From Holosporales bacterium (GTDB lineage Bacteria > Pseudomonadota > Alphaproteobacteria > RUG11792): DNA of 64,000 bases. The DNA lies in the NCBI GenBank assembly GCA_031268935.1, contig JAIRWL010000010.1, forward strand, positions 5,288-69,287. Reading direction: 5' to 3'. The position numbers and the translations under genes were made by a program. Within the stretch, counting starts at the first letter, position 1, and every line of letters starts with the position of its first letter. Of this stretch, positions 1 through 64,000 are shown piece after piece. The notes beneath the pieces are model-generated. The model saw only the letters and a program-made list of their open reading frames with translations, had not been told where the DNA came from and ran no database searches.

Positions 1-95
1 ACATCCGCCTACGAATCGTGCCTCTATCTTAGAATTTTCCAAAATAGAAAAAAGCAACCGAGTCTCCGGGAACTTGAGAAAATAAAAGTCGAATA

Positions 96-821
96 TCAAT
101 CCTTAATACCTAAGGCAAGCCTTTGCTTTGCGATTAACTCATCTCGGCCTTTTTTAGCATAACCTAACAAATGATTAAATTCATCTTCAGTAAATGGTCT
201 TTGTTCTCCACAAATCTGAATCTCGACGATACCTTCACCAGACATTACAAAATTCGCATCCACTTCGGCCTTCGAATCCTCGCTGTATTCGAGATCAAGG
301 AGAGGGATTTGATCGACGATTCCGCACGAGATCGCCACCAACTGACTCTTGATTGGATTTTCCAAAATCCTCCTGGATTTCAATAGTTTTTGGCAAGCGA
401 GAGATAAAGCAACAAAAGATCCGGTTATACTAGCCGTCCTTGTCCCGCCATCCGCTTGAATAACGTCGCAATCGATTTTGATTTGCCGTTCTCCGAGAAG
501 GAACAAATCGATGACCGATCTCAACGATCTGCCAATCAGACGCTGGATTTCGAGACTTCTGCCAGACTGTCTTCCCTTTGCTGCCTCCCGATCGGTTCGC
601 TCACCACAGGAGCATGGAAGCATCCCGTATTCCGCCGTAACCCAACCCGTTTTTGAATTTCGCAAAAATTGCGGGACCCTATCTTCAATGGTTGCCGCGC
701 AAATTACATGAGTATTTCCAAATTTAACGAAACAGGATCCATCTCCATACGAATAGTAATGAGGGATCAATGCAATGGGCCGAAAAGTGTCGTGCGCTCT
801 GTTGAGAGATCTCCTAAACAT
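96..821 (-). CDS. rph: Ribonuclease PH
   Basis: 241-aa ORF with RNase PH motifs in the translation (GSCFVKFGNTHVICA, TAEYGMLP, GRQSGRSLEIQRLIGRSLR, DCDVIQADGGTRTASITG). Confidence 0.9.
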   Translation of the reverse strand: MFRRSLNRAHDTFRPIALIPHYYSYGDGSCFVKFGNTHVICAATIEDRVPQFLRNSKTGWVTAEYGMLPCSCGERTDREAAKGRQSGRSLEIQRLIGRSLRSVIDLFLLGERQIKIDCDVIQADGGTRTASITGSFVALSLACQKLLKSRRILENPIKSQLVAISCGIVDQIPLLDLEYSEDSKAEVDANFVMSGEGIVEIQICGEQRPFTEDEFNHLLGYAKKGRDELIAKQRLALGIKD

Positions 822-990
822 TTTGTTGGCTCTAGAACGTTCTTACGAGGTTTGTGCTTAACGAAATCATACCATAAAAACCTCCGCCCCCTACATCGAA
901 ATTATTGCCAGAATTTTGCGCTTAATCTAGGCGTAAAACTCTGATATACTGCTCTCGCTTATTCAGGTTAGCGAAGGTTATTTTTTCCTA

Positions 991-3495
991 ATGTCGAAAG
1001 ATATTTATAATTTTAGAGAAGTAGAAAAGAAGTGGAATTCAGTTCTATGTGACTATACTCTTCCAAATTCTAAGATTTTGGAAAATCTTGTAAAGAAGTA
1101 TTACGTTCTGGTGATGCTACCGTATCCTTCCGGAAAATTACACATGGGACACATCAGAAATTACACGATAGGTGACGTTTTGGCTCGTTTCAAACGGATG
1201 GCAGGGTATTATGTAATTCATCCGATGGGCTGGGATTCATTTGGGATGCCAGCCGAAAATGCAGCGATGCAATCCGGTGGACATCCTAGAATCTGGACCG
1301 AATCTAATATCGAGTCGATGAAAGAGGTATTAAAACTCTTCGGCTATATGTACGATTGGCCGCGAGAAATCAGTACATGTAGCAAAACTTACTATACTCA
1401 AGAGCAGAAAATATTCCTTGATTTGTTCAAGAATGGGCTAATTTATAGAAAAGAATCTTATGTTAATTGGGATCCGGTAGATCAAACCGTTCTCGCCAAT
1501 GAACAGGTCATCGATGGTAAGGGATGGCGTTCTGGCGCCCTCGTCGAAAAAAAAGTTTTGGAACAGTGGTCGGTAAAAATCACATCCTATGCCGAGGAGC
1601 TTTTATCCTCCCTTAAGGATTTAGAAGGTCATTGGCCTGATAAAGTTATAAAAATGCAGGAAAATTGGATTGGCAAATCAGAGGGGGCTACCATTAACTT
1701 TCCGATCGTCGGCGAAGACAGAGTTATCCCGATTTTTACGACTCGCCCCGACACATTGTTTGGAGCCTCTTTCATTGCCATTTCTCCAGATCACGAGATA
1801 GCCGTAGAATTAGCAAAGAAAGATCCCAACGCCGCCGAATTCATTGCTCATTGCAGGAAAATGTCCACTACCGAAGAATCCATCGCAAGAGCTGAAAAAG
1901 AGGGATGGAAAACTCCTCTTGAGGTTGAGTTTTTTCTCAGGGAAGGAGGAAAGCTGCCAGTTTATATAGCGAATTTCGTTTTGATGGATTATGGAACGGG
2001 CGCTGTTTTCGGCTGCCCAGCTCATGATGAACGAGATTTCGAGTTCGCCAAGAAATACAATCTCCCCATTACGAGAGTGATCGATTCCGCTGAAGAGCTA
2101 CCATTTGCTGGTGATGGGATTCTCATTAATTCCGAATTTCTGAATGGAATGAACATTCAGGATGCAAAAGCCGCGATGATAAATCGCATCGAGGAAATTG
2201 GTGTCGGAGAAAGGAAGATCACGTACAGGCTGAGGGATTGGTTAATCTCGCGGCAAAGATATTGGGGGTGTCCGATCCCAATAATCCACTGTCCCGTATG
2301 CGGCATTGTTCCGGCCGAGATTCCTGTGATTTTGCCGGATGATGTGGCTATAGATGGAGTCGGCAATCCGCTCATGAGGCACGCGACTTGGAAAAATGTT
2401 AAATGTCCACAATGCGGCAAGGATGCGGTGAGAGATACAGATACTCTCGATACGTTTTTCGAATCATCGTGGTATTTCTTGAGGTATCTATGTCCAGACT
2501 GTAATGATCCTCTCGAAAGACGAATAGCCGATGCCGCGATGCCGGTAGATATCTGTATTGGAGGTGTGGAACACGCCGTCCTCCATCTTCTATATGCTCG
2601 ATTTTTCGTATTGGCTCTGAGGGACATGGGATATATATCGGCCGAAGTTCCATTCTCGAATCTCTTGGCCCAAGGAATGGTTTGTCACAAGTCGTACAAG
2701 AACTCGGAGGAAGAATGGCTTTATCCGGAAGAGGTGAACCGTGACAGTAATGGCAAGCTAATCGATAAGACTGGGAAAGAAGTCTTCGAGTTTGCGATGG
2801 AAAAAATGAGTAAATCCAAAAAAAATATTGTTGATCCTCAGTCTATTGTAAATTCTCACGGTGTCGATGCGACGCGACTGTTTATCGTTTCTGATACCCC
2901 ACCGGAAAAGGATTTTGATTGGAATACCGATGCTCTGGATGGATCGTGGCGATTCCTAAACAGAGTATGGAAAACATTTAATAAAATATTTGTAGAATCG
3001 CATGGATGCGAAAACGGGTCAGATTCTCTAATTAAGACGACGCATATTTATCTCAAAAAGATTTCAGAGATGTACAATTCGGTATCTCTAAATAAAGCGA
3101 GTGCTTTCGTTCGAGAATTTTTCAATGAAATCGAGGATGGATTGAAGACTGAAACGAACGAATCACTGCGATTCGCGTTTAAAAATTTTATCAAGGCATT
3201 TTCTCCAATTACTCCAAATATTTGCCACGAAATGTGGCAAATCAGCGGAGAAACGGATAAACCACTGCAAGAATCTGCATGGCCAGATATTGACGAAGAA
3301 TTGGCTACCATCAATATAATAACAATAGCGATTCAAGTTAATGGCAAATTACGCAGAACTTTTGAAGTAGAGAAAGATACGGCCGAATCAGAACTCGAAG
3401 CTAGAGCATTTGAATTGCTTGAAGATTCAATTCAACAATCCTTAATCAAGAAGGTTGTCACAATTAAAAACAGGGTCGTGAACATTGTGATTTGA
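991..3495 (+). CDS. leuS: Leucyl-tRNA synthetase
   Basis: 834-aa ORF with a class I HIGH-type motif (PYPSGKLHMGHIRNY) and KMSKS (MEKMSKSKKN). Length and layout are LeuRS-like. Confidence 0.95.
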   Translation: MSKDIYNFREVEKKWNSVLCDYTLPNSKILENLVKKYYVLVMLPYPSGKLHMGHIRNYTIGDVLARFKRMAGYYVIHPMGWDSFGMPAENAAMQSGGHPRIWTESNIESMKEVLKLFGYMYDWPREISTCSKTYYTQEQKIFLDLFKNGLIYRKESYVNWDPVDQTVLANEQVIDGKGWRSGALVEKKVLEQWSVKITSYAEELLSSLKDLEGHWPDKVIKMQENWIGKSEGATINFPIVGEDRVIPIFTTRPDTLFGASFIAISPDHEIAVELAKKDPNAAEFIAHCRKMSTTEESIARAEKEGWKTPLEVEFFLREGGKLPVYIANFVLMDYGTGAVFGCPAHDERDFEFAKKYNLPITRVIDSAEELPFAGDGILINSEFLNGMNIQDAKAAMINRIEEIGVGERKITYRLRDWLISRQRYWGCPIPIIHCPVCGIVPAEIPVILPDDVAIDGVGNPLMRHATWKNVKCPQCGKDAVRDTDTLDTFFESSWYFLRYLCPDCNDPLERRIADAAMPVDICIGGVEHAVLHLLYARFFVLALRDMGYISAEVPFSNLLAQGMVCHKSYKNSEEEWLYPEEVNRDSNGKLIDKTGKEVFEFAMEKMSKSKKNIVDPQSIVNSHGVDATRLFIVSDTPPEKDFDWNTDALDGSWRFLNRVWKTFNKIFVESHGCENGSDSLIKTTHIYLKKISEMYNSVSLNKASAFVREFFNEIEDGLKTETNESLRFAFKNFIKAFSPITPNICHEMWQISGETDKPLQESAWPDIDEELATINIITIAIQVNGKLRRTFEVEKDTAESELEARAFELLEDSIQQSLIKKVVTIKNRVVNIVI

Positions 3496-3511
3496 GGAAA
3501 AAGATGGTACA

Positions 3512-4183
3512 ATGAAATATATTAATAAATTAAAGGTATGTTTTTGCATGCGATTGTTCAAACGCTTCCTTTGCCCAATGGTGGCATTCTTCATGTCCAT
3601 GTTCGTTACGGAATCTTATCTCGAGAGGAGCTTGGCTTCATCGGCAACAAAAACCTCTTCGAAACCTCCAAGCTCAGACGAGGCAGAACGAGTAGATCGA
3701 GTTGTCAGGAAGGCTTATGGTTTGCTACAGAGAGGAGGTGATGCTGCAACGGAAAATGAGCTCATGCTACTACTTAATGGACAAGCCATTGCGCAGAAGT
3801 GCCTCCGCTGCACTGGTGAACTTCCCCAAGAAATCGTAGCTTCATTTACGATAGCACTATGCCACAAATTGATGAGTAAATGGGAGGCCCTTGCGGCGCA
3901 GTTCAGGGATTATGAAGTAAGCAAGATTGCTGTCGTGGGTAATCCTGATGGTGGATTTACCGCTATCGTTACTCTAAGTGGACACGAGACGGTAGAGGTC
4001 AATGTGTTTTTCGATCAAAAATTATCGATTATGGATATTGAAGTAGCGGGAATAAAGGTTGTGAGTTGGATTTTGGAAGCAGTTAAGCAGGACGTCTCTA
4101 GGAGCAAATTACCTCATGGGACTCCGGAAGAGGCAATAGTTTCCATTACCAAGGTCCTCACCAATGGCGAAACTAGCAAATAG
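3512..4183 (+). CDS. Hypothetical exported protein, tentatively MlaC/Ttg2D-like lipid-binding
   Basis: 223-aa ORF with a hydrophobic N-terminus. The C-terminal pattern (IMDIEVAGIKVVSW) resembles the MlaC family by eye only. The start may be a downstream Met. Confidence 0.35.
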   Translation: MKYINKLKVCFCMRLFKRFLCPMVAFFMSMFVTESYLERSLASSATKTSSKPPSSDEAERVDRVVRKAYGLLQRGGDAATENELMLLLNGQAIAQKCLRCTGELPQEIVASFTIALCHKLMSKWEALAAQFRDYEVSKIAVVGNPDGGFTAIVTLSGHETVEVNVFFDQKLSIMDIEVAGIKVVSWILEAVKQDVSRSKLPHGTPEEAIVSITKVLTNGETSK

Positions 4184-4189
4184 GAATCG

Positions 4190-4765
4190 ATGGATAAGCT
4201 AAACGGAGAGTTTAAGTATGATACCGAGTCTGGATGGGTTGCCATTCAGTACGTCGAAGGGCTTAAACATGGGGTGACGAGATTCTTTGATAAGTCTTCA
4301 GGATTGGTATTATCAGAAATTACCTACTTCAATGATGTGATAGATGGAGAAGTTAAGCAATACTATCCGAATGGGGCCATTTTATCGATCATTACCTACA
4401 AAACTGGGATTCAGAACGGGCCTTTCATATCGTACTACGAAAACGGGATGAAACAATTGGAATCATATTACGTTAATGGCAAACAAGATGGAGTCGTCAT
4501 TACGTACGATGAATTCGGCGATAAAATCACAGAAAGTCCGTATCATAATGGCGTGAAACACGGGAAAAACATAGTATATTATCCAAAAATCTACGGTGGC
4601 GGAATATTCGAGTTATCGTACTACGAATCTGGCAACCTGAGAGGCGATAAGGTAACCTTCTATGATACCGGAGAAGTTATGACGATAACCCCATACATAT
4701 GCGGAAAGGCTCAGCAATACACCAAAAATTACGCCAAGAACGGTGAGGAACTGCGATCTCCATAG
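4190..4765 (+). CDS. MORN-repeat variant (YwqK-like) protein
   Basis: 191-aa ORF with repeated Y-Y-x-N-G-x-K/L-x-x-E units (YYPNGAILSIITY, YYENGMKQLESYY, VNGKQDGVVITY, HNGVKHGKNIVYY). Confidence 0.6.
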   Translation: MDKLNGEFKYDTESGWVAIQYVEGLKHGVTRFFDKSSGLVLSEITYFNDVIDGEVKQYYPNGAILSIITYKTGIQNGPFISYYENGMKQLESYYVNGKQDGVVITYDEFGDKITESPYHNGVKHGKNIVYYPKIYGGGIFELSYYESGNLRGDKVTFYDTGEVMTITPYICGKAQQYTKNYAKNGEELRSP

Positions 4766-4778
4766 AATTTCCAGGGGC

Positions 4779-5285
4779 TTACTCAGCCGCTACCTCTTCC
4801 GCATTCTCGGAATCCTGTTGCTCCTGCGGAATGGATTGCTCCTGAGCCGTCATGACTCTCACGGATATTTCGGCAACCACCTCCGGATGAAGAATAATTT
4901 CAATTCTATGTGTTCCAACAGTTTTTATCGGTAAACCGACTTTAATCTGCGATTTATTAGTGATAAATCCCTGAGAGGACAACTCGGATGCAATGTCGAA
5001 TGCCCGCACAGATCCGAACAAAAATCCAGATTCACTAGCTTGACGAATAATTACGATCGAGACATCAGTCAATTTCTCGGCAACAATCTCGGCCTCTTTC
5101 TTCAGTTTAAGATTGCTGGCCTCAATATCGGCCTTTCTCGAAGAAAAGAATTCTAAATTGGCCGAGGTGGCCCTCAACGCCTTCTTTAGTGGTAACAAAA
5201 AATTCCTCGCATATCCGGGCTTTACGGTCACAACATCACCAATGAAACCTAGCTTCGGAACTCTTTCCAACAAAACGATTCGCAT
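4779..5285 (-). CDS. rplI: 50S ribosomal protein L9 with acidic C-terminal tail
   Basis: N-terminus MRIVLLERVPKLGFIGDVVTVKPGYARNFLLP is canonical L9. There is an extra Gln/Glu-rich tail (QEQSIPQEQQDSENAEEVAAE). Confidence 0.9.
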   Translation of the reverse strand: MRIVLLERVPKLGFIGDVVTVKPGYARNFLLPLKKALRATSANLEFFSSRKADIEASNLKLKKEAEIVAEKLTDVSIVIIRQASESGFLFGSVRAFDIASELSSQGFITNKSQIKVGLPIKTVGTHRIEIILHPEVVAEISVRVMTAQEQSIPQEQQDSENAEEVAAE

Positions 5286-5573
5286 TTCGAAACATCCTCT
5301 GTATAATTTTGAGTCAATTAAACTGCAGTCAGATCCTTCAGGATCGTATCATGAATCCGGGTTAAAGTCGAGAAAAACAAACGGCTAGATTCTCGCACGT
5401 GAGCAGAAGCGGAGGGGAGCATGCTAAGCAGTCCCCAGTAAGGCGAGATTGAGGTAGGAAATAGAGGAGCTATGAGGCAGCCTCCAAAGTTATGCCCTTT
5501 TAAGTATGTCATATAAAATATTCTTGCCTTCGTAACTTGAGCTCCGTATCAGGTTATCTTTACAACCCAAGTC

Positions 5574-6938
5574 TTACTGCCCATTTCCTATGTATCTGAA
5601 GTTTTTCGGATAGGTCTCGGTGTACAGATTGCACATATCCATCAAAATTGGGGGATCTCCTGATCGTTTATTCATGAGTTCTGCGACCTTTTCAAAATCA
5701 ATGCTCAAGAAATTGGACCAATTCGTCATGACGACGATCATATCACTTTGCTCGGCGGCCTCGTATGGCGATTCTGCCAAATGAAACCTCGAATCACTTA
5801 GTGATTCTTTTGAGATTATTCTGCTCGTATTGGGAGAATTTGGTGGAAGGGAAGGATCATAAGCCGAAACGAAAATTTTGTTTTTCAGCATTTCTTGAAC
5901 GAGCATCATACTAGGAGATTCGCATAGATCATTTGTATTTGGCTTGTGAGCCAGTCCAAGAATCGCCAACTTTTTATTATTACACAATCCGAATTCGTCG
6001 ATAAATCTCTTAAGGATTTTTTCGGAGATATTCTTGATTCTTGTCGTATTACTTTCCAGGACCGTCTGCATGATGCGAAATTCTAGGCCCAATATGCAAG
6101 CCGTACGAATGATGCCCCTCATCAAAGCCGGAGGTGAACGACCACCAAATCCTGGAGTCACTTGAAGTAGATTCAACCCAATGTCGGGATCCAGCCCCGT
6201 ACCAAGTATCAATTGCCCTACATTTGCTCCAGATTTCTCGCACAAATCCACGAACTCGTTAATAAGTGCAGTTTTTGTGACGATGAAAGCCATGGAAGCA
6301 TATTTAATAAGTTCTGCCGTTTCATGATTAGTGTAAATGACTGGTATTCCAGTTGATATTATTGTCGAATAAAGTTTAACGATCATATCTTCGGCTTTTC
6401 TTGAATCCTGATCGAGACCGATTACTAATCTAGACGGCGTGATGAAATCGTGCATTGCATAGCCTTCTCTCAAAAAATCCGGATTTATGACAACATCGTA
6501 GTGCTCTCCTAGAGTTAAATCCCGGCGTAGAAATTGCATATTTTTTTTGATAATGGAACAAGCTCCAACGGTAGTTACTGTCTTTATGAGAATTACCGTA
6601 TAGCGAGTTTTGCTCAATAGAGGAGATATCTTCCTGATTACCTCGTGAACAGATTCGTCCTGATCTTCTTTGGTAGTAGGACCAATTGCAATGACGAAGA
6701 TATCGGGATTCTCATGAGTTTGATTGAGATCACCCGCACATCTCAATCTGCCATTGTCTTGATGATTTTTCAGAGTTGCACTGAGACTAGGTTCATATAC
6801 CGACACGATATTATTTTTCAAATCTCGCAAGATCAACGGATCGCTTTCTACAATATTTACAGAAAATCCGAATTCACAAAAACACACTCCCGACAGGACA
6901 CCAATGTATCCACCCCCGATGATCGTAATTTTCAGCAT
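5574..6938 (-). CDS. ugd: UDP-glucose/GDP-mannose 6-dehydrogenase family protein
   Basis: 454-aa ORF with an N-terminal Rossmann motif (ITIIGGGYIGVLSGVCF) and family-typical length. The exact substrate is not determinable. Confidence 0.8.
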   Translation of the reverse strand: MLKITIIGGGYIGVLSGVCFCEFGFSVNIVESDPLILRDLKNNIVSVYEPSLSATLKNHQDNGRLRCAGDLNQTHENPDIFVIAIGPTTKEDQDESVHEVIRKISPLLSKTRYTVILIKTVTTVGACSIIKKNMQFLRRDLTLGEHYDVVINPDFLREGYAMHDFITPSRLVIGLDQDSRKAEDMIVKLYSTIISTGIPVIYTNHETAELIKYASMAFIVTKTALINEFVDLCEKSGANVGQLILGTGLDPDIGLNLLQVTPGFGGRSPPALMRGIIRTACILGLEFRIMQTVLESNTTRIKNISEKILKRFIDEFGLCNNKKLAILGLAHKPNTNDLCESPSMMLVQEMLKNKIFVSAYDPSLPPNSPNTSRIISKESLSDSRFHLAESPYEAAEQSDMIVVMTNWSNFLSIDFEKVAELMNKRSGDPPILMDMCNLYTETYPKNFRYIGNGQ

Positions 6939-7033
6939 GGCCCCAATCTCAAGTGAAAAAGCTTGATAATGGTATATGCAATCAACTTGCTAAATCAAGG
7001 CTTTTTGCGTGATATTATGTCATCTCATGTGGT

Positions 7034-7135
7034 TGTATATTATTTAAAATTTTTTGGGATAATTATTGCTTTGAGAAAATTTCTCCGATTTGCCAAGATA
7101 TTTTTATACCCTACGTAGATTTGAATTGGAGCAAT
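7034..7135 (+). repeat. Conserved 5' leader/promoter region of the small HTH gene cassette (copy 1; copy 2 at 39273-39381)
   Basis: Near-identical stretch in both copies (aaaattttttggga-a/t-tattattg-ttttgagaaa...ccgatttgccaagatatttttatac-ctacgtaga-ttgaatt). Confidence 0.7.
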
Positions 7136-7372
7136 ATGAAAAATGAACTTATGCTTGAGAGACAGCAATTCTCAGACATTGATGGCTTGCTCAGCAAGCA
7201 CAAACGGCGCAATGCATGGACAAAAGCTGAATTGGAAATTCTTAGGAGAGGTTTTTTGAGTGGTAAAAGAATTAAGACGATCGCTTATGAAATTGGCAGA
7301 TCAGAAACGGCCGTTCATAAATTCCTCAGTCGCTCCGGAATTCACCGGGCCAATAAAATACGCACACAATAA
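7136..7372 (+). CDS. Small GcrA/Myb-like HTH protein (paralog of 39382-39618)
   Basis: About 78 aa from the ATG at 7136. WTKAELEILRRGFLSGKRIKTIAYEIGRSETAVHKFLSRSGI resembles the GcrA N-terminal DNA-binding pattern (W-T-x-E-x-x-x-L...IA..LG.T.NAV..K..R.G). A clear paralog with a shared upstream region lies at 39.3 kb. Confidence 0.6.
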   Translation: MKNELMLERQQFSDIDGLLSKHKRRNAWTKAELEILRRGFLSGKRIKTIAYEIGRSETAVHKFLSRSGIHRANKIRTQ

Positions 7373-7596
7373 CAGAAAGCAAATTCAAAGCACTTCGAAT
7401 TGGTATCGAGATGATGAGGGAAGATTATGAGAAATTAAACTAAGCCTGCGCGCGATGTTCATCAGCTCTCCACGGCAGGTTTTCCGAGGCTGCGACAAGG
7501 TCCGACACCACCGGGGAGGAGTCCTGCCCCCTCGGCCCCGACTCTATGCTCCCCGGGGTTGGAGGGAGCCGGGATCTCTCCCTCCTCCCCTCCCAT

Positions 7597-10500
7597 TCAA
7601 GCCTTTTTTCCTGCACCTGCCGCTTCTCCCTCCTCTTCTTCCTCATCCTCGCCGTCCGAGGGAACCTGGATTGATTCGATTGTGGCCGTGATCTCTTCCA
7701 GCTTCGGAGCTATAGATTCGGCATATTCCAGAACCTCACCGAACTCAGCGTTTTGACTTGTGTATTCGACTATAGCATTTATTGCTTGCGCTGTTGCGAT
7801 ACCCTCACTAATCCCTTTCCTCAAATACTCATCGATGGGGATGACGAAAGGACCTCCTCTCTTTTGCCAATCTTCTAAGCTCTCCTGAAAAGACTGCGCA
7901 GCATAAGCAGTCAAGAGTGCCTTGTCTTTGGCCCCACTCCCGAGATACTTATACCTCTCACTCGTGAATGGCCAGCTCCCCATCTCCAAAATTGCTGGGT
8001 CTGTCACAGTGTCCTCCTCCGCGGACCTATCCTTCTGCCTAGACTTGCGGATCTCCCGGAACGAACTGCGTGACCACTCGTGCAGGTTAGCGACCATATC
8101 TGTCGTTATAGCTAGTTGCTTCAATGCGACTTCTAAACCAACGTATTCGGTCAACTCCATTCCTCCCAGCTCGCTGTCCGGTTCCTGCTGTGGAAGCCCC
8201 GCCAATATATCCTTCAGACTGAGGACTATCCTGATAGCTCTCTCCGCGACTTGGTCCATTAAGCTCGTCCCAAAACGTTCATGGAAGTCATAGGTTTTCA
8301 TAAAACTCTCCATGGTCTCCAGCCTGTTCTTCTGTATTTCTTCGGCTTTCTTTTCCCGAGAAATTTTCTGTAATCTATTGAGAGCTAGAGCTCTGTCACT
8401 CACCCATTGCATATACCTACTGTCTTCCCCGGACAGTTCTATCCTTAGCTCCTCGGACACGTCCGACCAATTCTCTAAGGCAGTCTGCAATCGGCGTTCG
8501 ACCCATGCAACCGTGTCTCGCTCCGGAGAATCTTCAGCAAGGAGCGACCTAAAATTCTCCTCATCAGCTGTTAAGGCCCCTTCCTTGTCGGCCAGGTATT
8601 CTCTTAACCCCCGGAGCCCTTTCTGTATTTCTATTACGACTCTCAAAGGACCTTCAACTAAAGTGACGTATTCAGACCAAGGTAAGGACGAGGACTCCGT
8701 GCTCCCGGATGGGACTCTTGATAGCAATTCTTCCATATCGGCTGAAATTCTGCCCGCCCGGTCGTAGAGCTCTTCCTCGGGATCCTCCTTACATCTGATA
8801 TCCATGATCTCCTCTGTAAGCTGGGCGATGATCCTTTGCCTTACCAGCTCTAATTCTAACCGAGCAATGCAAAGGGAATCATTTTCGATCTCCATGATGC
8901 GCTTTTGTTTCTCCTCCTGTGATTCTGCCAGTTCAATTTCGATCTGCTTGAGGAGCTTTTGGTTCTCCGCCTGCAATTTTGCCAGTTCATTCATCAGAGC
9001 AGTTTCTGCTTCCGGGGATACTACAAAATCCTCACCGTCCCCTGCTCCTTGAGCCCTTCCTTGGCCTGGTTGATGCATCAAATCATTCATCTTTCGCAGA
9101 GATTGTTCCCAAGATTTCGCTCGTTCCATTACATTACGCAGCCTTTCTCTGAGGTCGGTACTTAACTTTCCCTGCCCTCTACGTCGTTTGTGCTCCGACT
9201 GAATAAACTTCCGGAGATCCTGCTCGAGCTGATCTAACTTTGCTGCCCCCCGCTCAGCTACCCGCACTCTCTTTGTAAAATCCTCCTTAGGAACTCGCCC
9301 CTCTAGCTCCTGCTGCATCTGATCATCCTGGAATGATTCCAAAACCTTCTTGAAGGCCAACAACGGACTTTCGAATCCGACGACTACCCATTGCCAACCC
9401 GACATTCGGTCGTCCCCTAAACTTTCCCCTATCTTCGAATGTACCTGTTCGGCTATCTCTGCCATCGTTTCCAAGCCTCTCTCTTTACGGGCCCACAAGT
9501 CATGTACCCGTAAGAGGTCCTCCCATTCCTGGTCATTTGAGAGGGACGGCCCCTCCGGGAGGTATTCCATTCTCCTTCGTAAATGGGCAAATACTTCTTC
9601 TAACTCCCTCAATCTCAACTTGGCTTCCTCCAACAGGTCCGGGACTTGCTCTGCTCTGACACCTTCCCCGGCTAGTAAGGTTCCCTTGTATGCCTGCTCC
9701 AAAGCTTTTTTAGTTAATTCGATTCGTCTGCCTACCCCTGCTCCGAATCTCCCTCTGAAGGTGCGGTTGCCTCCCTGCCACTTATCCATATTCCGAGCGG
9801 CCCGCTCTTGCGTGTCCAGGCGGGCTAGAAATTCTTGGATCTGAGACAACAATCTTGCCTGTATCCGTGGAAATCTGGAAGGGACTACTCCCGCTGGTTC
9901 GATCCCTTGGCCACCCGAAGCAATCTGCTCCTGCAACACCCGGAATTCTGCCTCCATCCTCCCGCATTCGGCTTGCAAGCTTGCTGCCCGTTCTAATAAA
10001 GCTCTCTTGGTTAGATATGTTCCTCGGAAATTCGGGACCCACCGAGCGAATTTTTCCCGCAATTCCCCATATCCCCACTTTCCTTTCTCGGCTATCTCTT
10101 CGATTAGTCTCCAGACCGGAACAACCCTTGAAAGGGCCGCCCCGACGATGCTCCTCAATCTCGGCGCTTGAGCCTGAAGCGATGCCTTGGTCCGCCCTAG
10201 CTCTGCCCGAAGGGCGATCTGCTCGAGTTCTTTGGTTGCCTCGATGGCCTCGCGCACCTGCTCTTGGAGGCCCTCTGTGAAGTCTTGCCAAGTCGAGAGG
10301 AGCCTATCCCCTTCAGGGGCCCCTCTAAGCCTGACTACAGAACTCTCGGATAGTTGAGGAATCAGCCTGGCTAGGACGGTCAATGGAAGTTCTGCCCTGC
10401 TCACCAATTCTGAAAATCCCCAAGCCTCTAAATCCTCCCGCCCACGCAGTAAACGCCCCGCCTCCTCCAAGCTGCTCACGGCCGCCACTATTTCGTCACC

Positions 10501-28351: not shown

Positions 28352-29590
28352 TTAAGTGTTAGTATTATTGTTTTTAATTGTTTTTGCATAAATGAAAAGG
28401 CCGGGTATATTTGCTATGAGGCAGATAACAAACATTGTTGCCCATGAATAGTGATCTACGACAACCCCTCCTATATAGGCCGAAAAAATGCGAATAAGTG
28501 ATCCTATCGAAAGAATGAGAGCAAAACGATTGACATCTCGATTCGACTCCTGAGCCGCGAAAGTTCTGTATACGACATTGGTGAAGCCGAAAGTAAATGT
28601 CGCAAGATTAATTATAATCGCAAGGATTATCGTACCAGGCATCTTGAACGGGAGCAGGATAAATGGAATCGTTGCGCACAGCTGCATTATCAATGCGTGC
28701 CTGAGACATTTAGTAATGCCCATCTTCCCGATCCAGTATCCAGCAAGAAACCCTGAAATAATCGTCACGAACATACCCAAGATATGCGTAATATTTGCAA
28801 ATATTATTTTACTAATCCCATGCGTCTGTAAGAATATTGGCTTCATTGTACTAATACATCCATCCGCAAATTTCAGAGAAAGCAGTAATAATGTAAATAT
28901 AATTATATTGTGCTTTTTAAAGAACTCCTTAAAAGTTAATACATAATCCTTTAAGGAAAATAATTTATCTGGAATCGTGGGCTGCTGTCCGTTGCTTATG
29001 CGAGGAATGAAGGCCGTCGCAATCAAACAAAGAGCTATGAATATTCCAGTGGCAAGGAATGATTTCTCCCAACCAATGGCCTCTGCCACGTATAGCATGA
29101 CTCCACCAGATATAAATATTCCTAATCTAAATCCAGCGCTGATTACGGACGTTGCCGCCCCTAACTCTTCTGTTCGAAATGATACGAGGTTAACGTGACT
29201 GTAGACCGTATCATATAAAGCAATCGAAATAGATAAAATAAAAACTAGTAAGCCTACGATAAAGATGTATCCTGCATTGACCAGATATCCTATCGATGAA
29301 AAACAAATAACTATGAAAATTTGCAATACAAGTGATATAATCTTAATTATATTGAATTTGGAGTCTTGAAATTTAAGAATGAAATTCTTGATTGCTGGAG
29401 ATAGAGCAAATTTCCAACTATATGGGAAGGTTGCTGCTAAAATTAATGTTATTTCGGAAACTTTAATATTATGTTCTGATAGCATGAACGGTAGGCAGGA
29501 GCATAGCCCGATAAACACGACCCCACTCAGCAACCCGCCAGCGAATACATAAAGTAGGATAAGCAGCCTACCTTCCAATTTGAGAAACAA
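28352..29590 (-). CDS. MFS permease, AmpG-like
   Basis: 412 aa, polytopic and hydrophobic. N-terminal region LPFMLSEHNIKVSEITLILAATFPYSWKFALSPAIKNF resembles the AmpG signature (...Y.FKFLWSP..D). Confidence 0.55.
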   Translation of the reverse strand: MFLKLEGRLLILLYVFAGGLLSGVVFIGLCSCLPFMLSEHNIKVSEITLILAATFPYSWKFALSPAIKNFILKFQDSKFNIIKIISLVLQIFIVICFSSIGYLVNAGYIFIVGLLVFILSISIALYDTVYSHVNLVSFRTEELGAATSVISAGFRLGIFISGGVMLYVAEAIGWEKSFLATGIFIALCLIATAFIPRISNGQQPTIPDKLFSLKDYVLTFKEFFKKHNIIIFTLLLLSLKFADGCISTMKPIFLQTHGISKIIFANITHILGMFVTIISGFLAGYWIGKMGITKCLRHALIMQLCATIPFILLPFKMPGTIILAIIINLATFTFGFTNVVYRTFAAQESNRDVNRFALILSIGSLIRIFSAYIGGVVVDHYSWATMFVICLIANIPGLFIYAKTIKNNNTNT

Positions 29591-29593
29591 TGT

Positions 29594-30913
29594 CTAGACG
29601 CCCCTTTTGAACCAAGTAATGAGCTTTTGTCTAAATGATTTTTTATAGAGAGATTGTCGTATCGATGAAATGCCTTGTAATTCTCCTAGGCAATACATGG
29701 CCGCCCCCGCGGCCGTAGCAAACGATGCGGTCTGCACGAAGTCATGAGATCCGATTGTCCCAACCGGTTTACCAAGTCTAACCGATAAACCATTGAAATA
29801 TCGCCTAGATCGGATCAGTCCAGTAAGCCCAGAAATTCGGCTTCCTCCACCGGTTATAACTATTCTTTGGTATAACAACTTATCGGCTCCACATGTTTCG
29901 ATGTGTTTTTCGACCGATTCTAGCATTTCTTCAAATCTCGCCGCTATGATTGAATTTAGCATTCCCTTCGAAATATTTTGAATGTGTTCTTCTCCATACT
30001 CGTCTATCCTAGAAACTAAGATTTGCTCTTCCTCGTAATGAGGATTTTCAGCTGAAACTCCATAAAGGATTTTTAATCTTTCGGCATTGGATTTCGACGT
30101 TCTCAGTACCATAGCGATATCGTTCGTTACGTTTTGACTACCTACCGGAATCGTTCCAAGATACAATACGGTTCCATCATTAATACAACATATCGATGTT
30201 GTCGTTCCCCCGATATCAATTAGTGTTACCCCGGATATGGTTTCATCTTCCAAGAGGACGGAAAGAACCGAAGCATAAGTAGAGCAAATAAATCCCTCAA
30301 CATCGATATTATTACGGCTCAAGCAATTTTTTATGTTTTGCAAAAGAGATGATTTAGCGTACATGACGTGAAAAGTACCTGATAAAATTTCACCAACCAT
30401 CCCGAGAGGCGCATGGATACCATCATTTTCATCAATCGAGTAAGAAATCGGGAAAATATGAATCATTTCCATCGTAGGATCGGAGGACCGCGAACAATCA
30501 AAATTCATTAGGGAATTGACGTGAACATCATCGACCGGAACTTGACCTATCTCTATGGAATTATCGATAGCTCTCGAAACAATAGCCCAAGATGGAATCG
30601 AGACAAAAACAGACTTCACATTCTTTTGAGCTTCCTTTTCGGCCGTTAAAATAGATCCTATCAAAGAATCTTCCAAATCTTCGAGATTGGTAATGGCTCC
30701 TCTTTTTATGCCCTTGGTTAGTTGATATCCAATTCCCAGAATCCGGATGCCTTTTCCAAACCCAGATAGGGCATCAGAGTCCTTTCGTTCTATTTTTGCA
30801 ATAGCCGCACAGGTCGTATCTGTTCCTAAATCTAAAACAGCAACCTCTTTCCTAATATCTATTATTTTCCTGAACAATAGCAGTCTCTGAGGATAAACAA
30901 TACGAATGCACAT
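29594..30913 (-). CDS. ftsA: Cell division protein FtsA
   Basis: 439 aa, actin-fold motifs (VLDLGTDTTCAAIA, TLIDIGGTTTSICC, IVITGGGSRISGL). The exact start is uncertain. Confidence 0.9.
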   Translation of the reverse strand: MCIRIVYPQRLLLFRKIIDIRKEVAVLDLGTDTTCAAIAKIERKDSDALSGFGKGIRILGIGYQLTKGIKRGAITNLEDLEDSLIGSILTAEKEAQKNVKSVFVSIPSWAIVSRAIDNSIEIGQVPVDDVHVNSLMNFDCSRSSDPTMEMIHIFPISYSIDENDGIHAPLGMVGEILSGTFHVMYAKSSLLQNIKNCLSRNNIDVEGFICSTYASVLSVLLEDETISGVTLIDIGGTTTSICCINDGTVLYLGTIPVGSQNVTNDIAMVLRTSKSNAERLKILYGVSAENPHYEEEQILVSRIDEYGEEHIQNISKGMLNSIIAARFEEMLESVEKHIETCGADKLLYQRIVITGGGSRISGLTGLIRSRRYFNGLSVRLGKPVGTIGSHDFVQTASFATAAGAAMYCLGELQGISSIRQSLYKKSFRQKLITWFKRGV

Positions 30914-31030
30914 CGATTGTTAGGTATGATACAATAAAGTCGGTAAATTATCCATCCTACTATGTCGTCTTCTTTTTTCTTAAGTTACATTCAACTCACA
31001 AACAATCGGATGTATACGGGAAATTGATCA

Positions 31031-32083
31031 TCATTCGATATTAGATTCAGTACTATCATCTATTTCAGTAATTGGCCACCTTGGCCGAGTCTTTGCATCC
31101 AGTTTGCTAGGTTTGAATCCGGCGAGCATTCTCTCGATGGCGGCCCAACCTATCATCGCGGCATTATCGGAACACAGCTCTAGGGAGGGAGCCGAAAAAT
31201 TGAAATTCTCTTGTTCGCAAATTTTCGCCACGGCTTCTCGTAAGGCCTCGTTTGCCGCCACTCCCCCGGCTATCACGATATTTTTCGGTTTGGATTTCGT
31301 CATCTGATAAGCTTTTCTCAGTTTTTTCGTGATATGGGTTATAACGGTCAGTTGAAAGGAGGCCGCCACGTCGGCTCTATCTTGATCACATATATTCTTG
31401 AGAGTCGCAATATGTAGTTTAGTAGCTGTCTTAATTCCCGAGAAGGATACATCGCACCCAATTCTTCTTTGCATAGGGATCGTATAATCAAATCGCGAAC
31501 TATCTCCATTTTTAGCAATCTTCTGGATCGATGGTCCGCCTGGGTACGCGAGGCCAAGCATTCTTGCTACCTTATCGAATGCCTCACCGGCCGCATCGTC
31601 CAATGTCTTTCCAAGAACTTCATATTTCCCAACTCCAAAAATTTCGGCGAATAAAAAGTGCCCGCCCGAAGCTAACAGCAACAGATATGGGAATTCGACA
31701 TCATAACAAAGGCGAGGAGTAAGAAGATGACCTTCCAAATGATTTATAGCCATGAAAGGCTTCCCATTCATCAAAGCCAGTGCTTTTGCAGTTACCATCC
31801 CAACCAGCAATCCTCCAATGAGTCCCGGGCCAGCAGTTGCCGCAATCAAATCGACCGTTTTAAGGGTTTCATTCGCCTTTTCGAGAGCCTCTTCTACAAC
31901 CACATCGATTACGTCCATATGATTTCTTGCCGCAATTTCTGGAACGACACCTCCAAATTCGGCATGAATAGCAATCTGCGATTTGATCACATTTGATAGA
32001 ATACGGCCATCTGGAGTTGCCGCATCACAAACGACGGCCGCAGAGGTTTCGTCGCAACTCGATTCGATCGCCAAAACTTTCAC
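31031..32083 (-). CDS. tsaD: tRNA N6-adenosine threonylcarbamoyltransferase TsaD
   Basis: VLAIESSCDETSAAVV N-terminus. I prefer the GTG start at 32083 (MKVLAIESS), 2 nt after the holC stop, over the longer ORF that overlaps holC. Confidence 0.9.
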   Translation of the reverse strand: MKVLAIESSCDETSAAVVCDAATPDGRILSNVIKSQIAIHAEFGGVVPEIAARNHMDVIDVVVEEALEKANETLKTVDLIAATAGPGLIGGLLVGMVTAKALALMNGKPFMAINHLEGHLLTPRLCYDVEFPYLLLLASGGHFLFAEIFGVGKYEVLGKTLDDAAGEAFDKVARMLGLAYPGGPSIQKIAKNGDSSRFDYTIPMQRRIGCDVSFSGIKTATKLHIATLKNICDQDRADVAASFQLTVITHITKKLRKAYQMTKSKPKNIVIAGGVAANEALREAVAKICEQENFNFSAPSLELCSDNAAMIGWAAIERMLAGFKPSKLDAKTRPRWPITEIDDSTESNIE

Positions 32084-32085
32084 TA

Positions 32086-32547
32086 TTACTGTCCTTCCTG
32101 AAGCCAGTTTTTCCCTGTTTGAATCCACAATTTTAGTTGCAGAAATTGTGATTGCTTATAATATTCAGCTCTTTCTCGTGATGCAGGCAGCAAATCTTTA
32201 TTAAAAATATCAATAATTACATTGAATTTCGAGAGATTTTGATTTGATATATCGAGGCCGTTGTGTATTAAGCAAGTTGGATTGTTGCAAAAACTTATAT
32301 GGGTGGAGAGCCAGGTATGGCAGAATGAGGCATCCTCCTCGGCAGGCATGGACATCTTGCTACCGTGGGGGATAAAACTTGCCTTTGAATATGTCCACAG
32401 AGTCAAATCGAATGACCGCACTTCTTCATCTGTTTCGCATAAAAGCAAAACTTTTTCGCCAGATGTATACATCTTCTCTACCGATTTTATCGCAATTGAA
32501 ATAAAATCTGCCTCGATGGCATAAAAAATTACGTTTTTATCTCGCAT
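32086..32547 (-). CDS. holC: DNA polymerase III chi subunit
   Basis: 153 aa. VIFYAIE...KMYTSGEKVLLLCETDEEVRSFDLTLWTYSKASFIPHG fits the chi-subunit pattern. Confidence 0.75.
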   Translation of the reverse strand: MRDKNVIFYAIEADFISIAIKSVEKMYTSGEKVLLLCETDEEVRSFDLTLWTYSKASFIPHGSKMSMPAEEDASFCHTWLSTHISFCNNPTCLIHNGLDISNQNLSKFNVIIDIFNKDLLPASRERAEYYKQSQFLQLKLWIQTGKNWLQEGQ

Positions 32548-32978
32548 CGGCGCTTCACATTGGTGGCTATCTTGTCCAAAACGGCGTTAACAAATTTTTC
32601 TCCCCCGCCGCCGATAAATTTCTTTGCAATCTCAACATACTCGTTAATGATGATTGGAATCGCAGTCTTTTCGAAAATCATCTCTGTAATTCCAACTTTT
32701 ATAATACTTTTCATTATCATCGGCGAGGTTATCATGCTAGTTTTCGATACAAGATTGTGCTCAATAATATCATCGAAATCAACTTTTTCCTCAAAATTCG
32801 ACACAAGTCGTTTAAAAAAATTCCTGTGCATCTTACACTCTAACTCCTCATCTTCCTCGATAAAATCAGAGACATTGTCAATTATCGACGAGATATCATT
32901 GTTAGTAACATCTTTCTGATACATCACCTGTACAGCCGCGATACGAGATATACGTTTTGCCAGTTTATGGTTGAGCAT
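32529..32978 (-). CDS. nusB: Transcription antitermination factor NusB
   Basis: 149 aa with RIAAVQVMYQ near the N-terminus and a C-terminal FVNAVLDKI motif. Confidence 0.85.
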   Translation of the reverse strand: MLNHKLAKRISRIAAVQVMYQKDVTNNDISSIIDNVSDFIEEDEELECKMHRNFFKRLVSNFEEKVDFDDIIEHNLVSKTSMITSPMIMKSIIKVGITEMIFEKTAIPIIINEYVEIAKKFIGGGGEKFVNAVLDKIATNVKRRCEIKT

Positions 32979-33106
32979 AACAAAAAATCGAAACTAATGT
33001 GCATCAATATACATGGGTAGCGTCATATACTATAGAAAAACGGCACCTCCCCCGCAAGGACATTCTTTGCTATAACCCCCAATTAAGGTCGATAATTAGA
33101 TAAATC

Positions 33107-34360
33107 TTAAGATTTACGTCCTAATCGTACAAATTTATCAAAAAGAATAGCCATAGCACCATTGCCACCGACATTGCAGGCGGCAATCAGAGGATCGAAT
33201 AAGATGTACAGAGCCGTCACGATAGAGAGCATTTCTGGAGTAAATCCCAAATATCTTTGTAAAAAGGGCAGCATGACAAGAATTCCCCCTCCTGGGACAG
33301 CCGCAACAGCAAATTTTGCAAGAATAAAATGAATAGCAAAAATTACATAATCAGATATACCCGGTAATTCCATCTTAAATGAGACCATAACAGACATGGC
33401 AACCATCGGAATGAAAAAACAATCTCCTACAAGATGAATATTGACGGTCGACGGAACGATGATGCTTGCATTACTCTTCTGAATAGAGTTTTCTTCGGCC
33501 GCTTTAATCGAAAGCGGAAGGGCAGAAGCGCTAGACATCGAACCGAAGGCTGTAATCGTCGCCGGAAAGACGTTTCTCAAATACATTACTAATTTAGACA
33601 AACTGAATTCTGCCAAGATAAAATATTGCAATAAGACAAAGCAATAGGATGATGTAACAAACACGAAAAGAATCGGTAAATATTGTTCGAATATTTTAAG
33701 TAATACTCCATCATGTTGTAACTTCAAAGCAGTTCCGATGATAAAAAATGGCATAATCGGAATTAAGATTTTAAAGTAGTATTGAGTAATAACTTTCATA
33801 ATCATGGAAATTTTTGACGCTAATTTACTGCTGAGAAAATAAGTTATTAATCCGAGAACAATACCAGACAGCAGCGCAACATCATTCGATACCAAAGTAT
33901 CTAACGAAATTTTGAAAACTGGAAATAGAGAATCAGCGGCGACCGAATCTTGTATAAATTGAGTCGTACCACCAATATCGATCGCTATCAAAGAAACGAG
34001 ATATGAAAGCATCGTATTCAAAAAATTCGAACAACAAATTAATGGAATAATTATTAAGATGTACTTAATAGCATTAGTTCCAAGCCGGACGATTGAGCAA
34101 AAAACCAAAGCGAAAATGACAAACGGTAAAGAGAATATCAAACACTCTTTAATCGCCAAACTAACCGAGTAGAAGAACGATTTTCCAGAGATTGGTAAAA
34201 TCGAACAAAAACATAAAGCAAAAAGAAAGGCGCTAAGAAAAACAACGGGGACAATGAAGTGCTTTAAATTGCTACGACTTATCCCCACAGGAAAAAGATT
34301 ACCTCTTAGAGAATTGAAATCTTCTACGAGCCTTGCGATGCCCATACTTCTTTCTCTCAA
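33107..34360 (-). CDS. Dicarboxylate/amino acid:cation symporter (DAACS family)
   Basis: 417 aa, polytopic, with family motifs ([30 protein letters not shown]). The annotated start overlaps the rpsI 3' end, so the true start is uncertain. Confidence 0.75.
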
Positions 34361-34781
34361 CTATCCTGGAATCTCGAGTCAAAAACCCTGCCTGCTTCAG
34401 GATTTTGTGCAAATCCGGCTCGAATGAATCGAGAGCTTTGCTGATTCCGTGCCGCACGGCGCCAGCTTGACCAGAAAGCCCGCCCCCTCTAACCGTGCAA
34501 AAGACGTCATACTGACCATCTCTAGATGCCGTGGCAAATGGCTGAGCTATGACCATCCTGAGAACTGCTCTCGCAAAATACGTCACCTGGTCGCGCCCAT
34601 TAATCAAAATACGTCCAGAGCCAGGTTTAATCCAAACTCTAGCTACTGCATTTTTCCTCTTGCCGGTCGCATAAGCTCTACCGAATGCATCGAGTACCTG
34701 CTCTCTCTTGACAGCTTCCTCATCTATCGACAAATTCACAATCTGATCTTCAATAACCTGATTTTCTGCCACTTTATCCAT
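34299..34781 (-). CDS. rpsI: 30S ribosomal protein S9
   Basis: [17 protein letters not shown]...[19 protein letters not shown]...[11 protein letters not shown]. Confidence 0.95.
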
Positions 34782-35241
34782 TTCTCCGATTATTTTTGCT
34801 ATTCAATTTCGCGACATCCAACATTTCTGGATTCTGAGCGATATGTGGATGCTCCGCCCCCTTATATACCTTCAATTTCGACATAATCTTTCGGCTCAAA
34901 GGTCCCTTATTCATCATTCTTTTCACGGCATTTGTCACTGCGCGGTCAGATCTCGGCTCGTCCAGTAATTGCCTCATACTGCGCTCCTTGATCCCTCCAG
35001 GGTATCCCGTATGCCAATAATATTTCTTATCATCGAGCTTTTTACCGGTCAGGAGAACCTTATCGGCATTCACCACGATGACGTGATCGCCGCAGTCAAC
35101 ATGCGGAGAGAAGTACGGTTTGTTCTTCCCGCGTAAGACATTAGCGATGATCGAGGCAACCCTTCCGAGGACTAAACCGTTCGCATCAATCAGAATCCAT
35201 TTTCTCGTAACATCGGATTCCTTAACAAAGGACGTACACAT
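34774..35241 (-). CDS. rplM: 50S ribosomal protein L13
   Basis: [50 protein letters not shown]. Classic rplM-rpsI operon. Confidence 0.95.
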
Positions 35242-35472
35242 TCTTTCTATAAGCTCTTCAATCTACAATCCATGAAATGCTATCACATGATAAGGCCCTT
35301 TTCAACACAGATCCTCCACATCTCCAAATTCCGTAAGCATATTTAGCAGAAAATTGCGCATAAAAGTATAAATTCAATTTTAATGCGAAACCTGCTCGCA
35401 AATTCTCCTTTCTAGGCGTATTTTAGTATTGATCCGAGTCAATCAATAAATCAATCTTCCGGCAGGTAGTTT

Positions 35473-36276
35473 TTGTGTATTTCGGTGACTAGTGTGAAGA
35501 GGTTTTTTAGCATCAACAGAGCTCTGAGTCTGTCGGTAGTGTCTGGTGTGTTACTTCTGGGCTCGGAAGTAGTCGGAGAATATAGTGGCAATGAGCGCGT
35601 GACTGTAACGTTCACTTCCGATGGTTCGAATGTGTCTGCTAAATTCGATGGCAATGGGGGCAATTCCCGGGATCCTAGGATTGTAGATAAGGTTTTTGAC
35701 ACAGGTGGAGTGATGGAATACAGTAGGGGAGCTCTTGAGCTTCAGTTACGGTTGAAGGATGGAGCCAACGGCGCGCGGTGGATCGAGCTTTTTGGATTTA
35801 AGAAGCCTGGAGAACCTGACGACGCTCTGAGAGATAATCTCATAGCGCTGAACTTTGTTTGTCTCGGAAACGAGGAGTTTAGTTTCTGTCCAGAAGGCGG
35901 CTTATGGAAGCTACCTACTACCAGCGTAGATACTCAGAAATTTCACTTAGGGGGATCGGGTCGCCTTCAGTTTACTTCCCTGCAATATCCTAAGAGAAAT
36001 CCTGATGGATCGTCTGTGGAAATCGAATTCGACTCTACGATCCCGTTCACGGTCGCCAATAAAGAGTATCAATCGGGAGAATATATCCTTAAAGGATCCC
36101 TCATTCAATCGAAATTGGGTCATGCAATTGGTATGGCGGAACAATTGACGGGGAGATCACGAGGTGGTTGTTTATGGCGCTTGTGGTCAGCGATGAGAAG
36201 AGTCTGTTGTTGCTGTGGGGATATGATCCCGGCGCATCCCCCTTCCGTCGCCGCTAGAACTCTTGATTCAATTTAA
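35473..36276 (+). CDS. Secreted hypothetical protein with a C-terminal poly-Cys motif
   Basis: The likely start is the GTG at 35494 (VKRFFSINRALSLSVVSGVLLLGSEV). Moderately GC-rich. C-terminus ...WRLWSAMRRVCCCCGDMIPAHPPS. Confidence 0.5.
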   Translation: MCISVTSVKRFFSINRALSLSVVSGVLLLGSEVVGEYSGNERVTVTFTSDGSNVSAKFDGNGGNSRDPRIVDKVFDTGGVMEYSRGALELQLRLKDGANGARWIELFGFKKPGEPDDALRDNLIALNFVCLGNEEFSFCPEGGLWKLPTTSVDTQKFHLGGSGRLQFTSLQYPKRNPDGSSVEIEFDSTIPFTVANKEYQSGEYILKGSLIQSKLGHAIGMAEQLTGRSRGGCLWRLWSAMRRVCCCCGDMIPAHPPSVAARTLDSI

Positions 36277-36695
36277 ACCTGCGTCTGTTCTTTCCGGAGC
36301 GCATCGATCACAGTCGCCTTGTCGCTAAAAAAAAGGCAGGCGTCTCGCTCCGGAGGAGGGAGATGCTCCGAAAGAATGAGGACGACGACTCACCGGGGTA
36401 AGTAATAGCCTGTCTATGCAGAGTACTTTCCATGACTTGACAGGTCTGTTGTGATGATGATAAGGAAGCTACCAGCAGCGTAGCTTCCCTGGACGACCAC
36501 CTAGCTACCATCCTGTCAGATTATCGATTCTGTCAAAGATGCAGGTTTCGTGAAAAGGCCTATAAAAAATAGAGCAAGAGGTTTTCTCTCCAGTATAGGG
36601 GCTAGCCCGGAGTTAGAATTAATAGATTTGGAGGGATGAATTCCAGGAGCTACGTGATAGGCCTGGGAGGCACACTGAGTGGTTAAACCTAGCCC

Positions 36696-37625
36696 TCACT
36701 TCATTAGGAACTTCATGATCCCTATTATGAAACTACTATCACTTATTTCTGGATACCTTTCTCCATGACTAAGGTTGAAAATGTTGTAGCCGTATTCTTG
36801 GCCTCCATGGAATAATGGATGACTTGCATACGTTTGGAGATACGTCGCTAACTGGGCCGCTTCGGAGATAGTCTTTTCCAGGATTGCGTTGTATTTTCCA
36901 ATATCTGGTCCGCCCTTTTCCAATTCTGGTATTATGGATCGGATCGTCTCCTCGCACTCGACCAAGTTGTTAACCTTCGCCCTTAGATCCGGATTGAAGG
37001 CCGCCGTCGAATTAAAGATGATATTTAGGGCTAAGACTATGAGGCGGGCTCTCACGAGCACCTCGGATATAGTTCTTGGTAGCTCCTTATGGATCTCGAT
37101 TAGAAACCCCGGAAGCCTGACAGATACCAGCTTGGGAGAAGTGGAACCACGAGCTAGACCAATGAGAATGAAAATACTGGGTAAGTGTCTGACGATGTCC
37201 TCGGCCCGTGAGAGAATTGGATCTGCCAGGCAGTATACTCTCGCCGTGTACTTTGGGTAGACGTTCCTCTTAGCCGCCAACTCGGCCGCAAGATAGAGAA
37301 TGACCAGGCAGCCTCGAGCGTAAGCAATATTAGCTTTTTGGTCGGCGGCCGGGCCTATCCGATCCATAAGGGAGTGTATCATATCACCCACTACCTTATA
37401 TCTGGCAGGATTGCGACGTCCATGAGGGTCCAGCTCCGGGGGGAGAAAGTGCGCCCAGCTGAGCATGAACCAATTGGCATAGTCTATATGGATGTACTGA
37501 TATCGTTGAGATGCACCTGATGAATTAGCTGTGCTGGGACCGCTACAGGTACCCTCTCCCAGAAGGCCTGAGCAGAATAGCATCCATAGCAATCCTGTTT
37601 TGACTTTCGAAATCATCTCAACCAA
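36696..37625 (-). CDS. Secreted hypothetical protein (309 aa)
   Basis: N-terminus M(VE)MISKVKTGLLWMLFCSGLLGEGTC (signal peptide). No recognisable domain. Confidence 0.55.
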   Translation of the reverse strand: MVEMISKVKTGLLWMLFCSGLLGEGTCSGPSTANSSGASQRYQYIHIDYANWFMLSWAHFLPPELDPHGRRNPARYKVVGDMIHSLMDRIGPAADQKANIAYARGCLVILYLAAELAAKRNVYPKYTARVYCLADPILSRAEDIVRHLPSIFILIGLARGSTSPKLVSVRLPGFLIEIHKELPRTISEVLVRARLIVLALNIIFNSTAAFNPDLRAKVNNLVECEETIRSIIPELEKGGPDIGKYNAILEKTISEAAQLATYLQTYASHPLFHGGQEYGYNIFNLSHGERYPEISDSSFIIGIMKFLMK

Positions 37626-37827
37626 AAACTTAAGAATATGACTCTGTGGTGAGAAATTTTCACCTTAAGCTCGGACTAGTGGCGAGGAGCAGCACGTATA
37701 CCCTACAGTACCCACTAGACATAGCTCCTCTTATTGTACACTAAGGAGCTGAAAAACGACATCTCGTTGGTGGCGGAAGGAGGAGAACTATCGCCCCCCT
37801 GCGCGCCCCTTATCGATACGGCTGGAC

Positions 37828-38793
37828 CTATGATGGATTGACTTTTCTGGACAGGCGATGACATAACGTATATCCTCCCCAGAGTCCGAGACCTACCGCC
37901 ATGACTCCTCCCGTTATCAGCCCGAATCGGGCTATCTTCGAGGCTTGGGCCACTGCCTGATTAGTCTTTGCCAATTCGGAGCTCAAGGTTTCCGAGACCG
38001 AGAACTCCAAGGACTTTACCGTGGAGCTGACGTTCGCTTGGAGGGACAGGAACTTGGCATCCCATGATTCCAATCCTTCCGGTAAGCCCGAGAGTTGATT
38101 TAATTGCGTCAGAATCTCCCCATCAGATCCCGTACTCTGGACTATCTTCTTGGCCGCGTCCAATATTTCTGAGGTGTCGTTTGCGACTTCCTCCACCTTA
38201 CCCAAAATTGTAGGCAAATTCAATAATATCGAGGGGCACGGGTCTATGCTGCAATTCAGACTCAGGTACCGTAGATCTGGACTTATCTTTACGAGGTGCT
38301 CGGCCCAGTTCGCAACCCACTCTCCGGCCGGGAGATTTAACAACTGTATGCAGACTGTGTGGATTGTTGCTGCCTTTGGAGGGGGACCCAAACTCTGGTC
38401 GATATAATATGTCTCTAACCAGTTGCTGAGAAATGGAAAAGTATTTGAGGATAGCTCCCCCAAGCAATCGATGAAGGGTAAAGAGTTAAGCAAATCAGTA
38501 TACCTAGTCCAGGGGGCAAGCGGAGATCCAGATGGAATAATCACGATGCTCCCAGCCGAGTGGGTATCTGATCCGACCCTGAACCTCCCCGAATTCAATG
38601 CCATAATGACTTCGTGTTCAGTGGCCTCTCCCTGCTCATACCGCAATTCCTCATTCAGAGGTATTTTTCCGATCTCGGAGAGCAATTTTCCGCGTCCTGC
38701 GATCCCCAATCGCGTCCCTGGCCCGGCCCCTTCGGGGAATACATCCCTGACCAAACCACTGACCAGCCAACTCCAGGCCCACTGCGGAATCAC
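37828..38793 (-). CDS. Hypothetical protein with a C-terminal TM anchor (probably the 3' part of a split gene)
   Basis: 321 aa from a GTG that is part of a G7 run. C-terminal FGLITGGVMAVGLGLWGGYTL TM helix. It has no signal peptide of its own. Confidence 0.5.
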   Translation of the reverse strand: MIPQWAWSWLVSGLVRDVFPEGAGPGTRLGIAGRGKLLSEIGKIPLNEELRYEQGEATEHEVIMALNSGRFRVGSDTHSAGSIVIIPSGSPLAPWTRYTDLLNSLPFIDCLGELSSNTFPFLSNWLETYYIDQSLGPPPKAATIHTVCIQLLNLPAGEWVANWAEHLVKISPDLRYLSLNCSIDPCPSILLNLPTILGKVEEVANDTSEILDAAKKIVQSTGSDGEILTQLNQLSGLPEGLESWDAKFLSLQANVSSTVKSLEFSVSETLSSELAKTNQAVAQASKIARFGLITGGVMAVGLGLWGGYTLCHRLSRKVNPS

Positions 38794-39059
38794 CCCCCCA
38801 CGGCGAGTAATTTGGATCCTATCCCCCAGAATTGGCTGCCTTCTTCCACTGTCGTGATAAGGCTTAGTGTGCGATCTTCCTTAAAATAATCGTATAATAA
38901 ATTGACGGGGTATTGTCTAAAATAATATTGTAAAAGATCCTGTTGAGGTAATGTATCGATATCCAATGTGAAATCCTCTGCGCCGCATGCGGGATTGTTG
39001 AAAAAAATGCCCGATAACATGAGAAGTATCGATTTTATCAAAAATTTCCTCTGTCTCAT
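38790..39059 (-). CDS. Signal-peptide-bearing ORF (probably the 5' part of the same split gene)
   Basis: The ATG at 39059 gives MRQRKFLIKSILLMLSGIFFNNPACGAEDF. It ends ...LLAVGG-TGA inside the G7 run (38793-38799). One additional G would read AVGGVIPQWAW into the downstream ORF. Confidence 0.5.
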   Translation of the reverse strand: MRQRKFLIKSILLMLSGIFFNNPACGAEDFTLDIDTLPQQDLLQYYFRQYPVNLLYDYFKEDRTLSLITTVEEGSQFWGIGSKLLAVGG

Positions 39060-39272
39060 TATACTTATACCTCTCTCGGTGGAATGGTGAATGGGCCTAC
39101 CCCGCGAGTATGAGCCCCAATAACTAACCTCAGTCTCCCACAAAGATGTTATAAAAAGCTTAAATGAACCGATAAAATCTGCATCAATGTTGAAAAAAAA
39201 TCTAATAAATAATGAGGTTTGTTATTAAAGCTTTTTATTTCCATTTTTTTGAGAAACTTTACTTCGGAAAAT

Positions 39273-39381
39273 TGTATATGAAGATATTTAAAATTTTTTG
39301 GGATTATTATTGTTTTGAGAAACCTATTCCGATTTGCCAAGATATTTTTATACGCTACGTAGACTTGAATTATGGAGCAGT
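39273..39381 (+). repeat. Conserved 5' leader/promoter region of the small HTH gene cassette (copy 2)
   Basis: Aligns by eye with 7034-7135 (see copy 1). Confidence 0.7.
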
Positions 39382-39618
39382 ATGAACCAAGACACCAGTT
39401 TGAAATCTTCACGAGTCCCGACCATTGAGGGCTTTGTGAGTAAGCATAAGAGACGGAATTCATGGACTATAGCTGAATTTGAGATTCTCAGAAGTGGATT
39501 CAGCAGCGGTAAAAGAATTAAAACGATTGCTTATGAAATTGGACGATCAATGACGGCCGTTAATAAATTCATTAGTCGTTCTGGAATACAGAGAAATCGT
39601 AAAATCCGCCATGAATAA
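39382..39618 (+). CDS. Small GcrA/Myb-like HTH protein (paralog of 7136-7372)
   Basis: MNQDTSLKSSRVPTIEGFVSKHKRRNSWTIAEFEILRSGFSSGKRIKTIAYEIGRSMTAVNKFISRSGIQRNRKIRHE. Strongly similar to the 7136 gene in both the protein and the 5' region. Confidence 0.6.
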   Translation: MNQDTSLKSSRVPTIEGFVSKHKRRNSWTIAEFEILRSGFSSGKRIKTIAYEIGRSMTAVNKFISRSGIQRNRKIRHE

Positions 39619-39734
39619 CACAACCTCCCAGGAGTACGATCGGATCAGATCCGACAAGATTGCTCTATCTCATTGGGAGAGCCTGAGGTTACAATGTCGA
39701 CTAGATTTGAGTACCTCTTCGCGAGGGTTTCAAA

Positions 39735-40424
39735 ATGCATTCCATCCTAGTCATCGATGATGATATTAGGTTATTGAATTTGGTTGTGGATCTTTTGAGG
39801 GTGGCAGATTTTGCTGCCGTCGGAGCTAATTCGGTTGCCGAGGGATTGGCGGCCCTTTCTTCAAGGAAATTCGATGCTATCGTCGTCGATTGGATGATGC
39901 CCTTCGAGAATGGCATAGAATTTATAACAAGATTAAGATCGACCGCTTCTTATGCTCAACATATTCCGGCCATGATGTTGACCGCCTTGAGCGATCCAGA
40001 CGATAAGGTGGTCGGATTTGAAAGTGGTTTTGATGATTATCTCACCAAACCTTTCGAAACAAAAGAATTGATCGTTCGGCTGAACGCTATGATTCGGCGT
40101 TCAAAAATTGCACACACCCATCATGTCCCAGTTGTGAAATTCGGGTCTTGTGTCTTCGATACCGATTCGGGAGAATTGTTCTTAAATTCCGAATCCGTCA
40201 ATTTATCGGAAAGTGAATTGATGCTACTGAAGACTTTGTGTTTACGCCCAAATCACCCCTTTACTCGAGAAGAATTAGCTAAAAAATTCGGATTTATAGT
40301 TTCTGATAGAACTATAGATGTTCAGATTACTCGTCTGCGGAAAAAGATAGGAGATGATACTAGAAAGCCATTTATTATCAAGACTATAAGACATATCGGG
40401 TATGCCTTAGCCACAAAACCTTAA
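39735..40424 (+). CDS. OmpR/PhoB-family response regulator
   Basis: Receiver domain (LVIDDD, DAIVVDWMMP, LTALSD, YLTKPF) plus a winged-helix output (ITRLRKKIGDD...IKTIRHIGY). Confidence 0.9.
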   Translation: MHSILVIDDDIRLLNLVVDLLRVADFAAVGANSVAEGLAALSSRKFDAIVVDWMMPFENGIEFITRLRSTASYAQHIPAMMLTALSDPDDKVVGFESGFDDYLTKPFETKELIVRLNAMIRRSKIAHTHHVPVVKFGSCVFDTDSGELFLNSESVNLSESELMLLKTLCLRPNHPFTREELAKKFGFIVSDRTIDVQITRLRKKIGDDTRKPFIIKTIRHIGYALATKP

Positions 40425-40541
40425 TTGTCCCCCTACCAGTCTTCACTTTTTTTTGCTACACTACTAGACAACGAGGTTTACTTTTTCTTTGCTTTTGACC
40501 AAGCCAAGGCGCTTGGTTTTCTGCAAGCAATTCGGGTGATT

Positions 40542-42257
40542 ATGAACACTAACCAATCCACTGAAAAGTCGAGTTTTGCTAGCCTTTTAAACGAATCCAT
40601 ATTCGGAACCGATTCGATTGAAGGGAAAGTCGTGACGGGAACGGTCGTTGCGATAAGGAATGACAAAGCCGTCATAGATGTTGGCCTGAAGGCCGAGGGA
40701 AGATTGTTTATTAACGACATCAAGGCCCTGAAGGGATGTGACAGCGTCTCCATTGGCGATACTCTCGAGGTTTTTGTTGACCGGTTTGAGGACAAGAATG
40801 GCGAACCCATTTTGAGTATTGAAAAAGCTAAAAAGGAAGCCGTCTGGAAAAAAATTGAGGAACATATGGAGGGCGGGACGGTCGTCGAAGGTATGATTAT
40901 TGGTCGTACAAACGGCGGGTTTTCAGTTGATATTTCTGGAACGACAGCTTTTTTGCCCGGAAGTCAAGTTGATCTCAGAATCGTTAAAGATATAGTGCCC
41001 CTATTGAATTTACCGCAGCCATTCAAGGTTTTAAAGATGGATAAGGCGCGGAACAATATAGTCGTCTCAAGAAGAGCCGTCCTAGAAGCCGCTCGTAATG
41101 AGGCAAAATCGGAAATCATTTCCAAGCTTGAAGAGGGAATGATTATTCAGGGGATCGTTAAAAATATTACGGATTATGGTGTATTCGTCGATATTGGAGG
41201 CATAGATGGATTATTACACGTTACCGACATGTCGTGGAAGAGAGTTGCCTCTCCTTCAGATTTGGTTAAAGTTGGCGACAGTGTTCAGGTCCAAATCTTG
41301 AAATTTAACAAAGAAACAGGAAGAATTTCTCTTGGTATGAAACAGTTGGTAAAAACTCCATGGGAAGGAATCGAACAGCGATATATCATAGGGAACAAAT
41401 ATAAAGGAAAGGTATCGAATGTAACCGACTACGGGGCTTTCGTCGAGCTCGAAGACTGTATAGAGGGAATGATATACATAACGGAACTCAGCTGGTTGCG
41501 AAAAAATATCCATCCCAGTAAACTGATTTCGATCGGGGATGAGATTGAAGTCGTCGTTCTGGATATTAATCCGCCTAAGAGGAAGATTAGCCTTGGACTT
41601 AAGCAGTGTCAGGAGAATCCATGGCGACGGTTTGCAGAAACACATCCGGTCGGGACAAAACTGGAAGGCATCGTAAAAAACATTACTGAGTTCGGGATTT
41701 TTGTTGGAGTCACAGATCTCCTAGATGGTATGGTTCATATCTCTGACGTTTCCTGGAATTCTGGCAATAAAGATGACAAATCCAAAGATTTGCAAAAAGA
41801 TCAAACGATTGATGTTGTCGTGCTAGATATCAATCCGGAGAAAGAAAGAATCAGCCTAGGAATTAAACAACTAGAAAATGATCCACACGCTGGTATCGAA
41901 GAAATGAATAACCTAAAAGGAAAAGCTACGACGGCGACCGTCAAAGAAATTCACAGCGCGGGCGTTGTCGTTACTTTGGAAAATGGATTTCCTGGATTTA
42001 TCAGAAAGGGAGATATTTCGAGCGATCGCATGGGGCAGCGAACTGATGCTCTCACGGTCGGAGAGACGGTAGAAGCGATGATACTGGGAGTTGATAGAAT
42101 CTCAAGAGTTGTCAATTTATCGATCAAGGAGCTTGAATTCAGAAGGGAAAAGGAAGATCTAAAACAATTTGGTTCGACGACTGATGGTGGAGCGAGACTC
42201 GGAGATATTCTTGGTCAAGCAATTAAAGAGAAAGAGGAATCCCAAAGACAAGAGTGA
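40542..42257 (+). CDS. rpsA: 30S ribosomal protein S1
   Basis: 571 aa from the ATG at 40542, with six S1 repeats (e.g. GTVVAIRNDKAVIDVG, GIVKNITDYGVFVDIGGIDGLLHVTD, GKVSNVTDYGAFVELE). Confidence 0.9.
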   Translation: MNTNQSTEKSSFASLLNESIFGTDSIEGKVVTGTVVAIRNDKAVIDVGLKAEGRLFINDIKALKGCDSVSIGDTLEVFVDRFEDKNGEPILSIEKAKKEAVWKKIEEHMEGGTVVEGMIIGRTNGGFSVDISGTTAFLPGSQVDLRIVKDIVPLLNLPQPFKVLKMDKARNNIVVSRRAVLEAARNEAKSEIISKLEEGMIIQGIVKNITDYGVFVDIGGIDGLLHVTDMSWKRVASPSDLVKVGDSVQVQILKFNKETGRISLGMKQLVKTPWEGIEQRYIIGNKYKGKVSNVTDYGAFVELEDCIEGMIYITELSWLRKNIHPSKLISIGDEIEVVVLDINPPKRKISLGLKQCQENPWRRFAETHPVGTKLEGIVKNITEFGIFVGVTDLLDGMVHISDVSWNSGNKDDKSKDLQKDQTIDVVVLDINPEKERISLGIKQLENDPHAGIEEMNNLKGKATTATVKEIHSAGVVVTLENGFPGFIRKGDISSDRMGQRTDALTVGETVEAMILGVDRISRVVNLSIKELEFRREKEDLKQFGSTTDGGARLGDILGQAIKEKEESQRQE

Positions 42258-42279
42258 AGAGGGGCCAAGATACAATCTT

Positions 42280-42555
42280 ATGTCTATTTTAGAAAATGTC
42301 CTAGGAGCGATGGCATCGGTTACGACTGTGATAGGGGTGGTTCCCCAAGTTTGTAAATCGTTTAAGACGAAATCTACGAACGATGTTTCGATGATTATGT
42401 TGGTAAATTGCTTGCTATGCTCGATATCATGGGCGGTATACGGACTGTGCTGTACGGGCGATTGCTACGTAGTATGCAGCAACGTTTTCGGAACGATCGT
42501 GGCGTGTATTTCTATTTGGCAGAAATGGTACTATGATTCCATTTCGGCCGGCTAA
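42280..42555 (+). CDS. SemiSWEET/PQ-loop small transporter
   Basis: 91 aa from the ATG at 42280. Three predicted TM helices with a PQ motif (IGVVPQVCKSFKTKSTNDVS). Confidence 0.55.
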   Translation: MSILENVLGAMASVTTVIGVVPQVCKSFKTKSTNDVSMIMLVNCLLCSISWAVYGLCCTGDCYVVCSNVFGTIVACISIWQKWYYDSISAG

Positions 42556-42737
42556 GAATTTTTGATGATGTCTATAAAAAAAATCTGGGTAAAGCGACGG
42601 GTAGGCGAGATTATTTATCCAAATGGTAGCCGCTAGCTCCCATTGCTCTCAATCTCAACCGTGATGAGGACTCTTGGCAGCGGAGGATCAATTATCTTAT
42701 AATCCATACCTGTTTACCAGCAGGGTGGTGCTGAGAT

Positions 42738-43577
42738 TTGATTTCTAAGATTGTAAATATCGGAAAGATCAGGGTTTCAAATGAATTGCCGTTCGTTTTT
42801 ATTGGTGGGCCATGTGCTATCGAGTCCATGGAATCTTGTACATTTATTTGCGAACAAGTTATGGATATTTGCGGCTCCCTGGGAATTGAGTATATTTTTA
42901 AATCGTCCTTTGATAAGGCTAATCGAACGAGTATCTCCGGGCAGAGGGGAGTTGGTATCGATGAAGGTCTCGAGATTCTCGCTGCCGTTAAGGAAAAATA
43001 TGGTATTCCGGTATTGACCGATGTTCATCTCCCTGATCAGTGCGCTCGAGTTGCTCAGGCGGCCGATATCTTGCAGATTCCAGCTTTTTTATGTAGACAG
43101 ACCGACCTATTAGAGGCGGCCGCTAAAACTGGCAAGCCGGTTAACGTCAAAAAAGGGCAATTTATATCACCGAATGACATGGAGAATGTGATAGCAAAGT
43201 TACAGCATTTTGGCGCATCTGATATTTTATTAACCGACAGAGGGACATGTTTTGGATATAACGCATTGATTTCTGATTTTAAAGGGATTCCTATTATGGC
43301 GAAGACCGGTTATCCCGTCATTTATGATGCTACTCATTCTATTCAGACTCCGTCTTCTCAGGGGAAATTTTCTGGAGGAGAACGCGATTTCGCTCCCATT
43401 TTGGCGAGAGCGGCAGTCGGAGTTGGAGTCGCTGGGATCTTTATGGAGGTTCACGATAACCCCGATAAGGCGCCCTGCGATGGACCAAATATGTTGCCAC
43501 TAAGCAGTCTTAAGCAGGTCTTGGTTGAGTTGTTGGAATTAGATGAGGTTTCGAAGAAATTTCCGAGGTATATTTGA
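42738..43577 (+). CDS. kdsA: 3-deoxy-8-phosphooctulonate synthase
   Basis: 279 aa, TTG start. IGKIRVSNELPFVFIGGPCAIES...KSSFDKANRTS...DVH...QIPAFLCRQTDLL...KKGQF. Confidence 0.9.
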   Translation: MISKIVNIGKIRVSNELPFVFIGGPCAIESMESCTFICEQVMDICGSLGIEYIFKSSFDKANRTSISGQRGVGIDEGLEILAAVKEKYGIPVLTDVHLPDQCARVAQAADILQIPAFLCRQTDLLEAAAKTGKPVNVKKGQFISPNDMENVIAKLQHFGASDILLTDRGTCFGYNALISDFKGIPIMAKTGYPVIYDATHSIQTPSSQGKFSGGERDFAPILARAAVGVGVAGIFMEVHDNPDKAPCDGPNMLPLSSLKQVLVELLELDEVSKKFPRYI

Positions 43578-45364
43578 TGAGGACATCTGCAATTCTTGCC
43601 CCTGAGGCGACCGATAAGAATCCTTCCCCGGTCGACAATTTAGCGAATCTTAGGGTCAAGCTATCGGAAATTGAGAGTGATTTTATTCTGCTTTCTATGC
43701 AGAATGCGTTCGGAAATTTTATTGATGGGCCATCAGATATAGAATTTATTTCCGGCTTTTCTGGATCAAATGGGAAGGCCGTCATTTCAAAAGAGAAAGC
43801 GGTTCTTCTGGTTGATGGAAGATATGTCAAACAGGCTAAAGAGCAGACGGATAATTCAATTTGGGAGATCAAACAATTTCCTGATTTTGATGCGAATACA
43901 ATTATCTCGGAGTTTTCATCTTCTGGAAAATCTTTGGCTGTAATAGCTCAATCGATTTCGTATGGATCGTATGTCTCTATCCTCGAGTTAATACGTCGTC
44001 TCGGATTGTCCATCAAATTGATTGAGCCAGATTTTTTGAGAACCAGGCAGAATTCGAGGACGACGATCTTTTTGCATGATTCTGAGCAAATTGGAGAGTC
44101 TCAAAGTGAGAGAATTTGCAAAATCCAGGCTGAGCTAGATTCGGACGAAAGACTGCTTTTGGCCGATCAATCGATGATTGGGTGGCTATTTGGAGTCCGG
44201 CTTTCGTCGGCTACGGAAAGTAAATCGGTACTTCCTTGCTGTGTCGCTTTGATTTCCAAATCCGGTAAACCGGTTCTGTTCTGCGATCTCGACGTTGCTA
44301 ATATGTTACCCGATTTTGATATCAAAAAACTGGATGAATTCGAAGATGCGATGGCTTCGTTATCATGTAAGGATGTAGTGATATGTGATTATTCCACGAT
44401 TCCAGCTTATTTCGTTTTATATCTTCATACACGTGATTTTAACACGAGAGATAGTCGTAATAAGTATAGAGAATTTTTTTGCATCAAAAACGATACTGAA
44501 ATAAGGAATCAACGAATAGCGGCTGAATCAACATCACTCGCCTTCATTAAAACTTTGGCATTTACGGAGAATGAAAGTGGGTTGACTGAAATTGATATCT
44601 GTAATTTTTTCGAGAGTACCGCTAAAAAATTACCAGGATTTGTTGATTTAAGTTTTAATGCAATTTCCGCTTTCGGAAAAAACACATCGATTGTGCATTA
44701 TAATCCGAAGAATTGTGGAAATTCTGAGATTCGCGGTAGAGGGCTTTTTTTATTTGATGCAGGAATTCATTTTAATAATTCGACAACAGATATGACCAGA
44801 ACAGTATTTATCGGTGAAATTGGAGAATCTGATGAATTTGATCAAAGATTAAAAGGAATTTATACTGTAATTTTAAAATCTGTTATAATGTTTTCGGTTG
44901 CTAAATTTCCGAAAAAAGTAAAGGCATGTATCATCGATTCGATTGCAAGATATGAAATCTGGAAGAGTGGTAACGATTATCAGTTCGGGACCGGGCATGG
45001 AGTTGGATCGTATGGCAATGTGCACGAGCCTCCGAGGATATCTCAAACTTCCACGAGTGTAATGAAAAGTGGAATAGTTGTTACGGTAGAGCCAGGAATT
45101 TATGAGCAAGACTTCGGGATTCGCTTAGAAAATATGTTACTAACAAAGTGTTCTGAGAGCGATCAATTTCTTGAATTCGAGACGCTGAATTACATACCAT
45201 TTTGCTGGAAATTAATCGATCATTCGATGTTATCGGAATTTGAGAAAATTTGGTTAGCCTCCTATCATAAAGCTATTTTTGACAAATTTTCTTCGCAATT
45301 TGAAGATGATGCAGTGACACTGAAGTGGCTGGAGATCAACACGGTAGATCGCGATAGTGTATGA
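43574..45364 (+). CDS. pepP: Xaa-Pro aminopeptidase family (M24B) protein
   Basis: 596 aa with an M24 catalytic region (LFDAGIHFNNSTTDMTRT, GHGVGSYGNVHEPP, VVTVEPGIY, IRLENM). 4-nt overlap with kdsA. Confidence 0.8.
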   Translation: MMRTSAILAPEATDKNPSPVDNLANLRVKLSEIESDFILLSMQNAFGNFIDGPSDIEFISGFSGSNGKAVISKEKAVLLVDGRYVKQAKEQTDNSIWEIKQFPDFDANTIISEFSSSGKSLAVIAQSISYGSYVSILELIRRLGLSIKLIEPDFLRTRQNSRTTIFLHDSEQIGESQSERICKIQAELDSDERLLLADQSMIGWLFGVRLSSATESKSVLPCCVALISKSGKPVLFCDLDVANMLPDFDIKKLDEFEDAMASLSCKDVVICDYSTIPAYFVLYLHTRDFNTRDSRNKYREFFCIKNDTEIRNQRIAAESTSLAFIKTLAFTENESGLTEIDICNFFESTAKKLPGFVDLSFNAISAFGKNTSIVHYNPKNCGNSEIRGRGLFLFDAGIHFNNSTTDMTRTVFIGEIGESDEFDQRLKGIYTVILKSVIMFSVAKFPKKVKACIIDSIARYEIWKSGNDYQFGTGHGVGSYGNVHEPPRISQTSTSVMKSGIVVTVEPGIYEQDFGIRLENMLLTKCSESDQFLEFETLNYIPFCWKLIDHSMLSEFEKIWLASYHKAIFDKFSSQFEDDAVTLKWLEINTVDRDSV

Positions 45365-45444
45365 TCGGAGGTACTAGTTGAAGTAATTTTTTACCTATTG
45401 TTAAGAAGCTTCAAGGGAATCTGCCCAAGAGGAAAGATTGTGAA

Positions 45445-46944
45445 ATGTCGATAATTTATTATGTCTGGTTTCCTATTATTTTCGAATTTATTCTCAAATT
45501 GACGTGCGGATTATCGGAGATTTGGAGTATATGGGCACCGTGCACAATGGGAGTATCCTTAAGTTTGATTTTCTCGATTTTAAATGAAAGATTTCTGCAT
45601 AAAAGATTTAAGATAATTAAAATCATTTATTTAATTTTTATATATATCCCAATTTATGTCAATATTTCCCATATAATTCTTTTTAATTCTGAAATTAGTA
45701 CAAATTCATTTATGAGTGTATTCGAAACAAATTTGCAAGAATCTATTGAATTCGTAGCTCATTTTTATTCATTAAGATTTTTATTGTTGACGATATTATT
45801 TTGGGCTGTTGGTGTTGTATTGTTTTTATTAGGTTGCAATTGGATTCGGATTGAGATTCAAAAGAAATATTTAATTGCAGTGATTATCGTTACTTATCCA
45901 ATATTTTGTTTTGGAGATCATAGATACAAATTTCCATTTGAAAAACTTTTATTCTCATGCATTGAGTATAAGCAAGATTCTATAAGAAATAAGGAATTAT
46001 TAAACCAAAGAATGAACTTAAATTTCAGAAATATCAAATCATTGGTGGGGTCAAATAGACGGCAGACATATATAATTGTTATCGGAGAATCCGTCAATAA
46101 AGAACACATGAGTATTTATGGGAGCGCCCTTAAAACGACGCCAAATTTTGATGCAATAAAAAACGAGTTAAAGGTGTTTAGCAATGTCCGGTCTGCTCAT
46201 TGCCATACACAGAAGGCTTTGAAAGGAATGTTATGTTTCGATGAAGATTTTGCAAACGGGGATATTGTTACATTTTTTAATCAAGCTGATTTCAAAACAT
46301 TTTGGTTTTCAAATCAGTATACGTCAGGCAATTGTGATGGATTAATTGCGATGATTGGATCTCTGGCCGATGTAAAGGAGTTTATCAATAAATCTCATTA
46401 TAGAACTAAATTATCCTCGAATTATGATGAAAAACTGCTAGAATATTTGCGAAAAGCTCTTCAAGATAAGGCAAAAAAGAAAATAATATTTTTACACCTA
46501 ATGGGATCACATTTGCCGTATTCAAAGAGATATCCGCCAAAATTTGATTTATTTAAAGGGAAAAACAATGATAAAAAAATCACGAATATAGCGCAATATA
46601 ACAATTCCATATTGTATACAGATTATATCCTCCATAACATCATAGATCTGGCAAAATCTTTACATCACGATGCGATTGTATTATATTTTTCGGATCACGG
46701 AGAAGACGTTACTGAAGAGCCCGATAGCCCTCACTCACACGTCGAGTCGTTGTCAACTCCGGCTATGTTCGACATTCCGTTTATTGTCTGGTGTTCAGAT
46801 GAGTATAAAGTAATTAATAAGAAATTTATTGATAGCTGGATAATAAATAAGCATTATAAAACAGATAAATTAATACATTCTATTATAGAGATATCAAGAT
46901 TAATTTCAGATGAATTTGATAAGAAGCAGAGTATATTTGGCTGA
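45445..46944 (+). CDS. Phosphoethanolamine transferase (sulfatase superfamily, EptA/CptA-like)
   Basis: N-terminal multi-TM region plus a sulfatase-type domain (YIIVIGESVNKEHMSIYG, HLMGSHLPYSKRYP, YFSDHGED). Confidence 0.75.
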   Translation: MSIIYYVWFPIIFEFILKLTCGLSEIWSIWAPCTMGVSLSLIFSILNERFLHKRFKIIKIIYLIFIYIPIYVNISHIILFNSEISTNSFMSVFETNLQESIEFVAHFYSLRFLLLTILFWAVGVVLFLLGCNWIRIEIQKKYLIAVIIVTYPIFCFGDHRYKFPFEKLLFSCIEYKQDSIRNKELLNQRMNLNFRNIKSLVGSNRRQTYIIVIGESVNKEHMSIYGSALKTTPNFDAIKNELKVFSNVRSAHCHTQKALKGMLCFDEDFANGDIVTFFNQADFKTFWFSNQYTSGNCDGLIAMIGSLADVKEFINKSHYRTKLSSNYDEKLLEYLRKALQDKAKKKIIFLHLMGSHLPYSKRYPPKFDLFKGKNNDKKITNIAQYNNSILYTDYILHNIIDLAKSLHHDAIVLYFSDHGEDVTEEPDSPHSHVESLSTPAMFDIPFIVWCSDEYKVINKKFIDSWIINKHYKTDKLIHSIIEISRLISDEFDKKQSIFG

Positions 46945-47170
46945 TCAAATTGATCAAATTAAGGAGAAAAAAGAAATAAATCTAGAAATGTAAACGCTTA
47001 TTTAATTTATCTCGTTGCGTGATTTCATAGATGTTGCACAAAAGCAGCAAACGACAGAAATTTGGGCCGACGATCCGAATTCGTCGCGATCAAGCTTTAA
47101 CGAGTATACAAAATCTGGTAGACTGGATCATATAGAAATTGTTTTAACTTTTCGAAGGACGGACAGAGTT

Positions 47171-47632
47171 ATGAATAACAGAAGGATTTGGTTGGTGGCT
47201 CTCTCGGTTTCCGCTGGGTTGCTGGCTGCTTGTAATAGGACGTGCAAGATTGACAGCGAGAGTGGTATGGTCCCTGGATCGGCCGAGGATTTTGATACTA
47301 ATGTCCCTAACGCGGTTTATTTCGATTTTGACAAATCTAGCCTATCTGAGGCGGCGAAGAAGCGTGTCGCGGCTCAGGCTTGTTGGTTGAAGATGTACAG
47401 TGGAAAGAAGGCAACCGTCGCTGGGCATACGGACGTTCGTGGGACGGCCGAATATAACATGGCCCTCGGTGAGACTCGTGCCACTGCGGTTGCTAAGGAG
47501 CTGCGGGATGCTGGGGTCGATGGATCGAGGGTTACGACCGTGTCTTATGGAAAAGAGAGAGTTATCGACACTGGTACTGACGAGATGGACCATGCACGAA
47601 ATCGTCGAGCGGTCACGACTGTTGAGCCTTAA
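47171..47632 (+). CDS. pal: Peptidoglycan-associated lipoprotein (OmpA-C family)
   Basis: The ATG at 47171 gives MNNRRIWLVALSVSAGLLAAC (lipobox). OmpA-like region VYFDFDKSSL...GHTDVRGTAEYNMALGETRA...NRRAV. Confidence 0.85.
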   Translation: MNNRRIWLVALSVSAGLLAACNRTCKIDSESGMVPGSAEDFDTNVPNAVYFDFDKSSLSEAAKKRVAAQACWLKMYSGKKATVAGHTDVRGTAEYNMALGETRATAVAKELRDAGVDGSRVTTVSYGKERVIDTGTDEMDHARNRRAVTTVEP

Positions 47633-47658
47633 TCTGCGCACTTATTTATCTTTTGTAC

Positions 47659-47690
47659 GGGCCACGATTTTTCCAGATCGTGGGCCCTTT
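47659..47690 (+). terminator. Putative rho-independent terminator after pal
   Basis: Stem gggccacgat / atcgtg(g)gccc with one bulge and an 8-nt loop, followed by tttgtg. Confidence 0.45.
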
Positions 47691-47704
47691 GTGCGCGTCT
47701 AAGA

Positions 47705-48043
47705 ATGGGTCTGCTTGGGCGTTTTGTCGGTCTTCCTAATAGTGTTAAGCTAGCATATAGAATTGCATCCGTTACTGTTGCGGTTGTATATCTGGTTTTT
47801 CATTCGATAACTGGCGAGAACGGCCTTGTGTCTTATATCGAAATTAAGAAACAAGTTGAGGAAAAAGAAGAAGTTCTGCATGATAAGACTGCGGAGCTGG
47901 AGATTATGAAAAGAAGAGTAGCCTTGCTTGGAAATAACTCTCTTGATCTTGACTTTTTGGAAGAGCGTTGTAGAGTGATGTTGAATTACTGCTATTCTGA
48001 TGATGTAATTATTCGTGATAAAGCAATTTCCTTATTGCGATAG
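47705..48043 (+). CDS. ftsB: Septum formation initiator FtsB/DivIC family
   Basis: 112 aa. TM helix, then a coiled coil (GENGLVSYIEIKKQVEEKEEVLHDKTAELEIMKRRVALL) and a LDLDFLEERCRVML tail. Confidence 0.75.
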   Translation: MGLLGRFVGLPNSVKLAYRIASVTVAVVYLVFHSITGENGLVSYIEIKKQVEEKEEVLHDKTAELEIMKRRVALLGNNSLDLDFLEERCRVMLNYCYSDDVIIRDKAISLLR

Positions 48044-48049
48044 GCGGCG

Positions 48050-49285
48050 ATGGAAACGTTTGTAATGATGAGGTATTTGCGTTCCGGCAAGGGATCTGGT
48101 TTTGCATACGTCGTTACATGGTTTTCATTTTTGGGAATAGTCCTGGGAGTGGCGACTTTGATTGTCGTGACTTCGGTTATGAATGGTTTCAGGTCAGAAT
48201 TGCTCGATAAAATTGTCGGGATGAAGGGGCATATAATAGTAACGAGCGCCACACAATCTACCGAAATAAATAATTATAAATTTGTCGCTGACAAAATCAA
48301 AAAGATTGGTGACGAGATAATAAATGTGATTCCTCAGGTCGAACGTCAGGCTGTATTGATAGCGAACGATGATGCTAGGGGAGTAATTGTTTATGGAATT
48401 GCCAAAAGCAGCATTATATCGAAGAAAATTATTTCCAATAATATCAAATACGGTTCATTAGATGCTTTTTGTGGGCAAACGGTTTTAATCGGAAAGAGAA
48501 TGGCTGATTCTATGAGGATTAGGACGGGGGATAAAATCAAACTATTTCTTCCGGATGGAATCATAACACCGTTTGGCAACATGCCACGAGAGGACATCTT
48601 CGAAGTGGCGGGCGTTTTTGAGGTTGGAATGAATGAATATGATAAAAATATTTTAATAATGCCATTAGAGGAAGCGCAGTCATTTTTTAATTATGCTGAT
48701 GGGATTAACCAAATAGAAATCTTTGTGGAGCATGTCGATGCGGTATCGAAGGCCGCCTTGGCAATTTCCAAGACTCTCGGTGATCAGTTTTTGGTGCTGG
48801 ACTGGAAGCATTCAGATGCCAGTATATTTCATGCGGTCGAAGTCGAAAAGAATGTTATGACTCTGATCTTAAGTATTATCATAATAGTGGCAATTTTTAA
48901 TATAATCTCCGGCCTTACGATGCTCACGAGTAGCAAAAAGAAAGAAATCGCAATTCTCAGAACACTTGGGGCTACAAAAAGCTCGATCCTTCGCATATTT
49001 TTTTACATAGGAGCCTCGATAGGAGTGATCGGCACTCTGACGGGGATTGGATTCGGGTTGCTAGTATCCCTCAATATCGACAGGATCAAAAGGGCGTTGG
49101 AAACCCTTTCCCATAGCTCCCTATTTAATGAAGAAATTTACTATCTCTCGCAAATTCCCTCTCACACGGACCCTCGGGAGGTAATCTTGATCGGACTCAT
49201 TTCCATCTCTCTATGTCTCCTGGCGACGATATATCCGGCCCGTAAGGCATCGACCCTTGAGCCGGCCGAAGCAATGCGCGATTGA
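48050..49285 (+). CDS. Lipoprotein-releasing system permease (LolC/LolE family)
   Basis: 411 aa. N-terminus RYLRSGKGSGFAYVVTWFSFLGIVLGVATLIVVTSVMNGF, and a C-terminal FtsX-type domain (EIAILRTLGATKSSILRIF). Confidence 0.85.
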   Translation: METFVMMRYLRSGKGSGFAYVVTWFSFLGIVLGVATLIVVTSVMNGFRSELLDKIVGMKGHIIVTSATQSTEINNYKFVADKIKKIGDEIINVIPQVERQAVLIANDDARGVIVYGIAKSSIISKKIISNNIKYGSLDAFCGQTVLIGKRMADSMRIRTGDKIKLFLPDGIITPFGNMPREDIFEVAGVFEVGMNEYDKNILIMPLEEAQSFFNYADGINQIEIFVEHVDAVSKAALAISKTLGDQFLVLDWKHSDASIFHAVEVEKNVMTLILSIIIIVAIFNIISGLTMLTSSKKKEIAILRTLGATKSSILRIFFYIGASIGVIGTLTGIGFGLLVSLNIDRIKRALETLSHSSLFNEEIYYLSQIPSHTDPREVILIGLISISLCLLATIYPARKASTLEPAEAMRD

Positions 49286-50443
49286 CCCAAGCCCTCCCCG
49301 GATCGGCCCTGCGGTGAATCGCTCGCCGCCTCCTCCTGAATGTGCGGTGATAGTCTTCACTTCAGGAATCTACCATCTCCATTCCTTGTCAATTACCTGA
49401 TGTCGTCCGGGATGGGATCCCGTGAGGAATTCTCCCGAAGCTGTCCCGGCGCGAGCCGGGTCTTATGGAAAACTGCCTCAACCTCCTGCTAAAACTGCCC
49501 CCCGTGCCCGTCTCCTTTGCCACCTCGGGTACCCCCTCATGGGGGCCGCCACCTGTGACTCGCATTCACACAAGCTTCCTCCAACCCGGGCCGCCGGCTA
49601 AACCAGCCCCTCTACTACCGACCTACTGTATCGACCTGCCCTGTAAATCTAGCTGTCGCCTGGACTTGAATTCTCCGGCTCGTTGGTGCAACACTCCCCA
49701 TCCTCTGGAAGTCGAGAGGCAGACGGGCCTTCCGTAATCAAGACTCCCCAGCTCTAGGAGGATTCTTGGGGGCCCCAGAGAGGGGAGCTCCACAACCCGG
49801 AAATCCACTGGGGGGCCCTTAACGTAGGTACTACCGATAGGGCGAACCGCCCGCCCCACTTTAATGGGAGGGCTGTCTGCTCCTTTCTGGGAATATACTG
49901 TTGGGCCTTTCCTGTCGTGTCTACCTCACTGTCGCCCCCCACCTCAAGCAGTGGGGGGTATCTGCTCCGGAAACGAATGTCCTGAGGGCCGGGAGTGAAT
50001 AACCCCCAATTCCCCCACACATTTGGATTGGGCCAGAAGTCTTATCTGCCCCTTGGGCTCTCTGCCTGCTCTTCTACTGGGGGACTACACCCCCCCTTTA
50101 AACTGTGCTCTCACCGGTAAATACCGCCCTTGCCATGGGGAAACTCGAGACGATCACACGGACGGGTCTGTCCAGAAGGCTGTCCCTGTCAGGGTGTTCA
50201 AGTCGCCCTCTTCTACTGGGGGCCTGGCCCCCTTTGCAGGAACTCGCTTCTCAACCTACGGTCCCTTATCCTGGGGCTCCTCGAAACCAGCTCTCTCACC
50301 GGATCTTGTCAGCTAGCCTGAGCTAACTCAGAGCCTCGAGGCGGTAGGAGTTTGAATGAGCCGGACTCAAGAAAGACGGGCTGCCCCAGAGGAACAATTT
50401 ATCTCCCTTCCTCCTGATTCCAGAGACATAATTCTCCGACCCG

Positions 50444-51247
50444 CTAATAACCAGAACGCATTGGGCGCCCATCTGGCCTCGGGCGGATCATGCCCTGAGG
50501 GGGTCGAAAATCCGGCTGACGGACGCCAGCTTGCCTAAATCCACCAGAGCTGGTTGGAGCTATTGGCCGGTCCTGTGGCTGATGGGGGCCTTGCTTGCCT
50601 TGATCCACTGGGTCTCCGTAACCCCCAGGAGATGTCGACCGACGGGGCCCCCCTCTATGACCTGCGGGACCCGCTCCCTGACCTGCTACCTTCCACTGAG
50701 GACCGGGGAAATATCCTTGCCCTCTACCCTGGCCCTGAGGGGGGACTTGCTTTGCTGGAGGCATAGCTGCTTCGTAACCTCCAGTTGGGGACGAGCTCCG
50801 GAGCCCACCACGATGTCCTCGTTGACCAGCTCCCTGGCCGGCTGCTTGTCCCTGGCGATGTCGGCCAGGTCCTCCTCCTGTCCGATATCCTCCCCTAACG
50901 TGAGGGCTTGTGTGTCTTTGGTGCGGACCACGACAGCCCGCAGCATCCATACCAGCCCCCGTAACCTCTGTGCTCCCCTGCTGCTGTCCTGCAGGAGCCG
51001 GTATGGAGGAGGAAAGAGGCGCTCCAGCTTGCCATCCTTGCCCCATGCCCCCTTGGATCGGCCCGTTTGGGGCACTGTGCTGTCCATCAGGCCCCCGTTT
51101 CATCTGCCCCCCTCTCTGCCCATACCCTGACCCATCTGATGGGGCGCCCCGTGCTGCAGCCGACTCAGGCTGAGGCGCTGCTGCCATCGTCTCAATGCTC
51201 AGCAAACCAGCAATTAAAAGAACTCTGTCAATTAACTTATTCACCAT
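50444..51247 (-). CDS. Secreted Gly/Gln/Pro/Arg-rich repeat protein (267 aa)
   Basis: N-terminus MVNKLIDRVLLIAGLLSIETMAAAP (signal peptide). Repeats AGQGAG.(R/A)GHRGG(L/P)R(S/R)S(S/T)SP(T/G)GGY. Transcribed divergently from tssB. Confidence 0.5.
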   Translation of the reverse strand: MVNKLIDRVLLIAGLLSIETMAAAPQPESAAARGAPSDGSGYGQRGGQMKRGPDGQHSAPNGPIQGGMGQGWQAGAPLSSSIPAPAGQQQGSTEVTGAGMDAAGCRGPHQRHTSPHVRGGYRTGGGPGRHRQGQAAGQGAGQRGHRGGLRSSSPTGGYEAAMPPAKQVPPQGQGRGQGYFPGPQWKVAGQGAGPAGHRGGPRRSTSPGGYGDPVDQGKQGPHQPQDRPIAPTSSGGFRQAGVRQPDFRPPQGMIRPRPDGRPMRSGY

Positions 51248-51491
51248 TCTTCACCCCTTATTATTTCCATGGTCTTCTGCATACTATTCTAACAGACAAA
51301 GATTGTGATTGCAAATGAACCGTGCTTCCTGCCACTTTTGGTGAATTTTTTTATGTGGAATAATCTTTTTATCTGAATCGCCTAAATTTCTCATTGATAA
51401 GTTAACTAATTTTAAAGATATTTTGTCTTAGTATGGCAATAGTGATGTAATCATAGGAAGAGTTTTGTTTTTAGATTTGAGGAATTCGTGA

Positions 51492-52043
51492 ATGGCGGAA
51501 AGCAGGCAGCATACTCTTGGAAGAGTTAGAAAGCCGAGAGTTCACATAACCTATGATGTCGAAATCGGTGATGCGATTGAAAAGAAGGAATTGCCGTTTA
51601 TTGTCGGGGTTTTAGCGGATCTTTCTGGTAATCCAGAACTCCCTCTTCCACCTATGAAGAACAGGAAATTTGTTGAGGTTGATCGTGATAACTTCGGGGA
51701 GATGATGGCTATCATTAATCCTCGATTAGTTATTAGGGTCCCCAACAAACTTTCTGAAGAGGTCCCAGAAATGAGCATTGAGCTGCTTTTTGAATGCATG
51801 GAGGATTTTGAGCCGCAAAATGTAGCGAAAAATATTCCCAGTTTGGCCGCGCTTTATACTCGAAGAAATGCCTTGAAGAACCTCATTACCAAGATGGATG
51901 GTAACGATGCCCTCGAGGCTCTGCTAACTCAGATTATGAAAAATAATGATAATCTGGATAAATTGAAAAAAGAGCTAGATGATCGTGGCGGTGAACCTGC
52001 TCCTGGTAGTACGGAAACGGCCGAGGAAACGACAGCAGAATGA
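51492..52043 (+). CDS. tssB: Type VI secretion sheath small subunit TssB/VipA
   Basis: 183 aa. PRVHITYDVEIGDAIEKKELPFIVGVLADLSG is the canonical TssB N-terminal signature. Confidence 0.9.
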   Translation: MAESRQHTLGRVRKPRVHITYDVEIGDAIEKKELPFIVGVLADLSGNPELPLPPMKNRKFVEVDRDNFGEMMAIINPRLVIRVPNKLSEEVPEMSIELLFECMEDFEPQNVAKNIPSLAALYTRRNALKNLITKMDGNDALEALLTQIMKNNDNLDKLKKELDDRGGEPAPGSTETAEETTAE

Positions 52044-52061
52044 GGTTATTGGAGAGAGAGA

Positions 52062-53528
52062 ATGGCCGATGAAATAATTGTCATACCGGAAGAAGCGAGC
52101 CTTCTTGATATTCTACTCCATGAAAAGAAAATGGCCAGATTTCCAGAGCAAGAGGATGCCGCTAGCGATTTATTATCCGCTCTTGTTGAAGAATTAAAAG
52201 CGCTAACAGAATCGCCGGCTGAGAGCGGTATCGTTCAATTTCTGATGCGGAGAATACTGGAGATTGACGAACTTCTTACATCTCAGATTAATGAAATTTT
52301 GCATCATCCTGATTTTCAAAAATTAGAAGGTTCTTGGAGAGGATTGCGGTACTTCGTAATGAATACAGAGACGAGTACGAGGATGAAAATCAGGGTAATG
52401 AACGCATCACTATCGGATCTTAGAGATGACCTGTCTAAAGCTATTGAATTCGATCAAAGCGCTCTATTTAAGAAAATTTATGAAGAAGAGTATGGAACTT
52501 TTGGTGGTTCTCCGTATTCATGTTTGATAGGGGATTTTGCGTTTACTAACCATCCACTAGATATTATGTTTTTGGAGCTAATGTCGGGCCTGGCGTCTGC
52601 GGCTCACACCCCATTTATCGCTTCTGTTTCGCCTCTGTTTTTCAACCTCGATAAATTCGAAGACCTGCCGCTTCCGAGAGATCTAGCGAAAGCTTTTGAA
52701 TCTCCGGACTATATTAAATGGAATTCTTTTCGAAATTCGGAAGATTCCAGGTATATAACATTACTTCTTCCGCGAATCCTTATGAGGCTTCCGTATGGCC
52801 CGAGTACTCTTCCCGTAGCAGAATTTAATTTTACTGAAGACGTTGGAATCGGAGATACGGAGAAGTTTTGTTGGGGTAATCCTGTGTATGCCATGGCCCA
52901 GAGGATTACGAATGCATTCGCCCTCTATAGCTGGACGGCGGCTATAAGGGGCGTCGAGGGAGGCGGAGTCGTCGAAGGATTACCGACCTATATCTTCAAA
53001 ACTTTAGAGGGCGATAAGACGGTCAAATGTCCGACCGAAGTAGCGATTACCGATCGGAGGGAAAAAGAGCTAAGTGATCTAGGATTTATTACTGTTTGCT
53101 ATTGCAAGGGCTCTGATTTTGCCGTCTTTTTTGGATGCCAAACGACGCAGAAACCGAAGGTTTATAACTTGGATGATGCTAATGCTAATGCGACAATTTC
53201 AGCTAGAGTGACTTATCTGCTGGCGGCTTCGAGATTTGCTCATTACATCAAGGTCATAATGAGGGATAAAATCGGGGTATTCTTGACGAAAGAAAATGTT
53301 GAACTATATCTTAACACTTGGCTGGCCTCCTATATCCTTTTAAATGATGATGCGCCGGCTAAAGTAAAGGCGGCCTATCCGCTGAGAGAAGGCCGAATAG
53401 ACGTTTACGATGTTCCAGGATCTCCAGGAGCTTATAGGGCGGTCATTTATCTCAGGCCTCATTTCCAGATGGAAGAGTTAACGGCATCGATTAGGCTTGT
53501 TGCAAATCTTCCGGGTAGAGCTGGGTAG
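52062..53528 (+). CDS. tssC: Type VI secretion sheath large subunit TssC/VipB
   Basis: 488 aa. WRGLRYFV, HTPFIASVSP, WGNPVYAMAQRITNAFALYSWTAAIRGVEGGG, EVAITDRREKELSDLGFI, SRFAHYIKVIMRDKIG. Confidence 0.9.
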   Translation: MADEIIVIPEEASLLDILLHEKKMARFPEQEDAASDLLSALVEELKALTESPAESGIVQFLMRRILEIDELLTSQINEILHHPDFQKLEGSWRGLRYFVMNTETSTRMKIRVMNASLSDLRDDLSKAIEFDQSALFKKIYEEEYGTFGGSPYSCLIGDFAFTNHPLDIMFLELMSGLASAAHTPFIASVSPLFFNLDKFEDLPLPRDLAKAFESPDYIKWNSFRNSEDSRYITLLLPRILMRLPYGPSTLPVAEFNFTEDVGIGDTEKFCWGNPVYAMAQRITNAFALYSWTAAIRGVEGGGVVEGLPTYIFKTLEGDKTVKCPTEVAITDRREKELSDLGFITVCYCKGSDFAVFFGCQTTQKPKVYNLDDANANATISARVTYLLAASRFAHYIKVIMRDKIGVFLTKENVELYLNTWLASYILLNDDAPAKVKAAYPLREGRIDVYDVPGSPGAYRAVIYLRPHFQMEELTASIRLVANLPGRAG

Positions 53529-53533
53529 ATGCT

Positions 53534-54715
53534 ATGGGGGGATTGAGATTTAAGTCAGTTATTTTGGCTTCGCTTATTACCTTGTCACCACTCTCTGTTT
53601 CCGTTGCCAAAAAATCAACTCAAACAGACCACAAAAAACTTGATCAGGATCCGATTGATCCTGAAAAACTTAGGGCTCTGACCAAGAAGCATATCGGAGC
53701 CGTTGTTCCCATATATATAACCCGAAATGGCGTGGATAAAGAAGACGGTAGAATTTTTAATCTAGCTGTTGTCCCGAAAAATGAGAGAAAACGACATAAT
53801 AATTTCGTGAAATCTGGAATTATCGTGTCGCCGCAGGGGCATATCCTCACGACGGCCGATGGTATCGAGCGAGGGGATCATATACTCGTTAACATAGGGG
53901 AAGGGGGCGTCGATGTTAGAGAGAAGGGGCAAAATACCTATGAGGCTGTAGTTATCGAAGTCTCGCCAGAATTAGGATTGGCTCTTTTGAAAATCGATCC
54001 CAGAGGAGGTGTAGCATTGCCGTTTATACCGATTGGAAATGCGCCTTCCTTGGTTGCCGGCCAACCGATCTCAGGGGTTGCTATGGGCCATGCCAAGGGT
54101 GATGTTTTCGTAGGGGTAGCATGTCAGGCGAATAAAAACAGTACCTTTGGGCCCTTCGCGATGCCCGCCGAAACGACCCCAATAAAGAAAGATGGTGCAT
54201 GGCAATTGCACATAGTGCAAACGGTAGGCAAGGGAGGATGGTTCGAGCTACATGGCGGGGTCCTAATTGATAGGAACGGGAGGGTGATTGGTCTGATCGT
54301 TGCGGGGGTGGATCAGTTTTACCTACCTGTGTTAACAGCCATCCCCGTGAGTATTGTCGCCAAGGTCCTGCGTACTGCGGTCCCTTCGCTCCTGAAAACT
54401 GCAGACACTGTGCATTTGGGGATAACCCCGTGTTTGAAGCCGGCCAAAACAATTGGAAAAGCCGGGCTAGAGGCCCTCGAATGGGATGTCGTGAATTATC
54501 CATCCTTGGTGGTCATCAAGTCTATTCAAGTTGGTTCTCCGGCCGATAACGCTGGCTTACTCCCTGGAGATGTCATCCTAAGAATAGGAGATGAAGAAGT
54601 TAAGAATCTCGCTACTTTCAAAAATCTAGTGAACGATACAATAGGGACCAATGCAGTCGTTTTCAAGGTCCTGAGAGACGGAAAAATAACAGAATTCGAA
54701 TTGAGTCTGGTATAA
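53534..54715 (+). CDS. HtrA/DegP-like trypsin-fold + PDZ protein, with the catalytic triad apparently substituted
   Basis: Signal peptide (FKSVILASLITLSPLSVSVA), trypsin-fold blocks alignable by eye to DegP, and a PDZ domain (GSPADNAGLLPGDVILRIGDEEV). The triad positions read D (LTTADG where DegP has LTNNHV), G (LGLALLKI where DegP has DIALLKI) and H (ELHGGVL where DegP has GNSGGAL). Confidence 0.65.
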   Translation: MGGLRFKSVILASLITLSPLSVSVAKKSTQTDHKKLDQDPIDPEKLRALTKKHIGAVVPIYITRNGVDKEDGRIFNLAVVPKNERKRHNNFVKSGIIVSPQGHILTTADGIERGDHILVNIGEGGVDVREKGQNTYEAVVIEVSPELGLALLKIDPRGGVALPFIPIGNAPSLVAGQPISGVAMGHAKGDVFVGVACQANKNSTFGPFAMPAETTPIKKDGAWQLHIVQTVGKGGWFELHGGVLIDRNGRVIGLIVAGVDQFYLPVLTAIPVSIVAKVLRTAVPSLLKTADTVHLGITPCLKPAKTIGKAGLEALEWDVVNYPSLVVIKSIQVGSPADNAGLLPGDVILRIGDEEVKNLATFKNLVNDTIGTNAVVFKVLRDGKITEFELSLV

Positions 54716-54895
54716 TTTCTCCTGTCCAAAACCGATTCTCTCAATTCCTGGCAACATCCATGTAATGTCTATTGTCTATAATGAACCGATATCGTAAATC
54801 CCGAATATAATCAAATATATTGACAGTACCTCTCAATCGTCATAAAATAAAAGAAAGGGACGCTTAATCCAAAGGGCATTAGACAGGAGAAGGTC

Positions 54896-55195
54896 ATGAA
54901 AATAAACAACCTAGCGCTAGCGGGAATAATGTTCCAGCTACTGAGTTATAGCAATATGCAGTCACATGCATCAACTCTCGACCCTTATATCCTGCAAAGG
55001 TATATATTGAACCATCCAGAGGAGTTTGGGCAGCTTCGTCCATACGAGGCCTTGGATAAGGCAAGTGACATGCTTCGAAATGCCGAGGTAACGGCAGCCT
55101 TGAGGCAAAAGATCCAGAACGATACCCCCCGCCCCAGGCCAAAAGATGCATTTCCGGAAGATCTTAACGATCCCACCCTTTACGAGTACGATTAG
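54896..55195 (+). CDS. Small secreted hypothetical protein (99 aa)
   Basis: N-terminus MKINNLALAGIMFQLLSYSNMQSHA (signal peptide-like), with an agacaggagaag RBS-like element upstream. Confidence 0.4.
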   Translation: MKINNLALAGIMFQLLSYSNMQSHASTLDPYILQRYILNHPEEFGQLRPYEALDKASDMLRNAEVTAALRQKIQNDTPRPRPKDAFPEDLNDPTLYEYD

Positions 55196-55391
55196 AGTCT
55201 CAGGAGCGCCGGGTCGGGGACAACCATCTCAGCCAGGAAAGATAGCGGTTGGGATTTGAGCGATAAGCCCCCCCCCCCCTTAAGGGATCCTTATCGACCC
55301 GGCAAGGGGGCTGCCCTCGGTGCCCTGATGGGCAGGCGGGATATGATGGGCGGGGAAGCCCGTCTGAGGGTGGAATCCCTCGAGTCCCTAG

Positions 55392-55649
55392 CCAACTGCC
55401 TTAGTTGTAACTCGAACATGGGGTTCCAATCGCCGCACCGTTGACCTTTCACCTTTCCGGTCAGTCTCGGCTGCTTTGTTGAGCTTTGGTAACTACCCAT
55501 TACTTCCTTCCAACTGCAAGAGACCGGATTCCAACTGCCTTAGTTGTAACTCGAGCATGGGGTTCAAATCGCGGCACCGTTGACCTTGCATCTTTCCGGT
55601 CAGTCTCGGCTGCCTCGATGAGCTTTGGGAACTCCCCATTACTACCTTG
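55392..55649 (-). repeat. Two copies of an approximately 119-bp unit (period 139 bp), each carrying a small ORF start
   Basis: ccaactgccttagttgtaactcga.catggggtt.caatcgc.gcaccgttgacctt...tttccggtcagtctcggctgc...gagctttgg.aact.cccattact at 55392 and 55531. On the minus strand, both copies encode MGS(Y/S)QSS(T/S)(K/R)QPRLTGK..GQRC.D.NPM.ELQLRQL. Confidence 0.7.
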
Positions 55650-56473
55650 AACCGCGAATTATTTAATCTCATTCCGGTGTCTCCATGCTGAATGACGTAC
55701 AGTTCGGGCGGACCTCGAGGCGACCTGTGCTCCGTCCTTTTAACGTCCAGAGATATTCTCAAGGGGGATTCTGCCCTCAGTGTCGAATTCCTGCCACGGT
55801 TTCAGCCGAAGCGCTCTTAGGGCGAGAGATCTTCCTAGTTCGGTGAAGACCGGACTGAGCAGCACTTGTCGAGGATCACCTTCAGGTAATCCCTCCGGAA
55901 GTGGCAACCTATGTGCGAACCGAAGAGTGGGAACTGCCCTAAGTTAGAGTCCCCGCCTTGGTACTAGGGGGACGAGATGCATACCTAAAAAGGCCTCACT
56001 GAGCCCCCGTACCTTTTACTGTGAAGCGCCACGAGGGAAACTTAAGACATGCGTGATGATAACTGCTGATACCCTTAATGAGCGTGAGAGCAATGTAATT
56101 CCTCCGCCTCAGTGAGTGACTGCCGCGGGTTACTTCCCTTCGGCTCCTACTTAACTAGAAAAAGGTCTCCCATTCCGACTAAACCCCCTGTCCAAAGCTC
56201 AAAAAAAACTCCCAGGGCCTGGTATCTTATCCAAGTGGGATAAAAAAAGCATTTTCAATTCCGATAGCCCACCCTAGCATCTTGTCTTTCTGTCCCAAGC
56301 TTACTATTTTTTTTCTCAATGCTATCTAGCTTTTTTTCCGTGCCGAAACCTTTCTTCTCCTACCACGAGAGAGGGATCGATTTTCTCTTCGGACTCAGGT
56401 ACCAGGGATCGCCTGGATGTAATCCTATACGTTTTTGAATTGTTTTACCAACCTTACGAGGAGTCGAGCAATC

Positions 56474-56548
<75 letters not shown>

Positions 56549-56747
56549 ATATCCTCTCGAACTTTGATAGTTTAAATTAGATAATTCATTAAATCAAGTC
56601 TCTGACCTTTGTGGATTTTCTTATTTCTTTTTTTTTGAAGTGCATCTCTAACGTCTTATCCTAAATTTATGATATCCTACAAGAACAAACTCTTTTTCAT
56701 CTTCTTGATCAAACATATTGTAATCAAAGTCATCGATTTATTGGGAA

Positions 56748-57407
56748 TTATGATGGTTTCATCTCCTTGAGGGCCTTATTTGCCACAGTGCCCGAGGTTA
56801 AATCCAGCGAGGTCACAATCGTTCCTCCCGACTTATGACCAGTAAGAGAAATAAAGTTCTGGGAGTATACCGTAATCCCCAGATAAGTGAATCCAATCAC
56901 AGCAACCTCACTAGAGCTGAAAATATCTATATAGACTATAGTGCATACCTGGAAAGTGGTTTGGCGCCGGACCGTCGGTTTAGAGGTTTCCGCACTCTGC
57001 GTCAGATAGACTATATCCATGAAGTGGATATATGCGATAGCTCCCTGTCCGAGTAATTGAAACAATGTGAGTATCAAATTGTTTTGGGGAACGACGAGAT
57101 AAACAGCCGAGGCGTACAACCCCACTGTGTGCCCCAGAACATTCTCACCAACGCTATGGCTGCTCCCCGCTAGATTCCCTTTAGCTCCAAGAATCCGGAC
57201 CACTTTGGATCCATCCGATCCGGCTGGGTCCGTCCAAATTGTCTCCAATTCTACCTTGGCGTTAGTATCCAGGCAAAAGCACACAACTCGAGGAGGGAGA
57301 GAGACCTGATCTCCCGACCTCACCATTTCTTCATACTCAATCAGATCTCCGAAAGGTCTGATCTCATCGGCCCAGCCTCTAGTTCCAGTGGGAGCTCTAC
57401 GGGTCAT
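56748..57407 (-). CDS. Hypothetical protein (219 aa)
   Basis: Intermediate-GC ORF with no signal peptide or recognisable motif. Confidence 0.4.
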   Translation of the reverse strand: MTRRAPTGTRGWADEIRPFGDLIEYEEMVRSGDQVSLPPRVVCFCLDTNAKVELETIWTDPAGSDGSKVVRILGAKGNLAGSSHSVGENVLGHTVGLYASAVYLVVPQNNLILTLFQLLGQGAIAYIHFMDIVYLTQSAETSKPTVRRQTTFQVCTIVYIDIFSSSEVAVIGFTYLGITVYSQNFISLTGHKSGGTIVTSLDLTSGTVANKALKEMKPS

Positions 57408-57764
57408 CTTTCCTTTTTATCTTTCTGTGAAAGAGTATCTCTGATCTAGCCTAGATGTTAATGATTACAAATCCGTTAATTTCCGGGAGTTCATGGTAGA
57501 TAAGTTTGTTGAGATAACAAAAAATTTACCTAAATTACTTGCTAATATAATTACCGTATCCGCTTCGAACATAAGTGATAAGTTGAATCTACTAGACTAA
57601 AAATCTGCTTTTCTAATCTTGAATAACAATTGAATATTGCATTTTCTCGAAAAATCAACTACACTGCGAATTATTTGGTTTTTTTCAACTATTTGGATCG
57701 TGCGGCAACGAGATTCTAACATTTTTATGGTGTACCATGTCGCCATTCCGCGGGCTTTTTTAAA

Positions 57765-58745
57765 ATGAGTGAGAAGACTGGCCTTATGGAAATGTCAAGC
57801 ATGTTCAGCGAAATATCAAATTGTTTTACAATTCTCGAGAAATACGTGAGTTTCTTCATTCCATTTGCGATCGTTTCTGAAACTCGGGAAGTAATATTCA
57901 AATCATCTCATTTTTGCGAAGTCGAAAAATTTCGTTCTATGAGCGAAAATTTTTCTCTGAAACTACCAATTGCGATGAGAAAAAACCATGAATTTCAATC
58001 ATCAGATGCGATATATCGGAAAGTTGCTACGACGAAAGATGGGATTGGCATTTTTTGTATGACCATTAATTCATCCGAAACGAAAGAAAATAATCGCAAT
58101 TTAGAGCAACCAAAATTTTGTCATGATTCTCAGGAATTACTTCGGAATATTTCTAATTTTCTTCAGATGATTAAAATGCAGTTGGCCCCAGATTGTGATA
58201 AAGAAGTTGTGAATTATATTGATTTTGCATTAAATAATACCGAGATTTTAAGCAAATGGAATAAAAAATTATTAAATGAATCTGAATATTATAGTAATCA
58301 TACCTTTAAGTTGTACGATGCAATCGATCACATCCGGCGTTTGATCTATTTTCTGATTGCCGATAAAGAATGTGTTATTCAGTGTGAACCAGATATTCCT
58401 TCGATACGAGGTAATTATTTTGAAATTCTGAGAGTTTTTAAAAATTTGATCGAGAATTCTATTAAATATGCCAAAACTGATAAATTGATTATCGATATTG
58501 CCATAGTGGAGATTGCGGATGATTTTATTCGTATCATGTTTAGGGATAATGGATCGGCCCTCTCCGAAACTACCAAGAATGAAATAGAATCGATCTTAAG
58601 TGGAGAAAAAAATAGCCTTGGTCTCGAGATATGCAGAGATATTCTCAGCTGCAATAATGGAATGATTAAATTTTTGAGAAACGGTAGTGGCTGCACTTAT
58701 GAGATAAAACTTCACATTGGAACACAAAAAGGAGGCAAGTTATGA
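57765..58745 (+). CDS. Cytoplasmic sensor histidine kinase
   Basis: 326 aa with no TM segment. H-box-like FCHDSQELLRNISNFLQM, N-box FKNLIENSIKYA, G-boxes FRDNGSA and SLGLEICRDI. Confidence 0.75.
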   Translation: MSEKTGLMEMSSMFSEISNCFTILEKYVSFFIPFAIVSETREVIFKSSHFCEVEKFRSMSENFSLKLPIAMRKNHEFQSSDAIYRKVATTKDGIGIFCMTINSSETKENNRNLEQPKFCHDSQELLRNISNFLQMIKMQLAPDCDKEVVNYIDFALNNTEILSKWNKKLLNESEYYSNHTFKLYDAIDHIRRLIYFLIADKECVIQCEPDIPSIRGNYFEILRVFKNLIENSIKYAKTDKLIIDIAIVEIADDFIRIMFRDNGSALSETTKNEIESILSGEKNSLGLEICRDILSCNNGMIKFLRNGSGCTYEIKLHIGTQKGGKL

Positions 58746-59476
58746 AAGGATATGAGACAGGCAATCCGACATCTTCAATCGAAAAAATTATCGGGAGGCA
58801 TTTGCGAGAAAAACGTCTCAAGAGAGGATTTACATTGGCAGAAGTTGCCTCTAAGATAGGAATATCCTATCAGCAGATTCAAAAATATGAGCAAGCGATT
58901 AGCAAGATTTCGGCCGGAGCATTATATCGGTTGTCCTCCCTATATGGAGTAGGTATCGAAAAGTTTTTTGAAGGACTGGGCGGGACGAGCGTGAGTACAA
59001 CCGGGGAATCGATTAATATTTTTGGGCACACCGGAAAGAAAGTTATCAATTTGCTGTTGGTCGAAGACAACCCTGGAGACGAAACGATAACTCGAAAAGC
59101 GCTAAATGCCTTCGGAGATCTCAACATATTATGTGTTCATGACGGTGGTCAGACCATGGAAGTTTTGAGGTACAAAACTCTTTGCCCGGACTTCCCAAGA
59201 CCAGATCTAATTTTTCTTGATATCTATATTCCTCGCAGAGATGGAATAGCCGTTCTTAAAGAAATTAAAAGAGATCGAGAGATTCAAGATATTCCGGTAG
59301 TAATCTTGACGAACAATACGCGTACCGACCTTATGGCTGAGGCTTACAAAAATGGTGCTTCTGGATATATTTGTAAATCGTTCGATTTCATTACTTTCAG
59401 AGAAAATTTAACTGATTGTATAAAATATTGGTCCAGCGCAGTAGTTCTTCCATCGGCCGCACGAAGAATCGAGTAA
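58742..59476 (+). CDS. Fusion of an N-terminal XRE-family HTH and a C-terminal Rcp1-like receiver domain
   Basis: HTH_XRE (IGRHLREKRLKRGFTLAEVASKIGISYQQIQKYEQAISKISAGALYRLS), then a receiver (LLLVEDNPGDE...RPDLIFLDIYIPRRDG...IPVVILTNN...GASGYICKS...YWSSAVVLPS). ATGA overlap with the kinase gene. Confidence 0.8.
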   Translation: MKGYETGNPTSSIEKIIGRHLREKRLKRGFTLAEVASKIGISYQQIQKYEQAISKISAGALYRLSSLYGVGIEKFFEGLGGTSVSTTGESINIFGHTGKKVINLLLVEDNPGDETITRKALNAFGDLNILCVHDGGQTMEVLRYKTLCPDFPRPDLIFLDIYIPRRDGIAVLKEIKRDREIQDIPVVILTNNTRTDLMAEAYKNGASGYICKSFDFITFRENLTDCIKYWSSAVVLPSAARRIE

Positions 59477-59626
59477 TTAAGTGATGCAAATGTTATGTAG
59501 TGATAGATATATTCAATCGATGATTCGTTACATGCTAACCGCTAGAGTTAAAACAGATTGACTAAAGAACAATAATTAGCTACGCTTCGCAAATCTAGGA
59601 ATTTAACAACAACTTAGGAGAAATAC

Positions 59627-62600
59627 ATGTTAATAATGGTTTCCAATAAAGAAGGGCGAGCTTACAGCAAAAGGAGACGGGCCCGTCAGGTATTAATCAC
59701 GACATTGTCTTTGGTTATGTTAGCTCCGCTGAGTACCGGGGCCAATGCAGCCGACCACATTCAACCCACATATTCAGCTGAAGTTGAGGAATGGCTAGGG
59801 CGGACCGAACGCTTGCAAGAACACCAATTGAGGCTGCTTATGGATGAGGTTCCTGATCAATTCTCGCAGGTGGCGGATTATTTTGGGCTTATTCGCGCCG
59901 GAATTAACCTCCTACAGGACGAACCCGCGGCAGGGGCTGCTGTAGATCCCCTTCTCCAGCGCCTCATAGAGGATACGCGAGACTGCATCCTGTGCCAACG
60001 TCCACCAAGAGATCAACTATCTGGCGCTCTGACAGAACTCCAAAATCTCAGAGACCAACTCCAATGGGTCAGAGATAAATTAGGGCCCATATGGACCAAT
60101 CCGCCAGTTTCTCCGACGGGACCCTCTGATCTCCCCGGAGCAGGAGCTCCCAATCCGCCACCTCTTGATCCGATGGCGCCCCCTGCTATCCAAGGAGCTC
60201 CGGAACCAGATGCCGCCCCCAGTCCCGGGACCGATGCAGCCGCCCACTTTCAACCCACCTATGCAGCTGAAGTTGTTGCGTGGCTAGGGCGGACCGAACT
60301 CTGGCTAGCACACCAAATGAGTCTGCGTGTGGCTCAGGTTCCTCCACACTTCCCAGAGGTGATTGATTATTTTGTGCTTATCCGCGCCGGAATTACGCTC
60401 CTACAGGACGAACCCGCGGCAGGGGCTGCTATAGATCCCCGTCTCCAGCGCCTCTTAGAGGCTACTCGAAACTTCCTCCTGTTCCAATCTGCCCCAAGGG
60501 ATCAACTATCTTTCGCTCTGACAGAACTCCAAAATCTCAGAGACCAACTCCAAGGGGTCAGAGGTAACTTAGGGCCCCTATTGCCCAATCCTCCAGTCCC
60601 TCCAGTTGCTCCGACGGGACCCGCTGATCTCCCCGGAGCAGGAGCCCCCAATCCGCCGCCTCTTGATCCGACGGCGCCCCCTGCTATCCAGGGAGCTCCG
60701 GAACCAGCTGCCGCCCCCATTCCCGTAATGACAAGTGAACAGTGGGGAGGCGCTGTCCAATCGTGGAAAGCGCAGGTGAAAGGATTGATAGACCGCCAAT
60801 CAGCTCAGGACCGGAGTGGTAGACACTGGACAAGGGACCAACTCCCTTACTACTTAGACTTGCTCCTTCTTGGTAGGCAGGTGTTGGAGCAGAGGCCCCC
60901 TAATGAGGGACCAGAGCTAATGGTCACCCTGTTGTGGGAAGTCCACGATGTGACAGTGGAATTCCTCGAATATATGGTTGCGACACCACCTGAGAGAGTC
61001 TCAGCCTGGGAAGCTTTCCGTGTGGCCACAGCTAATTTTCCTCCTGATTGCCGCCCTACTGCCAATAGGGGGACTGTAGCTCCGGCAAACCCGTCCCCGG
61101 CTCCTCCCCCATCGGGGCAAACCGCACAATTGCGAGGAAGTATTCGCAAATGGCTCGATGAGTATACCTCAAAATCTAGTGGAGACGGGACTGAGATGAC
61201 TCGTAACGCTCTATTAGGCTTTCTCTCTACTGGCTTGAGGCTTTTGGAGAACGTTGCTTATGATTGCGCGGGGTATTTCGATCTCCTTCTTGATTGGGTA
61301 TCCACACTACAATCTCAAATTGAGTTGTTGGACTGTTTTATGCTTAGTGAGTGCCCGTCCTCACCAGATACTGGCCATCCTACATTCTTTTCAGCCCCAA
61401 TAAAGGCGTTTCTATTGCAGCGTGGGTTGGACCCGGCCACGCTATCCACTGCCGGGTATCAAGTCGTGTCCGATGGAGCAAAGGCGCTTCTGTTGCTTTT
61501 GACGGTCCGCTGCGTTAACTGGATTTACTACCTCCTCCCAAGTAATCCCACGGCGCTGTTGACGGACGGGCTAGGATTGATTAAACAAAATGATTTACCC
61601 CCCTCTGTCCTCATTCCTGTAGCGCTGCGGTTGCATGATTTCGTAGATAATTTTGAATTCCCTTCATGTATGAGTCACTTGCCGCCTGAGTTTGCGACGC
61701 TTCCGAATGACTTAGCTCAAGCCCGGGAGTCCCGGCGACTCCTGCTAAACCATTTGCAAACCCCGTTATCTCCCACAGACTACCAGGCTTCGTTAGCTAA
61801 GATGACAACTCCTTTGGATGCCCAGCCGGGACCTCATGTAAGTGACCTAAGTACTGCTGTCTCTGAGTCCGATACCGCCGCGAGATCCTTCAGCGAAACC
61901 TATGGAGATGTAGCTGGAGCCCCACCGCCCGACCTGAACATGGGTGCTCCCCCCAGCCACCCTGTCGATTCCGATCCAGAAGCCGATAGAGGCCCAGGAG
62001 AACCCTCTGGAGATCCAGCCGTAGGCGCCCCACGTCCCGATGCGGAAATGATTGACCCAGACAACCCAGATGGGGAGGATGATGAGCATGAAGCCCCCAG
62101 TGTCGGATTCGACGGAGAGGCGATAGTCGACCCCGTTGTCCCCACAAGCCCTTTGGAGACCCAAATGAGGCCTCTCCTCGTTCCGTTGTATGAGGGGCTG
62201 GACCTTTTGGAGCAACTTGTGTCCAGTAATACGGCTGATTTAGACCTGATTGCCGACGTATCTACCAATATCTATGAAGGACTTCACCCGATCCGTCAGT
62301 CACTTCATGCTATTAGAGCAACCGATCCAGAATCTTTCGCCCGGCTCGACGACGAATTGACCGCCCTCCATGACAAGCGGCAGAGGGTAATGTGCCTATT
62401 CGCAGCTAATTTTTTTCCGACTGCCTTTGCCCTGGCCAATCGGAGTAAACAACGTATAGAGATTATGCTTAGCCTACCGAGAATAAACCCCTTTTCTTTC
62501 GATCCCCAGGTGCGGATGTTGTGCATCGCCTTACGGGTAGCGGAAATGGATGTATCCTATTCCAGACTTCCGCCAGAGTTGAGGAACTTGAGAGACGCTT

Positions 62601-63139
62601 TATATGATATATTGCAACAGTTTCCAACTATCCTGTCTGATATCAAAAGGCGGCTTCCCCCCGATCATTACGCCAACCTACACCGAAGTCTTGTGGCTGT
62701 GCCCTTCCCCCTCCACGGCGACACCGTCGAGGAAGAAGAAACAGAAGAACTCCCGGGAACAGGCCTACAAGGGTGGATCACATCATCACAATCGCCGCCT
62801 GCCTCCTTCTTACCGGGATCTCGAGGTGAATCATTCCCAGCCCCTGGAGCGGGAGGCGAACCGAGAGGCCCATTGGCGATAATGCCACTTGCTTTATTAA
62901 ACAACCATGCGCTGTTCAGAGATGTGAGACTTGAAGACCGGGTTTTCAAAGTAGAAACGACTGTCATACGTCGTCGAGATGATGTTAGGTTGTTGGGGCT
63001 ACCTCCCCTCTCAGACCAAAGTCTAGAACGAGGAATACGTAGAATGTTCGACACCGATACCCGGGAATTATCGCACCTGATAGTAGGCACTCAGTTGGTC
63101 GAAGTCCGCCGTATTCCTCAGGCGCCCACCCGACGATAA
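59627..63139 (+). CDS. Large secreted repeat protein (1170 aa)
   Basis: N-terminus M(LIM)VSNKEGRAYSKRRRARQVLITTLSLVMLAPLSTGANA (basic n-region plus hydrophobic core). Two 163-aa tandem modules, Pro-rich linkers and an acidic segment. No recognisable domain. Confidence 0.75.
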   Translation: MLIMVSNKEGRAYSKRRRARQVLITTLSLVMLAPLSTGANAADHIQPTYSAEVEEWLGRTERLQEHQLRLLMDEVPDQFSQVADYFGLIRAGINLLQDEPAAGAAVDPLLQRLIEDTRDCILCQRPPRDQLSGALTELQNLRDQLQWVRDKLGPIWTNPPVSPTGPSDLPGAGAPNPPPLDPMAPPAIQGAPEPDAAPSPGTDAAAHFQPTYAAEVVAWLGRTELWLAHQMSLRVAQVPPHFPEVIDYFVLIRAGITLLQDEPAAGAAIDPRLQRLLEATRNFLLFQSAPRDQLSFALTELQNLRDQLQGVRGNLGPLLPNPPVPPVAPTGPADLPGAGAPNPPPLDPTAPPAIQGAPEPAAAPIPVMTSEQWGGAVQSWKAQVKGLIDRQSAQDRSGRHWTRDQLPYYLDLLLLGRQVLEQRPPNEGPELMVTLLWEVHDVTVEFLEYMVATPPERVSAWEAFRVATANFPPDCRPTANRGTVAPANPSPAPPPSGQTAQLRGSIRKWLDEYTSKSSGDGTEMTRNALLGFLSTGLRLLENVAYDCAGYFDLLLDWVSTLQSQIELLDCFMLSECPSSPDTGHPTFFSAPIKAFLLQRGLDPATLSTAGYQVVSDGAKALLLLLTVRCVNWIYYLLPSNPTALLTDGLGLIKQNDLPPSVLIPVALRLHDFVDNFEFPSCMSHLPPEFATLPNDLAQARESRRLLLNHLQTPLSPTDYQASLAKMTTPLDAQPGPHVSDLSTAVSESDTAARSFSETYGDVAGAPPPDLNMGAPPSHPVDSDPEADRGPGEPSGDPAVGAPRPDAEMIDPDNPDGEDDEHEAPSVGFDGEAIVDPVVPTSPLETQMRPLLVPLYEGLDLLEQLVSSNTADLDLIADVSTNIYEGLHPIRQSLHAIRATDPESFARLDDELTALHDKRQRVMCLFAANFFPTAFALANRSKQRIEIMLSLPRINPFSFDPQVRMLCIALRVAEMDVSYSRLPPELRNLRDALYDILQQFPTILSDIKRRLPPDHYANLHRSLVAVPFPLHGDTVEEEETEELPGTGLQGWITSSQSPPASFLPGSRGESFPAPGAGGEPRGPLAIMPLALLNNHALFRDVRLEDRVFKVETTVIRRRDDVRLLGLPPLSDQSLERGIRRMFDTDTRELSHLIVGTQLVEVRRIPQAPTRR
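59750..60728 (+). repeat. 2 x 489-bp in-frame tandem duplication
   Basis: gccgaccacattcaacccacatattcagctgaagttg at 59750 against gccgcccactttcaacccacctatgcagctgaagttg at 60239. The protein modules H(I/F)QPTY(S/A)AEV..WLGRTE...LIRAGI.LLQDEPAAGAA.DP.LQRL...LTELQNLRDQLQ...GAGAPNPPPLDP.APPAIQGAPEP.AAP are repeated. Confidence 0.85.
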
Positions 63140-63304
63140 TCTACTCTCGATGGATTTAAACTTATCAAATCAGAATGGCGGCAGATGATTAACCAGTAGC
63201 TCACTGAGTCGTACATACTAAGTGACTCTCCAGCTCTCGAGCTTTTTTTAAGTTGCGGGGGCTGGATGTTCTCTCAATCCACCTACCTAGATTGCTCTAG
63301 AGGA

Positions 63305-63574
63305 GGGGTGTCTAGAGATTGTCGGGCTTATAGCATCAGACATTTAATCTGAACTGCTGCTTCACAAATGAACTCACTCCTTTAGTATATCTCGTTACGA
63401 TTCCTCATCTATCCTCGCAACCTCTCAAGGTCGTTTCATTATCCTGGGGGTGTCTAGAGATAGTCGGACTTATAGCATCAAACATTTAATCTGAACTGCT
63501 GCTTCCAAGGAACTCACTCTTTTAGTATATCTCGTTCCTATCCCTCTCTAGCCTCGCGACCTCTCAAGATCGTT
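63305..63574 (+). repeat. Two copies of an approximately 130-bp noncoding unit (period 142 bp)
   Basis: ggggtgtctagagat.gtcgg.cttatagcatca.acatttaatctgaactgctgcttc...gaactcactc.tttagtatatctcgtt...cctcgc.acctctcaag.tcgtt at 63305-63435 and 63447-63574. Confidence 0.75.
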
Positions 63575-64000
63575 GTCTATCAACTGTCTCTTCTTTTATA
63601 CAACTCGTTATTAGAGAGAAGTAGAGGATGTATTACCCGGTCGTGATCCCAGACTCTTCAGCTGTCCCTCTGATAACATCCCAGCATATTGGACTGTTTG
63701 TATCCGTTCGACCTGTGTACAATCCGCCGTCGTACCGTCCTGTAGCAAAAATTATGACCGAAATACCAAGATCTCCCTCAATAACAGACGTATCTTACCG
63801 GTGACTCCCTTTTTTTTGAGACTTTCGTTTATTTAATTTCCTCCCCATACTTAAAATTTCTTCCCCATACTTTAAAGAGTGTGTTGATTGGATATCAATT
63901 TATTCAATTCGTCTCCCGCTCTTATAATACCTGTCCTAGCGGTGGCCTGTAACTCGTAGTCTGCCCCTACCAGATCGAACGGCACCATGGGCGGAATGAG

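Follow-up and report, generated by a model that had tools for sequence, protein, structure and literature searches.

The core cell-cycle circuit of alphaproteobacteria is made up of GcrA, CcrM and CtrA. GcrA combines a DNA-binding domain (DBD, residues 1-45) with an unstructured linker and a domain that binds sigma70 region 2 on a CCCH zinc motif; within the DBD, the m6A pockets consist of R33, N34, I37 and G38, and bases are contacted by H41 and R42 (PMC5887438). It has been reported missing from Holosporales (PMC7987155). Another characterized protein of comparable fold is the Cbp1-type CRISPR repeat-binding protein 2lvs, which has the pattern (W/L)T.EE...L......G....IA..LGR....V...L...G in common with the family described below; Cbp1-type proteins, however, are archaeal, consist of tandem repeats and have another genomic role, whereas the proteins considered here are single-domain. 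The general fold is also common to Myb/SANT, homeodomain-like and sigma70 region 4/LuxR-GerE HTH domains, some of which Foldseek and Pfam touch weakly, but without a match at the Pfam threshold, and from the Trp triad of Myb (PF00249) our proteins have W28 alone, the other two positions being F40 and F63.

The two genes analysed here, copies A and B, lie in a 64-kb stretch of Holosporales DNA, which we refer to as the window. They belong to an uncharacterised family of Holosporales regulators, within which they stand for a new variant that is duplicated and has fewer domains. Longer members of the family (such as MBQ7524053.1 and MDR1391561.1) are like the window proteins in the N-terminal domain and in promoter architecture, and partly share their neighbourhood, namely a response regulator gene and rpsA. 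Unlike these long forms, the window proteins stop after the HTH, without the C-terminal domain and most of the linker.

Two short genes and their relatives

The genes and their RBSs are located as follows.

7136..7372, plus strand: copy A, ORF for a 78-aa short-form HTH protein
39382..39618, plus strand: copy B, ORF for a 78-aa short-form HTH protein
7128..7131, plus strand: RBS GGAG of copy A, 4 nt ahead of the ATG
39374..39377, plus strand: RBS GGAG of copy B, 4 nt ahead of the ATG

A first-pass annotation of this DNA had proposed two paralogous genes of about 78 aa at 7136-7372 and 39382-39618, and ORFs are found exactly there; the core motif that it quoted, which runs from KHKRRN(A/S)WT.AE.EILR.GF to TAV.KF.SRSGI, is likewise correct. 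The two proteins are 64% identical, and identity between the coding DNAs is merely 68-78%. GGAG is common to both copies, with the degenerate variants GGAA, GGGG and AGAG at three related loci, L001-L003. In the record of one gene caller copy B yields a 60-aa product from an internal GTG; we favour the 78-aa reading because the ATG, the GGAG and a stretch of exactly 27 residues ahead of the Trp are common to all five short-form genes. Neither window protein contains cysteine, and each has a single Trp (W28). In the AlphaFold model of copy A, helices span residues 30-42, 46-53 and 57-67, the core reaching pLDDT values above 90, and the N-terminus is disordered; the protein also bears a basic arm, KHKRRN, and a basic tail.

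Between the two copies dS is about 1.6, i.e. saturated, and dN/dS is 0.17; the latter ratio is 0.08-0.12 among orthologues, and 0.12-0.17 when copy A is compared with its paralogue and the orthologues. The orthologues from L001-L003 are 66-68% identical to copy B versus 60-61% to copy A. Since dS is saturated and dN/dS is low, copies A and B are old selected genes, neither recent duplicates nor pseudogenes, and the substitution pattern indicates that they are real, anciently duplicated genes under purifying selection.

A word-indexed search of 5.8 billion proteins with copy A as the query matched the two window proteins alone, and NCBIfam has a family for neither of them. An exhaustive HMMER search, for which copies A and B supplied the profile, returned 240 relatives, the best single-domain ones being proteins of 140-190 aa with an N-terminal HTH domain and a conserved C-terminal domain. 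Standard long-form members measure 145-190 aa and are composed of the three-helix HTH, a disordered linker and an alpha/beta C-terminal domain; over the N-terminal ~50 residues they share 40-60% identity with the window core, and a long-form profile retrieves copy A at E 1.1e-16. The recognition helix, GRSxTAVNKF(L/I)SRSGI, is almost invariant across the family and present in the window proteins. The long-form C-terminal domain, of ~70 residues, follows the pattern YLK.KG..I...Y.LN.KP.S..KLLLLANRLR.E...PIF; no Pfam model describes it, and in a Foldseek search with a long-form model it gave no significant match.

The relatives from named sources come from MAGs of Holosporales and Alphaproteobacteria and are labelled "hypothetical", "transposase-like" or "IS30 family transposase", annotations that are misleading for this family. 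A scan of GTDB at one genome per species yielded 21 loci, one family gene in each genome; the genomes are all MAGs of Holosporales or other alphaproteobacteria, obtained from the rumen and the termite gut. At L001-L003 and L065 the genes are short, coding for 77-81 aa that align with the window proteins from end to end, and at L004-L021 they are long forms. A metagenome scan for short-form peptide patterns gave 600 matching stretches, with no relative among them. The family is an uncharacterised one, and to date its known members are confined to Holosporales that have not been cultured and to MAGs of related alphaproteobacteria. Two proteins from the exhaustive search have unusual compositions: in P0003 (352 aa) four complete tandem copies of the family HTH and an incomplete fifth one precede a C-terminus that is Cys-rich and GcrA-like, and in P0008 (317 aa) the family HTH is fused to a RadC/JAB domain.

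In a tree of the 52-residue core the short forms compose a clade with 84% bootstrap support, and only 3% of replicates join copies A and B as sisters. When twelve long-form C-terminal domains served as tblastn queries, neither the window nor L001-L003 showed any remnant of that domain. The short-form clade probably descends from an ancestor that had lost the C-terminal domain in a single event. The absence of a domain that most family members bear could also mean that copies A and B are decaying remnants, i.e. pseudogenes of long forms truncated at the C-terminus, but we regard this as exceedingly unlikely: dN/dS stays at 0.08-0.17, length is nearly constant (77-81 aa) in five genomes, the start codon, the promoter and a purine-rich RBS are all conserved, and the truncation arose once and was inherited thereafter.

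Relation to GcrA

The first-pass annotation had likened the core of the two proteins to the GcrA DBD and noted that the rest of GcrA is absent. The second statement agrees with our results, as the window proteins end after the HTH; the first one holds at the level of structure, where the proteins form a three-helix HTH with the GcrA DBD as best match, but not at the level of the Pfam GcrA model, which is unmatched. In the HMMER comparison that it had suggested, with Pfam GcrA and Myb models, the window proteins gave no match even at E<=10, an outcome that it had itself listed as a refutation. Their sole Pfam match is HTH_58 (PF19575), below threshold, with 19.8 and 17.8 bits (E 7.5e-4 and 3.1e-3) against a gathering score of 23.8 bits. 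Among 56 family members, 18 touch Pfam GcrA weakly and below threshold (best E 4.8e-5), 18 touch Sigma70_r4_2 weakly, and one touches Myb.

When the model of copy A was compared with the PDB by Foldseek, the top match was the Caulobacter GcrA DBD, 5yiv_A, with a target-normalised TM score of 0.87, an rmsd of 1.3 A over 45 columns and 27% identity, at E 0.087; there was nothing in this search at E<=0.001. A profile of the 56 family sequences placed 2lvs first in the PDB (E 2.4e-9) and the GcrA DBD second (E 0.051), and hhalign aligned the family profile with the sequence of the GcrA DBD over 40 columns with a probability of 90.6%. Pairwise BLASTP against GcrA revealed no similarity. All similarity of the window proteins to GcrA thus falls short of conventional significance thresholds. 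The likeness to GcrA (PF07750; 5yiv/5yiu/7ye1) extends to alphaproteobacterial origin, a three-helix domain with equal helix lengths, and a set of corresponding core residues (GcrA W3 and copy W28, W15 and F40, I24/A25 and I49/A50, G29 and G54, A35/V36 and A59/V60, R42 and R66, G44 and G68). The long-form model, as opposed to the window proteins, also shares the GcrA layout of a DBD, a disordered linker and a C-terminal domain, although the last of these is alpha/beta and has no conserved Cys/His zinc motif, unlike that of GcrA. In comparison with GcrA, the window proteins are missing the sigma70-interacting CCCH zinc domain and have gained a basic N-terminal arm of ~27 residues.

It is plausible that the family DBD is a remote homologue of the GcrA DBD; since Pfam GcrA is unmatched, the relation is one of remote homology rather than membership, and because three-helix HTH domains can converge on similar shapes, the likeness could also be convergent. 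The window proteins themselves are not GcrA, and they cannot use its pre-recruitment mechanism, since the sigma70-binding domain is missing. We also considered P0003 as a bridge to GcrA, but it scores 26.0 bits with Pfam GcrA, below the cut-off of 26.9, and has no PDB match to GcrA, so that its support for such a bridge is weak.

If the window proteins were a degenerate GcrA orthologue reading CcrM-methylated GANTC sites, one could understand why, in an alphaproteobacterial host, the GcrA DBD ranks first among structural matches and second among profile matches, and why the long form is laid out as GcrA is (PMC5887438). This is nevertheless very unlikely. Besides the unmatched Pfam GcrA model, there is no CCCH zinc domain, and cysteines are altogether missing (PMC5887438). 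The residues of the m6A pockets and base contacts are replaced (PMC5887438): in the hhalign alignment R33 corresponds to E/M, N34 to T, I37 to H/N, G38 to K and H41 to S, and R42 alone is kept, as R66. GANTC is absent from 19 of 20 family promoters, and Holosporales are reported to have no GcrA (PMC7987155). In the window as a whole, GANTC occurs 298 times versus 225 in shuffles, so it is not depleted there. The pattern [DNS]PP[YFW] was found once among window ORFs of at least 150 aa, as NPPF in an unannotated, unconfirmed 161-aa minus-strand frame.

A more far-reaching possibility, which we regard as speculative and rather doubtful, is that the whole family is an overlooked GcrA descendant in Holosporales, in which the GcrA-type DBD survived, while the zinc domain gave way to another C-terminal domain in the long form and no such domain is left in the short form, duplicated here, with an autoregulatory promoter that has stayed nearly unchanged throughout the order. 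If true, it would mean that a core cell-cycle regulator was rewired into a different transcription factor in obligate endosymbionts. A family with a GcrA-like DBD, with different or missing partner domains, an unusually strongly conserved promoter and a response regulator gene as a recurrent neighbour, offers a tangible candidate for the way in which uncultured endosymbionts of protists rebuilt their regulation.

A probable promoter conserved throughout the family

Upstream of each copy we distinguish the following features, of which the -35 and extended -10 elements are putative.

7041..7127, plus strand: upstream block conserved ahead of copy A, spanning the promoter region and a short 5′ UTR, 91% identical to 39285-39371
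39285..39371, plus strand: conserved upstream block of copy B, 87 nt, 91% identical to 7041-7127
7045..7059, plus strand: TAAAATTTTTTGGGA element of copy A, A/T-rich, partly palindromic, UP-element-like
39289..39303, plus strand: TAAAATTTTTTGGGA element of copy B, counterpart of the copy A element
7071..7076, plus strand: putative -35 TTGAGA of copy A
39315..39320, plus strand: putative -35 TTGAGA of copy B
7091..7099, plus strand: putative extended -10 TG-C-CAAGAT of copy A
39335..39343, plus strand: putative extended -10 TG-C-CAAGAT of copy B

The ~100 nt of near-identical upstream sequence reported in the first-pass annotation are thus seen as an 87-nt block with 91% identity, and a 25-mer from this block occurs exactly twice in the window versus zero times in shuffles. 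What had been taken for the leader of a duplicated cassette, however, is most likely a promoter common to the whole family in 19 genomes. Indeed, a single upstream architecture was found in 20 promoters from 19 Holosporales genomes, i.e. in every family member that could be aligned. It starts with AAATTAT-n-TAAAATTTT(A/T)TGGGA(C/T), followed by about 10 A/T-rich bases, and ends with TTGAGA, 17 nt, TTTGCn(A)AGAT and a TATA-like stretch; in abbreviated notation it reads AAAATTTT(A/T)TGGGA, TTGAGA, 17 nt, TGn-(C/A)AAGAT. The 17-nt spacer was counted in both window copies (winA and winB) and in L006, L012 and L014. In most genomes a 12-bp palindrome, ATAAAATTTTAT, lies inside the first promoter element. 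The TTG of the putative -35 is invariant across the 20 promoters and the TTTGCnAAGAT box is nearly so, with the stretch nearest the start codon being the least conserved part of the alignment. Promoter identity amounts to 76-90% between genomes whose synonymous sites are saturated.

The family-specific promoter (AAAATTTTWTGGGA ... TTGAGA - 17 nt - TGnxAAGAT) is present in both window copies, and the boxes AAAATTTT(T)TGGGA and TTTGCCAAGAT both lie within the copy A promoter stretch 7041-7110. With at most one mismatch, TAAAATTTTWTGGGA has 18 matches in 255 kb of Holosporales DNA versus 0.18 in shuffles; 17 of the 18 are directly upstream of family genes, and the remaining one is inside mutL. 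Within the window, exact TTTGCCAAGATA occurs at copies A and B only, and neither the first promoter element nor the TTTGCnAAGATA box has above-chance occurrences elsewhere in it, island promoters included. A scan of metagenomes with the promoter DNA pattern returned 43 loci, of which one (L059) is a true family promoter and the others are A/T-rich chance matches; for so large a database the complexity of the pattern is insufficient.

Irrespective of how its parts are assigned, the pattern of conservation identifies the upstream block as a family-wide cis-element under selection, and the two copies have similar blocks because selection keeps the promoter in every genome, not because of recent duplication. 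From the spacing and conservation of its boxes, the block would be a sigma70-type promoter with an UP-like element, a -35 TTGAGA and a weak, TGn-extended -10. The TAAAATTTTTTGGGA element, to which we assign the UP-like part, could also be an operator. A generic scan for sigma70 promoters and terminators called nothing at either locus, the promoter being missed because the -10 box matches at only 3 of 6 positions. Two other promoter assignments were rejected: a sigma54 reading of TGGGAT-N5-TTGCT in copy A, the -12 GC of which has been kept neither by copy B nor by the orthologues, and a conserved TATA 6-8 nt past the AAGAT box as an alternative -10, which has no -35 partner at 16-18 nt.

A non-coding block that is better conserved than the coding sequence could also be expected if the leader were a cis-acting RNA element, such as a riboswitch or an attenuator, instead of a promoter. 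The probability of this appears close to negligible, as RNAalifold found zero consensus pairs in the 20 sequences, an Rfam search of the whole window detected two tRNAs only, none of them at the leader, and the conserved blocks are spaced like -35 and -10 boxes, with conservation lowest next to the start codon.

Gene neighbourhoods, GC-rich islands and proposed function

Each copy has a flanking gene that can serve as an anchor for comparison between genomes.

5574..6938, minus strand: UDP-glucose/nucleotide-sugar dehydrogenase gene (ugd), NCBIfam TIGR03026, E 1.4e-83, anchor for copy A
39735..40424, plus strand: OmpR/PhoB-type response regulator gene, NCBIfam PhoB/OmpR-type matches, followed by rpsA, anchor for copy B

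The ugd gene adjoins copy A as well as the short-form genes of L001, L002 and L065. In L002 the short-form gene is directly followed by rpmF-plsX without an island, and in L065 its neighbours are a murC-like gene and ugd. A GC-rich ORF comes after the short-form gene in L001, and one GC-rich Myb-like gene occupies that position as an insertion in L003. The latter (2768-3412), from a termite-gut Holosporales MAG, codes for a two-repeat Myb-like protein (Myb_DNA-bind_6, E 1.9e-13), which looks eukaryote-like and could be an effector. The orthologue flanks rpmF, plsX, pheS and xseB are not in the window. On the other side, a response regulator 55% identical to that of the window adjoins the long-form genes in L006, L016, L017 and L059, and rpsA is found near the family member of L018 and that of L007, and at a distance of about 4 kb in L021. 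Because the response regulator and rpsA neighbour long forms elsewhere, copy B occupies the older neighbourhood of the family, and the recurrence of the response-regulator adjacency in distant Holosporales genomes hints at a functional link.

Both copies are found next to steps in base composition caused by GC-rich islands, which have 50-61% GC against a background of ~40%.

7440-20000: GC-rich island
24153-28259: GC-rich island
35473-39143: GC-rich island
49300-51250: GC-rich island
59627-63139: GC-rich island

GC content rises next to copy A from ~0.41 to ~0.50 past 7.4 kb, and falls next to copy B from 0.49 to 0.39 at ~39 kb; the copy A stop codon is about 70 nt from the rise, and the promoter region of copy B abuts the GC-rich segment. 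The steps beside both genes are therefore real, as the first-pass annotation had it. Its suggestion that the genes regulate the islands with which they are associated, or mark the boundaries of a module that was duplicated or mobilised, is also favoured by the GC-rich gene that follows the orthologue in L001 and L003, but did not withstand comparison with the other loci, and we consider either version very improbable. Orthologues on the ugd side occur with or without a GC-rich gene, that of L002 being followed by rpmF-plsX without an island and that of L065 lying between a murC-like gene and ugd, and the promoter motifs are absent from island promoters. The copies face their islands in opposite ways, copy A being tail-to-tail and copy B head-to-head with its island gene; the repeat ends with the promoter and the gene, without further extension; and the duplication is ancient, with saturated dS and with copies A and B not being sisters in the tree. 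In addition, with about six islands in 64 kb, we estimate at roughly 1 in 10 the probability that any given pair of genes would both be found at island edges. The link between the HTH genes and the islands looks coincidental, and a shared leader beside compositional islands need not mean mobility.

The island genes code for large repeat-rich proteins, some with signal-peptide-like N-termini, and no Pfam domains were found in them. Examples include a 1368-aa ORF with 294-nt tandem repeats and a 1170-aa ORF with ~490-nt repeats. The 7.4-20 kb complex contains pairs of segments of 146-217 nt that are 81-85% identical (12527-12743 and 14541-14757; 18647-18833 and 19799-19985; 17350-17495 and 18833-18978), which suggests that paralogous island genes share upstream regions. 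A tRNA-Ser(GGA) gene, 14886-14976, lies amid this complex.

Overall, we think it probable, though by no means certain, that copies A and B encode stand-alone HTH regulators from an uncharacterised family, with a promoter under selection and with the islands being incidental. Their most likely function is that of a stand-alone, possibly autoregulated DNA-binding regulator. Helix 3 (T-A-V-N/H-K-F-x-S-R) would bind a specific DNA sequence, with help from two basic segments, the KHKRRN arm and the tail, and, as there is no partner domain, the 78-aa protein would act by occupancy, as a repressor or an architectural factor. It may plausibly regulate its own promoter: because the recognition helix and the promoter element are both nearly invariant, autoregulation is the most economical first hypothesis, and sequence conservation makes it a plausible property of the family promoter.

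The main rival to a stand-alone regulator is a role as a DBD-only competitor, in which a long form would be encoded elsewhere in the genome and the short pair would compete for its sites in a dominant-negative or anti-activator fashion. Short and long forms should recognise the same sites, since their recognition helices are almost identical, and family genes were counted within the 64-kb window of a 98.8-kb contig, so that a long-form paralogue, or a C-terminal domain encoded on its own, may lie in another part of the genome. We nevertheless judge this role unlikely, as no long form or C-terminal domain was found in the window or at the loci of the other four short-form genomes, and the GTDB scan returned a single family gene per genome; moreover, copy B resides in the response-regulator/rpsA neighbourhood of the long forms, which suggests replacement rather than coexistence.

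A few other features of the window deserve mention. A Phd/YefM antitoxin and YoeB/ParE-type toxin pair is located at 22080-22642 in a low-GC (34%) stretch, adjoined by a hexapeptide-repeat transferase gene at 23096-23785, and near the right end of the window, at 63305-63546, a unit of ~140 nt is tandemly duplicated with 88-95% identity.

What the first reader, a model, noticed from the sequence alone, without database searches (positions are those of the whole stretch)
50444..53528. An isolated tssB-tssC sheath operon is transcribed divergently from a GC-rich secreted-protein gene
TssB and TssC are unambiguous, but none of the other core T6SS genes (hcp, vgrG, tssA, tssE-G, tssJ-M, clpV) lies within about 10 kb on either side. 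The 244-bp AT-rich intergenic region (51248-51491) is shared with the divergently oriented island gene 50444-51247, so co-regulation is possible. The surrounding island proteins carry Sec signal peptides, which canonical T6SS substrates lack. The T6SS is therefore probably not their direct export route. The relation between the sheath genes and the islands remains open.
Basis: partly seen in the sequence, partly recalled or inferred. Interest (0 to 1): 0.6.

Follow-up and report, generated by a model that had tools for sequence, protein, structure and literature searches.

The report
Sheath operon of a scattered T6SS
The two sheath genes are real and intact, but they are one piece of a type VI secretion system whose genes are spread over nine places in a tiny Holosporales endosymbiont genome, a layout already described for this bacterial order, and its "missing" tube gene lies only 3 kb away in unrecognisable form.

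Summary
tssB (51492-52043) and tssC (52062-53528) are confirmed, full-length and under strong purifying selection. They form a tight three-gene operon with a dead HtrA-like gene (53534-54715). This operon is conserved in every relative examined.

The genome is a 955-kb, 97%-complete Holosporales MAG; its closest relatives come from rumen and termite guts. It encodes 12 of the 13 T6SS core parts at nine separate loci on seven contigs:
- tssA, tssE, tssF, tssG, vgrG and tssK-L-M were found by family models.
- hcp and tssJ escape Pfam and NCBIfam and were recognised by profile comparison or predicted fold.
- Only ClpV is absent, and ClpB is absent too.

The GC-rich island gene upstream of tssB is not a neighbour of tssB in any of 11 relatives. 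T6SS loci are no nearer to GC islands than chance predicts (P = 0.32). tssB carries its own conserved upstream element.

Scattered T6SS genes are already published for Holosporales. This is therefore a further, more fragmented member of a known kind. It adds that the reportedly missing tube and lipoprotein parts are present in this family.

The parts
50444..51247 (-). GC-rich 'island' gene. It encodes a 267-aa Gly/Pro/Gln/Arg-rich low-complexity protein with a hydrophobic N-terminus. It is a chance neighbour, not part of the T6SS.
   Evidence: GC 0.616. No Pfam family. Translation. No homologue beside tssB in 19 relatives' loci by tblastn, and a different upstream gene in all 11 relatives mapped.
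51248..51491 (.). 244-bp AT-rich spacer. It holds back-to-back promoter-like sites for the island gene (minus strand, 51315-51286) and for tssB (plus strand, 51394-51422).
   Evidence: GC 0.316; the tssB-proximal part is 0.265. Consensus promoter scan; these are weak matches only.
51401..51431 (+). Conserved upstream element of the tssB operon (GTTAACTAATTTTAAAGATATTTTGTCTTAG; family consensus TTAACnnAATTTTAA...ATTT..TT.TA). Probably a promoter or regulator site that travels with the operon.
   Evidence: Alignable in 9 of the 12 family genomes aligned, although synonymous sites are saturated. It scores far above any other site in the genome: PWM 33.4 (the window's own copy was used to build the PWM) against 19.4 for the next best.
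51492..52043 (+). tssB (VipA), the small sheath subunit, 183 aa.
   Evidence: PF05591 at 1.2e-53. TIGR03358 at 178.5 bits, cut-off 97. 64-79% identical in family relatives.
52062..53528 (+). tssC (VipB), the large sheath subunit, 488 aa, full length.
   Evidence: PF05943 at 1e-125 and PF18945 at 1.5e-40. TIGR03355 at 638.7 bits. Present in 23 of 24 family genomes. pN about 0.10 against pS about 0.87-0.92 versus four relatives. 56-65% identical to Pseudomonas and Azospirillum TssC.
53534..54715 (+). HtrA/DegP-like PDZ protein (393 aa), the third gene of the operon. It starts 5 bp after tssC and occupies the position that hcp holds in other Holosporales.
Evidence: PF13365 at 7.8e-12 and PF13180 at 2.3e-12. 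Far below every HtrA equivalog cut-off. Syntenic after tssC in all 14 family loci.
56474..56548 (-). tRNA-Val(GAC), immediately downstream of hcp on the same strand.
   Evidence: ARAGORN.
56748..57407 (-). hcp (tssD), a highly divergent inner-tube protein of 219 aa. It has its own Shine-Dalgarno sequence (AAAGGAAAG) and a promoter-like site at 57461-57434.
   Evidence: No Pfam or NCBIfam hit. Sole hit in the genome for an HMM of family homologues built without its own genus, E 2e-18. hhalign against the post-tssC Hcp group of other Holosporales gives 97.2% probability, E 2.9e-11. The joint profile hits PDB Hcp 3v4h at 4.3e-5. AlphaFold2 model has pLDDT 75.7 and pTM 0.74. The Foldseek top 50 are all Hcp structures or Hcp1-fusion constructs, best E 1.6e-9, target-normalised TM 0.7-0.78. 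Homologues sit next to tssK in G014 and G010, and upstream of dnaJ-tssE in G001. Start context.

Best explanation
The tssB-tssC-(dead HtrA) operon is the sheath module of one complete but dispersed T6SS of canonical (T6SS-i-like) gene content that lacks ClpV. The host is a genome-reduced Holosporales endosymbiont of gut origin.

Shown:
- The genome encodes TssA (C2:12858-13922), TssB and TssC (window), Hcp (window 56748-57407), TssE (C19:54495-54872, just after dnaJ), TssF (C5:86239-88056), TssG (C9:8465-9598), VgrG (C13:2603-4765), a TssJ-fold lipoprotein (C8:2243-2734) and TssK-TssL-TssM (C27:26832-33619).
- All are intact ORFs. Each is flanked by housekeeping genes or lineage-specific exported-protein genes, not by other T6SS genes.
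- Almost all are conserved across the family.

Inferred:
- These parts assemble the usual machine. TssJLM forms the membrane complex, TssEFGK plus VgrG the baseplate, Hcp the tube and TssBC the contractile sheath, with TssA as cap.
- The machine fires into the eukaryotic host cell or its vacuole membrane, as is assumed for other Holosporales.
- Because neither ClpV nor ClpB exists in this genome, contracted sheaths must be cleared more slowly by another route, such as Lon, ClpXP or dilution. The machine may therefore work at low frequency.
- Genome rearrangement during reductive evolution broke the ancestral Holosporales blocks ([tssB-tssC-hcp(-tssE)], [tssG-tssF], [tssK-L-M-tssA]) further apart. 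It left tssB next to an unrelated GC-rich island gene by chance.
- The operon is driven by its own conserved upstream element.
For: Sheath genes pass equivalog cut-offs. TssC is under strong purifying selection.

Other core parts in this genome:
- TssM, TIGR03348 at 1.2e-58, 1526-aa ORF.
- TssK at 1.7e-47, over the cut-off.
- TssL, DotU at 2.4e-22.
- TssF at 8e-123.
- VgrG at 2.4e-127, with GPD, OB and gp5_C domains.
- TssG at 1.3e-45.
- TssE at 7.6e-10 / 5e-10, below the cut-off.
- TssA, ImpA_N at 1e-25.
- Hcp by profile-profile comparison and predicted fold.
- TssJ by predicted fold only: pLDDT 87.8, and the top 8 Foldseek hits are all TssJ (4a1r, 3zhn, 6ixh_A, 4y7o_C; E 7e-5 to 4.5e-3).

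Family-wide conservation: TssC 23/24, TssM 31/31, TssK 30/31, TssF 28/31, VgrG 27/31, TssG 27/31, TssE 27/31, TssA 28/31.

Published precedent: Holosporales T6SS genes sit at four or more loci and are transcribed in Ca. Bodocaedibacter (PMC8163844). The T6SS is conserved in almost all Holosporineae, even the smallest genomes (PMC11909080).
Against:
- ClpV is absent and ClpB is absent from this genome.
- The periplasmic C-terminal part of TssM matches no IcmF model.
- TssE and TssM score below the curated cut-offs.
- Hcp of this genus is only 15-22% identical even to same-genus copies. That could mean relaxed constraint.
- The TssJ call rests on a predicted fold alone, with no sequence match.
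- The assembly has 32 contigs, so the true distances between loci on different contigs are unknown.
Confidence: 0.75

Rival explanations
1. The system is a decaying remnant. In this genus the T6SS is no longer functional, and tssBC persist only because loss is slow, or because the sheath has been put to some other, non-secretory use.
For: There is no ClpV and no ClpB. Hcp is extremely diverged within the genus, 15-22% identity, while TssC stays at 84%. The TssK, VgrG and TssE scores of this genus are among the lowest in the family. The genome is under reductive evolution and contains broken genes elsewhere (earlier notes).
Against: All twelve ORFs are intact with no internal stops. TssC has pN/pS of about 0.11 with saturated synonymous sites. 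In a 955-kb genome, useless genes totalling more than 13 kb would be expected to have decayed. The Hcp ORF keeps a confident Hcp-like barrel in the model and a good ribosome-binding site. ClpV is absent from the whole family, and published Holosporales inventories do not list it, so its absence is not a recent loss.
Confidence: 0.12
2. One reading: tssBC and the divergent GC-rich island gene are co-regulated from the shared spacer, and the T6SS is functionally tied to the island-encoded exported proteins.
For: The genes are back to back with a 244-bp AT-rich spacer and promoter-like sites in both directions. GC-rich exported-protein genes also lie right beside tssA and tssF.
Against: The neighbour upstream of tssB differs in all 11 relatives mapped, including one of the same genus, and none is GC-rich. 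The island protein has no homologue in any tssC flank. Islands cover 14% of the genome in 110 segments; 4 of 8 T6SS loci within 1 kb compares with 2.9 expected by chance, P = 0.32. The conserved tssB element lies in the tssB-proximal half of the spacer and is found with unrelated upstream genes.
Confidence: 0.08

Closest known systems
Dispersed T6SS of Paracaedibacteraceae, Caedimonadaceae and Ca. Bodocaedibacter vickermanii (Holosporales; Midha et al. 2021, PMC8163844)
   Same: It belongs to the same order. It has the same core set without ClpV. The genes are split over several loci, each embedded among housekeeping genes. Hcp is very divergent, and TssJ is hard to detect. In nine other Holosporales MAGs I found tssB-tssC followed by a roughly 190-aa divergent Hcp, in most of them with tssE next.
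   Different: Here the published blocks are broken further:
- hcp has left the sheath operon and a dead HtrA-like gene takes its place.
- tssF and tssG are separated.
- tssA is not behind tssM.
- tssE follows dnaJ.
This gives nine loci instead of about four. ClpB is also absent.
Canonical T6SS-i clusters, such as the Pseudomonas and Azospirillum loci recovered as TssC relatives
   Same: TssC is 56-65% identical. TssB, F, G, K, L, M, A and VgrG are recognised by the same curated family models. Hcp and TssJ have the same predicted folds.
   Different: The canonical system is a single cluster of 13 or more genes with ClpV. Here there is no cluster and no ClpV. The periplasmic domain of TssM, Hcp and TssJ are all diverged beyond family-model detection.
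Francisella T6SS (my own knowledge, not tested here)
   Same: It is an intracellular bacterium whose T6SS lacks ClpV and whose tube protein is unrecognisable by sequence.
   Different: Francisella uses ClpB to disassemble the sheath and keeps its genes in one island. This genome has no ClpB, and its sheath is of the canonical T6SS-i type.

Membership tests
T6SS (canonical 13 core components) | TssB and TssC contractile sheath | tested here: met
   TIGR03358 at 178.5 bits and TIGR03355 at 638.7 bits, both over the equivalog cut-offs. Pfam hits.
T6SS (canonical 13 core components) | Hcp (TssD) inner tube | tested here: met
   PF05638 gave no hit in any of 31 family genomes. However, ORF 56748-57407 is homologous to the Holosporales post-tssC Hcp group (hhalign 97.2%). 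The joint profile hits PDB Hcp. The AlphaFold2 model matches only Hcp structures. Hexamer formation was not tested.
T6SS (canonical 13 core components) | Baseplate: TssE, TssF, TssG and TssK | tested here: met
   TssF at 8e-123. TssG at 1.3e-45. TssK at 1.7e-47. TssE at 7.6e-10 with TIGR03357 and 1.4e-5 with PF04965, both under the cut-off.
T6SS (canonical 13 core components) | VgrG (TssI) spike | tested here: met
   TIGR03361 at 2.4e-127, over the cut-off. Phage_GPD, Phage_base_V and Gp5_trimer_C domains are present.
T6SS (canonical 13 core components) | Membrane complex: TssL and TssM | tested here: met
   DotU at 2.4e-22. IcmF-related_N at 1.5e-46 and TIGR03348 at 7e-59, which is below the cut-off and covers the N-terminal third only. 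The C-terminal domains were not recognised.
T6SS (canonical 13 core components) | TssJ outer-membrane lipoprotein | tested here: inconclusive
   No Pfam, NCBIfam or PDB-sequence hit. However, lipoprotein C8:2243-2734 has a confident model (pLDDT 87.8) whose top 8 Foldseek hits are all TssJ. One homologue is named a T6SS component by JGI. It is not adjacent to T6SS genes in the one relative examined.
T6SS (canonical 13 core components) | TssA cap protein | tested here: met
   PF06812 at 1e-25, over the cut-off, at C2:12858-13922.
T6SS (canonical 13 core components) | ClpV (TssH) sheath-recycling ATPase | tested here: not met
   TIGR03345 has its best hits in this genome at 8e-5 and 2.5e-4, on an 814-aa and a 425-aa ORF; I read the 814-aa ORF as Lon from its sequence. 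No ORF carries a double Walker-A motif of the ClpB type. The 12 of 31 family genomes with strong hits carry ClpB; the one scanned passes TIGR03346 at 1250 bits (cut-off 1232) and fails ClpV at 793 bits (cut-off 885).
T6SS (canonical 13 core components) | Genes organised in one cluster | tested here: not met
   The genes lie at nine loci on seven contigs. Each is flanked by non-T6SS genes within its contig.
Holosporales-type dispersed T6SS (PMC8163844) | Core genes at four or more loci, without ClpV, with a divergent Hcp | tested here: met
   See the rows above. Relatives are named Holosporales, Holosporaceae or Paracaedibacteraceae MAGs.
Holosporales-type dispersed T6SS (PMC8163844) | Conserved blocks [tssB-tssC-hcp], [tssG-tssF], [tssK-tssL-tssM-tssA] | tested here: not met
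   In this family the blocks are tssB-tssC-dHtrA, with tssF and tssG on different contigs, tssK-L-M without tssA, and hcp elsewhere.

The most novel reading that the evidence does not exclude
This gut Holosporales family runs a T6SS with no ClpV. In this genus there is no ClpB either. A catalytically dead, exported HtrA-like protein has taken hcp's place in the sheath operon. Within this one genus the tube protein has diverged to about 20% identity while the sheath stays 84% identical. This would point to a modified firing or recycling cycle, or to host-driven diversifying selection on the secreted tube protein. It would also mean that the 'non-standard, TssD/TssJ-less' T6SS described for Holosporineae is in fact structurally complete.
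Probability: 0.25. Interest if true: 0.6.

Novelty: new member of a known kind. Interest (0 to 1): 0.35.

Why it matters
The T6SS is the leading candidate for how Holosporales endosymbionts manipulate their protist hosts. A 2025 review calls it 'non-standard' because the tube (TssD) and lipoprotein (TssJ) genes seem to be missing (PMC11909080). In this uncharacterised gut family both parts are present but diverged beyond family models, and the machine lacks only ClpV. That gives concrete genes to test. It also shows that operon structure can be almost completely dissolved while every part is retained. For the finding as posed, an isolated sheath operon tied to GC islands, the answer is ordinary. 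It is one fragment of a known dispersed system, and the island neighbour is coincidental.

Tried and rejected
- phmmer with TssE and post-tssC proteins of distant Holosporales against all ORFs of the genome found nothing useful.
- PF05638 found nothing in 31 family genomes.
- tblastn of the Hcp-like protein against the tssC flanks of 19 relatives found nothing. The gene is not syntenic with tssC elsewhere.
- The word-based homologue search for the Hcp-like protein returned only the genome's own copy.
- I looked for a shared regulon motif by scanning a PWM of the conserved tssB upstream element across the whole genome. No convincing second site turned up before any other T6SS gene. The best was a weak 14.7-bit site about 250 nt upstream of tssG.
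- I checked whether TssM (1526 aa) is a TssM-TssA fusion. It is not, because TssA is a separate gene on C2.
- I checked whether the ClpB-like genes in the family are ClpV. The one scanned is ClpB.
- The PDB sequence search with the TssJ-candidate profile gave no TssJ hit.
- The deubiquitinase-like protein of relative G010 has no homologue in this genome.
Full report
**Observation**

The ORFs at 51492-52043 and 52062-53528 are TssB and TssC beyond doubt.
- TssB matches PF05591 at 1.2e-53.
- TssC matches PF05943 at 1e-125 and PF18945 at 1.5e-40.
- Both pass NCBI's equivalog cut-offs: TIGR03358 at 178.5 bits against 97, and TIGR03355 at 638.7 bits against 271.
- Both cover their models end to end.
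- The spacer 51248-51491 has GC 0.316, and the divergent gene 50444-51247 has GC 0.616.
- That gene encodes a 267-aa Gly/Pro/Gln/Arg-rich low-complexity protein with a hydrophobic N-terminus and no Pfam family.

This part of the finding stands.

**The operon**

tssC is followed after 5 bp by a 393-aa HtrA-like PDZ protein (PF13365 at 7.8e-12, PF13180 at 2.3e-12). It falls far below every HtrA equivalog cut-off. The order tssB-tssC-HtrA-like is kept in all 14 family loci I mapped, while the genes outside those three differ from genome to genome.

TssC has pN of about 0.10 and pS of about 0.87-0.92 (saturated) against four relatives. It is 56-65% identical to the TssC of free-living Pseudomonas and Azospirillum.

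**The organism**

- The window lies on contig C5 of a 954,858-bp assembly in 32 contigs, estimated 96.7% complete.
- The nearest TssC relatives are MAGs labelled Holosporales, Holosporaceae or Alphaproteobacteria. They come from rumen, goat rumen and roe-deer rectum samples, and from a MAG series that I recognise as termite-gut derived (my own knowledge; the record titles do not state the source).
- A 2025 review mentions an uncharacterised gut-derived clade, from termites and an antelope among others, within the Paracaedibacteraceae (PMC11909080).

| Part | Place in G000 | Evidence | Family genomes with a match |
|---|---|---|---|
| TssM | C27:26832-31412, 1526 aa | TIGR03348 at 1.2e-58 | 31/31 |
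| TssK | C27:32222-33619 | 1.7e-47, over cut-off | 30/31 |
| TssL | between TssK and TssM | DotU at 2.4e-22 | not counted |
| TssF | C5:86239-88056 | 8e-123 | 28/31 |
| VgrG | C13:2603-4765 | 2.4e-127 | 27/31 |
| TssG | C9:8465-9598 | 1.3e-45 | 27/31 |
| TssE | C19:54495-54872, directly after dnaJ | 7.6e-10, below cut-off | 27/31 |
| TssA | C2:12858-13922 | ImpA_N at 1e-25 | 28/31 |

- tssF lies 17 kb beyond the window end.
- Every one of these ORFs is uninterrupted.
- Each is flanked inside its contig by genes that are not T6SS genes. From their sequences I read these as DsbA-like, response regulator, MutL, RsmE, NrdD, LysS, DapA, DapF, IspG, UvrA and UbiA-like.
- The dispersion is therefore real and not an effect of contig breaks.

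**ClpV**

TIGR03345 finds nothing better than 8e-5 in this genome. That hit falls on an 814-aa ORF that I read as Lon; a second hit at 2.5e-4 falls on a 425-aa ORF on C25. A motif scan finds no ClpB-type double-AAA ORF. Twelve of 31 family genomes have a strong hit. The one I scanned passes the ClpB equivalog (1250 bits, cut-off 1232) and fails ClpV (793 bits, cut-off 885). ClpV is therefore absent from the family, and this genome lacks ClpB as well.

**Hcp**

PF05638 hits nothing in any of the 31 genomes. The path to the gene was as follows.
- In nine other Holosporales MAGs, tssB-tssC is followed by an ORF of 171-212 aa, and in most of them tssE comes next. Two of those ORFs reach PF05638 weakly, at 2e-4 and 2e-3.
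- An HMM of the nine gave one candidate in this genome, at E 0.029: the ORF at window 56748-57407, minus strand.
- That ORF has diverged homologues of 200-240 aa in 18 of 31 family genomes. In G014 and G010 they lie near tssK (adjacent in G014). In G001 the order is hcp-dnaJ-tssE on one strand.
- An HMM built only from homologues outside this genus finds the window ORF as the single hit in the genome, at 2e-18.
- Profile-profile comparison with the nine post-tssC proteins gives 97.2% probability, E 2.9e-11.
- The joint profile hits PDB Hcp entries: 3v4h at 4.3e-5 and 9qpe at 0.021.
- The AlphaFold2 model has pLDDT 75.7 and pTM 0.74. It matches only Hcp structures or Hcp1-fusion constructs in the Foldseek top 50: 4w64 at 1.6e-9, 1y12 at 2.3e-8, target-normalised TM 0.7-0.78.
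- The ATG at 57407 has an AAAGGAAAG ribosome-binding site. The N-terminus aligns with the homologues, so the 219-aa form is preferred over the gene caller's 151-aa form.

**TssJ**

I listed the lipobox-bearing ORFs and scanned seven of them with Pfam. Six have ordinary identities that I assign from their domain hits: Pal, a 17-kDa antigen, BamE, a BON-domain protein, RlpA and NlpD.

The seventh, C8:2243-2734, has no family match. It is 55-86% conserved across gut Holosporales, and one homologue is named a T6SS component by JGI. Its model (pLDDT 87.8) has TssJ structures as all of its top eight hits: 4a1r, 3zhn, 6ixh_A and 4y7o_C, at E 7e-5 to 4.5e-3 and TM 0.57-0.67. Below those, the matches drop sharply to unrelated folds. 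No sequence-level support exists, and the gene is not next to T6SS genes in the one relative examined. I call it probable, not proven.

**Relation to the GC-rich islands**

- The gene upstream of tssB differs in all 11 relatives mapped. It has ordinary GC content and either orientation, and this holds even in the same genus.
- The island protein has no homologue in any of those flanks.
- Genome-wide, GC-rich segments (at least 0.53 GC over at least 600 bp) cover 14% of the genome in 110 pieces.
- Four of eight T6SS loci lie within 1 kb of one, against 2.9 expected for random placement (P = 0.32).
- About 60-90 nt upstream of the tssB start there is an element, TTAACnnAATTTTAA...ATTT..TT.TA (window 51401-51431). 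It is alignable in 9 of the 12 genomes despite saturated silent sites. Its PWM score in this genome (33.4, self included) is far above the next best site (19.4).

The operon thus carries its own control region, and the shared spacer is a product of rearrangement.

**What is known**

Midha et al. [quoted passage not shown] They add that the genes are transcribed, and that an Hcp-like and a TssJ-like gene were found only by InterProScan. The 2025 review (PMC11909080) calls the Holosporineae T6SS probably non-standard because TssD and TssJ appear to be lacking.

The present case is a further member of this kind, with these differences:
- the published blocks are broken up more (nine loci);
- hcp has been displaced from the sheath operon by the dead HtrA-like gene;
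- ClpB is gone as well.

**Mechanism**

Shown: gene content, intactness, conservation, and fold assignments.

Inferred from the established T6SS model:
- TssJLM anchors a TssEFGK-VgrG baseplate.
- Hcp polymerises inside a TssBC sheath under a TssA cap.
- Contraction drives VgrG and Hcp into the host cell or vacuole membrane.
- Without ClpV or ClpB, recycling of the sheath must be slow or handled by another protease or unfoldase.

**Unexplained**

The three Hcp copies of this genus (G000, G005, G001) are 15-22% identical to each other and to all others. Other genera share 45-76%, and TssC of G000 and G005 is 84% identical. I could not distinguish relaxed constraint from diversifying selection.

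**Verdict**

The finding is one fragment of a known type of dispersed T6SS, and the island neighbour is coincidental. It has modest added value: Hcp and probably TssJ exist in this family, and only ClpV is missing.

Noticed in passing
window 56748-57407, with L125 (G005) and L127 (G001): The Hcp-like proteins of the three genomes of this genus are only 15-22% identical to each other. Other genera of the family share 45-76%, and the sheath protein is 84% identical within the genus. This is an unusually fast-evolving tube protein.
   Followed up: partly
G000 contig C8:2243-2734 (outside the window; protein P0004): A conserved orphan lipoprotein next to a 17-kDa-antigen-like lipoprotein, and next to dnaA in a relative, has a confident predicted TssJ fold but no sequence-model hit.
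   Followed up: yes
L133:4964-7144 (relative G010, between hcp and tssK): A 726-aa protein with a eukaryote-type ubiquitin C-terminal hydrolase domain (PF00443 at 2.8e-8) sits between the Hcp-like gene and tssK. It is a plausible T6SS effector aimed at the host's ubiquitin system. This genome has no homologue.
   Followed up: partly
G000 C19:53291-54872 and L135:5519-8127 (G001): tssE sits directly downstream of dnaJ in both genomes. In G001 the Hcp-like gene lies just upstream of dnaJ on the same strand, giving an odd hcp-dnaJ-tssE arrangement.
   Followed up: partly
G000 C27:26832-31412 (TssM): TssM is about 1500 aa in the family genomes with a complete gene, some 350 aa longer than the 1168-position TIGR03348 model. 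Only its N-terminal third matches any IcmF model. The C-terminus carries a Lys/Glu/Ser-rich low-complexity tail.
   Followed up: no
window 47171-47632: The ORF listed as 47015-47632 is, from an internal start, a 153-aa Pal-type lipoprotein (OmpA family at 3.7e-19) with a lipobox. It is an ordinary envelope gene 4 kb upstream of tssB.
   Followed up: yes
G000 C2:11339-12763 and C5:88192-89010: GC-rich exported-protein genes lie immediately beside tssA and tssF as well. However, the proximity of T6SS loci to such islands is not above chance genome-wide (P = 0.32).
   Followed up: yes
L016:1467-3392 (G039), with long open frames at the TssC hits of G019, L095 and L075: In some other Holosporales, TssB and TssC appear fused into one ORF of 641-684 aa. 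For L016 both VipA and VipB domains lie in one protein; the others are judged by ORF length only.
   Followed up: no

What the first reader, a model, noticed from the sequence alone, without database searches (positions are those of the whole stretch)
53534..54715. An HtrA/DegP-like PDZ protein downstream of tssC appears to have lost all three catalytic residues
The protein aligns by eye with DegP-family proteases across the trypsin fold and one PDZ domain and has a signal peptide. The positions of the catalytic His, Asp and Ser read LTTADG (DegP has LTNNHV), LGLALLKI (DegP has DIALLKI) and ELHGGVL (DegP has GNSGGAL). This would make it a periplasmic pseudoprotease, perhaps a chaperone or PDZ-based adaptor. 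It is encoded 6 nt after tssC and is probably co-transcribed with the sheath genes. I do not know this combination from described T6SS clusters.
Basis: partly seen in the sequence, partly recalled or inferred. Interest (0 to 1): 0.7.

Follow-up and report, generated by a model that had tools for sequence, protein, structure and literature searches.

The report
Dead HtrA-like protein in T6SS sheath operon
A gene fused onto the type VI secretion sheath operon of gut-protist-associated Holosporales bacteria encodes an exported DegP/HtrA-like protein that has lost its whole catalytic machinery yet is kept under selection, so it is probably a new non-enzymatic helper of this secretion system.

Summary
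ORF 53534-54715 (+) encodes 393 aa: a signal-like N-terminus, an HtrA-type trypsin fold and one PDZ domain. Four independent alignments place Asp109, Gly148 and His240 at the catalytic His, Asp and Ser positions. The oxyanion-hole glycine is Glu238.

It is not a one-off decayed gene. An exhaustive HMMER search found about 28 cluster representatives (24-40% identity). None of 35 non-redundant members has a complete triad. The nucleophile and His sites vary more than the domain median, while the surrounding PENxGG loop is conserved and its Glu is invariant. dN/dS is 0.14-0.18.

In all 17 distinct loci examined the gene directly follows tssB-tssC, with a gap of -4 to 25 nt in the 14 loci measured and unrelated flanks. 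It occurs only in one Holosporales TssC subclade (rumen, hindgut and termite-gut MAGs). Sister lineages carry an hcp-like gene at that position.

Best reading: a periplasmic, non-catalytic HtrA-derived binding or scaffold protein co-expressed with the sheath, that is, a lineage-specific T6SS accessory. Its partner and exact role are inferred, not shown. Databases call it "S1C serine protease", and I found no paper describing it. It is a new variant of known kinds (HtrA pseudoprotease; T6SS-associated gene).

The parts
51394..51422 (+). sigma-70-like promoter candidate upstream of tssB (TTGATA-17-GATATT)
   Evidence: Consensus scan only, 9 of 12 matches. Inferred, not evidence of function.
51492..52043 (+). 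tssB (VipA), small sheath subunit, 183 aa
   Evidence: Pfam T6SS_VipA 1.2e-53. Conserved upstream of tssC in 13 of 14 compared loci; the fourteenth contig is cut.
52062..53528 (+). tssC (VipB), large sheath subunit, 488 aa
   Evidence: Pfam VipB 9.9e-126 and VipB_2 1.5e-40. 74-90% identical to the TssC of loci that carry the pseudo-HtrA.
53529..53533 (+). 5-nt tssC/pseudo-HtrA spacer (ATGCT)
   Evidence: The equivalent gap is -4 to 25 nt in 14 loci, consistent with one transcript and coupled translation.
53534..54715 (+). triad-less HtrA-like PDZ protein (pseudo-HtrA), 393 aa plus stop
53534..53608 (+). signal-peptide-like N-terminus (aa 1-25, ...SVA|KK)
   Evidence: Hydrophobicity heuristic and the same feature in relatives. 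pLDDT is below 50 for aa 1-35. No dedicated predictor was run.
53660..54388 (+). degenerate trypsin/HtrA protease-like domain (aa 43-285)
   Evidence: Pfam Trypsin_2; hhalign against canonical HtrA E 1.6e-39; AlphaFold2 model and Foldseek hits to DegP/DegQ/MucD.
53858..53860 (+). codon GAT = Asp109 at the catalytic His position
   Evidence: Family at this site: D16, S4, N4, E2, T2 and others; entropy 2.62 bits.
53975..53977 (+). codon GGA = Gly148 at the catalytic Asp position
   Evidence: Family at this site: N25, G8, D1, K1.
54245..54247 (+). codon GAG = Glu238 replacing the oxyanion-hole Gly (chymotrypsin position 193)
   Evidence: Invariant in 35 of 35 family members, against Gly in canonical GNSGG.
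54251..54253 (+). codon CAT = His240 at the nucleophile Ser position
   Evidence: Family at this site: A11, H8, D4, S3, N3, E2, T, Q, Y, G; entropy 2.80 bits against a domain median of 2.09.
54419..54709 (+). PDZ domain (aa 296-392), including the conserved LGI carboxylate-binding loop and GD motif (D346 invariant)
   Evidence: Pfam PDZ_2 2.3e-12 and PDZ_6 1e-8. G296, S335, D346, N364 and R381 are conserved in the family.

Best explanation
The gene encodes a Sec-exported, catalytically dead descendant of a DegP/DegQ-type HtrA protease: one trypsin-like domain plus one PDZ domain. It has been recruited as a lineage-specific accessory of the Holosporales type VI secretion system.

Shown here:
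- It has the HtrA fold.
- It lacks His, Asp, Ser and the oxyanion-hole Gly.
- It belongs to a monophyletic family in which those sites drift freely while the rest of the protein is under purifying selection.
- The family is always encoded immediately after tssB-tssC.

Inferred:
- It is made from the sheath transcript and exported to the periplasm.
- There it acts by binding rather than cleaving. The PDZ domain would capture a C-terminal tail, and the remodelled former active-site loops (conserved PENxGG and GKAxGE) would hold a polypeptide or a neighbouring subunit.
- In this way it would chaperone, scaffold or anchor the envelope-spanning part of a T6SS that the literature describes as non-standard.

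The binding partner is unknown.
For: Fold and domains.

Loss of catalytic machinery. None of 35 non-redundant members has H+D+S. The nucleophile site shows 10 residue types and the His site 11. Glu at position 193 is invariant.

A functional gene rather than decay: the ORFs are intact at 24-40% identity. dN/dS is 0.18 (L003/L006) and 0.14 (L011/L019), against 0.055 and 0.011 for tssC in the same pairs. Family-specific motifs are conserved.

Linkage to the T6SS:
- The order tssB-tssC-pseudoHtrA holds in 17 of 17 distinct loci.
- These three genes are the only ones conserved across 14 compared loci.
- The gaps are -4 to 25 nt.
- The gene is present in 9 of 9 genome-collection loci whose TssC is at least 74% identical to the window's, and in 0 of 71 loci at 66% or below.

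Export: hydrophobic signal-like N-termini across the family.

Context: the Holosporineae T6SS is conserved but reported as non-standard, without recognisable TssJ and Hcp (PMC11909080), and its genes are scattered in small conserved blocks (PMC8163844).

Precedents for non-catalytic protease folds in envelope machines: MamO (PMC4794232) and mycosins stabilising ESX membrane complexes (PMC5082899).
Against: - There is no transcript, protein, localisation or interaction data.
- No T6SS membrane-complex gene (tssJ/L/M) lies in the window or could be fetched for this clade, so no partner could be tested.
- The family is confined to one subclade, whereas the reported lack of TssJ is general in Holosporineae. 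It therefore cannot be the general TssJ substitute.
- Placement in the sheath operon, at the slot hcp occupies in sister lineages, suggests high expression. That fits an abundant chaperone or secreted protein better than a low-copy membrane-complex subunit.
- Signal peptides were judged by a heuristic only.
- dS in the dN/dS pairs is near saturation (0.98-1.32), so the ratios are approximate.
Confidence: 0.6

Rival explanations
1. It is a non-catalytic regulator or subunit of an active HtrA protease. Like MamO activating MamE, it would co-assemble with or allosterically switch on a genuine periplasmic HtrA. The tssBC linkage would then couple envelope proteolysis to T6SS expression.
For: MamO is an HtrA-like pseudoprotease with a non-Gly residue at position 193 that activates MamE-dependent proteolysis without catalysing anything itself (PMC4794232). 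This family shares the degenerate triad and the non-Gly 193. HtrA proteins oligomerise through the protease domain (established knowledge of the family).
Against: No active HtrA gene lies in the window or in any fetched flank. The only other PDZ protease seen nearby is an S41 CtpA-type protein in L019. The NCBIfam MamO model scores 32 bits against a cut-off of 800. Nothing ties an HtrA substrate to the T6SS.
Confidence: 0.13
2. It is a generic periplasmic holdase or chaperone whose gene merely hitch-hikes on a strong, constitutively used operon. It would have no specific T6SS function.
For: DegP keeps chaperone activity when its Ser is mutated (established knowledge). Reduced endosymbiont genomes often fuse unrelated genes into operons. 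Placement after the highly expressed sheath genes would ensure abundance.
Against: The three genes stay together in 17 of 17 loci while every flank differs. The family is found nowhere apart from tssC, and its distribution coincides exactly with one TssC subclade. A generic chaperone would be expected to occur more widely or to move.
Confidence: 0.12
3. It is an exported protein aimed at the host cell or the cell surface (an adhesin or effector). It would use its PDZ and dead protease domains to bind eukaryotic proteins and would be co-regulated with the T6SS.
For: The bacteria are obligate associates of protists. The protein evolves faster than tssC (dN/dS 0.14-0.18 against 0.01-0.06) and varies in length through insertions (380-655 aa), as host-interaction proteins often do. 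It has a Sec signal rather than being cytoplasmic.
Against: T6SS substrates normally lack Sec signals, and no outer-membrane export route is evident. Core motifs and the PDZ groove are well conserved, unlike typical arms-race proteins.
Confidence: 0.08
4. It is still a hydrolase with a non-canonical active site, for example an Asp109/His240 dyad activating water.
For: All 7 full-length members with His at the nucleophile site also have Asp at the catalytic-His site. The two side chains would face each other in a chymotrypsin fold.
Against: The pair occurs in only 2-3 subclades. Most members have Ala, Asp, Asn, Glu or Gly at the nucleophile site. The oxyanion-hole Gly is Glu in every member. 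No alternative conserved His or Ser exists in the domain.
Confidence: 0.04
5. It is a decaying relic of an htrA gene with no function.
For: The catalytic residues are gone.
Against: ORFs are intact across about 35 lineages at 24-40% identity, dN/dS is well below 1, family-specific motifs are conserved, and the gene is retained in reduced genomes.
Confidence: 0.02

Closest known systems
DegP/DegQ/DegS (HtrA, MEROPS S1C) periplasmic serine proteases
   Same: Signal or anchor N-terminus, chymotrypsin-type two-barrel domain followed by a PDZ domain. hhalign E 1.6e-39. Foldseek best hits are DegP 8f0a, MucD 8k2y, DegQ 4ynn/3pv2/3stj. The PDZ carboxylate-binding loop and GD motif are kept.
   Different: His, Asp, Ser and the oxyanion-hole Gly are all replaced. 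The LD-loop motif GNPFG becomes GKAxGE. The L3 region is replaced by a longer beta-hairpin, and there is an insertion after the His strand. There is only one PDZ. It scores 73 bits against the 416-bit cut-off of TIGR02037. The gene is locked to tssBC.
MamO (and the inactive MamE paralogues) of magnetotactic bacteria
   Same: An HtrA-derived pseudoprotease in Alphaproteobacteria, with a degenerate triad and a non-glycine residue at position 193, retained for non-catalytic roles in an envelope-associated machine (PMC4794232). The window protein also has a Trp in the L1 loop (GGWFELHGG), as MamO does.
   Different: It is not orthologous: the MamO model scores 32 bits against a cut-off of 800. There is no TauE transporter domain. 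The MamO di-His metal site was not tested here. The genomic partner is the T6SS sheath rather than a magnetosome island.
Mycosin (MycP) of type VII secretion systems
   Same: Works-like analogy. It is a protease-fold protein on the extracytoplasmic side, encoded within a secretion-system locus, whose presence rather than its catalysis stabilises the membrane complex (PMC5082899).
   Different: MycP has a subtilisin fold, is membrane-anchored and is still catalytically competent. It belongs to a different secretion system. A role for the present protein in complex stability is only inferred.
T6SS-associated (Tag) envelope proteins such as TssJ, TagL and TagX
   Same: Periplasm-facing proteins genetically linked to T6SS core genes.
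   Different: There is no sequence or fold relation. The window protein has no lipobox Cys (TssJ), no peptidoglycan-binding domain (TagL) and no peptidase activity expected (TagX). It sits in the sheath operon rather than next to tssK/L/M.
GspC of type II secretion systems
   Same: A periplasmic PDZ-containing component of a trans-envelope secretion machine. In one subclade a secretin gene lies divergently next to tssB.
   Different: GspC has an HR domain and a transmembrane anchor, not a protease fold. The secretin neighbour is limited to L003-L006/L017 and probably belongs to the incomplete type IV pilus genes reported for Holosporales (PMC9992710).

Membership tests
HtrA / S1C serine protease (DegP, DegQ, DegS) | Chymotrypsin-type protease domain followed by at least one PDZ domain | tested here: met
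   Pfam Trypsin_2 7.8e-12 and PDZ_2 2.3e-12; hhalign E 1.6e-39; AlphaFold2 pLDDT 84.1 with Foldseek hits to DegP/DegQ/MucD at about 1e-18.
HtrA / S1C serine protease (DegP, DegQ, DegS) | His-Asp-Ser catalytic triad | tested here: not met
   D109, G148 and H240 occupy the three positions in four independent alignments. None of 35 family members has the full triad.
HtrA / S1C serine protease (DegP, DegQ, DegS) | GNSGG oxyanion-hole loop with Gly at chymotrypsin position 193 | tested here: not met
   The window protein has ELHGG. Glu is invariant at position 193 in 35 of 35 family members.
HtrA / S1C serine protease (DegP, DegQ, DegS) | Reaches the curated family score (NCBIfam TIGR02037 / DegS / DegQ / DegP models) | tested here: not met
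   Best score is 73.4 bits against a 416.2 cut-off. All other HtrA models are also far below their cut-offs.
HtrA / S1C serine protease (DegP, DegQ, DegS) | Trimer-based oligomer | not testable with these tools
   Only monomer prediction was available, and no coordinates were returned.
HtrA / S1C serine protease (DegP, DegQ, DegS) | Export to the periplasm (signal peptide or N-terminal anchor) | tested here: inconclusive
   A hydrophobic, positively charged N-terminus is seen in the window protein and in nearly all full-length relatives. No dedicated signal-peptide predictor was available.
T6SS core component (TssA-TssM) | Homology to one of the 13 core families | tested here: not met
   The only Pfam and NCBIfam matches are trypsin/PDZ. 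The neighbours are TssB and TssC.
T6SS-associated gene (Tag) | Conserved genetic linkage to T6SS core genes across genomes | tested here: met
   The gene lies directly downstream of tssB-tssC in 17 of 17 distinct loci with unrelated flanks. It is restricted to one TssC subclade.
T6SS-associated gene (Tag) | Contribution to T6SS assembly or activity | not testable with these tools
   This needs genetics, biochemistry or imaging.
MamO-type magnetosome pseudoprotease | Degenerate triad and a non-Gly residue at position 193 | tested here: met
   compared with the description in PMC4794232.
MamO-type magnetosome pseudoprotease | Orthology to MamO (curated model) and a C-terminal TauE transporter domain | tested here: not met
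   NF040961 MamO scores 32.3 bits against a cut-off of 800. The C-terminus is a PDZ domain, with no TauE match.
TssJ outer-membrane lipoprotein | Lipobox Cys at the signal-peptide cleavage site | tested here: not met
   The window N-terminus has no Cys. Only a few relatives have lipobox-like LLGC or VISC.

The most novel reading that the evidence does not exclude
The pseudo-HtrA is a genuine structural or assembly subunit of a variant T6SS. It would form a periplasmic, probably trimeric, PDZ-bearing cap or adaptor that docks the TssL/TssM complex to the outer envelope in a lineage lacking a recognisable TssJ. It took over the operon slot that hcp occupies in sister lineages. This would be the first protease-derived component of a T6SS and a parallel to MycP in the T7SS.
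Probability: 0.25. Interest if true: 0.75.

Novelty: new variant of a known kind. Interest (0 to 1): 0.6.

Why it matters
The T6SS is the one secretion apparatus conserved in almost all Holosporales symbionts. It is thought to drive their host interactions, yet it is described as non-standard and has had no experimental study (PMC11909080).

A conserved, selected, exported protein welded to the sheath operon is a concrete candidate for a missing or lineage-specific envelope component. It gives a defined protein to test by structure prediction of complexes, biochemistry and cryo-ET.

It also adds an independent case of an HtrA protease repurposed as a pseudoenzyme, after MamO.

Finally, it flags a systematic mis-annotation. 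Public records call these proteins "S1C family serine protease" or "serine protease Do", although none can use the serine-protease mechanism.

Tried and rejected
1. Alternative triad. The HtrA2 pairwise alignment puts His116 at the catalytic His. I rejected this because the register breaks the GSG and DGxIxT motifs, position 116 is Arg in the family consensus, and Asp and Ser remain unmatched.

2. Orphan gene. The word-indexed search found only the identical protein and then canonical DegQ at 25% identity. The exhaustive HMMER search overturned this by finding the family. A second indexed search with the family profile was swamped by canonical HtrAs and recovered only P0089, P0210 and P0001.

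3. Secretin as a conserved partner. A secretin gene is divergent from tssB in L003-L006 and L017 only. It is absent elsewhere, including the window, where the upstream ORF is an unrelated G/Q/P/R-rich protein.

4. Other T6SS genes in the window. Pfam on about 48 ORFs and phmmer against the ORFs of 90 T6SS-containing loci found only tssB and tssC.

5. hcp downstream of the gene. There is no ORF longer than 100 aa in 54716-56473, and an HMM built from the hcp-like genes of sister lineages found nothing in the window or in the clade's loci.

6. Searching the genome collection with the family alignment failed because no conserved 7-10 column stretch exists. The TssC alignment was used instead.

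7. Attempts to reach the rest of the source contig failed: exact look-ups of two window proteins, of P0001, and a 60-mer scan of the metagenome collection.

8. Rfam on the downstream non-coding stretch found nothing besides tRNA-Val.
Full report
**What is at the coordinates**

ORF 53534-54715 on the + strand (ATG to TAA) encodes 393 aa. It starts 5 nt after the TAG stop of a 488-aa TssC (Pfam VipB 9.9e-126, VipB_2 1.5e-40). TssC itself starts 18 nt after a 183-aa TssB (T6SS_VipA 1.2e-53).

The protein matches Pfam Trypsin_2 (aa 94-254, 7.8e-12) and PDZ_2 (aa 325-392, 2.3e-12), both above their curated cut-offs. By sequence it matches solved HtrA/DegP/DegQ/HtrA2 structures at E down to 1.2e-11.

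An AlphaFold2 model built on the family alignment has mean pLDDT 84.1 and pTM 0.70. Only aa 1-35 are disordered. Its best Foldseek matches in the PDB are all HtrA-family chains: DegP 8f0a at 4.9e-19, MucD 8k2y, and DegQ 4ynn/3pv2/3stj.

The N-terminus (MGGLRFKSVILASLITLSPLSVSVA|KK) has the charge, hydrophobic-core and small-residue pattern of a Sec signal. This was judged by a heuristic only.

**The catalytic residues**

Four independent alignments agree:
- phmmer to H. pylori HtrA;
- MAFFT with 36 canonical DegQ/DegS-type proteins;
- MAFFT with the family plus canonical outgroups;
- a profile-profile hhalign between the family and canonical HtrAs (probability 100%, E 1.6e-39).

All place Asp109 opposite the catalytic His (TNNH to TTAD), Gly148 opposite the catalytic Asp (TDLALLKI to LGLALLKI), and His240 opposite the nucleophile Ser (GNSGG to ELHGG). 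The glycine at chymotrypsin position 193, whose backbone NH forms half of the oxyanion hole, is Glu238.

One pairwise alignment, to human HtrA2, slips register and puts His116 at the catalytic His. That register breaks the flanking conserved motifs. Position 116 is Arg in the family consensus, and Asp and Ser are unmatched even there. No His or Ser in the protease domain is conserved in the family.

**It is a family, not a lone wreck**

The word-indexed search found only the identical protein (NCBI MDR1475921.1, "S1C family serine protease", Holosporales MAG, 98,775-bp contig) and then ordinary DegQ proteins at about 25% identity. The exhaustive HMMER scan of 1.84 billion cluster representatives found about 28 full-length relatives of 340-490 aa at 24-40% identity, with E from 1e-67 to 1e-16.

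I combined these with copies recovered from genome and metagenome loci to give 35 non-redundant members. Their residues at the catalytic positions are:

| Position | Residues seen in the family |
|---|---|
| Catalytic His | D16, S4, N4, E2, T2, and one each of H, A, K, R, I, P |
| Catalytic Asp | N25, G8, D1, K1 |
| Nucleophile Ser | A11, H8, D4, S3, N3, E2, T, Q, Y, G |

No member has His, Asp and Ser together. The three that keep Ser lack His. The one that keeps His lacks Asp and Ser.

Entropy at the His and Ser sites (2.62 and 2.80 bits) exceeds the median of the domain (2.09 bits). These two sites therefore evolve without constraint.

The surrounding loop, by contrast, is conserved as P-E-N/T-x-G-G, with Glu in 35 of 35 and the second Gly in 35 of 35. 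Family-specific motifs replace canonical ones: GKAxGE for the LD-loop GNPFG, plus IYN, SIxSE and NxxNxF.

In a neighbour-joining tree the family is monophyletic relative to canonical H/D/S outgroups. The simplest reading is a single ancient loss of activity followed by drift at the vacated sites.

Two moderately close pairs give dN/dS of 0.18 and 0.14, against 0.055 and 0.011 for tssC in the same pairs. dS is near saturation, so the values are rough. Together with the intact ORFs across such divergence, they exclude a decaying pseudogene.

**Genomic linkage**

Exact-protein look-ups placed P0061, P0210, P0089, P0062, P0069, P0085, P0081 and P0087 directly after tssB-tssC. For P0074 the upstream contig-end ORF is the TssC C-terminus.

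A scan of one genome per GTDB species with a TssC alignment returned 80 loci. An HMM of the family hit an ORF immediately downstream of tssC in L011-L019 and nowhere else. In those nine loci TssC is 74-84% identical to the window's. They are Holosporales or "Alphaproteobacteria" MAGs from cattle and goat rumen, roe-deer rectum and termite guts.

The phyletic split is complete. The gene is present in 9 of 9 loci of that TssC subclade and in 0 of 71 others.

Across 14 compared loci, the only gene families shared by more than three loci are tssB, tssC, the pseudo-HtrA, and spurious antisense ORFs inside tssB and tssC. The flanks include LolE, a secretin, RbfA, PGK, GlyQ and others, and they differ from locus to locus.

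The distance from the tssC stop to the first start codon is -4 to 12 nt, or -4 to 25 nt to the first ATG. Counting distinct loci, the order holds in 17 of 17.

Sister alphaproteobacterial and Holosporales lineages (L020-L024, L047; TssC 59-66% identical) carry a divergent hcp-like gene of about 190 aa at that position. It is homologous to the hcp that follows tssC in many other phyla, and in L021 it is followed by tssE. This matches the [tssB-tssC-hcp] block reported for Bodocaedibacteraceae, Paracaedibacteraceae and Caedimonadaceae (PMC8163844).

In the pseudo-HtrA clade no hcp-like gene is seen within the fetched flanks or in this 64-kb window.

**Surroundings in the window**

Apart from tssB and tssC, the window holds no recognisable T6SS gene. 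The neighbours are housekeeping genes: Pal/OmpA, FtsB, LolE-type permease, KdsA, S1, L13/S9, NusB, TsaD, FtsA, FtsZ and LeuRS. There are also large, GC-rich ORFs without any family match. This agrees with the scattered T6SS gene organisation described for Holosporales.

A weak promoter-like site lies upstream of tssB. No terminator-like site lies between tssC and the gene.

**How it most likely works**

Shown:
- an HtrA fold with one PDZ;
- no catalytic machinery;
- purifying selection;
- obligatory operonic linkage to the sheath genes;
- restriction to one symbiont clade.

Inferred:
- The protein is made together with TssB and TssC and exported by Sec.
- In the periplasm it acts as a binding module.
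- The PDZ domain keeps the carboxylate-binding LGI loop and the conserved GD and R positions, so it should still bind C-terminal peptides.
- The former active-site loops are conserved in a new form (invariant Glu193, near-invariant Lys in GKAxGE). This suggests a fixed, non-catalytic cleft or an inter-subunit contact rather than a vestige.

The most economical function is a chaperone or scaffold for the envelope-spanning part of the T6SS. A recent review calls this apparatus conserved but non-standard, with no recognisable TssJ or Hcp (PMC11909080).

Two caveats limit the stronger version, in which it replaces TssJ. First, the family occurs in only one subclade, while the reported TssJ gap is general. 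Second, the operon slot after the sheath genes implies abundance, which fits a chaperone better than a 10-15-copy membrane-complex subunit.

Rivals:
- a MamO-like activator or partner of an active HtrA;
- a generic holdase that hitch-hikes on the operon;
- an exported host-binding protein;
- a non-canonical hydrolase using Asp109 and His240. That pair co-occurs in all 7 full-length members with His at the nucleophile site, but only in 2-3 subclades;
- a dead relic, which is excluded.

**Comparison with what is known**

By fold and ancestry it is an HtrA (S1C) protein. It fails three defining features of the protease family: the triad, the oxyanion-hole glycine, and every curated NCBIfam cut-off (best 73 bits against 416). 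It should not be filed as a serine protease.

The closest functional precedent is MamO, an alphaproteobacterial HtrA-derived pseudoprotease with a degenerate triad and a non-Gly 193 that acts non-catalytically (PMC4794232). The two are not orthologous (32 bits against 800), and this protein has a different architecture.

As a working analogy, mycosins are protease-fold proteins whose presence, not their activity, stabilises type VII secretion membrane complexes (PMC5082899).

It is not homologous to any T6SS core protein, nor to the known Tag envelope proteins as far as Pfam and NCBIfam show.

Full-text searches found no description of such a T6SS component. The terms used were T6SS with pseudoprotease; T6SS with PDZ, periplasmic and accessory; and T6SS with tssC, trypsin-like and PDZ. 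The Holosporales genomics papers read do not mention it. The library lacks most subscription-journal papers, so the absence of a report is not proof.

**Verdict**

The gene represents a conserved, selected family of triad-less HtrA-like PDZ proteins that forms a fixed three-gene module with tssB and tssC in a clade of gut-protist-associated Holosporales. It is a new variant of known kinds (HtrA pseudoprotease; T6SS-associated gene). The mechanism is inferred and the partner is unknown. Interest is moderate to high (0.6).

Noticed in passing
window 55392-55648 (within 54716-56473): A 139-nt unit is repeated 1.8 times (about 91% identity). It sits inside a 1.7-kb stretch with no ORF above 100 aa and no Rfam match, between the pseudo-HtrA gene and tRNA-Val(gac) at 56474-56548 (-).
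   Followed up: partly
window 50444-51247 (-): A 267-aa ORF lies divergent from tssB. It has a signal-like N-terminus followed by G/Q/P/R-rich low-complexity sequence, with GC about 60% against about 42% for its neighbours. It has no Pfam or NCBIfam match and no homologue in any fetched locus.
   Followed up: partly
window 7597-19928 (-), 24153-28259 (-), 59627-63139 (+): These are runs of large ORFs (1046, 565, 518, 410, 1368 and 1170 aa) with GC of 50-60% in a genome of about 42% GC. None has a Pfam match; the two largest (1368 and 1170 aa) also have no NCBIfam match. They could be effectors or foreign DNA.
   Followed up: partly
window 4190-4765 (+); L047 10217-10921: A MORN_2 / YwqK-like protein. 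Its homologue in L047 sits right after a VgrG-sized ORF, recalling the [ywqK-vgrG] block reported for Holosporales (PMC8163844). No vgrG is adjacent in the window.
   Followed up: partly
window 57765-59476 (+): A two-gene pair: a protein with only an HATPase_c match, and a regulator with an unusual N-terminal Xre-type HTH plus a C-terminal receiver domain.
   Followed up: no
L003 6191-7747, L006 105-1631, L017 3664-5238 (all -): In one subclade of the family (the long 481-488 aa versions), a 508-518 aa secretin gene is divergently adjacent to tssB. It is not conserved in other loci.
   Followed up: yes
L020-L024, L047 (ORF directly after tssC): Sister Holosporales-like lineages carry a very divergent hcp-like gene of about 190 aa. 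It goes unrecognised by Pfam except for one sub-threshold hit (L020, E 0.0018). This may explain why Hcp is reported as missing from Holosporineae T6SSs (PMC11909080).
   Followed up: partly
public records of the family (MDR1475921.1, MDR2598269.1, MDR0640340.1, MDR1333544.1; JGI): Members are annotated as 'S1C family serine protease', 'serine protease Do', 'PDZ domain-containing protein' or 'hypothetical protein'. The protease names are very likely wrong functionally.
   Followed up: yes
family alignment: All 7 full-length members with His at the nucleophile site also have Asp at the catalytic-His site (uncorrected Fisher p about 0.002). The window protein has His186 where 97% of the family has Lys (GKAxGE).
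   Followed up: partly

What the first reader, a model, noticed from the sequence alone, without database searches (positions are those of the whole stretch)
57765..63139. A soluble histidine kinase and an XRE-HTH/receiver fusion sit directly upstream of a 1170-aa secreted island protein
The kinase has no TM segment. It overlaps (ATGA) a 244-aa protein whose domain order is unusual: an N-terminal Cro/C1-type HTH followed by a C-terminal receiver. The receiver is of the Rcp1-like type (VEDNPGD...RPDLIFLD.N.P..DG...IPVV.L...Y.KS...W) that normally occurs as a stand-alone domain. About 150 nt downstream, on the same strand, starts the largest island gene in this part of the window. The arrangement suggests a dedicated signalling module that controls expression of the secreted protein and possibly of other island genes.
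Basis: partly seen in the sequence, partly recalled or inferred. Interest (0 to 1): 0.7.

Follow-up and report, generated by a model that had tools for sequence, protein, structure and literature searches.

The report
Conserved endosymbiont signalling pair, unrelated orphan neighbour
The kinase and the unusual helix-turn-helix/receiver regulator are real and form a signalling pair conserved across Holosporales endosymbionts, but the big secreted protein next to them is a one-genome orphan, so nothing shows the pair is dedicated to it.

Summary
A TM-less histidine kinase (57765-58745) overlaps by ATGA a 244-aa protein with an N-terminal XRE HTH and a C-terminal Rcp1-type receiver (58742-59476). 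A 1170-aa ORF with a Sec-like leader starts 150 nt downstream.

The window comes from a Holosporales MAG. The HTH-receiver protein belongs to a conserved family: over 100 protein clusters, roughly 45-50 GTDB species genomes, and 68 distinct genes in the loci I fetched. In the closer clade, 21 loci carry the kinase directly upstream.

The downstream gene differs in every relative (gatC/thrS, dnaA, hisS, peptidase M3, atpB, or convergent genes). The 1170-aa protein has no homolog among 1.84 billion representative proteins apart from an 88-aa fragment of itself. The conserved promoter block upstream of the kinase has no second copy in front of the big ORF.

What travels with the pair is a fast-evolving ~210-aa gene transcribed divergently (56748-57407, minus strand). 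It gives a weak but above-control profile match to the T6SS tube protein Hcp. TssB/TssC lie about 3 kb from it, and a review reports no recognisable tube gene in Holosporales.

Best reading: an autonomous PAS-kinase/XRE-receiver system. Its local targets are probably its own promoter and the divergent gene. Read-through into the orphan ORF cannot be excluded.

The parts
56748..57407 (-). Fast-evolving ~219-aa gene transcribed divergently from the kinase. It is the only gene besides the kinase that travels with the regulator in relatives. Candidate highly divergent Hcp-like (T6SS tube) protein.
   Evidence: phmmer against ORFs of fetched loci: L014 9e-10, L008 2e-5, L009 4e-4, all in the same divergent position. 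L168 scores 9e-27 with the profile, and iteration adds L046 (two copies), L012 and L021. hhalign against 7 annotated Hcp proteins: score 25.8-26.8, P 0.002-0.003, 128 collinear columns, 0 of 400 shuffled controls reach it. A sub-profile gives Prob 61%. No Pfam, NCBIfam, PHROG or PDB sequence hit. The AF2 single-sequence model is unusable (pLDDT 34).
57619..57791 (+). Conserved non-coding block upstream of the kinase (promoter plus 5' leader). It is far better conserved than the kinase protein itself.
   Evidence: MAFFT of the window, L009 and L008. nhmmer gives E 1e-48 in L009/L008 and detects the core upstream of the kinase or regulator in L028, L021, L011, L057, L014 and L016. There is only one copy in the window.
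57637..57665 (+). Predicted sigma-70-type promoter of the kinase-regulator operon: -35 TTGCAT (57637-57642), 17-nt spacer, -10 TACACT (57660-57665).
   Evidence: In 9 loci the invariant TTG and a TATAAT-like hexamer align with a constant 17-nt spacer (alignment A5). Reading it as a promoter is inference from consensus.
57680..57698 (+). Second conserved element, TTTTTTCAACTATTTGGAT, about +8 to +27 from the predicted start site. It repeats the TCAACTA of the -10 region 30 nt downstream. Candidate operator.
   Evidence: Conserved in all 9 aligned loci. The operator role is inferred, not tested. The 9-mer is not enriched elsewhere in the window (31 matches against 32.7 expected).
57765..58745 (+). 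Cytoplasmic sensor histidine kinase: N-terminal helix, small PAS-like domain (about residues 34-101), DHp with H120, and a CA domain. The likely true start is 57786.
   Evidence: Pfam HATPase_c. Family alignment A1. PDB profile hits to DHp+CA. AF2 model with pLDDT 78.5. The top Foldseek hits are LOV/PAS-DHp-CA kinases 8a52 and 4gcz, aligned over about 360 columns. Hydropathy scan.
58742..59476 (+). Response regulator with inverted architecture: XRE-type HTH (residues 21-74), a linker of about 25 aa, and an Rcp1-type receiver (residues 105-240).
   Evidence: Pfam. PDB hits. It is 100% identical to a protein annotated as 'MAG: response regulator [Holosporales bacterium]', and more than 100 full-length homolog clusters exist. 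In alignment A2 the recognition helix S42-Q44-Q45-Q47-K48-Y49-E50 is invariant, and E108/D109/D160/T190/K212 are invariant or nearly invariant.
59477..59626 (+). AT-rich intergenic region. It holds a weak promoter-like site, TTGACT (59558-59563), 17 nt, TACGCT (59581-59586), and a Shine-Dalgarno AGGAG (59616-59620). No predicted terminator.
   Evidence: Read directly from the sequence. The scan lists a different weak site and no terminator here. No similarity to the kinase promoter block or to any other intergenic region.
59627..63139 (+). 1170-aa orphan protein. It has a Sec-like leader (residues 1-41, 59627-59749) and two tandem ~163-aa helix-plus-polyproline repeats (about 59732-60227 and 60221-60725). 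It is acidic, proline-rich (11%) and lysine-poor (1.3%).
   Evidence: ORF. No Pfam or NCBIfam hit. No homolog. Repeats. dN/dS between the repeats is 1.33. Coding periodicity and stop counts.
51492..53528 (+). Context: T6SS sheath genes tssB (51492-52043) and tssC (52062-53528). They end about 3.2 kb from the divergent gene and about 4.2 kb from the kinase start.
   Evidence: Pfam T6SS_VipA 1e-53, VipB 1e-125 and VipB_2 1.5e-40.

Best explanation
This is an autonomous two-component system that is conserved across Holosporales and related host-associated Alphaproteobacteria. It is not a regulator made for the neighbouring orphan gene.

Proposed mechanism:
1. A soluble kinase senses a cytoplasmic cue through a small PAS-like domain and autophosphorylates on H120.
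2. It transfers the phosphate to D160 of the regulator.
3. As in the stand-alone Rcp1/RcpA/RcpB receivers, phosphorylation is expected to drive receiver dimerisation.
4. Dimerisation pairs two N-terminal XRE helix-turn-helix domains on DNA.

The recognition helix is invariant across the family, so the target sequence should also be conserved. The best candidate is the strongly conserved promoter/leader block of the operon itself (autoregulation). That block shares its intergenic region with a divergently transcribed, fast-evolving gene that may be a cryptic Hcp-like T6SS tube protein.

The 1170-aa secreted-looking orphan downstream is a lineage-specific neighbour. It may receive read-through transcription but is not a conserved target.

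Shown here: the domains, the catalytic residues, conservation of the kinase-regulator unit and of its promoter block, non-conservation of the downstream gene, and the orphan status of the big ORF. Inferred: phosphotransfer, dimerisation, DNA targets, and the Hcp identity.
For: - Domains and residues.
- Family size and taxonomy: the top 120 hits share the architecture apart from two receiver-only fragments, and are named Holosporales, Alphaproteobacteria or Candidatus Finniella; roughly 45-50 GTDB species genomes with full-length matches; 68 distinct genes, of which 21 of 62 assessable have a kinase directly upstream and others have a kinase downstream or convergent.
- Variable downstream genes.
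- Between the window and its two closest relatives, only the kinase and regulator were detected as shared by tblastn. The divergent gene is shared too, but only at profile level.
- Conserved promoter block in 9 loci, present once in the window.
- Divergent gene conserved in position in 8 lineages.
- Hcp-like signal.
- T6SS sheath genes nearby.
- A review states that the Holosporineae T6SS is near-universal but lacks a recognisable inner-tube gene: PMC11909080.
Against: - No binding site for the regulator has been identified. A palindrome search over 13 upstream regions found nothing shared, and the conserved block could be only a promoter plus leader.
- The Hcp-like assignment is weak: HHalign probability is 10-14% for the full profile, and there is no Pfam hit and no usable structure.
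- The divergent gene is absent next to the pair in many relatives (L004/L017, L010, L016, L170, L173).
- The window's kinase has Leu where the family has a near-invariant Pro in the H-box (P125).
- Some relatives have lost the adjacent kinase (L014, L170).
- Co-transcription of the 1170-aa ORF is not excluded (no terminator, same strand, 150 nt).
Confidence: 0.6

Rival explanations
1. First reader's reading. The pair is a dedicated switch for the 1170-aa secreted protein and perhaps other high-GC orphan genes. Control would work either through a three-gene operon or through regulator binding in 59477-59626.
For: Same strand, 150-nt gap and no predicted terminator. The intergenic promoter-like site is weak, so transcription could depend on read-through or on an activator. 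Relatives also carry proline-rich, signal-peptide orphans near the pair, for example L008 6170-7405.
Against: Adjacency is unique to this genome, and the downstream gene differs in every relative. The orphan has no homolog anywhere, whereas the regulator's recognition helix is invariant across the family. There is no copy of the conserved kinase-promoter block or its TCAACTA element upstream of the ORF. Terminator-like sites are at background frequency in this region (8 found, 7.0 expected), so their absence is uninformative.
Confidence: 0.17
2. The pair is a global or housekeeping regulator with targets elsewhere in the genome. The divergent ~210-aa gene is only a syntenic passenger of unknown function and is not Hcp.
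For: The pair is retained in many reduced genomes with otherwise scrambled synteny. Many relatives lack the divergent gene next to the pair. The Hcp similarity is below any accepted threshold, and no Pfam or PDB hit exists.
Against: The divergent gene keeps the same position and orientation in at least 7 species-level lineages despite very fast sequence change. The profile match to Hcp is collinear over 128 columns and exceeds all 400 shuffled controls. A sub-profile reaches 61% probability.
Confidence: 0.2
3. The system is decaying in this lineage and no longer signals.
For: The near-invariant H-box Pro is replaced by Leu in the window's kinase. The kinase evolves much faster than the regulator (57% against 84% identity to the nearest relative). 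The kinase is missing next to the regulator in L014 and L170.
Against: Both ORFs are intact. All catalytic and acceptor residues are present. The ATGA coupling and the promoter block are conserved.
Confidence: 0.03

Closest known systems
Cph1-Rcp1 / bacteriophytochrome kinase with stand-alone Rcp-type receiver (PDB 1i3c, 1k66, 1k68)
   Same: The receiver half is of the Rcp subfamily, including the C-terminal 'YW..V.LP' tail. The kinase H-box 'HDxQEPLR' is of the type found in these kinases, and bacteriophytochrome kinases are among the profile hits. The probable activation logic is phosphorylation-dependent receiver dimerisation (established knowledge of Rcp1/RcpA/RcpB, recalled).
   Different: There is no GAF/PHY photosensory module; the sensor is a single ~70-residue PAS-like domain. 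The receiver is not stand-alone but fused behind an XRE HTH. The organism is an obligate endosymbiont, not a phototroph.
PhyR (alphaproteobacterial general-stress regulator; N-terminal sigma-like domain, C-terminal receiver)
   Same: An alphaproteobacterial response regulator with the output domain at the N-terminus and the receiver at the C-terminus (my knowledge of the family).
   Different: PhyR's output is a sigma-like anti-anti-sigma domain that acts by partner switching, not by binding DNA. Here the output is a Pfam HTH_3 DNA-binding domain. No NepR/EcfG partners were seen.
LtrR-type HTH-REC regulators of archaea (LtrK/LtrR of Methanococcoides burtonii)
   Same: HTH-then-receiver domain order, paired with a histidine kinase (PMC5847659).
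   Different: Archaeal, reported only in haloarchaea and Methanosarcina, with an HTH or wHTH domain not identified here as XRE-type. No sequence relationship beyond the receiver was tested.
PAS/LOV-DHp-CA cytoplasmic kinases (YF1 4gcz, SB2F1 8a52, FixL, ThkA 3a0r)
   Same: Same overall architecture over the full length in the Foldseek comparison of the AF2 model and in PDB profile hits.
   Different: 12-16% identity. No flavin- or haem-binding motifs were examined, the ligand is unknown, and the PAS-like part is short and modelled from only 14 sequences.
Hcp (TssD) T6SS tube protein, for the divergent 219-aa gene
   Same: Collinear profile-profile alignment to Hcp positions 26-159 of 163. The N-terminal half is matched by a sub-profile (Hcp 4-85, Prob 61%). 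T6SS sheath genes are present in the window.
   Different: About 50-70 extra N-terminal residues. No Pfam T6SS_HCP hit. Similarity is below accepted thresholds. The gene is not in a T6SS cluster in any locus examined.

Membership tests
HisKA-class sensor histidine kinase | H-box with a phospho-accepting His on DHp helix 1 | tested here: met
   H120-D121 are invariant in 14 homologs. The profile aligns to 'SHDIKEPLR' of 8f71 and to HK853. AF2 helices 108-139 and 146-170. Pfam HisKA itself gives no hit.
HisKA-class sensor histidine kinase | CA (HATPase_c) domain with N, G1 and G2 boxes | tested here: met
   PF02518 at 34.1 bits against a cut-off of 26.4. N227, N231, D261 and G286 are invariant, and N262 and G263 are nearly invariant.
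HisKA-class sensor histidine kinase | Autophosphorylation and phosphotransfer to the partner | not testable with these tools
   Needs a biochemical assay.
Response regulator (REC) | Acidic pocket, phospho-acceptor Asp, and conserved Thr and Lys | tested here: met
   E108-D109, D160, T190 and K212 are invariant or nearly invariant in 20 sequences. PF00072 at 63.6 bits against a cut-off of 30.2.
Rcp1-type receiver subfamily | Closest to RcpA/RcpB/Rcp1 over the whole domain, including the C-terminal extension | tested here: met
   5te9 3.9e-24, RcpB 4.4e-17, RcpA 4.6e-17 and Rcp1 1.1e-16, covering residues 101-239.
Rcp1-type receiver subfamily | Stand-alone single-domain protein partnered with a phytochrome kinase | tested here: not met
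   The receiver is fused to HTH_3. The partner kinase has no GAF/PHY module.
XRE (Cro/C1) HTH transcription factor | HTH_3 domain above threshold | tested here: met
   PF01381 at 47.2 bits against a cut-off of 23. It also matches the Wolbachia Wmk HTH model NF047948 at 4.9e-11.
XRE (Cro/C1) HTH transcription factor | Sequence-specific binding to a (usually palindromic) operator | tested here: inconclusive
   No palindrome is shared by 13 upstream regions. A conserved promoter-overlapping block exists, but binding is untested.
Dedicated regulator of the adjacent downstream gene | Regulator-target adjacency conserved in relatives | tested here: not met
   The downstream genes all differ. No homolog of the 1170-aa protein exists in any locus or database searched.
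Dedicated regulator of the adjacent downstream gene | Shared cis-element between the autoregulated promoter and the target promoter | tested here: not met
   nhmmer finds the block once in the window. blastn-short and the motif scan find nothing in 59477-59626.
Dedicated regulator of the adjacent downstream gene | Co-transcription or regulator-dependent expression | not testable with these tools
   Only the absence of a predicted terminator is available, and it is uninformative here.
Hcp/TssD (for ORF 56748-57407) | Match to the Hcp family profile | tested here: inconclusive
   No Pfam or NCBIfam hit. hhalign gives P 0.002-0.003, above all 400 shuffles. A sub-profile gives Prob 61%.
Hcp/TssD (for ORF 56748-57407) | Hcp beta-barrel fold that forms hexameric rings | tested here: inconclusive
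   The AF2 single-sequence model has pLDDT 34. Homolog sequences taken from loci could not be submitted.
Sec-secreted protein (for the 1170-aa ORF) | N-terminal n-h-c signal peptide with an AXA cleavage site | tested here: inconclusive
   The pattern is present by inspection (KRRRAR, a 16-residue hydrophobic core, ANA-AD). The hydropathy peak at residues 21-40 is 1.48. No signal-peptide predictor was available.

The most novel reading that the evidence does not exclude
The conserved PAS-kinase/XRE-receiver pair is the regulator of the Holosporales type VI secretion system. The fast-evolving gene divergently paired with it would be the 'missing' inner-tube protein (Hcp/TssD) that published comparative genomics could not find in this lineage. 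The endosymbiont would then gate tube-protein supply, and hence T6SS firing, on a cytoplasmic signal.
Probability: 0.25. Interest if true: 0.7.

Novelty: new variant of a known kind. Interest (0 to 1): 0.45.

Why it matters
Holosporales are obligate intracellular symbionts with reduced genomes, and almost nothing is known about how they regulate host interaction. The 2025 review I read contains the words 'two-component', 'response regulator' and 'histidine kinase' zero times.

A two-component system retained across the lineage, with a rare output-first architecture, is a concrete handle on that regulation. If its conserved divergent partner is indeed a cryptic Hcp, two things follow. It would fill a reported gap in the lineage's T6SS, and it would link that machine to a sensor.

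For the scan itself the lesson is negative. Adjacency to the large orphan ORF is not evidence of control. The high-GC 'island' signal is largely an amino-acid-composition effect.

Tried and rejected
1. Exact-sequence contig look-ups for the window's own regulator and kinase found nothing on record. The source contig could not be read beyond the window.

It was replaced by the exhaustive search.

3. A palindrome/dyad search over 13 kinase-upstream regions found no shared operator. ATGGT-N2-ACCAT is shared only with L009 and is not enriched in the window. TTGAT-N5-ATCAA in the promoter spacer is present in L008 and L009 but degenerate in the window. The 13-codon upstream ORF ending in ATGA at 57765 is not conserved in L008, so it was rejected.

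4. The Rfam search of 54.7-64 kb found only tRNA-Val. The conserved leader matches no known RNA family.

5. Pfam, NCBIfam, PHROGs and PDB-sequence searches of the divergent gene family were all empty.

6. The AF2 single-sequence model of the divergent protein was unusable (pLDDT 34), so no fold search was run on it.

8. Literature searches for HTH_3+Response_reg, XRE plus C-terminal receiver, and Holospora/Holosporales two-component systems found no description of this family. Two Galperin census papers were not held.

9. One hhalign control script was killed by the sandbox and rerun in reduced form.

10. I considered horizontal transfer as the origin of the high-GC ORF. It is not supported as the main cause, because GC3 is only 0.50 and the excess is in positions 1-2.


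Full report
**1. What is at the coordinates**

The three ORFs are exactly as described. They are 57765..58745 (+, 326 aa), 58742..59476 (+, 244 aa, overlapping the first by ATGA) and 59627..63139 (+, 1170 aa) after a 150-nt gap.

- Pfam places HATPase_c on residues 221-317 of the first protein (4e-8).
- Pfam places HTH_3 (residues 21-74, 2.3e-12) and Response_reg (residues 105-220, 2.3e-17) on the second protein.
- Pfam and NCBIfam find nothing on the third.

**2. Source and family**

The regulator is 100% identical to a protein annotated as 'MAG: response regulator [Holosporales bacterium]'. The best 120 database clusters, down to 42% identity, carry the same HTH_3+receiver architecture over the full length, apart from two receiver-only fragments. 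Where they are named, they are Holosporales, Alphaproteobacteria or Candidatus Finniella inopinata.

A scan of one genome per GTDB species returned roughly 45-50 species genomes with full-length matches. These include Holosporales, Paracaedibacteraceae, Holosporaceae 'Namur', Rickettsiales and Micavibrio MAGs. A few contigs carry implausible bin labels.

The architecture is therefore unusual in general but is the hallmark of a sizeable, conserved and uncharacterised family. I found no paper describing it. The closest published analogue in domain order is the archaeal HTH-REC regulator LtrR (PMC5847659).

**3. The regulator**

In a 20-sequence alignment several positions are invariant or nearly invariant:
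- the acidic pair E108-D109;
- the acceptor D160;
- T190 and K212;
- the HTH recognition helix S42, Q44, Q45, Q47, K48, Y49, E50.

After an unnamed stand-alone receiver (5te9), the next PDB matches of the receiver half are the stand-alone phytochrome regulators RcpB, RcpA and Rcp1. The matches cover residues 101-239, including the C-terminal 'YW..V.LP' tail.

An invariant recognition helix implies a conserved DNA target.

**4. The kinase**

Fourteen homologs share an H-box 'HDxQEPLRNISNFLQ' with invariant H120-D121, together with N227/N231, D261-N262-G263 and G286. The window's copy has Leu at the near-invariant Pro125.

A profile of the family hits solved DHp+CA kinases from profile position ~94 onwards (8f71 at 9e-35, ThkA, HK853).

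The AF2 model (pLDDT 78.5) shows:
- an N-terminal helix (residues 2-27);
- a small alpha/beta PAS-like domain (34-101);
- two DHp helices (108-139 and 146-170);
- the CA domain.

Its best Foldseek matches over about 360 columns are the LOV/PAS-DHp-CA kinases SB2F1 (8a52) and YF1 (4gcz). No window of 19 residues is a credible TM segment.

Homologs begin at the window's M8, so 57786 is the likelier start. The shorter public gene call (P0121, starting at M59) cuts into conserved sequence.

**5. Is the pair tied to the 1170-aa gene? Comparative evidence says no**

| Relative (identity of its regulator to the window's) | Gene downstream of the pair |
|---|---|
| 84% | gatC-thrS |
| 64% | dnaA |
| 53% | hisS-prfA |
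| Finniella | peptidase M3 |
| 78% | an unknown 242-aa gene |
| 64% | atpB |
| L008, L010, L022, L057 | a convergent gene |

- Between the window and its two closest relatives, the kinase and the regulator are the only genes detected as shared by tblastn.
- Among 68 distinct full-length regulator genes in the fetched loci, 62 have enough upstream sequence to assess. Of these, 21 have the kinase directly upstream on the same strand, all in the closer clade. More distant members have a kinase downstream, convergent or divergent.
- tblastn of the 1170-aa protein against the 87 loci held at that point found nothing.
- The exhaustive HMMER scan of 1.84 billion representative proteins found only an 88-aa sequence identical to the protein's own C-terminus. 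That sequence is presumably a truncated public gene call.

**6. Cis-elements**

About 175 nt upstream of the kinase (57619-57791) is conserved with L009 and L008 far better than the kinase protein itself. nhmmer detects the core of this block upstream of the kinase or regulator in six more distant loci, and only once in the window.

Aligned, the core reads as a sigma-70-type promoter. An invariant TTG is followed after a constant 17-nt spacer by a TATAAT-like hexamer. In the window this is TTGCAT at 57637-57642 and TACACT at 57660-57665. A second conserved element, TTTTTTCAACTATTTGGAT (57680-57698), repeats the TCAACTA of the -10 region 30 nt downstream.

Reading this as promoter plus operator is inference. 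A dyad search found no shared palindrome.

The 150-nt spacer before the big ORF shares nothing with this block or with any other intergenic region. It carries only a weak promoter-like site (TTGACT, 17 nt, TACGCT) and a good Shine-Dalgarno sequence. No terminator is predicted there. Terminator-like sites are at background frequency in this region (8 found against 7.0 expected), so read-through is neither supported nor excluded.

**7. The 1170-aa ORF**

- It is a real reading frame: 0 in-frame stops against 33-68 in the other frames, with coding-like GC1 0.65, GC2 0.48 and GC3 0.50.
- By inspection it starts with a positively charged n-region, a 16-residue hydrophobic core and ANA-AD.
- It carries two tandem ~163-aa repeats, each a helical segment plus a polyproline linker. 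The repeats differ with dN/dS of about 1.3, so no purifying selection is visible between them.
- It is acidic, 11% Pro and 1.3% Lys.
- The other high-GC ORFs of the window are likewise without Pfam hits, and most start with similar leaders.
- The GC excess is mostly in codon positions 1-2, so 'island' in the sense of foreign DNA is not established.

Its function remains unknown. A fast-evolving exported or surface protein is the most that the data support.

**8. What does travel with the pair**

The ORF on the opposite strand just upstream (56748..57407, 219 aa) looked like noise but is a conserved, very fast-evolving gene.
- phmmer finds it in the same divergent position in L014 (9e-10), L008 (2e-5) and L009 (4e-4).
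- A profile adds L168 (9e-27). By iteration it also adds two tandem copies in L046, plus L012 and L021.
- It has no Pfam, NCBIfam, PHROG or PDB-sequence match.

The window also encodes the T6SS sheath proteins TssB and TssC at 51492-53528. A 2025 review states that the T6SS is conserved in almost all Holosporineae but apparently lacks an inner-tube gene (PMC11909080).

I therefore compared the family with seven annotated Hcp proteins fetched from plasmids.
- The 9-member profile aligns collinearly to Hcp positions 26-159 of 163. The score is 25.8-26.8, P is 0.002-0.003 and HHalign probability is 10-14%.
- Column-shuffled and block-shuffled Hcp profiles average 11-12.5 (sd 2, maximum 23.3), and 0 of 400 reach the real score. 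Reversed and unrelated profiles score 11-14.
- A sub-profile of the four more distant members matches the N-terminal half of Hcp with 61% probability (P 8e-5). It matches the five closer members with 93% probability.

This is suggestive, not proof. The single-sequence AF2 model was useless (pLDDT 34). The gene is not inside a T6SS cluster in any locus examined.

**9. Mechanism proposed**

Shown: a translationally coupled, catalytically intact kinase/regulator pair with a conserved promoter block.

Inferred: a cytoplasmic signal acts on the PAS-like domain. H120~P is transferred to D160. An Rcp-type receiver dimer forms and pairs the XRE HTH domains on a conserved site in the shared intergenic region. 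This controls the operon itself and possibly the divergent Hcp-like gene.

The orphan ORF may be expressed from its own weak promoter or by read-through.

**10. Verdict**

- Observation: confirmed.
- Interpretation: partly supported. It is a signalling module, but not demonstrably one dedicated to the secreted orphan.
- Novelty: a new, uncharacterised variant of a two-component system (output-first XRE-Rcp fusion) that is already present but unnamed in databases.
- Interest: moderate, 0.45. It rises to about 0.7 if the T6SS/Hcp link proves true, to which I give roughly 0.25.

Noticed in passing
window 51492-54715: T6SS sheath genes tssB (51492-52043) and tssC (52062-53528) are followed 6 nt later by a trypsin-PDZ (HtrA-like) protease with a signal-peptide-like start (53534-54715). 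No other T6SS gene was recognised among the window ORFs that were scanned.
   Followed up: partly
window 56748-57407 (-): An ORF that looks like noise is a conserved, very fast-evolving gene paired divergently with the kinase-regulator operon in at least 7 lineages. It gives a weak but above-control profile match to Hcp.
   Followed up: yes
window 7597-19928, 24153-28259, 36696-38793, 50444-51247, 59627-63139: Many high-GC (0.51-0.62) proline-rich ORFs lack any Pfam hit, and most have Sec-like leaders and internal tandem repeats. In the three checked, the GC excess lies mainly in codon positions 1-2. They may form a class of fast-evolving exported proteins rather than foreign islands.
   Followed up: partly
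window 59627-63139 and 57765-58745: Public gene calls appear to miss or truncate these genes. The only database protein matching the 1170-aa ORF is an 88-aa C-terminal fragment (P0141). The kinase is held as a 268-aa product starting at M59 (P0121).
   Followed up: partly
window 54716-56473 and 63140-64000: Two stretches without long ORFs flank the block. Each holds a tandem pair of ~118-131-nt repeats (55392-55509/55531-55648 at 91% identity; 63305-63435/63447-63574 at 89%). The first pair overlaps two similar small minus-strand ORFs (MGS[YS]QSS..QPRLTGK..). tRNA-Val (GAC) lies at 56474-56548 (-).
   Followed up: no
window 7041-7344 and 39285-39590: A ~300-nt intergenic sequence is present twice, 32 kb apart, at 78-91% identity. 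No copy lies near the kinase, the regulator or the big ORF.
   Followed up: no
window 39735-40424: A second, ordinary OmpR-type response regulator (REC + Trans_reg_C) has no adjacent kinase. The next gene is ribosomal protein S1.
   Followed up: no
L014 5330-5982; L170 4736-5000: In two relatives the regulator has no adjacent kinase. In L014 the conserved promoter core sits directly before the regulator, and the Hcp-like gene is still divergent. In L170 ftsK is upstream. This suggests repeated loss or relocation of the kinase.
   Followed up: partly
window 58778-58966 (regulator residues 13-75): The HTH domain matches the NCBIfam model for the Wolbachia WO male-killing protein Wmk (NF047948) at 4.9e-11. 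This hints at a shared XRE lineage among intracellular Alphaproteobacteria.
   Followed up: no
L010, L022, L024, L035 (record titles): Contigs carrying clear members of this alphaproteobacterial regulator-kinase unit are labelled Clostridia, Verrucomicrobiales, Patescibacteria and Chlorobiaceae MAGs. These are probably binning errors.
   Followed up: no
L008 6170-7405 (-) and 133-1746 (+): The close relative L008 also has proline-rich, signal-peptide-bearing orphan ORFs next to its kinase-regulator pair. They are on the other strand and are not similar to the window's 1170-aa protein.
   Followed up: no
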